Assembly: GCF_963921235.1 (NCBI RefSeq)
Contig: NC_086097.1
Location: forward strand, 75,084,001-75,148,000
DNA from: Mobula hypostoma
Taxonomy: Eukaryota
DNA: 64,000 nucleotides
Direction of reading: 5' to 3'
The notes below the pieces were generated by a model, which had not been told where the DNA came from, searched no databases, and saw only the letters and a program-made list of their open reading frames with translations. Below are positions 1 through 64,000 of the stretch, piece after piece. The first letter of the stretch is position 1. Each line of letters opens with the position of its first letter. Position numbers and translations under genes: made by a program.

Positions 1-434
1 CCGACAAGGTACCCAGGACATCTTTAGGGAGTGGTGTCTCAGAAAGGCATCGTCCATTATTAAGGATCTCCAGCACCCAGGGCGTGACCTTTTCTCACTG
101 TTACCATCAGGTAGGAGGTACCGAAGCCTGAAGGCACACACTCAGTGATTCAGGAACAGCTTCTTCCCCTCTTCGATTCCTGAATGGACTTCGAAGCTTT
201 GGACACTACCTCACTTTTTTAATATACAGTATTTCTGTTTTTGCATATTTTTAAATAATCTATTCAATATACATAATTGATTTACTTGTTTATTTATTGT
301 TATGTTTTATTTTATTTATTATTTAATTTTTTTCTTTCTCTGCTAGATTATGTATTGGATTGAACTGCTGCTGCTAAGTTAACAAATTTCACGTCACATG
401 CCGGTGATAATAAACTTGATTCTGACTTCTGACT
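1..434 (+). mobile_element. Rex1/Babar-type LINE 3' end (ORF C-terminus, 3' UTR and tail)
   Basis: Reads as CLRKASSIIKDLQHPG..LFSLLPSGRRYRSLKAHTQ.FRNSFFP, the typical Rex1 C-terminus. Ends in AATAAAC plus a GATTCT/GACTTCT microsatellite tail. Confidence 0.8.
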
Positions 435-467
435 TATGCTCTGGTTGATAATGTGGTAAACTGAACC

Positions 468-862
468 AGCAAATTTGCAGAAGACATCAAGATTAGGGGT
501 GTAGTGGATAGCAAGGAAGACTATCAAAGCTTGCAGCGGGATTTAGACCAGCTAGAAAATGGGCTGAAAAATGGCAGATGGAATTTAATGCAGACGAGTG
601 TGAGATCAGAATCAGAATCAAGTTTATTATCACTGGCACATGTCGTGATATTTGTTAACTTAGCAGCAGCAGTACAGTGCAATACACGATAATATAGAAT
701 GAACAAAATAATTAAGTTAAAACAATTATAATAAGTATACATATGTGTATTAAATAGATTAAAAATAATGCAAAGCAGAAATAATACAATAAAAAGTGAG
801 GTATGTTCGTGGGTTCAATGTTGTATTTTGGCAGGACCAAGAGTGTAGGACTTACACAGTGA
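468..862 (+). mobile_element. CR1 LINE RT fragment interrupted by an insertion at ~606-818
   Basis: KFAEDIK..GVVDSKEDYQSLQRDLDQL..WQMEFNA..CE before the insert; resumes with LYFGRT..RTYTV-like sequence after ~819. Confidence 0.75.
606..818 (-). mobile_element. Rex1-type 3' UTR/tail nested in CR1
   Basis: ATCAGAATCAGAATCAAGTTTATTATCAC is the reverse complement of the tail at ~355-430. Confidence 0.75.
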
Positions 863-1969
863 GCAGCCTCTCAGTGTCTTCATGACCTGTTTCTTTATCT
901 TGTGTGAATAAACTGAACTTACTGAAAAGTTTTGGTGACCTCAAAGATGAGGACAGCCAATTTAATACACGTGGTTGAAGCTGATTGAAAATGCTTAAGC
1001 TTCTATTTGAATATGTGAGCTGAATTTCCCTATCCTTGAGGTTGAACATGCTTGTAAAATAGTTTCTTCCTGTTAGTTGCAAACTACCAATCCACTGGGT
1101 TATCGATTGTAATTCACGGAGCTTTATGGATCCAAATCTTGAACTGTTGAATCGGTTCTTAACCAAACACAGTTAGTGCAGTGGTAGTTCCACATGGCAT
1201 AATGGAAGATGCTTTCAATGAGAAGGTGAGACCTCCTGCATGAGAGCTGTAAGATACTGTAACTGCTGCAGACGTTAATGTGCACATGCACGCCTGGGAC
1301 AATTACAGTATATTGAAGAGGATAAGATAAAACAGTAATTTTCTCATACGGTCTCTCTCTGATGATAGCTAAGCAAAGTCTCCACTGGATCAGCTGGTGA
1401 TATTAGTACAGAGTCACCTTTAGTAAAAATACCCTGTGCATGGTTCATTCTGTATCTTAATGCTTCCATTGAGGAAGCATGATAAGTGGCAGCAGGAGAT
1501 TTCCTGGTTGATAAATTGACTAAAGACATCATGGGATTTAGAGACACTGCTAAGAACACAATTCTTTTAATTGAGTCAAATTTCTCAACCTACCTCCTTA
1601 GGATTTGAACCCGTTTTGCCTGGATTAGTTGCTGAGTAATATAATCACTATGATACAATATCTGGTATGAGGCATTTCAGCAGATTTAAATAGGATATTC
1701 TGAAAGCTGGATTAGCATAGTTCAAAGCCTAGTTCTGTAAATGAGCAAATTATATGGACTGCAAGTCCTTTGTTCTAATTGAAAATAATTTGTAGATGTT
1801 TATGTAGTTACCTTTTGATCCTTGCTCATGATGCTGTTTTTTCAAGGAGCAACGCTAAAGTAAAGTGTTGAAGAAAAATGAAAGCTTTCTTTCTGTCAGA
1901 CTGCAGAATTAAACAATTAAAATGGTTGTTTTTGCTGAACAGATTAGTTTTAATTTCTAAATTTATATA

Positions 1970-2696
1970 TAGTGGATTCCAGTTAATTGGGACATATTGT
2001 GACCAATACATTTTGACGCAATTGAGCAGCTGCCTCAATTAACTGAAGAATCATGAAAATCGTTAAAAAGGTATAAGTGAGTAACAAACTATAACACTAG
2101 CAATACAAGACTATAAAATTGTGTATTAGTTCCTAAAATTTATCAATAGAGGAATTCATCCAGAGGAAGCTACCATGCTCTTTTGATTGACTGTAAATAA
2201 ACAAAATCAGTGCAGGCATCTAATGCAGATAATGGACTGCTTCTGCTTTTGATGATTGCATGCTCCAAATCTTCATTGTCATTTTAACATTCAGAATGAT
2301 TGTCAATACCTTCAATTTCTTGTTTCTGACATCTCCAAGCCTGAATGCTTGAAACTGCAGCAAGCAGAACAGTTCTGAATTGTTCCACTGCTCATTTCGC
2401 ACCAACTATCTGTAACAAAAATCACCGGTTTTTCAACACGTACACATGCAAATCATATTATTTAAAAGTTGTTTGCTCTCCAGACAGTTTAGTCTCTAAC
2501 GGTCACACAAATGCATGCAAATGACACTAGTTAGAAACTGATCAGCATCAGTCTCCTGCCGCAATCAAGTGGCACAGTGCCCCAAATGAACAAAGGGAAT
2601 CCTGCTATTTTCTTGATTAGTTCTTTGTTCTATAAGAGTTGTCCCAAATAAGCAATGCCCCCATTAAGTAATGGCCCAATTAACACAAATCCACTG
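1970..2696. mobile_element. Non-autonomous Tigger/pogo-like DNA transposon
   Basis: Terminal inverted repeats (T)AGTGGATTCCAGTTAATTGGG ... CCCAATTAACACAAATCCACTG, with TA on both sides. Confidence 0.75.
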
Positions 2697-2989
2697 TATT
2701 GGAGTGTTAGCCTACTTTTCTAATATTCGTATTTTAAGTAGATAGTTTAGACATCAGTTTAATCTCTACATAATTAATAATTGAAAATGGATATACCTGT
2801 CATTATGAATTTCTATAAAAATTCTACAAAAGCAAGTTGAGTGTGCTAAAGAGCTGTGGTATATCAATATTATTCAATGCTGCTTGGACTGACCCGAGCT
2901 AACTCTATGGAGTATTTATCAAATTATCCAACTTCTTGCATCTGCAGTCTGAGAGTCCAGCCTTCAAACTTACATCTGTTGTACTGGAG

Positions 2990-3606
2990 TCCAAGATATG
3001 TGGTGACTTGCCTCAAAGACCACAATCCTGTGGTACTTACATCAAATGCAATGAAGTGCTTTGAGATTTTAGTTTTGGTGCACATCAAATTCAGCCTCAG
3101 ACATTACCTGGATTCATTTTAGTTTGGCTATTGCTACACAAGTCGGAGGCAGAGGGGATCTTCACTCTGCTCTGAGCCATTTGGATTATAGGAACATATA
3201 TGTCAAGCTGCTGTTCGTTGACTATAGCTCAATGTTCAACATAACCATCCCATCCAAATTTATCATCAAGCTTCAAGACGGGCCATCTGTACCTCCCTCT
3301 ACTGGTAGACCCTTGGGAGGCCTCCGTCAGTGAGGACTGGTAATAATGGAGCATTGACAAGGAGGTACATGAGCTTGAAGATGGACACTCATCATTTTAG
3401 GACCAGCTTCTTCCCCTCTCCTGTCAAATTTCTGAGCAGTCCATGAATACCACCTCACCATTTTGCTCTCTATTTGCACGACTTATTTATTTTTAATATA
3501 TTTCTTATTGTAACTTATAGTAATTCTTAATGCATAGCAGTCCACTGCTACCGCAAAACAACCGATTTCACAACACATGAGAGTGATAACAGATCTGATT
3601 CTGAAC
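2990..3606 (+). mobile_element. Rex1/Babar LINE fragment, internally deleted
   Basis: VTCLKDHNPVVLTSNAMKCFEILV and HLDYRNIYVKLLFVDYSSMFNITIPSK RT motifs, followed by a 3' UTR with a GATTCTGA tail. Confidence 0.8.
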
Positions 3607-3618
3607 TCCTCCTCATCA

Positions 3619-3685
3619 CTGGCCAGGCAGCATCTATGGAAAAAAGTACAGTTGATGTTTTGGGCCGAAACCCTTCGGCAGGATC
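3619..3685 (-). repeat. Penelope-like element terminal repeat fragment with a decayed hammerhead motif
   Basis: Minus strand reads CCTGCCGAAGGGTTTCGGCCCAAAACATCAACTG...ATAGATGCTGCCTGGCC; same repeat as 14366-14497 and 61863-61982. Confidence 0.7.
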
Positions 3686-3869
3686 TTTGAAGATTACAAT
3701 GAAGACAGTAACAATACTATTTGTACAAGTTGATAGAGTATACATATTCTGCAGCTGAAAATCCTGTAGTTACTTTCCAATCAGCATAGACATGAGGGTT
3801 TGAATGCCTTACTGCATCATAAACCTCCAAAGATTCTATGTCCTTGTTTCTATGCTAGTCGTTGTAGAA

Positions 3870-5685
3870 TACACCTTCTGGTGCTACTTGGACATGTCTT
3901 CAGTGATGAACCCGGGGTCATAGGGTGTTTTGGGTCTTTAATCATCAGACAACCTCGACTCAGCCCCCGACTTGTGTCCAAGTGGCACACTAATCCACGG
4001 ATCCCCCCTCCGGATCCACAGCCACCGCGAGGCCTTTTCAGCAGCCTCCAGAATATTCTTGGTGGCTCTTCTGCACTGCAGTCCTTTAACTCCAAGGAGT
4101 TTTAGAGTCTGCTGTAAGGAATGGCCAGCAAAGCCCCAGCACCCAACTTCGACTGGCTCACAGCGAGCTCTCCAGCCGTTTGTCCAGCATTCTGCAACAA
4201 GATCTGTGTATCTAACCCTCTTGTGCTCATTGGACTCTTCAATCTGGTTTTCCCAGGGGACAGTAAGTTCCAGCAGGACCACTTGCTTTGTAGACTCCGA
4301 TATTAACACCATATCCGGGCAGAGTGAAGTGGCTGTGATGTTCTCTGGGAACTTGAGCTGCCTCCCTAGGTCGACTTGGAGCTGCCAGTCACATGCAGTG
4401 GCAAGAAGCCCTCCTGAGGAGCTAGGCCGATGTTGAGCCTTCTCCCCCGCTCTAATAAAGGTGATGGACTGTTTGGGAGTGTGCTGGTTTTTGCTGTCTT
4501 GAATCGCTGTGCTGATTGCGTCCGCAATAGACCTTAGGACTTGGTCACGGCGCCAGTGGTATCGCTCTTCCCCCAACCTCTTCGGGTAGCAACTTAGGAT
4601 ATGCTCCAAGGTGCCTCTCTTCTGGCACAGTTGGCATACTGGTGTGTTTGCCATGCCCCGCCTGTGCAGGTTGGCCGGGCTTGGGAGAACGTCATAGACT
4701 GATTGGATGAGAAACTTGATGCGCAATGGTTCAGCTCTCCAGAGCTCTGTCCAGGTGAGCTTGTGAGGTTCTGCATGCTCCTATCTAGTCCAGGCGCCTT
4801 GTTTGTACATGCCGACCATCTTGCTGAATCGTTCTTCCTCCACTTCTGCTCGTATCTCGTTCTGAACCAGTTGATGCTTCTCCTTTCCACGGGTTTTGTC
4901 GTAGTGTGGTTTGGGAAAACAGCCCAGTCCTGCCCAATCCACCACCACAGTGCCCACCAAAATATTGTACCGCAGCCGTGCCTCCGCTCTGTCGACATAT
5001 TCCTGTGCCTGCCACTTCCTTCCGGTCTTTATGCGGATTCCTGCCAAAACGACTTTAACATCAGAGGAGACTCGGTACATCATAACCTCCCTGGCTCAAG
5101 TGACTTTGAATTCCTCTGATAGGCCAGTGATGGGGAGCTGCAGCTTGGTGGAATGCCCATACAGGGCAATGCTGCTCAAGGATTGGGGGAGCCCCAACCT
5201 CCTCCGGGGAAACTGACTGATGGTCTTCTCTAGAGCCTCCACTGTTGACATTGGAGTAGCCTTGGCAGGACTCTGTAATGGTACATCCAGGCTTTGAATT
5301 TTCCTGGAAGGCTCAATTTGTCAATTGCGGTGAGCCAGGTTATCAAGTCGCTCCTGGTTTGTTGAAGTGCGGCTGTGTCCTTCAGGGAACTGTCGAAGAT
5401 CTTGCCCAGGCCCTTGACTGGTTTTTCTGTCACCATTGCAATCTAGATCCCTCCCAGGGTAAAGCGGAACCGGTCGGCCACTCTTCCTTTCTTCAGGACC
5501 AGAAACCTGGACTTGGCTGGTTTAAAGCTCGTCCTTGCCCATGAGATGAGCCGTTCCAGCCCTTGAAGGAGCCATCTGCACCCAGGGGTGGATGTTGCCA
5601 GCACCGTCAGGTTGTCCATGAATGCTCTAATGGGGGCCTGCCGAGTACCAGATCTAGACATGAGGACTCTACACTCCACCCCCTA
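3870..5685 (-). mobile_element. Non-LTR retrotransposon with restriction-like endonuclease (HERO/NeSL/R2 group), 5'-truncated
   Basis: Collinear frameshifted ORF pieces: RT (IRAFMDNLTV, SFKPAKSR, KLSLPGKFKAW), zinc knuckle CQLCQKRGTLEHILSC, and PD-(D/E)xK-like nuclease PDMVLISESTKQVVLLELTVPWE. Confidence 0.9.
3938..5679 (-). pseudogene. Disrupted RT / zinc knuckle / RLE polyprotein
   Basis: ORF-track pieces 5443-5679, 5230-5436, 4781-5083 and 3938-4726 are collinear but broken by stops and frameshifts. Confidence 0.85.
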
Positions 5686-6021
5686 AAAAAACACGAGAAG
5701 TCGCTGTCTGAAAATAATATTACACCGAAGTGAAGATGTAAAGTAACTCATTGTAAGTAATTTTAATGTTTTCTTAATCTATGTAACAGATAATGGTAAA
5801 ACAACAGAATACAAGCTCAATAATGCTAACGTGCTGTTGTAGTGAAAAGATCTAACACAAAGTATTAATTACTGTAAGTTATTAATTATTTTGTAAATGA
5901 CCTTTTCTTTCAAATCTCCTAAAAGAGCTGTGAAGTTCAGAATCTACAACAGTGACAAAGGATGAAGAGAAGGCCAGTCAGTTTCATAAGCCTGTTCAGC
6001 TACAGTGAGTTTAGATCTGTG

Positions 6022-7335
6022 TGTTGCAACGAACGAGGCGAACCCAAGCGCAGGACAGCAGGACACAGGCACGGAGGTTGCATTAGGATGTAGGCGCAGG
6101 CGTGAGCATTGAACGGCAAACAGGAGAGAGTGCAGGAAGGCAGGAGACAGGCAGAACTGATTTTGACATGGAGCATAGAAAGGGAAGTGGCAGACAAAAC
6201 ATTTCTTAGCACGGAGAGACAGAGTTACACAGGTAAACCTCGGTGCTGAGGTAAAACTTAAAAGACTTATCTTGACACAGAGAGACTGAGGCTACGTCCA
6301 CACTAGACTGGATAAATCTGTAACCGAAGCTTTTTCTTTTCATTTTGACCCTCTGTCCACACTGAAACGGCGTTTTCCTCCCCAGAAAACGGAGCTTTTC
6401 TAAAACACTCTCCAGAGTGTTTAAACCTGAAAACGCCAGTTGGGCGTTGCAGTGTGTACGGGGTAAACAGAGGTTTTAAAAAACCTGTCGTCCCTTTCAC
6501 CAGTGAAGAGATTATGGCTGTAGGAAATGTTTCCAGGGTGACCCCTCTGTGGGACTGGGGAAGATGTTGGTGGGGCCACCCGGGGGTATGTGTAGCTATT
6601 GTAGTGGGTGTGAGGCTGGTATTGTGTCAGTTTTTCAATGTTTGTCGTTAGCCAGGTCATACTGTCCACGAACTCCCTGTCAGTTGCCTCCATACGCTCC
6701 AGTATTTGTTTTTTTTTAGTTTTAAGTCCTCCTGTGCGAGGGCCAACAGCTGTTTGTCGTTTGGCAATTTCCTTTTAAGTTTTTCTAGTCTGTAACTGGA
6801 CAAATGCGCACCAAGTATACCGTTTCCTCTTTGCTTGTTTTCTGTAGATGTGTCCTGCGCATGCCCAGTAGGAGGCGATTCGCCCAAATACCCGTTTTAA
6901 TGAGGACGGAGGTATTTCAAAAATGCCTGGTGTGGACGCCTATCGTTTTTATGCAAAGCTGGCATTTTCAAAATTATCTGGTCTAGTGTGGACGTAGCCT
7001 GAGTTTCACAGGTAAACTTCGGAAATGGAGAAGAACTTAGAAAACTTATCTTGACACAAAGAGACTGAGTTTCACAGGTAAATCTCGGTACTGAAGCAAA
7101 ACTTAGAGCAGACAGTCCTAAGCGGCCGGGAAACGTTAATTACCACACAGGCAAAACCAACAATCTGTCAACTAGTGGGCGCAAAGCTGGGGTTCTTATG
7201 CTGCAGGTCTTGATGAAGACCAGGTGTGCTGCCATCAAAGGAAATGAGGAGAAAATGGGGAATTAATGGTTGGAACCATGGCACAATCAAAGGGAATTAG
7301 GAGAAAATAGGGAATTAATGGTCAGGAGCGTAACA
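6022..7335 (-). repeat. 3' LTR of the chromovirus, split by a Harbinger insertion
   Basis: Aligns by eye to 10503-11143 once 6290-6999 is removed. Polypurine tract (minus strand TTGAGGGGAAGATAT) adjoins at 7336-7350. Contains ~65-bp tandem subrepeats (GAGTTTCACAGGTAAACCTCGG...CTTGACAC). Confidence 0.9.
6290..6999. mobile_element. Non-autonomous PIF/Harbinger DNA transposon
   Basis: Perfect 19-bp TIR GGCTACGTCCACACTAGAC / GTCTAGTGTGGACGTAGCC; 3-bp TSD TGA at 6287-6289 and 7000-7002; absent from the sister LTR. Confidence 0.9.
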
Positions 7336-7379
7336 ATATCTTCCCCTCAATGGGAGCCTCCAGGCTTGTCCGGATTATC

Positions 7380-10030
7380 GTGATGGAAATCTTGGATGAG
7401 GGAAGGATCCAAGATGAAGGAGCAGGGAATCTAGGTGCACTCCTCTGGGCCGTATCCCTCCCAATCAACCAGGTACTGGAGACCCTGCCTCGGCAGTGCA
7501 CATCCAGTATTCACCGGAGGGTGTAAGCTGGGTGGTCGTTAATGATCCAGGCGGGTGGAGGAAGTTCAGCAGGAGGGCACAAAGGGCTGACAGACACAGG
7601 TTTCAGTTGGGAGACGTGGAACGTGGGATGAATGTGTATGGGTCTGGGCAGTTTGAGTCTGACCACCTAGGGGTTGATAATGCTCTCAATTTCGAATGGT
7701 CCGAGGTAGCGAGAGGCAAGTTTCTTGCATTCATTCTTGAGGGGGATATCTTCAGAAGAGAGCCAAACCTTCTGACCAGGTGGATAATTGGGCGCAGGAA
7801 TTCAATGGTGATTGGCAATCCTCCGGTTGCGGTCAGCTGAACAGAGCAGGGCCGCGCGTGCATCCTTCCAGACCTTGTGGCACCTGCGGAGATGGGCCTG
7901 AATGGGCAGGAAACAGAGGGTGTTGGTAACCCAGGAAGCATTTGAAGGGAGACATTCCAGTGGCGGTGCTGACCAGGGAGTTGTGGGCATACTCCACCCA
8001 AGTGAGATGGGTGCTCCAGGATGGCGGGTTGTTGGCGGATATGCAGCGCAGTGCTGCTTCCAAATCTACTGTTAGTCTGTGGATGGAAATCAGAAGACAG
8101 ACTTACTGAGGCTCCAAGGGCTTAATAAAAGGATCTCCAGACTTGAGAGATGAATTGGGGGCCCTGGTCAGAAATTATGTCAGAGGGCATTCCATGAAGG
8201 CAAAAGACATGATGGACAAGGAGGTCGGCTCTTTCACAGTCTATAGAGAGTTTGGGAAAGGCTACGAAGTGCATGGCTTTGGAGAAACGGTCCACCACGG
8301 TGAGTACAGCAGTGTTCCCGTGTGAAGGGGGTAGTCCAGTAATGATATCCAGAGCAATATGAGACCAAGGGCGGGTAGGGACAGGTAGGGGATGAAGCAA
8401 CTCAGCAGGTCGTCGATGGGAGGTTTTTCGGCGGGCAAATACAGAACAGGCAGAGATGAAAGAGCGAGTGTCAACATCCATGGGGGGCCACCAGAAATGT
8501 CACTTCAGAAGGAACAGAGTTCGATCGATTCCGGGATGGCAGGCAAAATGAGAAGTATGCCCCCACTGGAGAACCTGAGATGGAACCGAGTCAGGCACGG
8601 AGAAATGATTGGAGGTCCGTTGCCTGGGTCAGGTTGAGTCCGTTGGGCCTCTTTGACTATGGATTTGATCTCCCAGGTGAGGGTAGCCACTACACAGGAT
8701 GGTGGAAGGATGGTCTTGGGGTTGGGAAGGCCCTCCTTGGAGACATATTGATGAAAGAGAGCATCGAAATTCCTGTTCCTGGACCCCGGACGATAGGTGA
8801 GCGTGAATCTGAAATGGCCAAAAAATAATGCCCAACGGGCTTGGCGGGAACTCGGGCATTTGGCGGTTTAGGTGTATGCCAGGTTCTTGTGGTCTGTCCA
8901 GACGATGAATGGATGTTCATCTCCCTCCAGCCAGTGCCTTCACTCCTCCAAAGTGAGTTTGACAGCCAGTAACTCCTGGTTCCCAACGTCATAGTTCCGT
9001 TTGGCAGGGGATAGATGGCGAAAGAAGAAGACGCAGGGATGGAGCTTTTGGTCTGGGACGGAGCGTTGGGAGAGGACCGCTCCCACCCCAGAGTCGGAGG
9101 GGTTGACTTCCACAATGAATTGGCGAGAGGGGTCAGGTTGAACCAGGATGGGAGCGGAGGTGAAACACCTCTTCAGCTCCGAGAAGGCTGAGTCCACTTT
9201 GGGGTTCCAGTGAAAAGGGGTCGCAGGAGAGGTGAGTCGAGTAAGGGGTGCTGCCACCCAGCTGTAATCCCTGATAAAGTGATGGTAGAAGTTTACGAAC
9301 CCCAGAAATCACTGGAGTTGTTTGAGCATTGTAGGTTTTGGCCACTCTGCCACCGCCTGGATCTTTTTGGGATCTGCCTTCACTGGCCCGCTCTCAATGA
9401 TGTACTCCAGGAAACTGACAGAATGGGCATGGAACTCGCACTTCTCTGCCTTAACGAATAGCTTGTTCTCCAAAAGCCTCTGAAGAGCCTGACGGACATG
9501 GTGGGCATGTACCTGAAGACTACGGGAGAAGATTAAGATATCGTCCAAATAAATGAAAATGAAACGGTTAATAAAGTCCTTAAGGACGTCGTTTACCAGG
9601 GCTTGGAAGATGGCAGGGGCGTTGGTGAGACTGAGTGCCATGACCAGATATTCGAAATGACTGAGGGAGGTGTTAAAAGCTGTTTTCCATTCATCTCCCT
9701 CCCTTATCCTGACCAGGTGATAGGCATTCCGTAGATCCAACTTAGAGAAAATTGTGGCTCCGTGAAGGGGCTCGAAAGCAGAGTTGATAAAGGGCAGGGG
9801 ATACTTATTCTTTATGGTGATGCTGTTCAGGCCCCGGTGATCAATGCAGGGGTGCTGTGAGCTGTCTTTCTTCCCCACAAAGAAGAAACTTGCGCCTACA
9901 GGGGAAGATGAGAGGTTGGATAATACTAGCCGCGAAAGAGTCATTTAGGTAAGCCTACATTGCTTCCCTTTCTGGTCGGGACAGGTTGTACAGCGGAGTG
10001 GTGGGTAGAGAGGCTCTGGGGAGAAGGTCA
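7380..10030 (-). pseudogene. pol: pol (RT, RNase H, integrase, chromodomain), disrupted
   Basis: [22 protein letters not shown]; RNase [30 protein letters not shown]; integrase [15 protein letters not shown]; chromodomain QYLVDWEGYGPEE near 7430-7480. Confidence 0.9.
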
Positions 10031-10486
10031 ATTGATATCCGGTTGGTTATCCCAAACAGCTGTGTCTGACGCTAAGGCACTTCCCCGCAACAACCCCATG
10101 ATATAAGCAATCTTTGACTTATCCGTGGAGTACGTGGACAACTGCTGTTCGAACACAAGGGAACACTGAAGAAGGAAGGCCTGGCCCTTGGCCAAATCCC
10201 CAGCATCGTGCTCTGGTTCAGGTACGTGAGGCTGTCTTGGCAGGGGTGTTGCTGACACGTAGGGGGTTGCCGCCACAGGCTGACTGGGCTGGTTAGACAG
10301 GGTTCCAGGAGTGGGTTGAGTAAAATAAGTGGATGCATGGTCCACCTGCTCACCGATTGGCGTGATGTGAGCAGACAGGGTATGGAGGTTCTCCATGACC
10401 TCCCGGAGGAGTTGGTCATGCTGTCCCAGTAGGGAACCCTGGCTGGTGAGGACTTGCTGAAGGGTATTCGTGTCCACTGGGTCCAT
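10030..10486 (-). pseudogene. gag: gag N-terminal part (PEG10/RTL1-like capsid), truncated
   Basis: ATG in GCCACCATGG context; PEPEH..GD....AFLLQCSLVFEQQ...DKSKIAYIMGLLRGSAL motif; joins directly to pre-RT sequence. Confidence 0.85.
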
Positions 10487-10502
10487 GGTGGCCAGATCGT
10501 TC

Positions 10503-11143
10503 TGTTGCAACGAACAAGGCGAACCCAAGCACAGGACACAGGCATGGAGGTCGCCTTAGGATGTAGACGCAGGCGTGAGTGTTGAACGGCAAACAGGATG
10601 GTGTGCAGGAAAGCAGGAGACAGGCAGAAATGATTTTGACACAGAGCGTAAAAGGGGAAGCGGCAGACAAAACTTTTCTTAGCACGGAGAGATGGAGTTA
10701 CACAGGTAAACCTCGGTGCTGAGGTAAAACTTAAAAGTCCTATCTTGACACGGAAAGACAGAGTTTCACAGGTAAACCTCGGAAATGGAGAAGAATTTAG
10801 AAAACTTACCTTGACACAAAGAGACTGAGTTTCACAGGTAATTCTCGGTACTGAAGCAAAACTTAGAACAGTCCTAAGCGGCCGGGAAACGTTAATTACC
10901 ACACAGGCAAAACGAATGATCTGGCAACTAGTGGGTGCAAAGCCAGGGTTCTTATGCTGCAGGTCTTGATGAAAACCAGGTGTGCTGTCATCAAAGGAAA
11001 TTAGGAGAAAATGGGGAATTAACGGTTGGGACCGTAACCGTACCTTCCCCTCAACGGGAGCCTCCAGGCTTGTCTGGATTATCGCAATGGAAATCTCGGA
11101 TGAATTAGGAGAAAATGGGGAATTAATGGTCGGGACCGTGACA
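10503..11143 (-). repeat. 5' LTR of the chromovirus
   Basis: Direct repeat of 6022-7335 with TG...CA ends, followed by the TSD. Confidence 0.9.
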
Positions 11144-11149
11144 CTGTGT

Positions 11150-11346
11150 TTCTTGCTCTTTTTTTTGCTGCCATTTATGCACTTTTATTGCGCAGAGGGG
11201 CGTGACGTTTGATGTTTTTCTTTGAATGGGTTGGTTCTATGGTTATTTGCTTTGTGACAGTCTGTGCAGAAGATGAATCTCAGTATCTCAGGGTTGTATA
11301 CTGCATACATAGTTTGATAATAAATGTACTTTGAATCTCTGAACTG
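11150..11346 (+). repeat. LINE 3' UTR remnant (probably Rex1-type)
   Basis: GAATCTCAG...TTTGATAATAAATGTACTTTGAA tail; the reverse-complement form occurs at 52690-52732. Confidence 0.55.
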
Positions 11347-11439
11347 CACTTACCTACTCTAAGAAAGGAATTCCACACAGACACAGCTTGAGGATTATGG
11401 CCTGAAATATGCCACAAGACATTGGCAGAGATATTTTAA

Positions 11440-12082
11440 AAACCATAGAAACCATAGAAACTACAGCACAGAAACAGGCCTTTTGGCTCTTCTTGGTTGT
11501 GCCGAACCATTTTCTGCCTAGTCCCACTGACCTGCACATGGACCATATCCCTCCATACACCTCCCATCCATGTATCTGTCCAATTTATTCTTAAATGTTA
11601 AAAAAGAATCTGCATTTACCACCTCATCTGGCAGCTCATTCCATACTCCCACCACTCTCTGTGTGAAGAAGCTCCCCCTAATGTTCCCTTGAAACTTTTC
11701 CCCCCTCACCCTTAACCCATGTCCTCTGGTTTTTTTCTCCCCTTGCCTCAGTGGAAAAAGCTTGCTTGCATTCACTCTATCTATGTCCATCATAATTTTA
11801 TATACCTCTATCAAATCTCCCCTCATTCTTCTACGCTCCAGGGAATAAAGTCCTAACCTATTCAACTTTTCTCTGTAACTGAGTTTCTCAAGTCCTGGCA
11901 ACATCCTTGTAAACCTTCTCTGCACTCTTTCAACCTTATTTATATCCTTCCTGTAATTTGGTGACCAAAACTGAACACAATACTCCAGATTCGGCCTCAC
12001 CAATGCCTTATACAACCTCATCATAACATTCCAGCTCTTATACTCAATACTTTGATTAATAAAGGCCAATGTACCAAAAGCA
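11440..12082 (-). mobile_element. CR1 LINE 3' end, relatively young
   Basis: Uninterrupted 183-aa ORF2 C-terminus (LYKALVRPNLEYCVQFWSP, LYSLERRRMRGDLIEVYKI, FFTQRVVGVWNELP) and (TTTCTATGG)n tail at ~11440-11462. Confidence 0.95.
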
Positions 12083-12184
12083 ATTCTGGATTAACTCCGT
12101 CTAAAGTATCACTAATATCCATAAAAACTCTGCAGCGGACTGAATTATTCAGTTCTGGTTGCCTTGTTATTGAAAGATCATTGA

Positions 12185-12602
12185 GGATTTTGAGAGGGTG
12201 CAGTGGAGGTTACCAATATGCTGCATTGATCAGAGAACATGTCTGATGAGGAAAGATTGAGTGAGTTAGGGCAAAAAAGAATGAGAAGTGACTTGATCAA
12301 GGTAATGAAAGGTATAGATCGAATGGAGAGCCAGCACCTTTTCCCCAGGGCTGCAATGGTTAATAGCAGGGAACATGCTTATCAGGTAATTGGAGATATC
12401 AGAGGTATGTTTTTTACGCTATGGGGGGAGTTAGAGGCTGATACATTAGACACATTTAAGAGACTTAGATAGACACATGGATGAAATAAAAGTGGAGGGT
12501 TATGGCCTATGGGAGGGAAGGGTTAGATTGATCATGGAGTATATTTAAAGATCGGCAGAATTGGTATATGGTGCTGTAGTGTTCTATGTTCTATTTCTAT
12601 GT
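12185..12602 (+). mobile_element. CR1 LINE 3' end, degenerate
   Basis: RMRSDLIKVMKGIDR..HLFPR-like sequence and TTCTATGTTCTAT tail. Confidence 0.8.
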
Positions 12603-12661
12603 CTGGACAGGAACAGCTCCTTGGATTCATTATGTAATGCACTGAAAGAAATAAGATTTGT

Positions 12662-12730
12662 TAATACGCGCAAGGGATGCTGCAGATGCTGGAAATCCAC
12701 AGCAACGTGCACACAATGCTGGAGGAACTC
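12662..12730 (-). repeat. Penelope-like terminal repeat fragment
   Basis: TGCAGATGCTGGAAATCC...ACACAATGCTGGAGGAACTC is the reverse complement of the repeat at ~14430-14495. Confidence 0.65.
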
Positions 12731-13835
12731 GGCTCCTTGCTGAGGCCAGGTGGCAACTCTCAGGCACCTCCTCTTGAAAAGGACAAAAGGGGTGCTGTTG
12801 TAGTGTGGCAGGCTGACCTCTACCTACATGGCCTACAGAGTTACTTGCTGACACCTGTTGTCTTCTCTGCGTCTCTTATTGCACTTGTGTTTATTTAGCT
12901 TCAAGCATTTCCAGACCACTTCTGCGCTCCTACAGTGAGATTGTACGTTGAGAGCCCATTGCTGATTTTCAGAGTTTGATTCAGCTTAGATGGGTAAAGC
13001 GGTTCTCCTTTAACATAGTGAAATAGCACTGGTGGAATCTTTGAACATAAATACTGTAAATGGATAACAGTGATTCTGTGCAACGTACCTCAGGCTGTTT
13101 TCCTTTTACTCGTGCTATGCATTTCATCCTCAATCTCTCGAAAGGCAAAGAATGTTCCCAAATGAATGCCTATCACAGCTAGCAGGGGCTGCTTCAATTT
13201 CAGAGGTCAACTATTGTTTAGGAGATGGGAAACATGGGGAGTAATCTCAAAAATGGCAAAAGATAAGTGAAACTTAACAAAAAAGGAAAACTTAAAACAA
13301 AAAACATCAAACCAGTCTCATACTGTTGGACTGTAGATAATGTTGCTTTAGGATACATTTGCTGAAAAATGCAAAAGAATATTTTTAAGTCCTTAGTGCA
13401 ATACAAGTATTTCAGATTGCTACCCTTGCTTTTTCAATTGTCCAACCTGAAGATTCTAGCTCCCCTTTCAGTCAAGTACTGTGTAGACATTCTCGCCAAT
13501 AAATCCACATATTCTAAGCAAAATTAATAAGGGGAACACCATGTGATGCATGGACGCGACATTCCTTATTGCAATGTTTGGGGTGTACTTGAAATGAAGC
13601 TCTAGCTTGAAAAAGCAGCAGACAATTTATACACAGCATGGTCCCACAGACAGCAAATCAAAACTGGCTGCATAGTGTGTTTTTGTGTCTTGGTTAAAGG
13701 GAGTATATCAGCCAGAACCCCAAGGATATGACCCCTTTATCTTCTGGAATCTTTTATACCCACTTAAAATGACAGATGTAGCCTTGGAATAATATCTCTT
13801 CTGAAAAACAGCATCGCCATATCATTCCCTCAACA

Positions 13836-13838
<3 letters not shown>

Positions 13839-13876
<38 letters not shown>
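13839..13876. repeat. (CA)19 microsatellite
   Basis: Direct read. Confidence 0.98.
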
Positions 13877-13878
<2 letters not shown>

Positions 13879-14365
13879 GATCTATGCAAGGGAATAAACA
13901 ATCAATGTTTTGGGCTGAGATCCTTCATCAGGGCTGGAAAGGAAGAGGGCAGAAATGAGAATAAGAATGTAGGATGAGGAGAAGGAATACAAGCTGGCAG
14001 CTGATAGCTGAGGCCAGGGTGAATGGATGGGAGACAGGGATGAAGTGAGAAGCTGGGAGGTGATAGGCAGAAGAGGTAAAGGGCTGAAGAGGGAGAAGAA
14101 GGAATCTAATAGGAGAGGCCAGTGGACCATGTAAGAAAGGGTAGGAGGTGAGTAACCAAAGGGAGTTGAGGGGCGGGCAAGGGGAGGAGAAGGGGTGAGA
14201 AGGTAACCAGATGGGGAATGGCAAAAGAGAAGAGGAGCGAGGGGGAGAAATTACCAGAAGTTGTAGAAATGGAAGTTTATGCCATCGGGTTTGAGGCTAC
14301 TCAAACAAAATATGAGCTGTTGCTCCTCCATCACCTCATATTGTGGCTTCTGTCCCCTTTCTATC

Positions 14366-14404
14366 CAGTCCTGATGAAGGACTTCAGCCCAAAACATCAA
14401 CTCT
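14366..14404 (+). ncRNA. Decayed minimal type-I hammerhead ribozyme motif
   Basis: CAGTC-CTGATGA-AGGACTTCAGCCC-AAAA-CA-TC-AACT; the intact form GAAACGTCGACTG is seen in the paralogous copy at 61874-61886. Confidence 0.65.
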
Positions 14405-17173
14405 TTATTCCCCTCCCAAATGCTGCCTGACTTGCTGAGTTCCTCCAGCATTTTGTGTGTGTTGCTCAAGATTTCCAGCATCTGCAGAATCTCTTGTGCA
14501 CATCATTTCCTCAGTACTGCAATGGACCCTCAATTTTGCATTAATGTGATTGACCCTCTGGAGAGGCAATGGAGCCCGCAAACTTTTGACTCAGATCCAA
14601 GATTGCAACCAGCTGAACCAGAGCTGACACACCAGTTGTAATTGAGCCCATTTTATGTGTGCTCGCAGCAGTGATGTTATGTTTAGGGTGCTACAGCCTG
14701 AAAATCATGTCTTAATTTGCTTATTTTCCATACTCTACTCAATCATAAACCTGCTCTCGTCAAATGATTTTAAAATAATATTGTACAGGGAAGCATTTTG
14801 TGCATAAGTGTTAATCTGTCAATAAAAATGCACAAATCAATTTCAATGCTTTAGTCTCATTCAACTAAAATTGTCTGAATGATATCATAACAGCAGGACT
14901 GAATATCATCAAGTGTTGCTGAGGATTGGGATGTGAGATAACTTTCAATAGAAGGTGTACATTTAAAGTAGGTCTCAGACCTATCAATTCAGCCTGCTTT
15001 AGGCCATGCTGAATAAATTTGTTGTTAATCATGTCACTGCCAATGTTGAAAATTCTCCAACCATATTGATTTTTATGGCATTTTTGTGGGTTTGCACTAC
15101 CCTTTCTGCCTTGTTGCAAACCTACAAGTGACACATAATCACATCAGGAAAGATTCAGATACTGTGCACAACAAATGACTGTAAGTAAGTAACTTGTCTG
15201 CAATATTCATGATTAAATGACAAGTATAAGTTAGTACTTTTTTGTGTACTTTGTGTTCCCTTGTCACTCATGTTGGACTCAGTGATAATACACAAGCTGA
15301 TTCTGGGTAGTGTGACATATTTGTACTTCAGAAACAACATTAGCAATTCAGAGACACATGGAGGATTCTTGAGAGTTTTCTAATGTTTGCCCCACATTGA
15401 TGGTACTGATGTCATGCTTTGCAAACTTCATGATGTTACTCAATAGCGGTAAAAAAAAGCAATAGCTTAAATAAATTAATGTAGGTAGACAAATAATTAC
15501 CAACTTTAATTTGAGGCATTGAATAATATATTTGTACACCGTGAAAGTAAGGGGTTTGTTTTAAAAAGTAAATTTTATGATTCAGAAAGCATGGCTGGGC
15601 ATATAACTTAAACTGGCATGTAAATCCCTGTGTTGGAGACTTTCTATAGTTTACGAAAACAGGCATCTGGCAGAAAGGAAAATCCTGTATGAAGTGAACA
15701 TACTGGGACTTCCTGCTGTTTCAGCAGTGCTGTGTCCCTGGGTGAGACATCTGTTGTATAAATATCAGATCATGATACCTTTTTTTGTCTAGAGATTCTC
15801 TTCTTTAAAGCACTATTCCTTTTGTTCCTCAGCATGCATTTGTAATATCTTCTGAATGTATTTTATTAATACTGGGCTATTTTCTTATGGAGTGCAGATG
15901 AAAAGTCCTTATTCAGGATTTTAAGAAAAAAAATCATTGCAACCTTGATTAAATTTCTTCACTTCCTTTGAGGCATAGTATAGATCCAGATGTTATCCCT
16001 TTCACACATGCTGGGTGACAGTGTATCATCGTGACCCTTTCTTTTGTAAAAGCCCATGGCACCATCTCTGCGGTAATGACTACACTAGCCTCCGGCCTGA
16101 CCACAGCTGTCTGCATACAATTTTTTTTTCTGTATCCTCCTTGTTATTTGCCATCGTCTCTCAGTGAAGCAGATTTTGATCAAGAGGACATTAGATTACC
16201 TTCTTTAAGTCCCCTATTTTAAAAGAGTCAACAACAATTCAACAAAAATTCTATTTAAAAACAAATGTTAATAAGTTCTGTCTGCCATGTTAATATGTAA
16301 GTAATTCTTTTGGATATGAAAATTGTCAAAATAAGTGATTCATATGCATATGCTGAGGCTCTATGCATTCGATATCACAAACTTAAATCATATATCATCA
16401 AAACTACATAACAAGGAAAACAGTCACACAATGATTGGTCATTTAAACAATCTGTGGTTTGTTTTAGCTAATTACTGCACATTACTCTTGCTAACTGATC
16501 AGATTTCTTGTGATTAAGTTCTTTCAATGAAGTTTATCCCATTCCTTCAGTTAATTAAACTCATCTCATCATGAAAGCTAGTCATCATTCAGCATTCTGG
16601 ACAAGTGTCCATTTGAATGAGGAGCAGCTGGCTATATATTTGTGGTAGCCGCACGTTGCATCTGCAGGTGACCGCCACTTAAGGTTTCTGGATATTGATT
16701 AGATGCAGAGGTCAATTTTATCCTCTGCTCAGTTTACTTTCCAGAGACCAATTCATAGGCCTCTCCAAATGACCACTAACTCAGAATATACATCATTGGA
16801 CTTTGAAAACGAAGTGCATTTAGTTGCCTCTCATCTTGAGCCAGTTTCTCTGGGAAAGAAACTGTATTGATTGAATGAGCAGTTATGCTTCAACACTAAC
16901 GAAAACTAAGATAATTTAACCTGTGACGGATTCTTTTCTGTCAGTGTTGTTTTTTATGTCACTGCAGTTGATACACTTGGGTCTTGTTCTCGTACATAAC
17001 ACATGAAATATTTGCAATTACAAAGCCTCTAGATAAAATTAACCTCGAAAGTTTCATAAGTAGTGTAATACATATTGTGCCATTTTCTATTTGCTACAAT
17101 TCTCAAGATGGTGGTTGGCAGCTTGTTGTCACTCATGTTTTTCATTATTTTGTCAGTCACACTAAAAAGCTTG

Positions 17174-17751
17174 TGTAATGTGCTGTAAGGTTTCACTGCT
17201 AATGTAATGGCTTCTTTGTAATGTTCACTGCTGAGGTAACGGTTTCTCTGCAGCAGCAATGTTTGGGTTATGGCTGGAGATAACAGGATGCATGTTAGCC
17301 AATAAGAAATTTTTGCTGTGTCTTGTGAGTCTGGAAAGATGTTTTCTCGCGGTCTTTTATTGAGGAGAGATGAAGAGGGAAGATGCGTGTGGAGGGATCT
17401 GGTCGACCACTGGACGGAGTGGACTGGGATCTGAGCGTCCAATTGTCGGCGACGTTCAGAGGAGACCAATGGTGGAAGAATGGCGACTGAGTGAGCTCCA
17501 AAATGACTTTGACTTGACTTTGGACCCTTTCTTTTATTTTGTTTATTTTCATTACTAACCCTATATTCAGATTAAAATTCATAGATTTCAATCATTTAAT
17601 TGCATATAGTGTACTGTCTGATATTTTGCATTGTGGGATTGTAACTGGGGGTACATTACACAGCATCCACACAAACATGATTACCCAGTTTGGCGGGGCC
17701 GATGGCTGATTCCTCTAGACGAACATGAGCTGGGTGAGCCTGAGGGTTATA
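17174..17751 (+). repeat. 5' LTR
   Basis: TGTAATG...GGGTTATA, direct repeat of 23653-24229 with scattered, mostly transition, differences. Confidence 0.95.
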
Positions 17752-17755
17752 CTTG

Positions 17756-17775
17756 TGGGGGCTACGTCCTGGATT
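17756..17775 (+). promoter_or_regulatory. Primer binding site, tRNA-Pro type
   Basis: TGGGGGCTACGTCCTGGATT versus the complement of the tRNA-Pro 3' end TGGGGGCTCGTCCGGGATT (one insertion, one mismatch). Confidence 0.8.
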
Positions 17776-17779
17776 GATT

Positions 17780-19189
17780 CTGTTGGATGCTGTGTGATTG
17801 CCCTGTTTAAATCAGTGCTGGTAATTAATGCGTGCGTGTTGAGTGGGGTGGATATTCGTACTCTAGATGAATTGTTAATTCCATTTTTGAGTATGTTTAA
17901 AGCTGTTGGCAAAGTTGAAATCGTAGCGCGATGGTTTGATAAAATTGCGGGCTCAGACCTTATTTTAGTTCAGACTAGCGCTGACATAATGGTGAGGTGG
18001 GGCCATGGCCTGTCCATACTGTCAGGGAGGAGGAGAAGGGAGCCCAGCAGGCTGGGTCACAAGCTGAGTTACCCGCAGTTGGGGGCGGAGATTTCAGAGA
18101 CAGGGTTCTATTTTTTCTGAGGAGTGAGGGGAAAGAGTGGTTGGATTTGGAAAGTTTAATTAGTCCACATCCCCCAGTGAAGAGTGAGGGTTCTGAGTTG
18201 GCATCAGCCCTTACTTCCCTGTCGAATAAGCGGCCCAGTGTACAGGCAGCGGGTCCCCGCTGGAAGCTAAGAATTTTCTCTGGAGTAACAACCATCCCCG
18301 AGGGGGAGGAGGAGTATGAGACGTGGGTGGAGCAGACCTCTTAGTTGTTGAGTGAGTGGCAGTGCTCTGATGACGAAAAGCAACAGGGATTGGTTGAAAG
18401 TTTGAAGGGGTTAGTGGCTGATGTAGTGAGAGGTGTGACAGTTAACCAACCCTCTGCTCCCTTTGCTGAGTATCTAGATGCTTTGGAGAGCGCTCTTGGT
18501 GTGACAGGGAGCACACTGGAGATCCTGGAGGGGTTTGAAAACATGTGTCAGGAGAATGGGGAGAAGCCTTCCGTGTACCTTTCTCGGCTAGAGAGACAGC
18601 ATAAGTGTTTGCGGCGCTGGGGGGCGGAGGGGGGGTTCATTCAAGGGGCTGAGGTGGATAAGTTAGGGATGTACCAGATAGCCAAGGCTGCCCTGCCTCA
18701 GGACATGACTGCTTGGGGTCTCCGGTAGTCCTGTAAAACGTGGCCCCCTCCCCCCATTTGTTCAGCTGATCACAGAGTTGCAGGAGGAGGAGAACGTGTT
18801 GGGGCCACGAGAGGACTCCATCATCAGGGTACAGTCCTCGGTAGCAGCCCCTTGTGGTGAAGTGACTGGGGCCAGCCCAACCCGGGAAATGGTGAAGGAG
18901 ATGGTGGCAGAGCTGAGAACTGAGATGTCCCGGGTGTTAACAGCGGGTGTGGACCCTCCGTATGATAGGACTGGTAGAGAGAGCCCCCTCACTAAAGGGA
19001 CGGACTACACAGAGGGCTGCGAGTGGCCGGGGTTCCGCGAGAAGAGGGGCGGCTGGTAGCTTGTGCTATAACTGTGGGGAAGGGGGACACTTCCGGCGGG
19101 AATATGAGTGGCAGGAAGCCCCTCGGAGAGCGAGCCCCTGGGTATCTAAGCAGGAAGAGGTGTCAGGAAACTTAGAGGAGACCCAGTGA
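17780..19189 (+). pseudogene. gag: gag, PNMA (paraneoplastic Ma)-like capsid plus zinc knuckle, disrupted
   Basis: KLRIFSG....PEGEEEYETWVEQ, WQCSDDEKQQGLVESLKG, QENGEKPSVYLSRLE, CYNCGEGGHFRRE; several stops and frameshifts. Confidence 0.85.
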
Positions 19190-19225
19190 GGGAACGGCCT
19201 GGTGTCTCTGGGGGAACACGTTCTC
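19165..19225 (+). promoter_or_regulatory. -1 programmed ribosomal frameshift signal (slippery heptamer plus H-type pseudoknot)
   Basis: A GGA AAC in the gag frame, 6-nt spacer, stem1 GAGACCCAG/CTGG(T)GTCTC, stem2 GGGAACG/CGTTCTC. Confidence 0.7.
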
Positions 19226-22200
19226 AGCGATGTACCAAGGAACCCCTGAAAGCAAAAGACCCTATTCCTGAAGGCTTAGTGGACCCCGCTCCAGAGTGTC
19301 GCTACGGATAGAGGGAATATATGCTAAAGCCATACTCGACACTGGGTCGCAGGTCACGTTACTGTACCGTTCATTTTACAACCAGTATCTGAAGCATTTA
19401 CCCTTGACACCATTCAGTGCACTGGAGATTTGGGGTATCAGTGCTGGTGATTATCCGTACGACGGTTATTTGTCAGTGAAACTGGAGTTCTTGGAGGCCA
19501 ATGTGGGAGTGTCTGAGGTCTTTGATACATTGGTGCTGGTTTGTCTGGACCCTGTTGAGAAGGGCGACATTTCAATTCTGGTGAGGACCAACACCCCTCT
19601 CGTGAGGAGGCTCATGGGGGCCTTGCAAGGAGAAGGCTGGTGAGAGCTTTCTGGGAACATTGTCCGTGTACCTGGGGATTTGAGCTGCTTTTGAGGAAGC
19701 ACGTGGCAGCATTGGGCCGGATACCGAATTTAGACAAGGGACTATGTGGTTCACCCAGTCAAAGCAAATGGTGATACGGCCCGGGGAAGTAGCGAGAGTG
19801 ATGGAGACCCCCAAATTTCCCGGAGTGCCTGAGGACAAAGTCCTCTTCGTGGACACTCTGGAAGACCAAGCGGAGGAGTCAGGATTTCCTGCTGGGGTAC
19901 TGGTGAGGCCAGAATTGCAGAAGCCCTCGATTGTACAGGCGAGCAGGATGGCAGTGATTGTCAGGAACTCTACGAAGAGGGAGATCACCTTCAAGCAGGG
20001 GATGCCCCTGGCGCATCTGTTCCCGTTGATGGTAATGTCTAGTGTCCCTGTGAGGCACACCGGGGAGAAACTATTGGAAAAGGGGGGAAGTTGACTGCTG
20101 AGTTATTCAACTTCGGGGACTCCCCTGTGCCACTGGGTTGGAAAAGGAGGTTGGTAGAGAAGATGTTGAAGCTGGAAGGTGTCTTTTCCCTTGGCGAGTT
20201 TGATGAGGGTTGTTCCAAGAGCACTCACCATACTATCCAGGTGACCGAGGACACTCCGTTTAGAGAGAGGTCGTGGCGACTGGCCCCTGCAGACGTGGAG
20301 GACGTTCAGCAGCATCTGTGTAAGTTGAAGGAAGCTGAGATCATCACTGAGTTCTGAAGCCCCTGTGCGTCCCCAATAGTAGTGGCCCAGAAGAACGGAA
20401 AGGTACATGTGTGTGGACTATAGGACACTGAACAGGTGCATCGTCCCTGACCAGTATTCGGTCCCGAGGATCGAAGATGCACTGGCCTGTCTGAGTGGTG
20501 CGAAGTGGTTCAGTATGCTGGATTTGAGGAGTGGATATTACCAGATCCCCATGAGTGAGGCTGACAAAGAAAAGATGGCATTTATATGCCCCCTGGGATT
20601 CTTCCAGTTCGCAAGGATGCCCCAGGGCATATCGGGAGACCCTGCAACCTTCCAGCGGGTCATGGAGAAGATGGTGAAGGATATGAATTTGCTTGAGGTG
20701 TTGGTGTACTTGGATGACCTCATAGTATTTGGATCCACCTTGGAAGAACGTGAAGCGAGGCTGCTGAAGGTGCTCAGCTGCCTGAAAGCTGAAGGGTTAA
20801 AACTTTCCCTGGACAGGTGCCAGTTCTGCAAAACGTCTGTTAGCTATGTCTCACTGTATAGAGTAGCTACAGATCTGGCTAAAATCGAGGCAGTGACCAC
20901 TTGGCCAAGGCTCTAGACTGTGAGCGCTCTGTACTCGTTCCTTGGGTTCTGTGGTTATAATCGGAGATTCATGAAGGGCTACGCCAATGTGAGTCACCCC
21001 TTGAATCAGCTTCTGTGTGGTTACCCTCCCTCGGGGAAGAAAGGGAAGGAGGAAAAGGACAGGAGGATGGAGAATATCTAAACCCATCTGAGCCCTTTGG
21101 ACAGAGGTGGGATGTAAAATGTGAGGAGGCTTTTCAGTTGCTGAAGGAGTTGCTGACCTAGGCGCCGGTGCTGGCTTTTGCGGACCCTCGATTGCCTTAT
21201 GTACTGCACACAGATGCCAGCCAAGATGGTTTAGAGGGCATCCTGTATCAGGAACAGCACATCAGGTTGAGGCCTGTGGTATTGTCAGCCGGAGTTTGTC
21301 GCCCTCTGAGAGAAACTATCCCATGCACAAGTTGGAATTCCTGACGTTGAAATGGGCGGTGGTGGATAAGCTGAGTGACTATCTCTACGGGGCCAAGTTT
21401 GTGGTAAGGATGGTCAACAATCCCCTAACTTGTATCCTGACCTTGGTGAAACTGGATACCACAGGCCATCGGTGGTTGGCAGAGTTGTCTGCCTATGATT
21501 TCAGCCTGAAGTACCAGCCGGGGAGCAGGAACATTGATGCGGATGCTTTGTCCCGATGTGTGCATGAGGGACTGGACAGAGACGAGGAGCAGGAGATCAT
21601 TCCTGCCCCTGGGGTGAAGGCCATATGTCAGTTTGCCATCACCGTGAAGGCAGAGGAAAAGGAGAGGCAGGATCGAGCGGTGGATCACTTGGGGGCTTCT
21701 GATGATGCCATTCCCCAAGTTCACTGTAACCTGACTACTCTGAAGACAAATCAGCTGCCGGAATTGAGTTCTGTGGAAGTGGCAGCTACTCAGCGAGATG
21801 ATCCGGGCATTGGTACTATTTGGTCCGCGGTTGAAAAGGGAGACGTGGCTCAGGTGGAGAAGACAAAACATGCTTCGTGCCTCCATTACTGAAAGAAAGG
21901 CCTCGGTTGGAGTTGAAGGACCAGATCTTATATCGGGTCACGTCACCCCCGGACCAACCACGGCGTTGCCAGTTGGTTCTGCCCGAGCAGTATCGGAGGA
22001 TTGCGTTGAAGTCACTTCATGATGATTCTGGACTTTTGGGGGTGGAAAAGACCTATGGATTGCTCAGAGACTGGTTTTGCTGGCCCCGAATGAAGCCCAA
22101 GGTCGAAGAATACTGCAAGTCATGCATTCGCTGCATATGGCGGAAGACACTGCCTACATGGGCAGCTCCTTTGTCCCACTTGCAGAGTGCAGGGCCCCTG

Positions 22201-23093
22201 GACCTGGTGTGTATGGATTTCCTGTCAATAGAACCCGATGCCAGCAACAGGGCGAATGTCTTAGTCATCACAGACCAGATATGCTCAGGCTTTTCCTACC
22301 AAGGATCGGAGGGTGACTACGCTGCCAAAAGTGTTTTGGGAGAAGTATTTCATTTATTATGGCCTTCCCAGGAAGATACATAATGATCAGGGATGGGACC
22401 TCGAGAGCAGACTCATCTATGAGTTACTGGGCATTCTTGGGGTTGAGAAGTCGAGGACCACGCCCTATCACCCGCAGGGTGATTCCCCAGCCAGGGAGGT
22501 TTAATCGGACCTTGCTAGACATGCTCGGGAACCTGGAGATCAGCAAGCAGAGCAGGTGGAGTCAACATATTGGGCATATGGTTCACTGTTACAACTGTAC
22601 ACGAAATGAAGCTACTGGGTACTTGCCATATTATCTGATGTTTGGGCGCGAGGTGAGGGTGCCCACTGACCTTTGTTTTAGGAATGACGAGGGTGACTTA
22701 CCACCGAAGCCTTATCTGAAATATGTGTCTGATTTGAGGAGAGAGCTGAAAAGGGCTAATGAATTAGCTGGGGTTGCGGCGGCCAAGCAGAATCGAGGAA
22801 ATAAGAGGAGGTATGATCAGAAGGTGAGGTTCTCCCAACTCCTGCCTGGAGACCAAGTCCTCATAAGAAACTTGGGACGACCTGGAAAGCACAAGTTGGC
22901 TGACCGCTGGGCGGCTATGCCCTATGTGGTGGACAGTCAGATGCCAAACCTACCAGTTTTCCAGGTGAAACCAGAGGAGGAGAATGGGCCTGTCAAGATT
23001 CTCCATCGGAACCACCTGTTGCCCCTGGGAAGAGCGGTGCAGGTAGACCCAGAGCCCGACTTAGAACCTACACCTAGTAAGAGGACTCTGTGA
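19190..23093 (+). pseudogene. pol: pol (protease, RT, RNase H, integrase), disrupted
   Basis: Protease [33 protein letters not shown]; RNase H ERNYPMHKLEFLTLKWAV; integrase LVCMDF, IHNDQG, RTTPYHPQG. Confidence 0.92.
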
Positions 23094-23639
23094 AAACGCG
23101 GGGCGACTGCAGGGCCCACAGCAGGAGAGGCTGGGCAGGGCCCTACCCATGAGAGGGATACAGATTCGGAGGATGATGATCTGGAAGTGTGGTACATGCT
23201 GCTTTTCGCTAACTTCCCCTTGATTGAGGAAGAGATTCCTGGCCCTTCTCCCACTAAGTCAGGTGAGGTGGGGGGGGGGCTATCTGTGGGCAGCCTGGGT
23301 TACAGCAGGACCCTGAAGGAGAGGAAGCGGGGCCTGGACACGGGACAGAGGGCTCCGAGTTGCAGGGGGGCCTGAGTGATAGATCGAGGGAGGATTCGCA
23401 AGCAGACCCGAAGTATCCCCAGTAGCGCCTGACCCTGAAGAGTTAGGTGAGGAGGTACGGAGGTCTCAGAGAATTAGGAGACCACCAGATAGGTTGGCCT
23501 ATGTAGCGCCTGGGGAACAGGGCGTGATCTCTACTGTTTTGGGGAGCTATGTCACTGCCCTTTGCACCTGGATTGGGCTTTGTGTTTTGCAGGAAGGGTT
23601 GGCGAATTATCTCAACGTCATGAGGACCTGACTAAATTT

Positions 23640-23652
23640 GGTAGGGGGAGTG
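23640..23652 (+). promoter_or_regulatory. Polypurine tract
   Basis: GGTAGGGGGAGTG immediately before the 3' LTR. Confidence 0.8.
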
Positions 23653-24229
23653 TGTAACGCACTGTATGATTTCACTGGCAATGTAATGGCTTCTTTGTAA
23701 TGTTCACTGCTGAGGTAACGGTTTCTCTGCAGCAGCAATGTTTGGGTTATGGCTGGAGATAACAGGATGCATGTTAGTCAATAAGAGATTGTTGCTGTGT
23801 CTTGTGAGTCTGGAAAGATGTTTTTTTGCAGTCTTTTATCGAGGAGAGATGAAGAGGGAAGATGCCTGTGGAGGGAGCTGGTGGACCACCGGATGGAGTG
23901 GACTGGGATCTGAGGGTCCGAAGGTCAGTGACGTTCGGAGGAGACTGATGGTGGAAGAATGGCGACTGAGTGAGCTCAAACGTGACTTTGATTTGACTTT
24001 GGGCCCTTTCTTTTTTTTGTTTATTTTCATTACTAACCCTATATTCAGATTAAGATTCATAAAGTTCAATCATTTAAATGCATATGGTGTACTGTCTGAT
24101 ATTTTGCATTGTGGGTTTGTTACTAGGGGTACATTACATAGTATCCACGCAAACGTGATTACCCAGTTTGGCGGGGCCGACGGCTGATTCCCCTAGACAA
24201 ACGCGAGCTGGGTGAGCCTGAGGGTCACA
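23653..24229 (+). repeat. 3' LTR
   Basis: TGTAACG...GGGTCACA followed by TSD CTTG. Confidence 0.95.
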
Positions 24230-24769
24230 CTTGGAATAGAATAAAATATGTATATTTTGATGCCTTTATAAATACAATGATGCAAATCATGCATTGTATG
24301 GATATAAAATATATCAAAAGAGAAATGCAGTCATATAAATGTATCTTGGGTGCTGGAAATATAATTCGGATATCTCGAGTAAATACAAGAACTTAAACAT
24401 AATACTCCATAGAGTTATTTTCTACTTTCAGACCAACAAAACTAAAATTGCTCCCAAATAAACAGAGTGATCGTTGAACAAGTGGAAGTTGATGTTATCA
24501 ATTTAAAATCATTTTACATTGTGTTTCAGAATGATTTAACTAAATCCAAAAAACAGTCTTAAATCTGAACAAACTACCTCGATATGATGGTTACATTGGC
24601 CAGCAAAGATTGGGAAGCTATAATAGAATGTATGATCACAAGTAAGGAATGGAGGAACATTTAAAGAAATAATTCATAATTTACTACAAATAGGTGTCAC
24701 AAAAATTTATGACTGGTCAGTGGGACTAAGTGTGTTTTGACAGTGCTTTGAACTCAGTTCAGAAGCAAT

Positions 24770-27480
24770 GCACGATGCTCTGATACAATAACATAGTTCA
24801 TTTAGTGCCACCAACCCAGGGATGAACCTTTGGGAATACATTCCCTTTAGGAATGAACACCTAACAGGAAAGGAGGTCCAACTGTGGCTAACATTGGAAT
24901 TGAGAATGGTTGAAAATTATAGGAAGAGATTTATAATGTTATCAAATATGATATAAATTTGAGGTCTGGGATGAATTTGGAAGAAAGGATGAACAAACGA
25001 ATGAGCAAAAGAGAGAATGAGAGTAAGCTTGCAAGAGACCTAAAAATAGATGGTTAAATGCGAGTGTTGGTGAAAAGAGTACGGTACAGGAACTCCTACT
25101 TTCTGTGCCAAGCATCCAACCATGATGCCAAATTAAACATATAGTGGTTGGTTGATTAACAAAATGGAAAGTATTAAGATATAGTATGGGGTTGGGTGGA
25201 ATGGTTTGAAATGATAATGGAAATCAAGTTAGATTTATGAAAGAGAAATCATGCTTAGGCATACTCAATTGAAACAGACCTTTTGGCTCAACTTATCTAT
25301 GCTGACTGTGTTGCCCAGCAAGCCAGCTTCATCTGCCTGTATTTGGCTCATAGCTCTTTACATCTCTCCTATCCATGTACTTATCTAGATGGCGAGTGTG
25401 CCCACCGCAACCACTGCTTCTGGCAGCTCATTTCCAAAAGACACACCATCTTTTGCATGAAGAAGATGTTCCAGACATCCCTTTTAAATCTCTGGTCTCT
25501 GATCTTAAACCTCTGCCCTCCTGTTTTTAGCAGCGCCCCCCCCCCCGATGAAAAAAGACAATGCTTGTAAGATCTGTTAATATTTTATCAAGTTGTAGCC
25601 AGCAGGCCAGAGAATGGTGAGCGTGTGGGGGTGGTGAAGCAACAATAATGGTGAAGTGGCAAAGTACTTACAACTAAAAGTTAAGGCTGGTGGATCTGAA
25701 GGTACCGCATTTAATTAGAAGCATACAGTCATAAAGCACTGCAGCCCAGAAACAGGCTCTTTGGCCCATCTAATCCATGCCAAAGTATTACTCTGCCTGG
25801 ACCCATCAACCTAGATTGAGAATCGGTTACAGACTGGAATATAGAGAGCAAAAATAAACAGATTTTGTTGAACCTATCATACTACTAGTTGGCTATCTGG
25901 AGTGTTAATGCATGGAACGCAATTGTTTAAAAGATATAGAAGTGGCTTGGTTAGTGAGTCTGAATATAGTATATTGAAGTGTTTTTACAGTACAAGACCA
26001 AGGGTAAAAATAAATTGTAAGGAGGGTGCAGAAATTGCCAGAGAATAACTATCCAGAAATTCATTCCTTGTTATTCATGCTAAATATACCATATTGCAGC
26101 GATTGTTCTCCCAACTCCACTTCTGGAAGTAAATGGAATCAAATTTCAGTAATGAAGTGGGGCAGGCAGCTGTAATCATTTAACATGTATAGCACTCCCT
26201 ACTGGAGGTGAATTTCTCAGCAAAAGAGATGTTGAGTGAATGGGCAGATGGGAGTCTATTAGAGAGAGAAGTGAATTTACCTAATCTGATTTGAGAAATG
26301 GAGAATGAAAAAATATATACAGTACTGTTCAAAAACCTTAGGCACATATATGTAGCTACGATGTCTAAGATTCTAAGACTTTTGCACAGTACTGTAGTAA
26401 TTTTATGTATTGCACTGTACTGCTGCCACAAAAAAAAGCAAATTTCATGATACATGTGATAAACTTGATTCTGAAATGGATCTCTATTGAGGACTGAGAG
26501 TGAGAAAGGGGCAGGGAAATGGGAATCATGGTTGGGAAAAGGGAAAGGGAGAGGAGAGGGAGTGGGAAGCACCAGAGAGACATTCTGTAATGAATAAATC
26601 AATTGTTTGAAATCAAATGACCTTGCCTTGTGACTTAAGGCTAGGTGTGCCTGCACCAATGCCATCCCCTGCCCCTGTCATTCCTTCTCTGCCACCTGTC
26701 TTACGTCACTCCCATGGCTCTCTACCTTCACCATTCCCAACACCCTTTGCTCCCGCCAGATGTACAAACTCCCTCTCCGCTCCATATTGACAGGACTGCG
26801 CACCAGTCTCAGCACCTTAGTTATATATACGTGTGCCTAAGACTTCTGCACAGTACTGCATATATATATTTAAATGTGAAAAATTGGGATATGATTATAA
26901 GTTACCTGAATATTTCAGGGAAATTAACACCAAGTACAGCAAGCGATCAGAAATGCAAATAGTATGATATTTTTAATGACAGGGGGAATCATAACTATAA
27001 AAATCAATCTAAGGAGATTGGGTACAGTTTTTGCCTTCCTACCCAAGGAAAGATGGGCTTGCATTAGAATATTTGTAAGGAAGATTCACAAGATTGGCTC
27101 TTGAGATGAGGAAATTGTGCTGAGAGAGGACTAGTGTGGAATAGCCCTTGAGGTTTGAAGTGTGACTGGTAATATAACTAAAGCATTTAAAATCTGAAGG
27201 GCTGCTCCTGGGAGAATGTTTCTTTTGGCTGAGAATCTGGAACCAAGGGTTTTGGTTCAGAATAACAACCGTTTAGGACTGAGATGCAAAAAAATAACAC
27301 CATAAGAATATTTGGAATTCTCAAGCCAAGGGAATTGGGGTTGTTCAGTCAGCAAGTGGATTCAAAACAGAGTTCACAAGATTCCTGAGCACTAATAGAA
27401 CAAAAGAAATAAGGATCATTCAAGATTTTTGTGACGCAGATCAGCCACAATATTAATGTCATGGTATCAGTTGAAGGTTA
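24770..27480. repeat. Patchwork of old CR1 debris (mostly plus strand; minus-strand tails near 25270-25570 and 25725-25810)
   Basis: Residual CR1-like phrases (GAGAGTAAGCTTGCAAG, GGAAGATTCACAAGATTG, GGCAGCTCATTTCCA) without open frames. Confidence 0.5.
26320..26858. mobile_element. Composite Tc1-type MITE: two TIR-only mini-elements flanking ~400 bp of cargo
   Basis: 26320-26394 and 26791-26858 are each short palindromes built on CAGTACTG(T/C)GCA..AGTCTTAGGCAC, inverted relative to each other, with TA-rich flanks. Confidence 0.7.
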
Positions 27481-27513
27481 TCAGTTTTCATCTGCTCTTA
27501 GCTGTAGCTCAGT

Positions 27514-27745
27514 GGGCAGCATGGTAGCGTAACGACTAGCACAATGCTTTGAAGTACAGGCAACTAAGTTCAATTCCCCGTGACCACATGGGTTTGCGCG
27601 TTCTCCCTGTGACCACGTGGGTTTCCTCCGGGTGCTTTGGTTTCCTCCAACAGTACAACGGTGTACCGGTTGGTGGTAAGTTGTCCCTGACTAGGCTAGG
27701 ATTAATTTGGTGGATTGCTGGGCAGCATGGCTCAAAGGGTGTGGC
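27514..27745 (+). mobile_element. tRNA-derived V-SINE (HE1-like)
   Basis: A-box-like TGGTAGCGTAACGA, B-box-like AGTTCAATTCC, V-domain GTTCTCCCTGTGACCACGTGGGTTTCCTCCGGGTGCTTTGGTTTCCTCC. Confidence 0.8.
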
Positions 27746-27811
27746 TCCAAGTCATAGTTAAATATTTGAGTAATGCAAGGTGTCACATTACAGGACAAGA
27801 ACCGCCAGCAT

Positions 27812-28280
27812 ATGGTGGTAGTGTGATCACTCGTCGAGTATGATGTTCTCCTTAGGAGTTGTCTACTGGTGGAGCTTCAGGTAGTTCTAGAGGCCAATTG
27901 GAATCTACATATATCCAGGATGTTGGGGTGGATGGAGAATCCTTAATGGAGAACATCTGTGTGTGACTTTAATGTGGAGAGGCTGATGCATGGGCCGCCA
28001 TCATGCAATCCTTGACAGATTGGTGTCAGGGTCCAGTGGCATGGAATGGAAGATGACTGGGAATCCTTCACCTCCGCTGCCATCCTCCATCTTCACTGGC
28101 AGCTCTATCTTTGAGGACTTGGTTGGATCGTTCTTTGTCTGGAATCTTTCCCTGGACGTTACCACCATGGATAACCCTACCAAGAGCTAAGTGCCAGATG
28201 GCTAAACTCCATATGCCGTCACTCTGGGGAACTCAGGCACTCACAAGCCTCTCCACCATGACAAGGTGGTGATCCTTAAA
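27812..28280 (-). mobile_element. Non-autonomous RTE-derived element (5' UTR joined to 3' tail)
   Basis: Minus strand starts GGATCACCACCTTGTCATGGTGGAGAGGCTTG (RTE/BovB/Expander-like 5' end) and ends ATCATACTCGACGAGTGATCACACTACCAC; no ORF. Confidence 0.55.
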
Positions 28281-29667
28281 GAAGTGTTAGGATATGCATT
28301 GCCCTGAAACAGATGTTTTCTTCAGTGTATTCAGATTTGTAGCTTTCCAAAGGGATTCTTTTCCATATACAGTATACAATTAAGACCTACTGGGGGGTGG
28401 GAAATGAATATTATCCTCTCCCAGCTTGTCCTCTTCCTGGCCCAATTAGTGTCAAAGTCATACCATTCATGAAACAGATCATCAAATTTATTTGCAAACA
28501 TTCAAGTATAATTTTGCAAAAAATACACATAACAATTATTAGAATGATTTATATAAAACGTACGCTTTTGCGGTTACTATAGAAAATTAAGATGTTTATT
28601 CTGGGAGTGTTTCTCTACTCAGTAGCACCAAACGCACCATATAATAGTATTGGTATAATAGACTTACCTCTGGAAACTCTGAAGGGAGATTGCAACACAA
28701 TGTGGCTACCATAAAGAAAGTTCAGTACTAGCAGTTGGAGGAAAAATTCCAGGTAAAAATACTTTAGTGAATCATTCAATTGGCTCTAGGATTGTTATGC
28801 TTGTACAATGAAGTGAGGGCAACTTGTATACTTTGCATGGCCTGTTAGTTTCTATGATTGTTGCACCCAGACATGCTAATTGGATTAATCCATGGTTAGA
28901 CATTGGATGGAAAGTCATGAGTGGTTAATTCTAGAAAAAAACCACCTAAAGCTAGTCAGCACCTCCAAAGTAGGGGTTGAATTATGGCAGGAGAAAATGC
29001 CAACAGACGTTCTGCAACTACATCTGATCTAGGAAAAATTGAATTAGCACGATACATGAGGGATAGGAGTTCATTCGGACCTCTTTTAGGGGATAGAACA
29101 GTGAGATTAATGTCAGGATTTAAGCCACAAGGACTTGGATGTAGTGAACTATAAAGAACACAGTTTGCTCTTGCTCAGGTCTTGGAGGAGAACTCCATGC
29201 TGAATTCCCTGGGCCAATAAATCTTCATGCTGACAGTCATTTTCCTGCTTTCCTCCATCTGCTTTATATGTTGCCTATTCATTCTCCTTGTCAAGCACTA
29301 TGACAAAAGGGATATTTAGAAAATGCAACAACGTCCATGTAAGAATGAACCCCTAGTCAGTAAGACATTCTTTTTAGCACATTCTACATATCCCCCATGT
29401 CATCATCCAAAATTTGAACCAACTGCAGAAATTTCAAACATGTAAAATCACACCAATTGCCAGAAAATCAGCAACTAGCCCATAATTCAGTGATGATCTC
29501 CTTCAATTGTGCTGATGTGGGAACTAATCCTGCAACAGGATACGTTTAACCCTTGATGTTCCCCTGAAGGTTGAGCTGCAAAGGAGGCAAATCCAAAGTG
29601 AAATCAGAATTGTATGTTCATTGACATGATGATCCTGCTAATACTCCAGTTGACACGTTGTGCTTAT

Positions 29668-30020
29668 GAACATAGGAAACAGAAGTAGGTATAAGTCATA
29701 TGGCTTCTTGAGCTTGCTTCTCTAGCCAACAAGATCATGGGTGGTATAATATTAAATATTACCTTCCCATTCCTGCCTATTCTCCATAAGCAGACAGTCC
29801 AAAAATCAGTCTACCTCAATCTTGAATATATTCAGTAACTCAGTTTCCACAGGTCCCTAGAAAAGAAAAATGCTAACAATCATGAATTTCTGAGAGAAGA
29901 AATCCTCCTCACCTGCATCTCCATCTTTATTTACTGGAACCAAGTTCTAGATTTTTCCTGTGGGAAAATATACTTCCATCATTTTTGCTGTTAATTCCTC
30001 TCAGAAACTTAGATGTCTGG
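29668..30020 (-). repeat. Old CR1 3' end
   Basis: AACATAGGAAACAGAAGTAGG...AAGATCATGG...GAGAGAAGAAATCCTCCTCA resembles the younger CR1 tails at 40200 and 52735. Confidence 0.55.
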
Positions 30021-33000
30021 TGCAACACATTTCACACATTCCCACATATTCCAAATATCTTTTTGGACCTTGACGTGTTCCTAATCTGTACATTTACTTC
30101 AGGATATTCTCAAGTCATTAAGATTTTTACCCATTGTGTTGTCTATTTCAAGTGTACTGATCACTTAATATTTTGTATACTGTATTTCCTGCCTCAGTAA
30201 TAAGGTGACTGCAGTGTTATTATAGTCAGATTTTGCAGCTGCTGCCATAGTGAGAGAAAATCTGGTAGACTGCCAAGGAAAGCTTGGGTGAGATCAGCGA
30301 CACCCTAGCATTATGTCTACAATCATCACAGACCTTACTAATCTTATCTTGTCATTAAGTTTGCAGTTAGGGTTCAATTTTAGGCTGAAGCACAATGCAC
30401 TAACTAATAAAAGAGAAAGCATAGTCTGATTCTTGATGCAAATTAGGGCTTATAATTATCTAGTAGTGATGAACTGATTTCACCTATGCCAATGTTGGTG
30501 CCAGTATAAGTCAAAAGTAAACTGGATGGTTTCCCAAACAAATTAAAAATAAATTGATTGCTACCTTGCAGCTTCCTTATTATACATTAGCCAAAAAGTT
30601 ATAAAACAACATCGCAGAAGTTTGACAAGTCACCTCTTTGCCCTTTTGGCCTTTATAATTGTGTTGCATAGAGAAAAGTCGTCATTCTTTGGAACACTAT
30701 GGCGTAGTCTATATCAACAACCTGAAAGCGCAGTGCAGGGAGTTGTTGGTACTGGTGTATAACTAGAATCCCAACATGAGTTATAAAAAGAGGTGTGATG
30801 AAACTGAAAACTATATGCAAATTTTATAATTAATTAGAAGTGTAATTGCTGAAGTGTAATTAAGTGTAAAAGTTAATTTTACATTCGTGAGGCCATTAAA
30901 ATTTTCCTCAGTACAAAAAATTAATTGCTGAATTAGAAGTTTTCTTTTCTGAAGCAATTTTAAAAAAAAGAGTACTGGGCAATATATAGCATTTGCTCAT
31001 TGGACCAAGAAACCCAAGCCTAAATCAAAGGTCATTTTAAAATCTTATTTCAAATTTTAGTTGGAGTTCATCCAATCATTAGATTCTGTAGAAATTCCCA
31101 TAGGAATGTTAATCTGAGGCTCCGATGGAGGTTATGGCAGCTGATTGAGTTACTTGATAGCTAAATATTTGTCAAAAGGTTCCTGTATCACTTTTGTACT
31201 GGAAAATGCCCTTGTCAACTTTATGTGTGCTATTTTGTCCTCTTGATATTATTAATGCTGCATTTCCTTAATGCAGATTGGAAGTGGTAGTTGGTTGGCA
31301 ATGGGAGTGGTGAAAACCTACCTGTGTATGATAATTTTACATAAAAATTCCAATATAAACATGGACAATGTAATTTATAATAGAAAATCTTGTTCTGAAG
31401 TTTACATACTGAATATTTTCACTCTGTCATCAGTGATATTCATTTGGGAAAGACGTATTTTACACAGTGTTCATGGTGCTATTCCACGGAGTCTTAAGAT
31501 ATATCAAAACAGTTGTTGCATGTCATTGTACTAATACATTGCTCCACAAAACAGCATGACTTGGCTGAGCTCTTAGTATTAACTGGACTGTCATGAGCAA
31601 AATGTAAATTGACAGTGGACTGGAAAATCAGAAGGAAAATAAAAAATAACACAAGAAAATCAGTATTTTCCTGTTTAAATGCAGAGAATACTTCAATATC
31701 TTTTGGAAGATACTAGCCTTTTCCCTTTAAAATCTTTTTTCCAACTCCACAACACTGGAACTTTGAAAATACCAACAGGAAATAAAAATGATACAGAGGA
31801 AAAGAAGCTCCCCAAATGTGCGTTTTATCAGCTTACCAAGAAAGAAAGTTAAATTTTCTCAGTCTAGCTCGTTGGCACTCTAAATATTGCAACAATGGTA
31901 TCAGTGCCAATGTGATTTCAGTGCTAACAGCTGATAACAGGAGCAGTCTTCCTTCTTCAGTCCTTTTTAAAAATGCCGGTTTTAAAATATATTTACACTT
32001 GCAGTGCCAATAAGTCAAGGTGATAGAAATTCAAGCTAGCAGTAAGACAAATTATTAAAATATACTATTTTTGGACAAGAGTGAGGTAGGAAATTAGTTC
32101 TAGTTCTTGGGTCTGCATAAATTATGGAAATGCTAAGGCCATTGAATAACAAAAATGTATTCTACAATCTGTACCCCTACATCACATAGATAGATTTTAT
32201 ATCATTTGACAGAAATGATTGTTGCATCACAAATATTCATTTTTAGTATGTTAATTTACCAAAGTAAAATATACCATAAATGAATTCAGCAGTATATTTT
32301 GAAGTTAGAATGTGCCCAATTTTTAAAAAAATTGTTAGTGTATTTGGAGTATAATGCTGTGTGAATGGCTTTGCATAATATATGATGCTGACATAATCAT
32401 TTTAATAACATTTAAGGAATTAGGCAGTGGTGTTCTACTTGATCTGATCAATAAATATGTTAATTAAAACCACTAGAGAGAATGTGCTCTCTTACAACAG
32501 CTCATGCTTATAATTTACTCTTCCCATTTCCTTCATCTTTACCCCATATCTCTCCAGAACTCCCACCCTAATTCACTTGACACATGTAACAGAAGCAGAC
32601 TAACAGAAATCAAAAGGCTGTACGACATGGGTGCCAGTCCAGCATTCAGAAGAGGGTCAGTTTTTAACTTCATTAAATTGCTGTCGTATGGTGTCTGCTG
32701 ACAAGCATCTGACTTTGGAGAGCCTTGCTCATCAGGTATTCTCTCAGATTATTATCAAGAAAAGCCACTCTCATTAGGGGTCTCGAGAAGGCAGCTAATT
32801 AAGGGACAAGGTCTGTTCAAAACTGAGACAATTACACCTGTAGACTCCCCAGAACCACTAAGAATCCCAGAAAACCTCTATGTTTAGTTGCCTTGTTCAG
32901 GAAGCAAAGAGTAAGTCCATTAAAAAAATGAGAGACAGAAACTGTCAACCATTTGAAAGGCTTTACAAAAATGATCATCCAATTAGTGGTTATGATCAAA

Positions 33001-36000
33001 TCAGGCATGAACTCTCCCTGGATGGCTCCATAATTTTCCTTCTTGCATGGTGTAATTTCATATAGCTCAAATGAACTCGTGAGAGGTAATTCAGTTCCAA
33101 ACAGTTTTCTCATCACTGCTAATTATACTAATACATTGAAATGCCTCTTACAAAATGCATGAGCCCTTTAAGCCACCTCATTAATGTGATATAATTTTTG
33201 CAAGAATATGTATCAAACCTATTATCACTATACCTTTTCCTCAATGCTGCCTAGTGCCTAGCAGAAGTTGAAAATGTTTGAATCTTTGGTTTTGTCTTCA
33301 TTGTAATTAAGTATTTCTTTCATTAGATTGTTAATTTTCCATCAATAGTATTTTATTCAATGGTTTCAGCTGCAATATCCATGCCTTAGAAGGCTTTGAC
33401 ACTCTGATCTATTTGTGTACTGCTTCAAGATGACACGTCCACTTATAGCTGCTTTCTCTTGAGCCAAATAGTGCATGCAATGATTTGCAAAATGTAATAC
33501 CCGCAATGCAAATCTGAAGCAAAAAAGACAAAAAAGTCAGTTGATTGATAAACAAGGCAGTAAGCACGTATAAAGAAGGTATTTATGTCAGTTATTTTAA
33601 CTACTGGTAAGGGCCTTTGTTGAAACACGAGTTAGTTCCAGTATTTAACCCTGAAGCATTAATTTATGCTTTATGGCATGGGTGCTTTATCATTTCCTTT
33701 ATCAAAAGACAGTCATCTCATTAACTAGGTTTTGATGAGATGCAAGGATACACTTCTTAATTTTTAAAATGATCACAATACAAATCAAGATGAAACCTCA
33801 ACAATGCCTTGTAGCCCCTAAAATGAAATGGATTCACAGTCAAATTCATATAAACAGCTGAGTACCCAAAATTAAAAGCTATACTGACATGAATTTTCTA
33901 ATGCATGAGACAATACATAAATCTGGAATAGATATACTGTAGTTTTAGAATAACCTTTATTGTATGCATTCAGAAATGTTAACTGAGATATGAATTAAAG
34001 GATTTAAAATGCAGATTTACATTGTGTGTAGATAACAATTAGATAGGAGTCATTGAAAAGAAACATCTTCTGAGCAGACTATAGGGAACTCATTTATCTG
34101 GTATGTATGTAGTGCATGCCTCTCATATCAGCAAAGAAGCACAGTTGATAGGGTGGTGTATCTGTGAGATTGAGGGTGACCCTTTTTATTTAAATTTGTA
34201 TATAATGCCAATTTTTGACCTTGAAAATTTAGCATTGATCTCTTTCATTACAAATTGAATGTATGGTTCATGCCAGAATAAAAATCCTTCTTAGTTCTTG
34301 TCATGTGGCTTACATATCCTAAAATCCACTAGTATGAAATCTTCGCCACTAATCCTGCAAGTCAATTTTCAAGTAACCTTGACTTAACCATTCCTTTACC
34401 TTACTTGAAAAAGGAGAAATCTGTTGATTTTTTAAAAACATATAAACAACCAGTAATTGTGAGAAATAAGTTATAACCAAATGTAAAGAATTTTTGATTC
34501 ATGGATGTGCCAGTATATGTAGGGAGGGGGAAATGAAGCATTGTTGCAGCAGAGCAGACCAGCTTACTGCCAGCAGTGCGTTGCAGAACATTAACACCAT
34601 AATTTACATGAAATTACTTACATACTGCTACAATAATTTAATTTGTTTGACCAACACAGTGCAACTACAGAAGAATAGATACAGATAACCACTGGAGGGA
34701 CTGCTGCTTATTCTTCCAGTTGGTTAATTCTGTTTTAGCATAATATTACACTGATTGCAATGAGAGCATTAACATCAGGCCTTTGTTAATAACTTGGGAT
34801 ATAGCCATGATTTGAAACCAAATGTGTTATCTGTTCTGAATCTTTAGTTCTAAAATCACACAAAGCAATTGGTACTCATAATATGCTGTACCGGCATCAT
34901 GCAATTTAGAATATTTTATCTTCTATTCCAATACATATTCGTAAATTTGAAAATCATGCACTCTTTGTTTTTGATATCATGTAAAAAAAAATTTAACTTG
35001 CTTCTAATGCATGTTTTTTGTGTAAACAAATTTCTAGATGTTACTGCAGCACCTTTGGGCGGCATGCCATTCACATTCATTTAATAAAGAAGGTGTTTTG
35101 TGTCAAATTCTCTACTTTGTATTTCAATTGCCCGTAATGTGCAGTGACATATTCTTAATATAAACACATCTCGTCCTGATTCGTGTACAATATATATTTT
35201 ATATAAACAGTCTCCCCATTTGTAATCTCAGACAACTGACAGGTCGGAAATGAAGTTTTTGTGAACTTATTTTTCCCCTGTTTGAAAGTAATTATTGGCT
35301 TTTGTTAAGCCACCAGCATCACTTTGCATTTTTGATGCCCGCTGTTCAGTTTGGCCTCGATCCTGTCACATCATGGATGGACTGCAGTCTAGATATGGAA
35401 CGCCCAGAGTTTTTTTTTGAGATTGTACATGATAAAACCAAATTGACAGTTAGTCGATGTTCTTGTGAGGCATGTAAGGACTCATATCGGAGATATTCTG
35501 CATGCACATAACAAGAGATTTCTATTATTGCATTTGGCAATACCAGAGGTATGACATTAGTAATGCTCATTGTGTCTGAGTGTAAAAACAGAATTCCATT
35601 CAGTGATCTGCCATGCTAAGTAGAAATACATTTACATACATAAATTTGGATTTACATCAAATTCCTAAGGTAAGTACAGATCAGCATCATCACCGACACA
35701 AGATCTATTGACTAGTGGCTAGGAAGCTTTTATCCAGATATTCTTATAAATGTAATTTACACATTGCTGCTTATCACATTTTCTTCATTACTCTATCAAA
35801 AACAGACCTAATAGAGATGTTGATTGAAACAATTAGCTAATGTAATAATTCATTATACCACTAAGAAGTTAAATTGAAGCTAAGCATTTTGCTTGAATAT
35901 ACTAAGAACTCTGACATACCACGTTCTTGTTGGTGATTAAATAACACCTATTTGAAGTTATTTTCTTCAATATTTGTATGTTTTGGTATTTAGATCCATA

Positions 36001-38487
36001 CTAATCAAAGCAAGAATGTTATGCGTTAGTTATATCCTTTTCTTGACATGCTGGTCATGAGATCACTGGAAGTATGGCACCTATAGCAAATTTAGAGAGG
36101 GAGATTTATGGCCAGATCAATTTAACAATAGATTTCAGATTGCAGTAGCATGGGAACAGCTTGTTAAATTGCAAAACACAATTCAACATCTTTTAAATTA
36201 AAATGCTAGTGAAGTTATTTGATTCCAATGAAAGCAAAGAAAAAATTAATCTGGTTTTTCACTTCTACTTGTATCTTAAAATAAAACTGCACTATTTTTA
36301 ATAGATAAAAATAAATTACATTATACAGCAATATTTAAAGTGAAAGTGCTTTATAATAGCTTATAAAATTTCTTGTTTCATTTTAATATTTTGTATTTTA
36401 CGTTCTTACATAAGTGCATGTGCTGAGAAATTAAGTCAAGCTGGGCTTCTACTTTTCCTGCTGTTCGTTGCCCCACATTGATTGATGGCTACTTTTAATA
36501 CTTCATATATAAAATTCAGTTCTATTACTGTCTATGTCCATTTTTGAGGTGTGGGAAATTGCACATCTGTTAAATAATTAATATTCCAAATATCATTGAT
36601 GACTAGATAATCTAGGAAATCTGTACAGTTCTTTATCTTTTTTATATAAGATGCTGGCCTTTTTGATAAATTAAACTTGTTTATCCATCAGTATTCATTG
36701 CCAACAGACATGGCTAGGCCATTGAGTCATGACTGCATAATGCATTAAAGCATGTCCATTGATGTGGGAAAATTGTAAGTCGCACGGTGTAGACACAGTG
36801 AGTGGCAAAATGTAAATATTCTCTGCATTTTGATCTCGTATGACAGACCCCATTACAGTCAAGACAATGGATTGTGTGCATTTATTTCCAGCTGTCTGCA
36901 TTTGCATGATTCTATTTGGGCATCATGTGGACATGTATGTTTTCAATGTTAAATCCTCATGCAAATAATAAAAAAAAATGCCATTTTGTTAATCTCCTTC
37001 CTAAATTAGCATTTGTAAATGTCACTTTTAATTTGCAAGTTGTGGTGTGAACGTTCTTTCTAATCAGTTAATGACTTCCAAATGGAATGCTGGGCATTTT
37101 ATTAGGAAGATGAAAGAGATTTTATTTTTTTCTTACAAATTTCAAAATCCCAGAGTGGCCAAATTTTATAATGACTTAAAATATTCTCAGAATGAGCATT
37201 ATGTCATTTTTTTCTTAAGTAATATATATAGAATCCAAACTTTCCCTAAAGTATAACGATCTTTTACCTGCAAGTTGGATCATGTGATACCATGTTTCAT
37301 ACAGTCTGTGATTCAATGTCAATGAAAAGTGATTGGTTAAGGGAGACTGGTGACTGGTGCAAGATACACAAAGACCCCAGATTATGTTATTGGATCCTTT
37401 TTGGAGCCTGACTTGTTAATACATGGAGCTCAGAAGTGCTCAGAGGTATTCAGCTACATGCTCAACTGCCTGGATGCCACCCAGACCATCACAGTGCTTG
37501 TGATGTGAATTTCAATGCTATGTATTAACAGCCTGCCATCACTGGCCCCAGAGGGTGGAGTTGATTGCTATGTCTTGGTGGCCAGGTTCACCCCAACCCC
37601 TCTATTGCTGTGTGGTATCTCATTACAACTTCCAGTGATGTCCACAAATCTCTTGAGTATGATTTCTTTCACCATCCCTGCCTTGACTGTCACCCCAGCA
37701 TTCCTCTAAAACCCTAGTCACTTCTCCCTGACCATCAAGATCCACCTACTTCCTCCTGCTAGCACTGCCACCAGACATCTTTCTTTGTAATCACTTCCTT
37801 GACAGAGCTGGCAGAGTAAGGGTCCTTTCAGTATCACAGAAAGCCCTTGAACTCTGCAGCAATGAGTTCTCATACAAAATAACCATTGGTCCATTGTACA
37901 TTGCTCAATTGCTACATCACTATTGGGACTATTCAACTTTGAAAACTTTTGTCGCTAGTATACAAATATAGTTTGGGTGACAGAGAACTCTCCAATGGAA
38001 TCTCCATTGATCATTTATTGAAGAATAATAAGAATTTTCATTTGTGCGTTGTTAGGCTAGGCTAAATATAATACATTTCGGATGGGAAATGGATTTCTGG
38101 ATATTATTGCTCAATGTGTTTTGTAGAAGCATCAAGGTATTGCATTCAACCATCAAAATTTGACTTTCTGAAGCAGAGTACAAGTTGCTGCCAATATTGC
38201 GTAAAATGTCATTTGTTTTTGGCCTTGATTTCTTTACATACATAGAACTGTGCAGCTTCTGATGTTACCATCAACAAAAGTCAGATAGCATTCTATACAT
38301 GCATATGATGATGAAGTTTTGGTAGGTTATAGTTTTAAATATTTGACAGTATGTTAAGGAGTTTACTTCCTGTTATGCATTTACACATACAACCAAATAT
38401 TTCCACATTAAACATTCACATTGACAAATAGACTGCAGTGTTATTTTCACCAGCAAGGGGAATGGCACTATCAAGCATCCAAGAATA

Positions 38488-38562
38488 CTTTATGCTACTA
38501 TACATCTACTTTAATAAGTGCTGATGTTGCACTTATTAAAGTAGATATATAATAGCATAAAG
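38488..38562. repeat. Inverted repeat with 34-bp arms and a 7-nt loop
   Basis: CTTTATGCTACTATACATCTACTTTAATAAGTGC-TGATGTT-GCACTTATTAAAGTAGATATATAATAGCATAAAG; two mismatches. Confidence 0.95.
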
Positions 38563-39879
38563 ATGGAGTACCCTATTTCATGTCGGTATATGAATACAGA
38601 TGTTATCTAAACCACAGATGTAAAATGTGGTTTACTTTTAGCACCATGGTTAAGTGTACTTGTGGATTTTGAATTTGCCTTTGTTCAGCAGTAAGCAGCA
38701 GACAATGGTGATCGTGAAACAACACTATGTTAACATTATGCTGTACTTTCCAACTGGTGATCTCACAACGAATGTAAACAATACTAGTTTTTCTCCAGCT
38801 GTATAGACACTACTTTTATACTTTAGTTCACCATATCCATTTTTAAGACCAACAAAATATAAAACTAAACCTTTTTTATTAAGGAATGAATATGCTTTTT
38901 TCCATATCCTGGAAAGAATGGTCTTCAGTCATTTCAGTCTGCACAGCCATTTGTGTAGTGACAAAATACTTTTACTGTGTGTTTAGTATGTATATTTGTG
39001 TGTTGATGAGTAAAGTAATATAGTTTTGCAAAATGTGCAATTTGGAGCTTGAATTTTAAAAATTTTTTTTAAAGATTGGGCTAATAACAGTATTCTCAAC
39101 TCAGAGTTGAAGCTGTGGTCCAAACGTAATTGCAGTCTTGGTAGGTACATGGATGCACCACTGAGATGCAGGGAATTGACTGAGGTACTGAGGGCTAAAT
39201 TGGTAACTTCTGGAAATGGATGAGCAGATTGTAGATGCCTGATTAACTCAAACCAGCTTGACCCAATGCAGACAACACACATTCATGCTGCCTGTCACTT
39301 GGGTATTTGTATCACCAAGCCTGTTCTGTTGATTGGCTGAACACTTACAGTAGAGTTCAATTGATAGCACCATCTTTAAGCTCGCCTGGATTTCTTAAGC
39401 AGAGGTAGCGTGTGATCTGGGTGACTACAGTGATTCAGTGAGGAATATTGGACTATCAAACCATATGAGTAACATTTACTGCAGGCTGTTTAATCACAAC
39501 AACCTCAAGAGCCAATATATTGCACAGCATTTGCAGAAGGTCTTTCCTCTCTCTTGCATGAGGTTTTGGCATTTTAATACAGGCAGCACAAGCTAAATAG
39601 CAGTTGGCACATCTGGTCACCAGCAGTTAACTCAATGGAAGAAGTGGTACTTATCATGCTCTGGACTTAAATATTGGTGAGGCTAAATCCACCAAGGAGA
39701 TTTTCACATCTAGTTATTGACCCTCTTCCCAACTTCCCTGCTTACAATAACTCTTTTGATTTATGTAATGCAGATAGTGAAAGGTTGCACTTCTTAGTTT
39801 TCTTTGTAGTCCTTACCACGAACACACCCTCAGTCTTTCTTACTGTTAGCAAGGAACTACAACACAGTAGAGGTGAAAG

Positions 39880-39995
39880 GGCCTGAGGTGTGAAAATTAT
39901 CTTTGAAACGTTAACTGTTTCTCTTTTTGAAAGTGCTGCATGACTGGTGAAAATGTCCAGTATGTTCTCTTTTATTTCAGATTCTGAGCAATTCT
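39880..39995 (+). repeat. Old Penelope-like terminal repeat remnant
   Basis: GAAACGTTAACTGTTTCTC...TGCTGCATGACTGGTGA...TCCAG...TTTCAGATTC follows the layout of the younger copies. Confidence 0.5.
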
Positions 39996-40199
39996 AATCT
40001 GCTTTTGTATGGTACATAATTATTTTATAGTTGAGATTACCAGCTCCGATAATAATACTGTAGAGCTTGGAGTTGGGGATCTGCATATGGTAAGTCACTT
40101 GGGACAAATTTCATTAGGCAAGGGCAGTACCAAAGGATACTGCAAGTGTCAGTACCTAGGAAGAAAGAATCCACATCAGTTTCATTGGATAGAAATTCT

Positions 40200-41301
40200 A
40201 TAAGACCATAAGATATAGAAGCAGAATTATGCTGGATCCATTTTCCCTCTCAGCCCCAATCTCCTACCTTCTCCCCATATCCTTTCATGCCCTGACCAAT
40301 CAAGAATCTATCAATCCCTGCCTTAAATATATGTAAAGACTTGGCCTCCACAGCTCCCTGTGGCACTGAATTCCACAGATTCGCCACTCTCTGGCTAAAG
40401 AAATTTCTCCTCATCTCTCTTGTAGAAGGATGCTCATCTGGTCTGAATCTGCGTTCTCTGATCCAAGACTCTCCCACCATAGGAAACATCCTCTCCACAT
40501 CCACCTTATGAATGCTTTTTAACATTCGATAAGTTTCAATGAGGTCACCCCTCATTCTTCTGAACTCTAGTGGATACAGGCCCAGAGCCAGTGAACTTTC
40601 TTCATATGACAAGCTGTTCAATTTGGAATCATTTTCGTGAACCTCCTTTGAACCCTCTCCAGCCCATCTTTTCTAAGATAAGAGGCTCAAAACTGCTCAC
40701 AAATGAGGGCTCACCAGTGCTTTATAAAGCCTCAACATTACATCCTTGCTATTATATTCTAGTCCTCTTGAAATGAATGCTAACATTGCAGTTGCATTCC
40801 TCACCACAGACTTAACCTGCAAATTAACCTTTAGGGAATCTTGCACAAGGACTCTCAAGATTCTTTCACCTCAGATTTTCGATTTTTTTCTCCATTTAGA
40901 AAATAGTATACACCTTTATTCCTTCTACCAAACTACTGCATTTCTTCTAACAACGTGCATAACCATACACCTCCCGACACTGTATTCCATCTGCCACTTT
41001 TTTACCCGTTCTCCTAATCTGTCTAAGTCCTTCTGTAGCTTCTCTACTTCCTCAATACTACCTACTCCTCTACCTCTCTTCAAATTGTCCACAACCTTTG
41101 CAACAAAGCCTTCAATTCCATCATCAAAGTCATTGACATACAACATAAAAAGAATTGGTCCCAGCACAGAACCCTGTGGAACACCACTAGTCACCAGCAA
41201 CTAACTACAAAAGGCTCCCTTTATTCCCACTCTTTGCCTTCTGCCAATTAGCTACTGCTTTATCCATGCTAGTATCTTTCCTGTAATACTGTGGGCTCGT
41301 A
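40200..41301 (-). mobile_element. CR1 LINE 3' portion
   Basis: VTSGVPQGSVLGPILFMLYVND and RRMRGDLIETYRML ORF pieces; tail near 40200. Confidence 0.92.
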
Positions 41302-42155
41302 GCAGTGGATGTTGTATATTTGGACTTTCAGAAGACCTTTGACAAGGTGCCACAGATGAGGCTGCTTACCAAGTTACAAGCCCGTGGTATTACAGGAAAG
41401 TTATTGGCATGTTAAAGAATTGGCTGATTGACTGAAGGCAGCGAGTGGGAGTAAAAGGATTCTCTTCTGGTTGGCTGCCAGTGACTAGTCGTGTTCCGCA
41501 TGGGTCAGTGTTGGGACCGCTTCTTTTTATGCTATATATCAAAGATTTAGATGATGGAATAGATGGCTTTGTTGCCAAGTTTGCAGATGATATGAAGGTT
41601 AGTGGAGGGGCAGGTAGTGTTGAGGAAACAGGTAGGCTGCAAAAGGACTTAGACAGATTAGGGGAATGGACAAAAAAGTGGCAACGTTGGAAAATGCATG
41701 GTCATGTACTTTGGTAGAAGAAATAAATGTGCAGACTATTTTCTAAATGGGGAGAACATCCAAAAGTCTCAGGTGTATAGGGAGTCCTTGTGCAGAACAC
41801 CCTAAAGGTTAACTTACAGGTAAAATAGGTGGTGAAGAAGGCAAATGCAACGCTAGCATTCATTTCAAGAGGTCTAGTGTACAAGAGCAGGGATGTGATG
41901 TTCAAGTTTTATGAGGGTCTGGTAAGGCCTCACCATGAGGTATTGTGAATAGTTCTGGGCTTCTCATCTCAGAAAAGATGTGGTGGCATTGGAGAGGGTT
42001 CAGAGGAGGTTCACAAGGATGATTCTGGGAATGAAAGGGTTATCATACGAGGAAACTCTGGGTCTGTACTCACTGGAATTTAGAAGGATGGGGTTGGGGT
42101 GGGGGGAATATCATTGAAATCTCTCGAATGTTGAAAGACCTAGACAGAGTAGTTG
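41302..42155 (+). mobile_element. CR1 LINE RT portion, head-to-head with the previous copy
   Basis: VDVVYLDFQKTFDKVP, VPHGSVLGPLLF, KFADDMK motifs. Confidence 0.92.
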
Positions 42156-42279
42156 TTGATTCCTCCCTCCTTCTCATCAACTATTTACTATAGCTGGTGA
42201 CAAGACTGTGTAAGTGTATCGGAAAATCTGACAACTTTTGTTGTGGTCATGGTGCCCTTAAAAGACTAGATTACATATT

Positions 42280-42720
42280 CACAAACACAAGAGATTCTGC
42301 AGATGCTGGAAATCCTGCGCAACACTCACAAAACGCTGGAGGAGTACAGCAAGTCAGGCATCACGGTAGCGTAGTGGTTAGCACAATGCTATTACAGCTC
42401 CAGGCATTCAAGAGTTCAGAGTTCAATTCTGGCGCCGTCTGTAAGGTGTCTGTTTGTCCTTCCCGTGGAATGTGTGTGTTCCTCCCATAGGCAAAAGACA
42501 TACTGGGTATGTTAACCGGTCATTGTAAATTGTCTTGTGATCAGGTCAGGTTAGGGTTAATCGGCTTTGCTGGGGGAGGGGAAGGAGTACAAGCTGGCAG
42601 GTGACTGGTGAGATCAGATGGGTGGCTGTCGGAGGGGAGGGGAAGAAGTAGAAGCTGGGTGGTGGTAAGTGGAAAAGGCAAAGGGTTGAAGAAGAAGGAA
42701 TCGACTAGGAGAGGACAATT
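42280..42720 (-). repeat. Penelope-like terminal repeat interrupted or fused with a SINE
   Basis: CACAAGAGATTCTGCAGATGCTGGAAATC...GCTGGAGGAG at 42286-42345; purine-rich part 42575-42720 matches ~13980-14125. Confidence 0.65.
42356..42575 (+). mobile_element. tRNA-derived V-SINE (HE1-like)
   Basis: A-box CGGTAGCGTAGTGG, B-box GAGTTCAATTCT, then GGTCATTGTAAATTGTC as in the 61505-61725 copy. Confidence 0.75.
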
Positions 42721-43649
42721 CAATTAAATTTAATTCAAATTTAATTGTCATTCAACCATACATGAATACCCATGAATACAGCCCAATAAAACAGTGATAT
42801 TCTGGGGTCAAGGTGCAAGATAGAATACCAACAGTCACACACGGCACAAGGCACATATAGAACATATAAGATAGCAGTAAAATACAGTCACATAAAAAAT
42901 ATAGTCCAAGACCTTTAGTCCATTAACGTTACAGAGTACCATGGAAGCGAGTCTGGGTGAGCACAAGATCAAAGAGTTGGAGAGTAGCAGAGGTTACTGA
43001 GGGGCAGCAGTGAGAGGGCGACTCACTGAACTCCCATCAAAGAAAAAATATAAACTTCTTCAGGGAAGGGTGCATCTACACGTCACCAGCAAATAGCTCT
43101 TGCTACCATTTGGCACCTTTCTCTTGTTGAGGTGGCTCAAACATAAACATCACAACAGATTTCCTCAGAAAGAAGGCATCATGCGTGTGGCCAAGAACAC
43201 AGGCCATTACTCTGCAAGGTTTTTCATATGATATTCGTGGGCTGATGGGTTGGTCCCACTGTGGGACAGGCACAGCAATGCAATGTAATGTCCATGTACT
43301 CAGTGGCACTACGGCAATAGCAGCTATCCTTCAAAATCCTCTGTCTTGCAATCTTCGGAAAGTGATAAAGCAAGAAATGCAAGCCTGGAAGTTGGACTCA
43401 CATGAATGTACGTTTGAGCAATTATTTCTGGGTTGAAAGAGGATTATCAGGTCTGAACATCACCAAATGTGATTCCTGTAGTTGGACTGACATTTCCCTG
43501 ATGTCAGTCATGGAACTAATGATATCATTGGATATGCTGAAAATGTTTCCTGAACTTTCAGCAGGAATTGGAGATCTGTGGGAAAATGCGCAACCTTCAG
43601 TATTAACTCATAATGTAACCAGAAGCACATCATGCCTGGTTTGTGAATG

Positions 43650-43825
43650 AGATTCTGAAAGGATAGGATGAATGGCCAGAAGGCAAAGTCTACTTCGGTA
43701 CCGATGATGAGGCCCTGCAAAGTGAGTTCAACAAATGTGATGTTTTGTTTTGAGGACAGGACCTCCGGAGTGGTAATCTCAGGATTGCTACCATGCCACG
43801 TGCTAGTGAGGCTAGAAATGGTAAG
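43650..43825 (+). repeat. CR1 ORF1 (SGNH esterase-like) fragment
   Basis: RTSGVVISGLLP..RASEARN-like sequence preceded by a GTDD (GTND-like) motif. Confidence 0.55.
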
Positions 43826-44649
43826 ATTAATAACCATAATAATAAGCCATACAAAGCTAAACTAAACAGAATAAATTAAATTTCACGTCACTTGCCAGTG
43901 ATAATAAACCTGATTCTGATTCTGAGATAATATGAAATGTGCCAGAGGAAGAAAACAGAACAATGAAAATTAAATTTGATGCCCCAAAATGACACCAACC
44001 CTCGCACAGAATTACCAACATCGGGTTAATGAACTTTTGGTCTAATGTCTGGGTCAAACGAGGTGGCACACAATCAAGAAGCAAGCTGGATAAGGGAGGA
44101 AAAGAACACATGCAATATTGAAGTTATGCAAACATCTGAATTTGCAGTGGATATGGTAAAAGGCAGTTATTAAAAATACCCACATCTGGAAAAGCACTAG
44201 CAATGATAATATTCATAATTATCTCTATAAAAAGCACTTGCCTTCATCATACCTATTAATATATATAAACAATTGTCTTAAAAATCCTGAAAGAAGTTCC
44301 TGAATCTTTGACACAAGGTAAAACACATCTCTGACCTAAAGGAGAAATCACAAATAACCCATCAAAATATCATCCTATTACTTGTTTACAAATATTTCTG
44401 AAATTGTAATATCATGTATCTCGCAACTAATCACGACTCACTAAGATAACCTCAATATGCTTACAGAAGAGCAGAAAGGATGCTGTAAGGGTAAAGAACA
44501 ACTGATACTAAATTCTGTAATTCTAAGTGAAGCCCAGTGGAAAAGCAGAAATCTTTCATGTTGTTATATTGATTACCCAAAAGCATTTGACTTTATCCCA
44601 CACTCATTGTTAACAGAAGTTCTAAATATATAAATAAACCACACCTAAT

Positions 44650-45003
44650 AAAATGATGAGAGGCTTTGATCATGTGAATAGTCAGAGGCTTTTTCCCAGG
44701 GCTGAAATTGTTGCCACAAGAGGACACAGGTTTAAGGTGCTGGGGAGTAGGTACAGAGGAGATGTCAGAGGTAAGTTTCTTACTCAGAAAGTGGTGAGTG
44801 CATGGAAAGGGCTGCCGGCAATGGTGGTGGAGCTGGATACGATAGGGTCTTTTAAGAGACATTTAGAAAGGTACATGGAGCTTAGTAAAATAGAGGGCTA
44901 TAGGTAAGCCTAGTAATTTCTAAGGTAGGGACATGTTCGGCACAACTTTGTGGGCCGAAGGGCCTGTATTATGCTGTAGGTTTTCTATGTTCTATTCTAC
45001 GTT
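44650..45003 (+). mobile_element. CR1 3' end nested in the R4 element
   Basis: TRGHRFKV...FLTQKVVSAWKGLP and TTCTATGTTCTAT tail. Confidence 0.9.
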
Positions 45004-46638
45004 CAAATACTTGTAAAGTTCCTACATCCAATGAAGCATTGGTATCCAATGAAGTATTGGCATCACCCCATCTATTAACAACCAAAAAAGAACAACCACC
45101 ATCCTCAAAATAAACCAAGACATTTTCCAGGATGAGTCTCTTAGCCCACCATGGTTTTGCCCATCTTTAAACCTACTCTAATTTAGTGAATGGACAAAAA
45201 TAGGGTATCAAATCAGAAACAATTAAATTAATTACATTTTGAAACATCTTCTATACATAGAACAAAGACTATCTGAAATTATCTGCTCCTTCATCAGTAC
45301 AACTAAAGCAATTATTTCAAATAGTTGAACTATTTTCTAAAGATATAAACCTAAACTTTGGACCTGATAAAATGCAGAATATTAAACATAAAGAAAGGTG
45401 CAAAAGAGCTAGTAGAGTATAAAACAGAGCAGCAAGACAAAATACAACTGACGGATGAATATGAAACATAAATATCTGGGATATCAAGAAGCAAAGAAAG
45501 TAGATCATAGTGCAATAAAGGGAAAACTTTTCACAGAATTAATTCAAAGCTTAAGAAAATCTGCCAAACAGAGCACAACAGCAAAAATATAACGAAGGCA
45601 ATAAATGCTTTTGCTATGCCCATATTAAATTCTTTTGGCATAATATCTGAAACCAATCTGAACAATTTACAAGGAAAAATAAGGACTGAAGTGACAAATT
45701 TTAGAAAACACTATGTACAATCAAACATTTAGATTAGCATTACATAGGACAGAATGATGAAGAGGAATAACAGACGTAAAAAATTTACAGAACAGTCAGA
45801 GAAAACTCCTAAGGATATATTTTCATCAACAGAAACAGGATTCAGCACAACACACACAAGTATATGCAATTGTGATCAGAAGTACACGCCAGTAAACTTA
45901 AATGAAAGCACAATACAGAAGACAAAGTTAAGCAATGGAAGAGCATGACCCTCTATGGAAGACATCCACACGATCTGAGCAGACTCGGTGTCAACAAGGA
46001 AGTGTCAAACCCATGACTCAGTTACAGACATCTTCCCACAGAGGAGTTCCTTGTGGTAATACAGGACCAGGTGGTTAATACAAAAAAAGATCAAAATATA
46101 TAACAAAAGACCAACAAATTCAGGAAGATAAATGCAGGAAATGCAAAGAGAAACCACAAACAATCCAACACATTACAGGATCCTGTAGCAATTTAACTCA
46201 ATCTGATTACTTACACAGGCACAATGAAGTGGCAAACATCATTCATCAAAGTCTTGCTTTAAAATACAAACTCATAAAAGACACTGTACCTTACTATAAA
46301 TGCAAGCATGAACCAGTTTTAGAGTCAGAGTCCCATGAATTATATTACGCTGATCTATTATTACAGATAGCATAATCCAAAATAACCATTTGGATATAAT
46401 AACACAGGATAAACAAGCAGGAACAACTTACTTAATAAATATAGCCATTCCAAACACACAAAACACACAGAAATCAATAACTGAAAAACACTAGAAATAT
46501 GCTGAATTAAAAGAGGAAATTGTATACCTTGTTTATGTTCCATGGTCTTTCAATGTCCCAATAGTAATATCTAACAGCAATAATTGGTGTCATCCCAACC
46601 CAATGGCACTACACAATAGCATTAAACAATTAGGCCTA

Positions 46639-46951
46639 TAAGGCATCTGTTAGTCTTGCAACACCAGGGATCTGCGCCTGGAAAGTCTTCACTCTCCAGG
46701 GTGCAGGCCTGGGCAAGGTTGTATGGGAGACCAGCAGTTGTCCATACTGCAAGTCTCCCCTCTCCACGAGACCAATGTTTTCCAAGGGAAGGGCATTAGG
46801 ACCCATACAGCTTGGCACCAGTGTCGTCACAGAGCGATGTGTGATTAAGTGCCTTGCTCAAGGACACAACACGTTGCCTCGGCTAGGGTTCGAACTCACG
46901 TCCTTCAGGTTGCTAGTCCAATGCCTTAACCACTTGGCCACGTGCCCACGC
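46639..46951 (-). mobile_element. Full-length tRNA-derived SINE nested in the R4 element
   Basis: 15-bp TSD AAACAATTAGGCCTA (46624-46638, 46952-46966); minus strand A-box TGGCCAAGTGG, B-box GAGTTCGAACCC, central GTTGTGTCCTTGAGCAAGGCACTT. Confidence 0.9.
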
Positions 46952-47339
46952 AAACAATTAGGCCTACACAGCAATATTCATGTAAGTCTCCAGAAAGCCA
47001 CAATACTAAGCACCACTACAATAGTCTGAAAGTTCCTAGCAATTGAGAAATGAGTGTGCTTATCTATGTTTGTACCCTAGGTTTTACCAGCTTGAGGTGA
47101 GAAAAAAATGAAAATAATAATAATGATAAAATAAACTTATTTATAAAGGACTTTTCATACAGATGATATTGTTCAAAGTGCTTTACAATAGGGTAAAGTA
47201 CAAACTTGAAAATAAGACAAAATATGTTATTTAAGAACAAGGTTAAATAAACAGATTTTGATCTGGTGTTTAAAAGTGTCAAATGAGTCTGCATCCCACA
47301 CTTTAGGAGCATAGTTCAAAAAAGCTGACCTGCCAATTA

Positions 47340-50300
47340 CAATGCCTATACAATGTATTCATCTATTCTTGAAAGATTTCATGTTCTATTGTTTTACAAC
47401 ATTGAATCACAATGGATTTAATTTTGCTCTTTTGACACTGATCAACAAAAAAGAACTCTTTCATGTCAAACTGAAAACAGATCTCTACAAATTGATCTAA
47501 ATTGGTTACAATTATAAAACAGAACATAATTGATAGCATAAGTGTTTACCCCCTTCAAAATGACACTCCAAATCATCATTGCTGCAGCCAAATGGTTTTC
47601 AAAGTCACATAATTAGTTAAATGGAGATCACCTGTGTGCAGTCAAGGTGTTACAATTGATTGTAGTAAAAATACAACTGGTTACTAGTTCAGTCATTTGC
47701 TGCAATTCATAATCAAGATAATTTAAGAGAAGAGGCTAAGCAATGTAGGGATCAGGTTTTAAGTGAATATCCTGATGTGCTGGGAAGCTAGCTGTAGCAA
47801 TGATAGTATTAGTGACGTAGAGTTTTCTTTGTGTGAATTTAAGAAAGCTATTACTAGTACAGGCTCCAGGAAAGGATGATATATGTTATTGTATGTTTAA
47901 AAGTATGGCTAACAATTCTCTTAAGATAATATTAAAAATTCTTGTATCATCTTTGGAATTTAGGCCATCTTCCCTTCTCATGGAAAATGGCAGAAGTAGT
48001 CCCATTTGTGTAAACTTATGGAATGTATGGTAATAGAGCAGTTGAATTTTATTTTGGAGAAAAGAGGTGATATAGTGTTTTATCATAGTGGATTTCAGAT
48101 GGGTAGGATGCTGTTAGGTTTTAGGAAAGCACAGGTAAATAAAGAATTTGTAATAGCAGTATTCTTTGATATAGAAAAAGAATATGATATGTTATGGAGG
48201 GGGAGGGTCTTGAATTAATTATGGAAATTAGGAGTGAGAGGAAGGCTGTATAATTTTTTTTCTGAGTTTTTTTTATTTAGGTGGTCAATGCAGGTAAGAG
48301 CAGGAAAGGTATATTCGGGCTTCTATGAGATAGAGAATGGGACTCCACAAGGTAGTATTTGTAGCCTTTTATTGTTTAATATTGTGATTAATGATATTTT
48401 CTCTGAGATAGGTACTGGGGTGGGTAAATCACTTTTTGCAGATGATGGAGCTTTATGGATCAGAGGAAAAAAATCAATTTAACTGTATATGGGATGCAAT
48501 TAGCAATTAATAAGGTCGAACAGTGGGCAAATGGGGTTTTACATTTTCAGTAGCTCAAACACAAGTTATATGTTTTACAAAGAGGATCAATAGACATGCA
48601 CTTAATTTGAAATTATATAGTCAAACTCTGGAAGAAATGTCAGTGGTGAGATTTCTTGGCATGTGGCTGGATAATAAGCTGATGTGGAAGCACCCTATCA
48701 GTAAGATGATTGACAAAAGTAAAGGGGTATTGGGTGTCTATATGGGTATTCTTGGGGTGGTACACAAAAATCTCTGACAATACGTATTTGCTTAATTAGA
48801 TTGGTATTTGATTATGGCTGTGTGTTTTATGGATCAGTGCAATCTTCAAATTTAAAATGTTTGGATGTGATACAAGCTCAGACTTTAAAACCGTTGTGGT
48901 ACAGTAAGGTCATTGTCTGTTTCAACTTTACTGGTTGAAATGGGACAATTACCCTTACAGTTGTGGAGGTTGAAGTTGTTAACGTACTGGGTTAACTTGA
49001 GGGGGCAGAAGAATGATCACCCTGCTAAAAGTGTGTTGGAAGACTGTTGTGTACATAACAAGAAGAGTGTTTTTAGTTTTGGATGGCTGGGTTCTCATCA
49101 CGCTAGGAATATGGGTTTGTTGTTATTATGTAATTTGTCCCACTGTAGCTTTTTTGGTAACCCCACCATGGTTTTTGCCCAAAGCTTTGGTTGACTTTAG
49201 GGTGCATGATTTAATGAAATCCAAGGATCTGATATGCCTGAGTCTGTTGGTTTATTGGTATGTTAAGGAAAATTATTATGATATGTCAACCAGTAAAAAT
49301 ATTTTAACAAAGATAGTTTAACAGGGAATATTGGTGTGGCTGTTTTTGTGCCTGAATTACAAGTAACAATAAAGAAACGTATGACTATTTATCGGTGTAT
49401 ACAGCTGAACTGTTGCCATCATTTTGGTCTTACAGTGGGTGGGGAAATCTGTCCTTGTAAAGTTATAATTCATTCAGATTCTTTTTCGGTCTTGACTAGT
49501 CTTAAAACAGTCATTCTAGCAGTAGGTCAGATTTACTGCTGGAAGCTCTTCAAACCTTATTTCACATCCAAAGTATTGGTCTACATGTCTCTACTTATCG
49601 GTCCCTGCACATAGAGGTATTGAGGGGATTGAACAGGGTGATTGTTTGGCCAAAAAGCTGTTAGAAGTTCATCGGTGGATAAAGACCTTCCACTTAGCAA
49701 ATCAGAAACTAAGGGGTCGGTGGAGCTAAGAATTGTGGAATTACGGCAAGACCTGTGGGATAATGAGCATGAGGGGAGACATATTTACAGAATACACAAA
49801 ACTGTTGGATTGATGGGAGAAGGGGTTAAGACAAGAAGGGAAGGAATTATATTAACGACTTGGAATTGGGCATAGTATGCTTAATTATTCCTTGTATCTT
49901 GTTGGAAAATATCACTCTGGGATGTGTAGGTTTTATCATCATTATGAGACAGTTGAATATATTATTTTATAATGTAAAGCATATGAGATTAAAAGAAAGC
50001 AAATGCAGGCTGCACTACTAGCTTTGGTGATTGACAGTTTTCATTTAAAAACTTTTAAGGTATGGAAGTGACTTTAATTCACAATATTGTCTTTCATTAT
50101 TTAATATCTATAGGGCTTTTTGGGGTAATTTGGTTTTTGTTTGATAAAGCTAAGCAATATTGTGCCCATATTGTACTGTCTCAGTACTTTTATATTTCTG
50201 TGCTGTAGCACTTTTTATTCACAATTATTTTGTAAATAACACCATTCTTTGTATTTCTGGTTAGATGCTAACTGTATTTCATTGGCTTTGTATCTGTACT

Positions 50301-51175
50301 CAGCACAATGACAATAAAGTTGAATTTAGTCTAATCTAAAATAAAGAAGTAATAGGGGTTATATTTCCCAACTCTCTACACCACTCTCCAGTCCAGTTGG
50401 TGGTGGTGATGCACCTTCAAGTTGGACTGCCAACCACCATTAAGAAGAAGAGGAAGAAGTCCAACTTCTGATGTGTCAGTTTCCTGGCAAAAACTACACC
50501 ACGAAAACAAAAGAACACTCCAAGCAACTCTGCAAAAAGGTTATTGAAATGTATAAGTCAGGAGATGGATACAAGAAATTTTCTAAGTCACTGAATATCC
50601 CTTGGAGTACAGTTAAGTCAATCATCAAGAAGTGGAAATTATATTGCACAGCTGTAAATCTGCCTAGAGCAGGCCATCCTAAAACTGAGTGACTCTGTAA
50701 GAAGGGGACTAATGAGAGAGGCCTCCAAGAGACCTATGTCAACTTTGGAGGAGTTACAAGGTTCAAGGACTGAGATGGGAGAGACTGTGTATACAACAAC
50801 TGTTGTCTGGGTGCTTCACCAGTTGCAGCTTTATGGGAGAGTGGCAAAGAGAATGCCATTGTTGTGGGGGTGGTGGTGGGGGGAACCTCTCACTAAATCT
50901 TGGCTGGAACTTGCCAGGAGGCATGTGGGAGACTCCGAAGTCAGCTGGAAGAAGATTCTGTGGTCAGATGAATCCAAAATTAAGCCATCAGGCTAAACGC
51001 TATGTTTGGCATAAGCCAAATGCTGTACATCATCAAAGACACACAATCTCTACTGTGAAAATGGTGGTGGCTGCATCATGCTGTGGGGATGCTTCAGGGC
51101 AGCAGGTCCTGGAAGGCTTGTGAAGGTAGAGGATAAAATGAATGCAGCAAAATACAGGGAAATATGGAGGACAAA
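47340..51175 (+). mobile_element. Tc1/mariner transposon (left end plus partial transposase), split by a LINE
   Basis: TA + CAATGCCTATACAATGTATTCA left end. Transposase resumes ~50500: KTKEHSKQL..KVIEMYKSGDGYKKFSKSLNIPWSTVKSIIKKW, WKKILWSDESK, then GGG.IMLWGCF-like sequence; 3'-truncated. Confidence 0.88.
47680..50459 (+). mobile_element. I-group (Nimb-like) LINE with RT and RNase H, decayed, inserted in Tc1
   Basis: AVFFDIEKEYDMLW, GTPQGSICSLLLFNIVIND, SLFADDGALW, RNase H-like IHSDSFSVL and P.H.GIEG; (AAG)n tail at ~50442-50459. Confidence 0.85.
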
Positions 51176-51179
51176 CCAG

Positions 51180-51635
51180 AGTAGAATTTGTATGGTGAAT
51201 GGTAGGGCACTGAGGTATTCAGTATAACAAAGGAATCTGGAATACAGATTGATAATTCTTTAAAAGTGGCATCACAAGTTGATAGGCTTGTAAAGAGCTT
51301 TTGGAAGTTTGGATGATTTCTGAGCTTTTGTCATATTGGCCTTCATAAATCAGAGTATTGAGTATAAAGATATCAATAAGATTGAAAGAATATGGAGAAA
51401 ATTCTCAAACATGTTGCCAGGACTTGAGAACCTGAGTTATACAGAAAGTTTGAATAGGTTAGGACTTTATTCCTTGGAATATAGGAAAATGAGGGGAGAT
51501 TTGATAGAGGTACACAAAATTATGAGGGATATAGATAGGGTAAATGTATTGGGCTTCTTCCATGGAGGTTGAGTGAGGCTGGAACTAGAGGTCATAGGTT
51601 AAAGGTGAAATATTTTTGGGGAACATGAAGGGGAT
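51180..51635 (+). mobile_element. CR1 3' fragment
   Basis: AFINQSIEYK, LGLYSLEYRKMRGDLIEVHKI. Confidence 0.85.
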
Positions 51636-52734
51636 ACAGCTGTCATCACGATGGTGAAACAACTGCTGTGAGTTCTGCTAAGGGTCCCCATTAGATAACC
51701 AGATAAGTATCATTAAATAATGAATCTGTGTGGGAACATTCACTGTGCTACTTCTCTTGTATCTTTGTCCAACTTCACAGGATATTTCAGCAGAAACGAG
51801 TGGATGAAGTGCTATATACAGCACTTGTTAGGGCATCAGAAGTGGACAGTAATTTTTTTCAGTGTTGGGGTTTAAGAGGATTCCTTTCAGCTGCTGTATG
51901 TGTGGTTAGACATATAGGGTTCAGAGAGACACTTTCAGAACATCGATATCCAAAATGGCACCAGCAGGGTCAATTTGACTGATGTTAACATCTATCAAGA
52001 ATGCACAATTCTGGTGAGTGTTGGCTGCACACAAATTAATGCAATCATAAAGATAAATTCCAGTGCCACATGTTTGTTAATTTAAAATAAATTATCTGCA
52101 GGACCTTGAGGAGAAGCTTGTATTTGAGTTTTTCAGAGATTAAAATTGGTCTCCTAGCTTTATCTTGTAGTCTAGGTCAAATTAGAAACTAGGCAGACAA
52201 TAGTCTAGTTAACACTGACTAAACTGAGTGGCAATGCTTTTCTCTCTCCTTTTTCAGTAGCATAAGTAATCTGCCTCCATTAACTCACTGACAGTGATTG
52301 GGATATCAATTTTGTCTCTAGCTTTTCTTTCCTATATTTTTTCTATATTTTAACATGTTTATAAGCTTCCAATTAGCTTACAAATAGATGAAGCATATGG
52401 TCAGTAGCCACTGAACTAGGTACTTCCCGCACCTAATAAAGTGGCCACTGAGTGTATGTTCATGGTCTTCTGCTGCTGTCACCCATTTGATTCAATGCAT
52501 TGCACATTCAGAGATGCCCTTCTGCAAACCATTATTGTAACTTAAGTTACTGGTGCTGCCTTGTCAACTTGAACCAGTCTGGCCAGTCTCCTCTGACCGC
52601 TCCTATTAATAAGGCATTTTTGTCCACAGAACTGCTGCACACTGGATAATTTTTGTTTTTCTGCCCTTCTTTCTGAACTCTAGAGACTGAATCAAAGTGC
52701 AAAGTAAATTTGTTATCAAAATGCATATATCCAA

Positions 52735-55078
52735 TAGGACAATGAGAGATAGGAGCAGAATTAGGCCATTCAGCCCATTGAGTCTGCTCCCCATTCCATC
52801 ATGACTGTTCATTATCTCTATCAACCCCATTCTCTTGTCTTCTCCCTGTAGCCTTTGACACCCTGATTAATCAAGAATGGATCAACCTCCACTTTAAATA
52901 TTCCAATGAGTTGCTCTGCATAGCTGTCTGTGGCAATGAATTCCATAGATTCGTAACACTTTGACTAAAGAAAACTTTCCTCATCTGTTCTAAATGGACA
53001 ACCCTCAATTCTGACACTGTGCTCTCTGGCCGTAGACTCCCTCACTATAGGAAATACCGTCTCTACATCCACTTCATCTTCGCCTTTTAATATTTGACAC
53101 ATTTCAATTAGATTCCCCCCCCCCCCATTCTTCTAAATTCCAGCAAGTACGGGCCCAAATCCATCAAACACTCCTCATCCATTAACTCTTTTATTCCCAG
53201 AATCATTCTCATGAAGCTCCTGGACCCCCTCCAATGCCAGTACATCCTTTCTTGGGTAGGGGGCCCAAAACTGCATTCAATACTCGAAGTGTGGTCTGAC
53301 CAATGCCTTATAAAGCCACGGCATTACATCCTTGCTTTTGTATTCTAGTCCTCTCAAGATGAATGCTAACATTGCATTTCCCTTCTTTACCATGGACACT
53401 ACTTGCAGGTTATCCTCTAGGGAATCCTACATGAGGACTATCAAGTACCTTTGCACCTCTGATTTTCTTTTTTTAAATTTTCTCCCCATTTAGAAGGTAG
53501 TCCATGCCTTTATTCCTTCTGCCAAAATGCATGACCATACGTTTCCCTACACTATATTCCATCTGCCACTTCTTTGCCCATTCACCCAGTTGGTCAAAGT
53601 CCTTCTGCAGACATCTTGCTTCTGCTCCTCCACCTTTCTTCATTTTCACAAACTTGGCCACAGTCATTAAATCATTGACATATAACATGAAAAGAAGTGG
53701 TCCTAACACCACCCCCCCCCCATGGCACACCAGTAGTCACTGGCAGCCAACCAGGAAAGGCCCTCTTTATTCCCATTCTCTTCCTCCTGCCTGTCAGCCA
53801 ATCTTCTATCCATGGTAGTACCTTGGAATTTACTGATTAGTTCTGAGGGGATGATGGTGTTAAATGCCAAGCTGTAATCGATAAGGAGCATCCTGATGTA
53901 TGCATCTTTGCTGTCCAGATGTTCCAGGGTTGTGTGGAGAGCCAGCAAGACAGCTCTGTGGAGCTATTGCTTCGGTTCGTGGCTTGGAGCAGATCCAAGT
54001 CACCTTTCAGACAGGAGCTGGTATGGTCCAACACCAACCTCTCAAAACACTTCATCACTGTGGATGCAAGTGTCACTGGTCAACAGTCATTTAGACAGGT
54101 TACCACATTCTTCTTGGACACTGGTATGATTAAAGCCTGCTTGAAGCAGGTGGATACCACATACTGCCAGAGCGAGAGGTTGAAGATATCAGTGAATACA
54201 CCAGCCAGTTGGTCAGCACAGGTCTTCAGTACTTGGCTAGGTACTCCGACTGAACCTGATTATTCTCGAATGACCATTACTTATGTCTTCACAATCTTCT
54301 TAGCTACTTCTTTCAGAACCCTGGGGTGCAGTCCATCTGGTCCAGCTGATTTATCTACCTTCAGACTTTTCAGCTTCCCAAGCACCTTCTCCTTAGTAAC
54401 AATGCACAGCCTCCAATGTTGTCGTACTTCAGGCATTCTGCTAGTGTATTCCACAGTGAAGACTGACACAAAATACTTATTACATTTGTCCGTCATTTCC
54501 TTGTCCCCATTACTACCTCTCCAGTATTATTTTCCTGCAGTCTGAAAGCCACTCTTGTCTCTCTTTTATTCTTTACATATCTGGAAAAAAACCTTTCTGT
54601 ATCCTCTTTTATATTATTGGCTAATTTGCCTTCATATTTCAGCTTTTCTCTCTTTATAGCTGTTTTAGTTGCCTTCTGTTGGGTTTTAAAAGCTTCCCAA
54701 TCCTCTACCTTTCCACTAATTTTTGCTTTTTCTTTTATGCTGTTTATTCACTTCCCTTGTCAACCACCATTGTCACATCCTCTCTTTAGAATACTATTTC
54801 AACTTTGGGATGTATCTTTCCAGTACCTTCCAAATTTTCCCCTGAAACACCAGCAATTGCTGTTCTGTCATCATCCCTGTTAGTGTTCCTTTCCAATCAA
54901 CTTTGACCTGCTCCATTCTCATGACCTTGGTAACTCCTTTACTCCACGTTAACACTGATGCATTCAATTTTTGCTTCTTCTCAAACTGCAGGGACATTAA
55001 GTCTATCACGTTGTGATCACTGCCTCCTAAATGCTCCTTTCTTTACGTTAAGGTCCCTAATCAAATCTGGTTCATTGC
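52735..55078 (-). mobile_element. CR1 LINE, long decayed copy
   Basis: [52 protein letters not shown]1 tail near 52735-52790. Confidence 0.88.
53823..54262 (-). mobile_element. Rex1 RT fragment embedded in CR1
   Basis: [42 protein letters not shown]. Confidence 0.85.
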
Positions 55079-57413
55079 TTCTCCCTGATGGCCACAGTGA
55101 GAGGACAGCATTGCCAGAGTGGTGGGGGTCCTTGCTGATACATGCTGCTTTCCTACAAAAGCACTCCATGTAGATGTGCTCAATGGTGGGAAGGGCTCTA
55201 GCCCTGATGATCTGGGCTATCTCCACTGCTTTTTGTAGGATTTTCCAATCAAAGGCCTTGTTTTCATACCAGGCCATGATGCAACCAGTCAACATACTCC
55301 CCACCAAAGTTTTAGATGCCATACTGAATCTTCACAAACTTCTTAGGAAATCGAGGTGCTGCAGTGCTTTTTTTTTGTAATTGCACTTGCATGCTGGGCC
55401 CAGGACATATCCTCTGAAATAATAAACACTGAGGAATTTAAAGTTAATGACTCCCTGCAGCTCTGATTCTCCCAATGAATTTTGTTTCATTGGACCTTCA
55501 GATTTCTCTTGCTGACAGGGAGTGAGAGGTTGTTGTTGTGGCACCACTCAGACAGATTTTCAATCTCACTCTTACATGCTGATTCATCACCACCTTTGAT
55601 TTGCTTAAAGACAGTGGTGTTGACCGTAACCTTTAAAAATGGCATTGGAGCTGTGCTTAACCTCGCAGACATAAGTACAAAGTGAGTAGAACGGGGGGCT
55701 TAGCACACAGCATTATGGTGCACCAGTGCTGACGGAAATGAAGGAGATTTTGTTTTCAAGCTGAACTGGTGAGGGTATGTAAGTGAGTAAATCGAGGATC
55801 CAATTGCACAAGAATGTATGTAGGCCAAGGTTTTGAAACTTATTGATTAGTTTTGAGGGGATTATAGTATCGAATGCTGAGCTGCAGTCAACATGTCCAC
55901 ATGTTTCAGGGTTGAGTGAAATGCCAATGAAATGGCATCTGCTGTGGACCTGTTGTGATGGTCAGCCAAGTCACTTCTCAGGCAGCAGTTGATATGTTTT
56001 ATCACCAACCTCACAAAGTTTTTCATCACAGTGGATGTAAGTGCTACTGAATGATAGTCACTGAGGCAGGTTACCACATTCTTCTTTGGTCCTGGTATAA
56101 TTGAAGTCTGCTTGAAGCAGGTGGGTGCCTCAGACTGCTGAAGAGAGAGGTTAAAGATAAAGGTGAACTCACCAACCAGTTTATCACCACAGGTCTTTAG
56201 TACTGAGCCGGGTCATGCAGCCTGGATCCCAGCAGATCAGCAGTTCTGAAATACTCAAACTACCCCATCTGGCACCAACAATTGTTCCACGGTCAAAGTC
56301 ACTTTGATCACATTTTCTTCCCTATTCTGATAGTTGGTCTGAACAATTGAACTTCTTTACCATGTCTGCATGCTTTTATGCATTGAGTTGCTGTCACATG
56401 ATTAGATGATCAGATATTTGCATTATTGAGCCGATGTATAGTGGTTGCTGAATAAAGTGGCCACTGAGTGTATTTCTCCTTACAAATGATACCTGCATTT
56501 TGTGTTTTGGTTAGTTTGATTATAAGATCAAATCCATTTATGAAGATAAATTCAACTTTGCTTTCTTTCAGCAGTTAAATAAGGGAAAAGGCATATAAAA
56601 TTACATTCTATGTTTTAGGTAGGTGAATGGTCAATTTGGCCTATTTTAACTTATGGCTTCTTTAAATGATGATCTACTTGCCTTTCATGAATAGGTGGTG
56701 CCTAAATAACCCCCAAAATATTGTCACTTAGAAGAGAACGTAAGCTCAAGATCTACTGGTCAGCAGACAATTGAGGTAGATTCAATGCATGAGCTAGTTC
56801 TCATAAATGAATGAATCGGGAGAATGTCTGTTTTCCATTTATATTTTTAACAATTCGACACTTATCAGTTTAAATTGTCTCTTGGTTTGGAGATCATTGT
56901 GATATTTGGTAAATTACTCTTTCTCATGTTGTAAATGATTTCCTTCCATGAAATGAATGAACAACAAGGTCACGGCTCCTGCATGCACACCTATAATGCA
57001 AGACAATTATTACAGTGTATGATTTTATGTATGTTATTATCTTTTCATTGTATATTGAAGAAGCTGTTTGATATTTATCTGGTGAGTTTACTTTAGCTCT
57101 ATACAGTCAATGCAACATTTTCCCAATTATTTAAAAATATTTCCTCTTAAGATATCAGGACAATATTTTAAAATCCTCTTGACCTAACACCATTTGTAAG
57201 CGAGAAAGAAATTTCTGTCTACCTGCCCAACCAGCCCCTTTCAAAACATAGAATTAATATCATACCTTAATCTCCCACATTCCTGGAATATAAGACTATT
57301 AAAAGTTATCGTTTCCAGTAGAATACATATTATGTACATTTAATTTAAGGTTCTTCAAGGGATTAGGATCCCAAGAATGAATAAGTAGTTGGCCATCTCT
57401 TAACTATGTTATA

Positions 57414-57535
57414 AACACAAGAGATACTGCAGGTGCTTGAAATCTTGAACACAAAAACGCTCATGCTGGAGGAACTCAACAAGTCAGGAGGAAAATAAAC
57501 AGACAATGTTTTGGGCTAAGACTCTTCTTCAGACT
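57414..57535 (-). repeat. Penelope-like terminal repeat
   Basis: CACAAGAGATACTGCAGGTGCT...GCTGGAGGAACTCA...GTTTTGGGCTAAGACTCTTCTTCAG. Confidence 0.7.
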
Positions 57536-57594
57536 CTTATTCCTGTGTTAACAATGTTACTTATTTTACATTGTTTTGCCATTTAGCTCATTAA

Positions 57595-57880
57595 AGTCAT
57601 GGAGCTGTACAGTACAAAAACAGGCCCTTGGGGCCACTGAGCCCACTCCAACAATCAAAGAGTGTTCCTATTTCACATTCCCATTAACCTCCCTTTAGAT
57701 TCTACATGCTTGGGGAAACTCGCAATGGCTAGTAAAACTCCACATTTTTGGGGTGTTGGAGGAAATCAGAGGACCCAGAGTAAACCCATTCATTCATAGG
57801 AAGAACATGCAAACTTCACAAAAGCAGCACCAGAAGTCAAGATTGAACCTGGATTGCTGAAGCAATGAGGCAGCAGATCT
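57595..57880 (-). mobile_element. V-SINE (HE1-like) with CR1-type tail
   Basis: GGAAGAACATGCAAACTTCACA (V-domain, reverse) and GATTGAACCTGG (B-box, reverse); tail ACAGGCCCTTGGGCCCAC. Confidence 0.7.
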
Positions 57881-57885
57881 ATTAT

Positions 57886-58100
57886 AAGCATGAGAAAGTC
57901 TGCAGATTCTGGAAATTCAAAGCAACATGCACAAAATACTGGTGGAACTCAACAGGCCAGGCAGCATCTATGGGAATGAATTAACAGTTGACATTTTGGG
58001 ATGAGACTCTTCTTCAGGACTAAGACAGCAGGGGGAAGATGCCAGAATAAAAAGGTGGCGGGATGGGAAGGAGGTTAGCTAGAAGATGATAACAGAAGCA
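57886..58100 (-). repeat. Penelope-like terminal repeat
   Basis: TCTGCAGATTCTGGAAATTCAA...GGCAGCATCTAT...CAGTTGACATTTTGGGATGAGACTCTTCTTCAGGACT. Confidence 0.7.
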
Positions 58101-58459
58101 TATCTATTAGTTTAATTGCTCATTATATAGTTTAGTTGCTCATTATATTGCTATCAGATTTTTGAATTGGTTTCCCTTAATGGTCAGCAATCAGTAGGCA
58201 TTGCTTGTAAGGACATTATTTATAGAGTACCCCAATTGCCCTTGTTAAGGTGGTGCTCCTCTGCCTTCTTGAACTGCTGCAGTCCCCCTTATATGCAGTG
58301 AGTATTCTTATTACTCTTGGATAGGAAGGTCCACAATTTTAATCTAGAGGCAATGAGAGATCAACAATATACTTGCTAGCAGGATGATGTGTAGCTTGGA
58401 GGGGACGTGGTGGTTATTATTTAATCTTCTGCTTCTAGACGACAGAGGTTGTCAGCGCA

Positions 58460-61120
58460 AGACCATGAGTCACAGGAGCAGAATTATGCCAATCAGCTCA
58501 TCAAGTCTAATCCACCATTCCATCACGTGATTTATTACCTCTCTCAAACCCATTTTCCTGTCTGGGGAATATTATCAAAGATGCCTCAAAATCTAGCAAA
58601 GCAATTTACTGATTGAATTTACGGTGCATAGTTAACTAAATATGAAAATAGCTGTAAGGATTGACAAAAACAGGGTAAAATATTCACTGTTATCTCAACA
58701 CAGTTGCAAGTAGTGATTATAAGGCTATGATTAGCACATTAATTGGCTAATGGATTTTCCCTCTCAACTCCATTCTCCTGCTTTCTCCCCATTCCTTTGA
58801 CATTGTTACTAATCAAATGCCTATCAACCATTGCTTTAAATATACTGAAGACTTGGCCTCCACATTGATCTGTAGCAATGAATTGCACAGATTCACCACC
58901 CTCCAGTTGAAGATATTTTTTCTGTTCTCAATTCTAGAGTGATGTGTTTCTATCCTGAGGCTGTGCCCTCTGGTCCTACACTCTCCTGCTATTGGGAGCA
59001 TCCTCACCACATCCACTGTATCTGGACTTCTCAATATTCGGTAGGTTTCAATGAGATCACTCCTTATTTTTCTAAACCCAACCAAGCAGAGACCCAGAAT
59101 AATCAAACACTCCTCATATATTAACCTTTTAATTCAGGGGATTATTCTTGTAAACCCCCTCTGCACCCATCCTTTCTTTGATATTGGGTGCAAAACTGCT
59201 CACAATACTCCAGATGTGGTCCAACAAATCCCTTATAAAGTCTTAGAATTTATTTCTTGCTTTTATGTCCTAGTCCTCTCAAAATAATGCTAACATTGCG
59301 TTTGCCTTCTTTACTCTCAACTCCACCTCCAAGTTAACCTTTAGGGAATCCTGCACTAGGAACCTTAGTTTAGAAAATAGTCAATGCCTTTATTCCTTCT
59401 ATGAAGAGCATGACCATGCACTTCCCTACATGGCGTTCCATCTGCTGCATCTTTGTCCATTCTCCTGATTTGTTCGTCCTTCTGCAGATCTGCTTCTTCA
59501 TTGATGTTTGTATCATCTGCAAACTTGGCCTCAAAGCCATTAATTCTGTCGTCCAGATCATTAACAGATGACTTGAAAAGTAGCAGATCCAACAGTGACA
59601 ACGGGTGGAATACAACTAGTTACCATCAGCCAGCCTGAAAAGGCTCCCTTTATTCCCACTCCTTGCCTTCTGCCAGTCAGCCAATCTTCTGTCCATGCTA
59701 CAATTTTTCCTGTAATACCATATTCTCTTATCCTATTAAGCAGCCTCACGTGCAACACCATGTCAAATGCTCTCTGAAAATCCAAGTAAACAACATCCAC
59801 TAACCACCTTTGTCTATCTTGCCTGCTATTTCCTCAAAGAATTCCAACAGATTTGTCAGGTAAAACTTCCCCCTAAGGAAACGATGCTGACTTTGGCCCA
59901 TTTTATTATGTGTCTGCAAGTACCCTGAGATCTCATTCTTAATAATGGACTCTAACATCATGCGAACCACTGAAGTCAGGCTAACTGGCCTATAGTTTTT
60001 TTTTTCTGCCTCCATCCCAAGAGTGGAGTGACACTTGCAATTTTCCAGTCCTCTGGAACCATTCCAGAATCTAGTGATTCTTGAAATATCATTACTAATG
60101 CCTCCAGAATCTCTTCAGTAACTTATTTCAGAATCCCGAGATGTGTCCATCTGGTCCAGGTAACTTATTAACCTTCAGACCTTTCAGCTTTCCAAACACC
60201 TTTTCCTTCGTAATGGTAACTACTGTCACTTCTACCCCAAAGCTCTCAAAATTCTGTCATGTTGCTGGTATCTTTCACAAAATACTTACTCAATTTGTCT
60301 GCCATTTCTTTTTTCCCCAATACTACCTCTCTGATGTCTACTCTTTCTTTACTCTTTAATACCTGAAAAAAAACTTTAGGTACCTTCTTTATAATATTGG
60401 CTGGCTTACCTTGGTAATTCATCTTTTTTCTCCTTATTGCCTTTTTAGTTACCTTCTGTTTGTTTTCAAAAGCTTCTCAATCCTCTAGCTTTCCATTAAA
60501 TTTTGCTATACTGTATGCCCTCTCTTTTGCTTTCATTCTGTCTTTGACTTCTATTGTCAGCCATGGTTGCCTTGTCCTCTCTTTAGAATGCTGCTGCTTC
60601 TCTGGGATGAAATGATCTTGCTTCTTCCAAATTACTCTCAAAAACTCCTGCCATTGCTGTTCTACTGTCATTCCAGCTAGTGTCCCCTTCCAATCAACTT
60701 TGGCCAGCTCCTCCTGTTTCTGTAGTTACTTTTATTCAGCTGTGATACCAATACATCTGATTTTAGCTTCTTCATCTCAAACTGTAGGGAGAATTCTATC
60801 ATATGATCACTGCCTCCTATAGGTTCCTTTATTTCAAATTCCCTAATCAAATCTGATTCATTACACAACACCCAATTCAGAATTACCTTTTCTCTCATTG
60901 GCTCAACCACAAGCTGCCCTAAACGGCCATCTCATAGGCAATCTACAAATTCATTCTCTTAGAGTCCGTACCAACCTAGTTTTCTCAATCTGCCTGCCTA
61001 CTGAAATCCCCCATGATAATTGTAACGTTGCCCTTTTTATGTGCCTTTTCTATCTCCAGTTGCAATTTGTACCCCACATCCTGGCTAGTGTTTGGAGCCG
61101 TTGTATAACTCCCATCAAGA
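58460..61120 (-). mobile_element. CR1 LINE, long decayed copy (endonuclease through 3' end)
   Basis: EPIGGSDHMIEF, NYRPVSLTSVVRMMLESII, VVYLDFQRAFD, KFADDT, RSDLIETYRIL; an unrelated stretch lies at ~58565-58750. Confidence 0.9.
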
Positions 61121-61504
61121 TAATTTTACCCATATCAACAAACAGTTTCCCAGACACCAGCTAACTGTATTATGCAAGTATTTTAAAAAGTCAGTAGTAA
61201 ATTAGTATTTTAAAAAAAGTCATTTTAAAAATAGTAGTAAATAGAGATGGTAATTTTTTTAAAGATATACACTGATAATTAATTTGTGATGGTAAGCATA
61301 CTATAACGAGCTTAAATTTCTTGCATAATTTCTCCTGTAGAATTGGGAATTTTACTTAATTGATTCACAGGATGTGAACAACCTGGCAAGACCCAAAATT
61401 ATTGCCCATTCCTAATTGTTCCTGAAGCTTACCTGAACCATTAAGTGCATACATTGGATTCAACATCAGTGAAATTCTGATACAGATAAGTATAGACTAA
61501 AGGA

Positions 61505-61725
61505 CACGGCTGCCTGTAAGGAGTTTGTACATTCTCTCCGTGACCGCATATGTTTCCTCCTGGTGCTCCCGTTTCTACCCACAGACCAAAGACATACTGG
61601 TTGGTAGGTTAATTGGTCATTGTAAGTTGTCCCATGACTAGGCTAGGGTAAAATTGTGGAATTGCTGGGCGGCACAGCTTGAGGGGCTGGAAGGGCTTAC
61701 TCTGCACTGTATCTCAATGCATAAA
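61505..61725 (+). mobile_element. V-SINE body (head missing)
   Basis: CTGTAAGGAGTTTGTACATTCTCTCCGTGACCGC...GGTGCTCCCGTTTCTACCCACAG V-domain. Confidence 0.75.
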
Positions 61726-61862
61726 GAGTTAAGTGGCAACCACATTACTGTGAGCCTGGAGCTGTATATGAGACTGACCAAGTAAGAACAAAAGATCTCC
61801 TCTAAAGGATATAAACTAGATGTATTTTTTGACAACAGAGTAGTCTTATGATCTCCATTATT

Positions 61863-61982
61863 CGGCCTGACCTGAAACGTCGACTGCGCCTCTTCCTATA
61901 GATGCTGCCTGGCCTGCTGCGTTCACCAGCAACTTTGATGTATGTTGCTTGAATTTCCAGCATCTGCAGAATTCCTGTTGTT
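61863..61982 (+). mobile_element. Young 5'-truncated Penelope-like terminal repeat insertion
   Basis: TSD TCCATTATT at 61854-61862 and 61983-61991; CpGs intact (GAAACGTCGACTGCGCC). Confidence 0.8.
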
Positions 61983-62169
61983 TCCATTATTGATAGTTGC
62001 TTCTTAATCCAGATCTGTTTTATTAATTGAATTTAAATTCCCATACTATCATGGCAGGATCTTGCCCTAGATCTTTAGTTCGGTAACACATCTGCTGTGC
62101 TGCAATTAGTATTGTGTTCTGAAGCCTATCTTGAATACTAAAGTTCATGAATGTTACAAATAAAGGGTC

Positions 62170-64000
62170 TTTTTCCTCTTTCTTTCTTTTTTTCTTTCTT
62201 TTTAAATCTTTTTATTGAGTAAGTATACAAAAAAGGTAAGCCATATAAACATTAATACAATGTTAAAGTATAATAAAATTCCAAAAGATAACAATACCAA
62301 AAAGAAAATACTACAAACAATGTAATTTAAGCATAAGAAACCAAGATAACATAATAGTATACTAGATTTTATATATATCAATGGAAAAAAAGAAAAAAAA
62401 AACCCCAAAAAAAAACCCACCGTGCAACTAACTAAAAGCAAAGCAAAGCAATGGGCTAACTTGAAACCAAACAGAGTTAAACTTAAAATCACGTCCTCAA
62501 TCCCGACCTCCATTAAAACAGTGAAGAGAAAACAAGAAGGGTAAATATTACATTAAATGAAAATATCGAATAAAAGGTCCCCAAATCTGTTCAAATTTAA
62601 ATGAAGAATCATAAAGGTTACTTCTAATTTTCTCCAGATTCAAACATAAAATCGTCTGAGAAAACCAAAAAAAGGTAGTTGGAGCATTAAGCTCTTTCCA
62701 ATGTTGTAAAATACATCTTTTCGCCATTAAAGTAAGAAATGCAATCATTCTACGGGCTGAAGGGGAAAGATTACTAGAAATTTTAGGTAGTCCAAAGATA
62801 GCAGTAATAGGGTGAGGAGAGATATCTATATTTAATACCTTAGAAATAATATTGAAAATATCTCTCCAAAAAGTTTCCAAAGTAGGGCAAGACCAAAACA
62901 TATGAGTTAAAGAGGCTATCTGCCCCGAACATCTATCACAGAAAGGATTAATATGCGAGTAAAAACGCGCTAACTTATCTTTGGACATATGTGCTCTATG
63001 AACCACTTTAAATTGAATTAGGGAATGTTTAGCACAAATAGAGGAAGTATTAACTAATTGTAAAATCTGCCCCCAATCATCCACAGAAATGGTAAGCCCC
63101 AATTCCTGTTCCCAATCTACCCTAATCTTATCAAATGGAGCTTTCCTAAGTTTCATAATAATATTATAAATCATAGCCGATGCACCTTTCTGACATGGAT
63201 TAAGGTTAATTATCGAATCTAAAATATATATAGGAGGAAGCATTGGAAAGGAAGTAAGTATAGTACTTAGGAAATTTCTAACTTGTAAATATCTAAAAAA
63301 ATGTATTCTTGATAAGTTATATTTGTTAGATAATTGTTCAAAAGACATAAGGGAACCATCTAAAAATAAATCCAAAAACCGTAAAATACCCTTAGTCTTC
63401 CAAGTTTGAAAAGCGCGATCCGTAAAAGAGGGAGGAAAAAATATGTTACCTAAAATAGGAATCGCTAACCCGAATTGATTAAGATCAAAAAATTTTCTGA
63501 ATTGAAACCAAATGCGCAAAGCATATTTAACTATCGGGTTAGAGACCTGCTTAAGACGTTTCGAATCAAAAGGAAGAGAGGAACCTAAAATAGAACCAAG
63601 TGTATAACCCTGAACAGATTGTAATTCCAATGCTACCCATTTAGGAATAAATAGTATGTCCCGATCAAGTAACCAAAATTTCATATGTCGAATATTAATA
63701 GCCCAATAATAAAATCTAAAGTTAGGTAATGCTAAACCTCCATCTCTCTTAGCTTTCTGTAAATGTATTTTACCCAGTCTCGGATTCTTGTTCTGCCAAA
63801 TAAATGAAGAAATTTTAGAGTCAACTTTATCAAAAAAAGATTTAGGAACGAAAATTGGTAATGCCTGAAACACATATAAAAATTTTGGCAAAAAAAACAT
63901 CTTAACTGCATTAATACGACCAATCAAAGTTAAATATAAGGGAAACCATTTAGATGAAAGTTGAGTAATATGGTCTATTAATGGTAAAAAGTTAGTCTTA
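62170..64000 (-). mobile_element. L1-clade LINE 3' portion, running off the window
   Basis: ORF2 C-terminus, 3' UTR, AATAAA (TTTATT at ~62212) and an A-rich tail at ~62170-62203. Confidence 0.92.
62548..63999 (-). CDS. L1-type ORF2 C-terminal part (post-RT region plus zf-RVT/CCHC), partial
   Basis: Frame is open from the window edge (KTNFLPLIDH..KWFPLYLTLIGRINAVKM) to the stop at 62548, 483 sense codons. Motifs GGLALPNFRFYYWA and CDRC...ASLTHMFWSC. Confidence 0.9.
   Translation of the reverse strand, partial: KTNFLPLIDHITQLSSKWFPLYLTLIGRINAVKMFFLPKFLYVFQALPIFVPKSFFDKVDSKISSFIWQNKNPRLGKIHLQKAKRDGGLALPNFRFYYWAINIRHMKFWLLDRDILFIPKWVALELQSVQGYTLGSILGSSLPFDSKRLKQVSNPIVKYALRIWFQFRKFFDLNQFGLAIPILGNIFFPPSFTDRAFQTWKTKGILRFLDLFLDGSLMSFEQLSNKYNLSRIHFFRYLQVRNFLSTILTSFPMLPPIYILDSIINLNPCQKGASAMIYNIIMKLRKAPFDKIRVDWEQELGLTISVDDWGQILQLVNTSSICAKHSLIQFKVVHRAHMSKDKLARFYSHINPFCDRCSGQIASLTHMFWSCPTLETFWRDIFNIISKVLNIDISPHPITAIFGLPKISSNLSPSARRMIAFLTLMAKRCILQHWKELNAPTTFFWFSQTILCLNLEKIRSNLYDSSFKFEQIWGPFIRYFHLM

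Follow-up and report, generated by a model that had tools for sequence, protein, structure and literature searches.

The window analysed here, 64,000 nucleotides of Mobula hypostoma DNA (NC_086097.1, positions 75,084,001 to 75,148,000 of the forward strand), contains at 17174-24229 a Ty3/Gypsy (Metaviridae) element that is full-length but decayed and whose Gag is of the PNMA type; the candidate frameshift site lies at its gag/pol junction (Table 1). As in PNMA-related Ty3/Gypsy elements, there are LTRs, a target-site duplication, a primer-binding site, a polypurine tract and the domain order PR-RT-RH-IN. The two LTRs differ by 37 transitions and 15 transversions over 581 aligned bases (K2P 0.096, about 10% divergence). 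We take the primer-binding site to be tRNA-Pro-like. The bases between it and the 5' LTR (17752-17755) read CTTG, as does the target duplication, and the end of the LTR is therefore slightly ambiguous.

Both the PNMA capsid domain and the CCHC knuckle were detected in the gag of the window (Pfam PNMA PF14893, E 8.6e-18; zf-CCHC, E 5.6e-05), which shares 29% identity with macaque PNMA3 over 181 aa. The N-terminal RRM-like domain PF20846 had no match in the window or in protein P0011; the gag of an independent intact element, L001, scored just below the cut-off, and a precomputed match exists for the relative P0001. The protease is 73-75% identical to named ray proteins, and the nearest named relatives of the element as a whole are likewise ray proteins (Mobula, Hypanus). 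The 136 aa that separate protease from RT (19684-20091) gave no Pfam or PDB sequence match; a dUTPase in pol has been reported for the PNMA proxy element (PMC11011659).

This copy of the element is a fossil. Its gag is interrupted by stop codons at 18342-18344 and 18726-18728 and by three frame changes, all upstream of the heptamer, so that no ribosome arrives in frame at the site here. With gag broken upstream and a non-canonical heptamer, the copy is dead and cannot use the frameshift site, a correction to a preliminary description of this DNA. A domesticated PNMA gene was also considered and rejected, since LTRs and pol are present, gag is broken and the family is multi-copy.

Table 1. Features of the element and of its gag/pol junction, in window coordinates.
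Feature	Position	Strand	Remark
Target-site duplication, left, CTTG	17170-17173	+	same 4 bases at 24230-24233
5' LTR	17174-17751	+	direct repeat of 23653-24229
Primer-binding site	17756-17773	+	directly behind 5' LTR
Decayed PNMA-type gag	17776-19189	+	start approximate; natural stop TGA 19187-19189
Heptamer A GGA AAC, non-canonical	19165-19171	+	gag frame, S-G-N
Pol-domain region	19171-23630	+	Pfam RVT_1, RT_RNaseH, Integrase_H2C2
Spacer TTAGAG, 5-6 nt	19172-19177	+	length kept in L001, sequence not
Stem 1, 5' arm	19178-19186	+	partner 19199-19208; two-sided changes in L001
Loop 1, gag stop codon TGA	19187-19189	+	L001 equivalent is TAG
Stem 2, 5' arm	19190-19196	+	7/7 identical in L001
Stem 1, 3' arm, bulge at 19203	19199-19208	+	
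Loop 3, 10 nt (L001: 13 nt)	19209-19218	+	
Stem 2, 3' arm	19219-19225	+	G-U at 19191/19224
Polypurine tract	23638-23650	+	directly before 3' LTR
3' LTR	23653-24229	+	
Target-site duplication, right, CTTG	24230-24233	+	

The gag/pol junction, its family copies and an independent element

The preliminary description had placed an AGGAAAC heptamer in the gag frame, a bulged stem 1 and a stem 2 with one G-U pair behind it, and the gag stop inside loop 1; all of these coordinates matched, and both stems pair in the way described. A further G-U pair, 19177/19209, could lengthen stem 1. The -1 frame had been described as reading on to the protease apart from one later lesion. It is stop-free across 19150-19311, and the lesion, near 19280, is specific to this copy, whose protease lies in another frame downstream of the break.

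When the interior of the element was scanned for H-type folds with an in-house heuristic score (no published program), a single one of 635 windows reached such a score, and it is a poly-G stretch at 23236. For the window and for L001 alike, the nested minimum-energy fold contains stem 1 and is not unusually stable (z 0.15 and 0.32). Energy estimates, which are rough and use an assumed pseudoknot penalty, disagree: they favour the knot narrowly in the window (-17.8 against -16.9 kcal/mol) and a two-hairpin fold in L001 (-21.5 kcal/mol for the knot against -25.0 kcal/mol). No frameshift family of Rfam was matched, and the region 17000-24500 gave three weak, unrelated matches.

We aligned contigs from four of 24 listed runs to positions 19060-19340 (1323, 1315, 1340 and 98 contigs, respectively). 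The canonical heptamer G GGA AAC accounted for 59, 83, 91 and 90% of depth in the four runs and was carried by 61, 52, 63 and 17 contigs. The G-U pair of stem 2 (19191/19224) is G-C in 98, 97, 99.8 and 94% of family depth, and 19, 31, 19 and 7 contigs lack the frame break near 19280. In an examination of 20 rows taken from 40 of the 151 variant rows, this copy was in the minority in all four runs at nine positions, four of which are products of CpG decay, the first base of the heptamer among them. These data, together with TCG GGA AAC in L001, bear out the suggestions that TCA at this site is a CpG-decayed TCG and that the ancestral heptamer was canonical, G GGA AAC being the majority form in the family contigs; the preliminary description had proposed a family consensus as the check. 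The variant table cannot link variants and hence gives no covariation. When depth is summed, the pseudoknot exceeds the gag tail by a factor of 4-15 and the start of the protease by a factor of about two; depth is not copy number, and we take this only as a faint hint that the pseudoknot is conserved between subfamilies.

L001 is the only confirmed locus among 36 metagenome-contig candidates; scans of viral contigs confirmed none of 9, 28 and 42 candidates, and those of prokaryote genomes none of 38. It encodes an intact 469-aa gag and a stop-free pol in the -1 frame that overlaps gag from position 1872 and is open from before the heptamer. The preliminary description had named gag and pol sharing one frame in intact copies as evidence against its reading, and in this intact copy pol is offset by -1.

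Compared with the window, L001 is 44% and 47% identical in the flanks of the signal and at one of six positions in the spacer, and 70-100% identical in the stem arms. Both stems keep the register they have in the window: taking the two sequences together, 94% of pair cells are paired, versus 29-56% in slid registers. In stem 1, the pairs 19177/19209 and 19179/19207 have changed on both sides in L001, and a third pair (G-C) is kept through a shift of the bulge. In stem 2, the pair 19191/19224 is G-C and the outer pair is lost, and two-sided changes are absent from the DNA. The covariation expected in both stems was thus found in stem 1, while stem 2 offered one one-sided change. A shuffle control (141/500) says nothing with two rows, L001 being the sole independent DNA sequence.

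Protein traces across the clade and the proposed mechanism

To this DNA comparison we added 155 proteins, 77 of which contain the knuckle: 62 gag-only proteins, seven with the protease in frame and eight that were dropped for odd tails. GN stands within the last 12 residues of 30 of the 62 gag-only proteins, against a background of 2.4%, and is absent from the linker of six of the seven relatives with an in-frame protease. Tails of 15-60 residues occur in 58 database gags, of which 43 carry GN at 14-31 residues behind the knuckle, and this trace spans echinoderm, ray, teleost, turtle and PNMA3. The third residue after GN is Gly in all 23 database gags that end five residues after it, and would encode the beginning of stem 1. 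Alignment A2 has a nearly invariant G-N column, but its rows had been chosen mostly as GN-bearing, and the column was not used as evidence. Among the public models, P0198, P0210, P0212, P0217, P0303 and P0011 either join gag to pol across the shift site through apparent false introns or are transposon gags named 'paraneoplastic antigen Ma1-like'.

Seven distinct database peptides span the junction in the pol frame (from Hypanus, serrasalmids, Denticeps, Pimephales, Cyprinus and one further record), and all start with G-K-L, which is how the canonical heptamer reads in the pol frame. Once the window and L001 are added, the nine junction peptides yield 36 forced, 89 open and one impossible pair in 126 cells, compared with 21-69 impossible pairs in slid registers. 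The pair 19181/19205 is G-C in four of the nine, A-U in three and G-U in two. Nearly all forced pairs fall in stem 1, which had played no part in the choice of peptides; the corresponding comparison for stem 2 is partly anchored by the search pattern and consists mostly of open cells. Of 20 distinct pol N-termini, 18 retain the R...RS spacing although the residues next to it vary. In the pol N-termini P0241-P0253 and their kin, M...H was read by eye at the inner end of stem 1, and this subgroup would have an unbulged, longer stem and shorter loops.

In a quick tree of 70 rows (midpoint-rooted, made without a clade test), five of the seven in-frame elements fall into one clade with an SH-aLRT of 99, which reads as a single loss. 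A PNMA-type subclade (P0002, P0003, P0024, P0049 and P0090) in which gag and pol share a frame and the linker is free of GN represents an apparent loss of frameshifting.

Judged from these sequence comparisons, the signal is a real, ordinary -1 frameshift signal at the level of the family and a fossil in this copy. We consider it highly probable that this family of PNMA-type Ty3/Gypsy elements produces Gag-Pol by -1 slippage on G GGA AAC, stimulated by a pseudoknot. In the family, the upstream frame contains an X XXY YYZ heptamer that this copy lacks, G_GGA_AAC is reported among the most shift-prone heptamers (PMC5009743), and the 5-6 nt spacer of the window and of L001 falls within the 5-8 nt range given for -1 PRF signals (PMC11299033). 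The alignments demonstrate the frames, the family heptamer and stem 1, and stem 2 is likely to form. From analogy with known -1 sites we infer stalling, slippage and its rate: a ribosome holding Gly and Asn tRNAs on G GGA AAC would stall at the H-type pseudoknot 5-6 nt downstream, and a minority would slip back one base by tandem slippage. Ribosomes that have slipped would miss the gag stop codon of loop 1 and continue through protease-RT-integrase, and the signal would set the Gag:Gag-Pol ratio in active family members.

A real -1 site could instead be stimulated by the stem 1 hairpin alone, with stem 2 as a by-product of the E-R/R-S constraint in the pol linker. The lack of two-sided changes in stem 2 and the place of stem 1 in the nested folds of both elements are in keeping with this, and the 3' arm of stem 2 can join a competing hairpin. 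The competing hairpins, however, differ between the window and L001, whereas the register of stem 2 is kept despite a 3-nt change in loop 3; moreover, its lone G-U pair is G-C in nearly all other copies, the R...RS spacing persists among changing neighbours, and PNMA3 uses an H-type pseudoknot (PMC5009743), all of which leaves a hairpin-only stimulator rather unlikely. We regard as very improbable an incidental heptamer with independent production of pol, whether through reinitiation or through a spliced RNA. Many pol gene models do begin at ATG or GTG near the gag stop, and in-frame gag-pol relatives exist (7/77 knuckle-bearing proteins), but V, M, G or K occurs at these codons, so that the start is not conserved, whereas the upstream G-K-L is, and elements that turned in-frame have mostly lost GN. 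Chance complementarity combined with a frame change that arose through decay of a single dead copy, which the many random breaks here and the near-zero z-score of the nested fold might suggest, is hardly credible, as the same frame offset, heptamer and stems recur in ray, teleost and other relatives and in the intact L001, which contradicts it.

Relation to PNMA3 and other known systems

It is known that -1 pol frames are common in animal LTR elements, that PNMA3/5 and PEG10 carry frameshift signals and that PNMA genes come from Gypsy12_DR-like elements (PMC5009743, PMC11011659, PMC3835772, PMC3406341, PMC3789554, PMC12839241, PMC12166091, PMC11299033 and 10.1101/2021.04.23.441185). A literature search largely confined to freely available papers found no report of the signal in PNMA-type elements and no tie to that of PNMA3. 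The added value of our analysis is this link; the mechanism itself is ordinary.

The signals of PNMA3 (Ma3) and PNMA5 share with the element family a PNMA-type Gag and the GGGAAAC heptamer (PMC11299033), and that of PNMA3 also an H-type pseudoknot, with about 20% shifting reported for Ma3 (PMC5009743). In contrast to the element, where the shift leads into a real pol, the PNMA3/5 shift leads into a disordered tail without likeness to pol (PMC11299033). PNMA3 and PNMA5 are also host genes, whereas this copy is a dead transposon, and the gag stop of PNMA3 lies 15 residues after GN, whereas that of the window element is in loop 1. Two papers of 2024 differ on whether the PNMA3/5 frameshift matters, and neither finds pol likeness behind the shift (PMC11011659, PMC11299033).

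Macaque PNMA3 (P0027), which clusters with human PNMA3, has its S-G-N 20 residues behind the knuckle, compared with 21 in the window and 21 in the turtle protein P0083. Using base constraints derived from the protein, only one of 17 registers permits an 11-pair stem in PNMA3 without an impossible pair; this register is the one that stem 1 has in the window element (shuffle p ~0.001; one of 448 windows of the protein passes). For 14 further long-tailed gags other than PNMA3, one of them starfish-clustered, we used registers 43-45, which were fixed after the PNMA3 result and bracket the two registers of the window; these gave 20 impossible pairs against a shuffled mean of 44.5 (0/2000). On the quick tree, PNMA3 is surrounded by GN-bearing gags. 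Its nearest relative there is P0083 and not the window element, and the short tail of P0083 misfits the register, two of four testable pairs being impossible.

The shared position of GN and the restriction of the PNMA3 stem to the element's register make descent of the PNMA3 signal likely, and on this protein-level evidence we think it probable that the two signals are homologous. The opposing reading, in which the element's signal works and the likeness of PNMA3 reflects convergence on a common heptamer, draws on the frequency of GGGAAAC with a pseudoknot in retroviruses (PMC3835772) and its occurrence in PEG10 of another lineage, as well as on the tree position of PNMA3 and the misfit of P0083. 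We nevertheless hold convergence to be doubtful, given the nearly constant distance of GN from the knuckle, the single permissible register in PNMA3 and the GN-bearing gags around it. The preliminary description had called the site 'PNMA3/PEG10-style' and a 'fish retrotransposon counterpart' of the PNMA recoding device. The likeness to PNMA3 stood, although 'counterpart' is too weak a word for what is probably homology, and the PEG10 part amounts to analogy, as PEG10 belongs to the sushi-ichi lineage.

It appears fairly likely that all PNMA-type Metaviridae (echinoderm, ray, teleost, frog, turtle) inherited one ancestral device, in which G GGA AAC stands about 20 codons behind the knuckle and precedes a pseudoknot whose stem-1 geometry is fixed, and that PNMA3 kept this device after losing pol, as a relic older than vertebrates with a disordered -1 tail in place of the old pol linker. 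Such a clade-wide ancestral signal would explain the origin of the PNMA3/5 frameshift, so that its retention becomes the point to explain, and would provide naturally varied sequences in which to follow covariation of the pseudoknot. It would also explain why gene callers split or mis-join PNMA-type elements.

Membership of the element in the PEG10/sushi-ichi group was rejected, as the Gag of the window is PNMA-type and not sushi-type; PEG10 derives from the sushi-ichi lineage (PMC3406341, PMC3789554). PEG10/Edr and RTL3, likened here by heptamer and place alone, have GGGAAAC at the gag/protease junction (PMC11299033, PMC11011659), but represent a separate metaviral lineage and a separate domestication (PMC3789554, PMC11011659). 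Gypsy12_DR and Gypsy-30_Ami, likened by description only, share the PNMA capsid domain, the CCHC knuckle, the PR-RT-RH-IN order and LTRs, and our literature search found no description of a frameshift signal for either. Within the PNMA-related Metaviridae, one related subclade differs in having gag and pol in one frame. The retroviruses SRV-1, MPMV, JSRV, FIV and visna have the same arrangement of heptamer, 4-7 nt spacer and H-type knot with a stem 2 of 6-7 bp, but they are unrelated and mostly have a shorter stem 1, a loop 1 of 1-2 nt and no gap between the stems (PMC3835772).

Further features of the window

A second decayed LTR element occupies 6020-11140 on the minus strand, with repeats at about 6059-7400 and 10532-11150 and an RT match at E 1.4e-27. 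It is presumably sushi-like. Its left repeat is interrupted by an unrelated insert, and its gag seems to pass directly into RT near 10030, so that the gag/protease junction appears to be deleted. Dispersed repeats in both orientations, 70-80% alike, lie at 40700-41930, 53100-56200 and 59060-60700. They are probably LINE fragments, and among them is a 271-nt inverted pair at 40992-41683.
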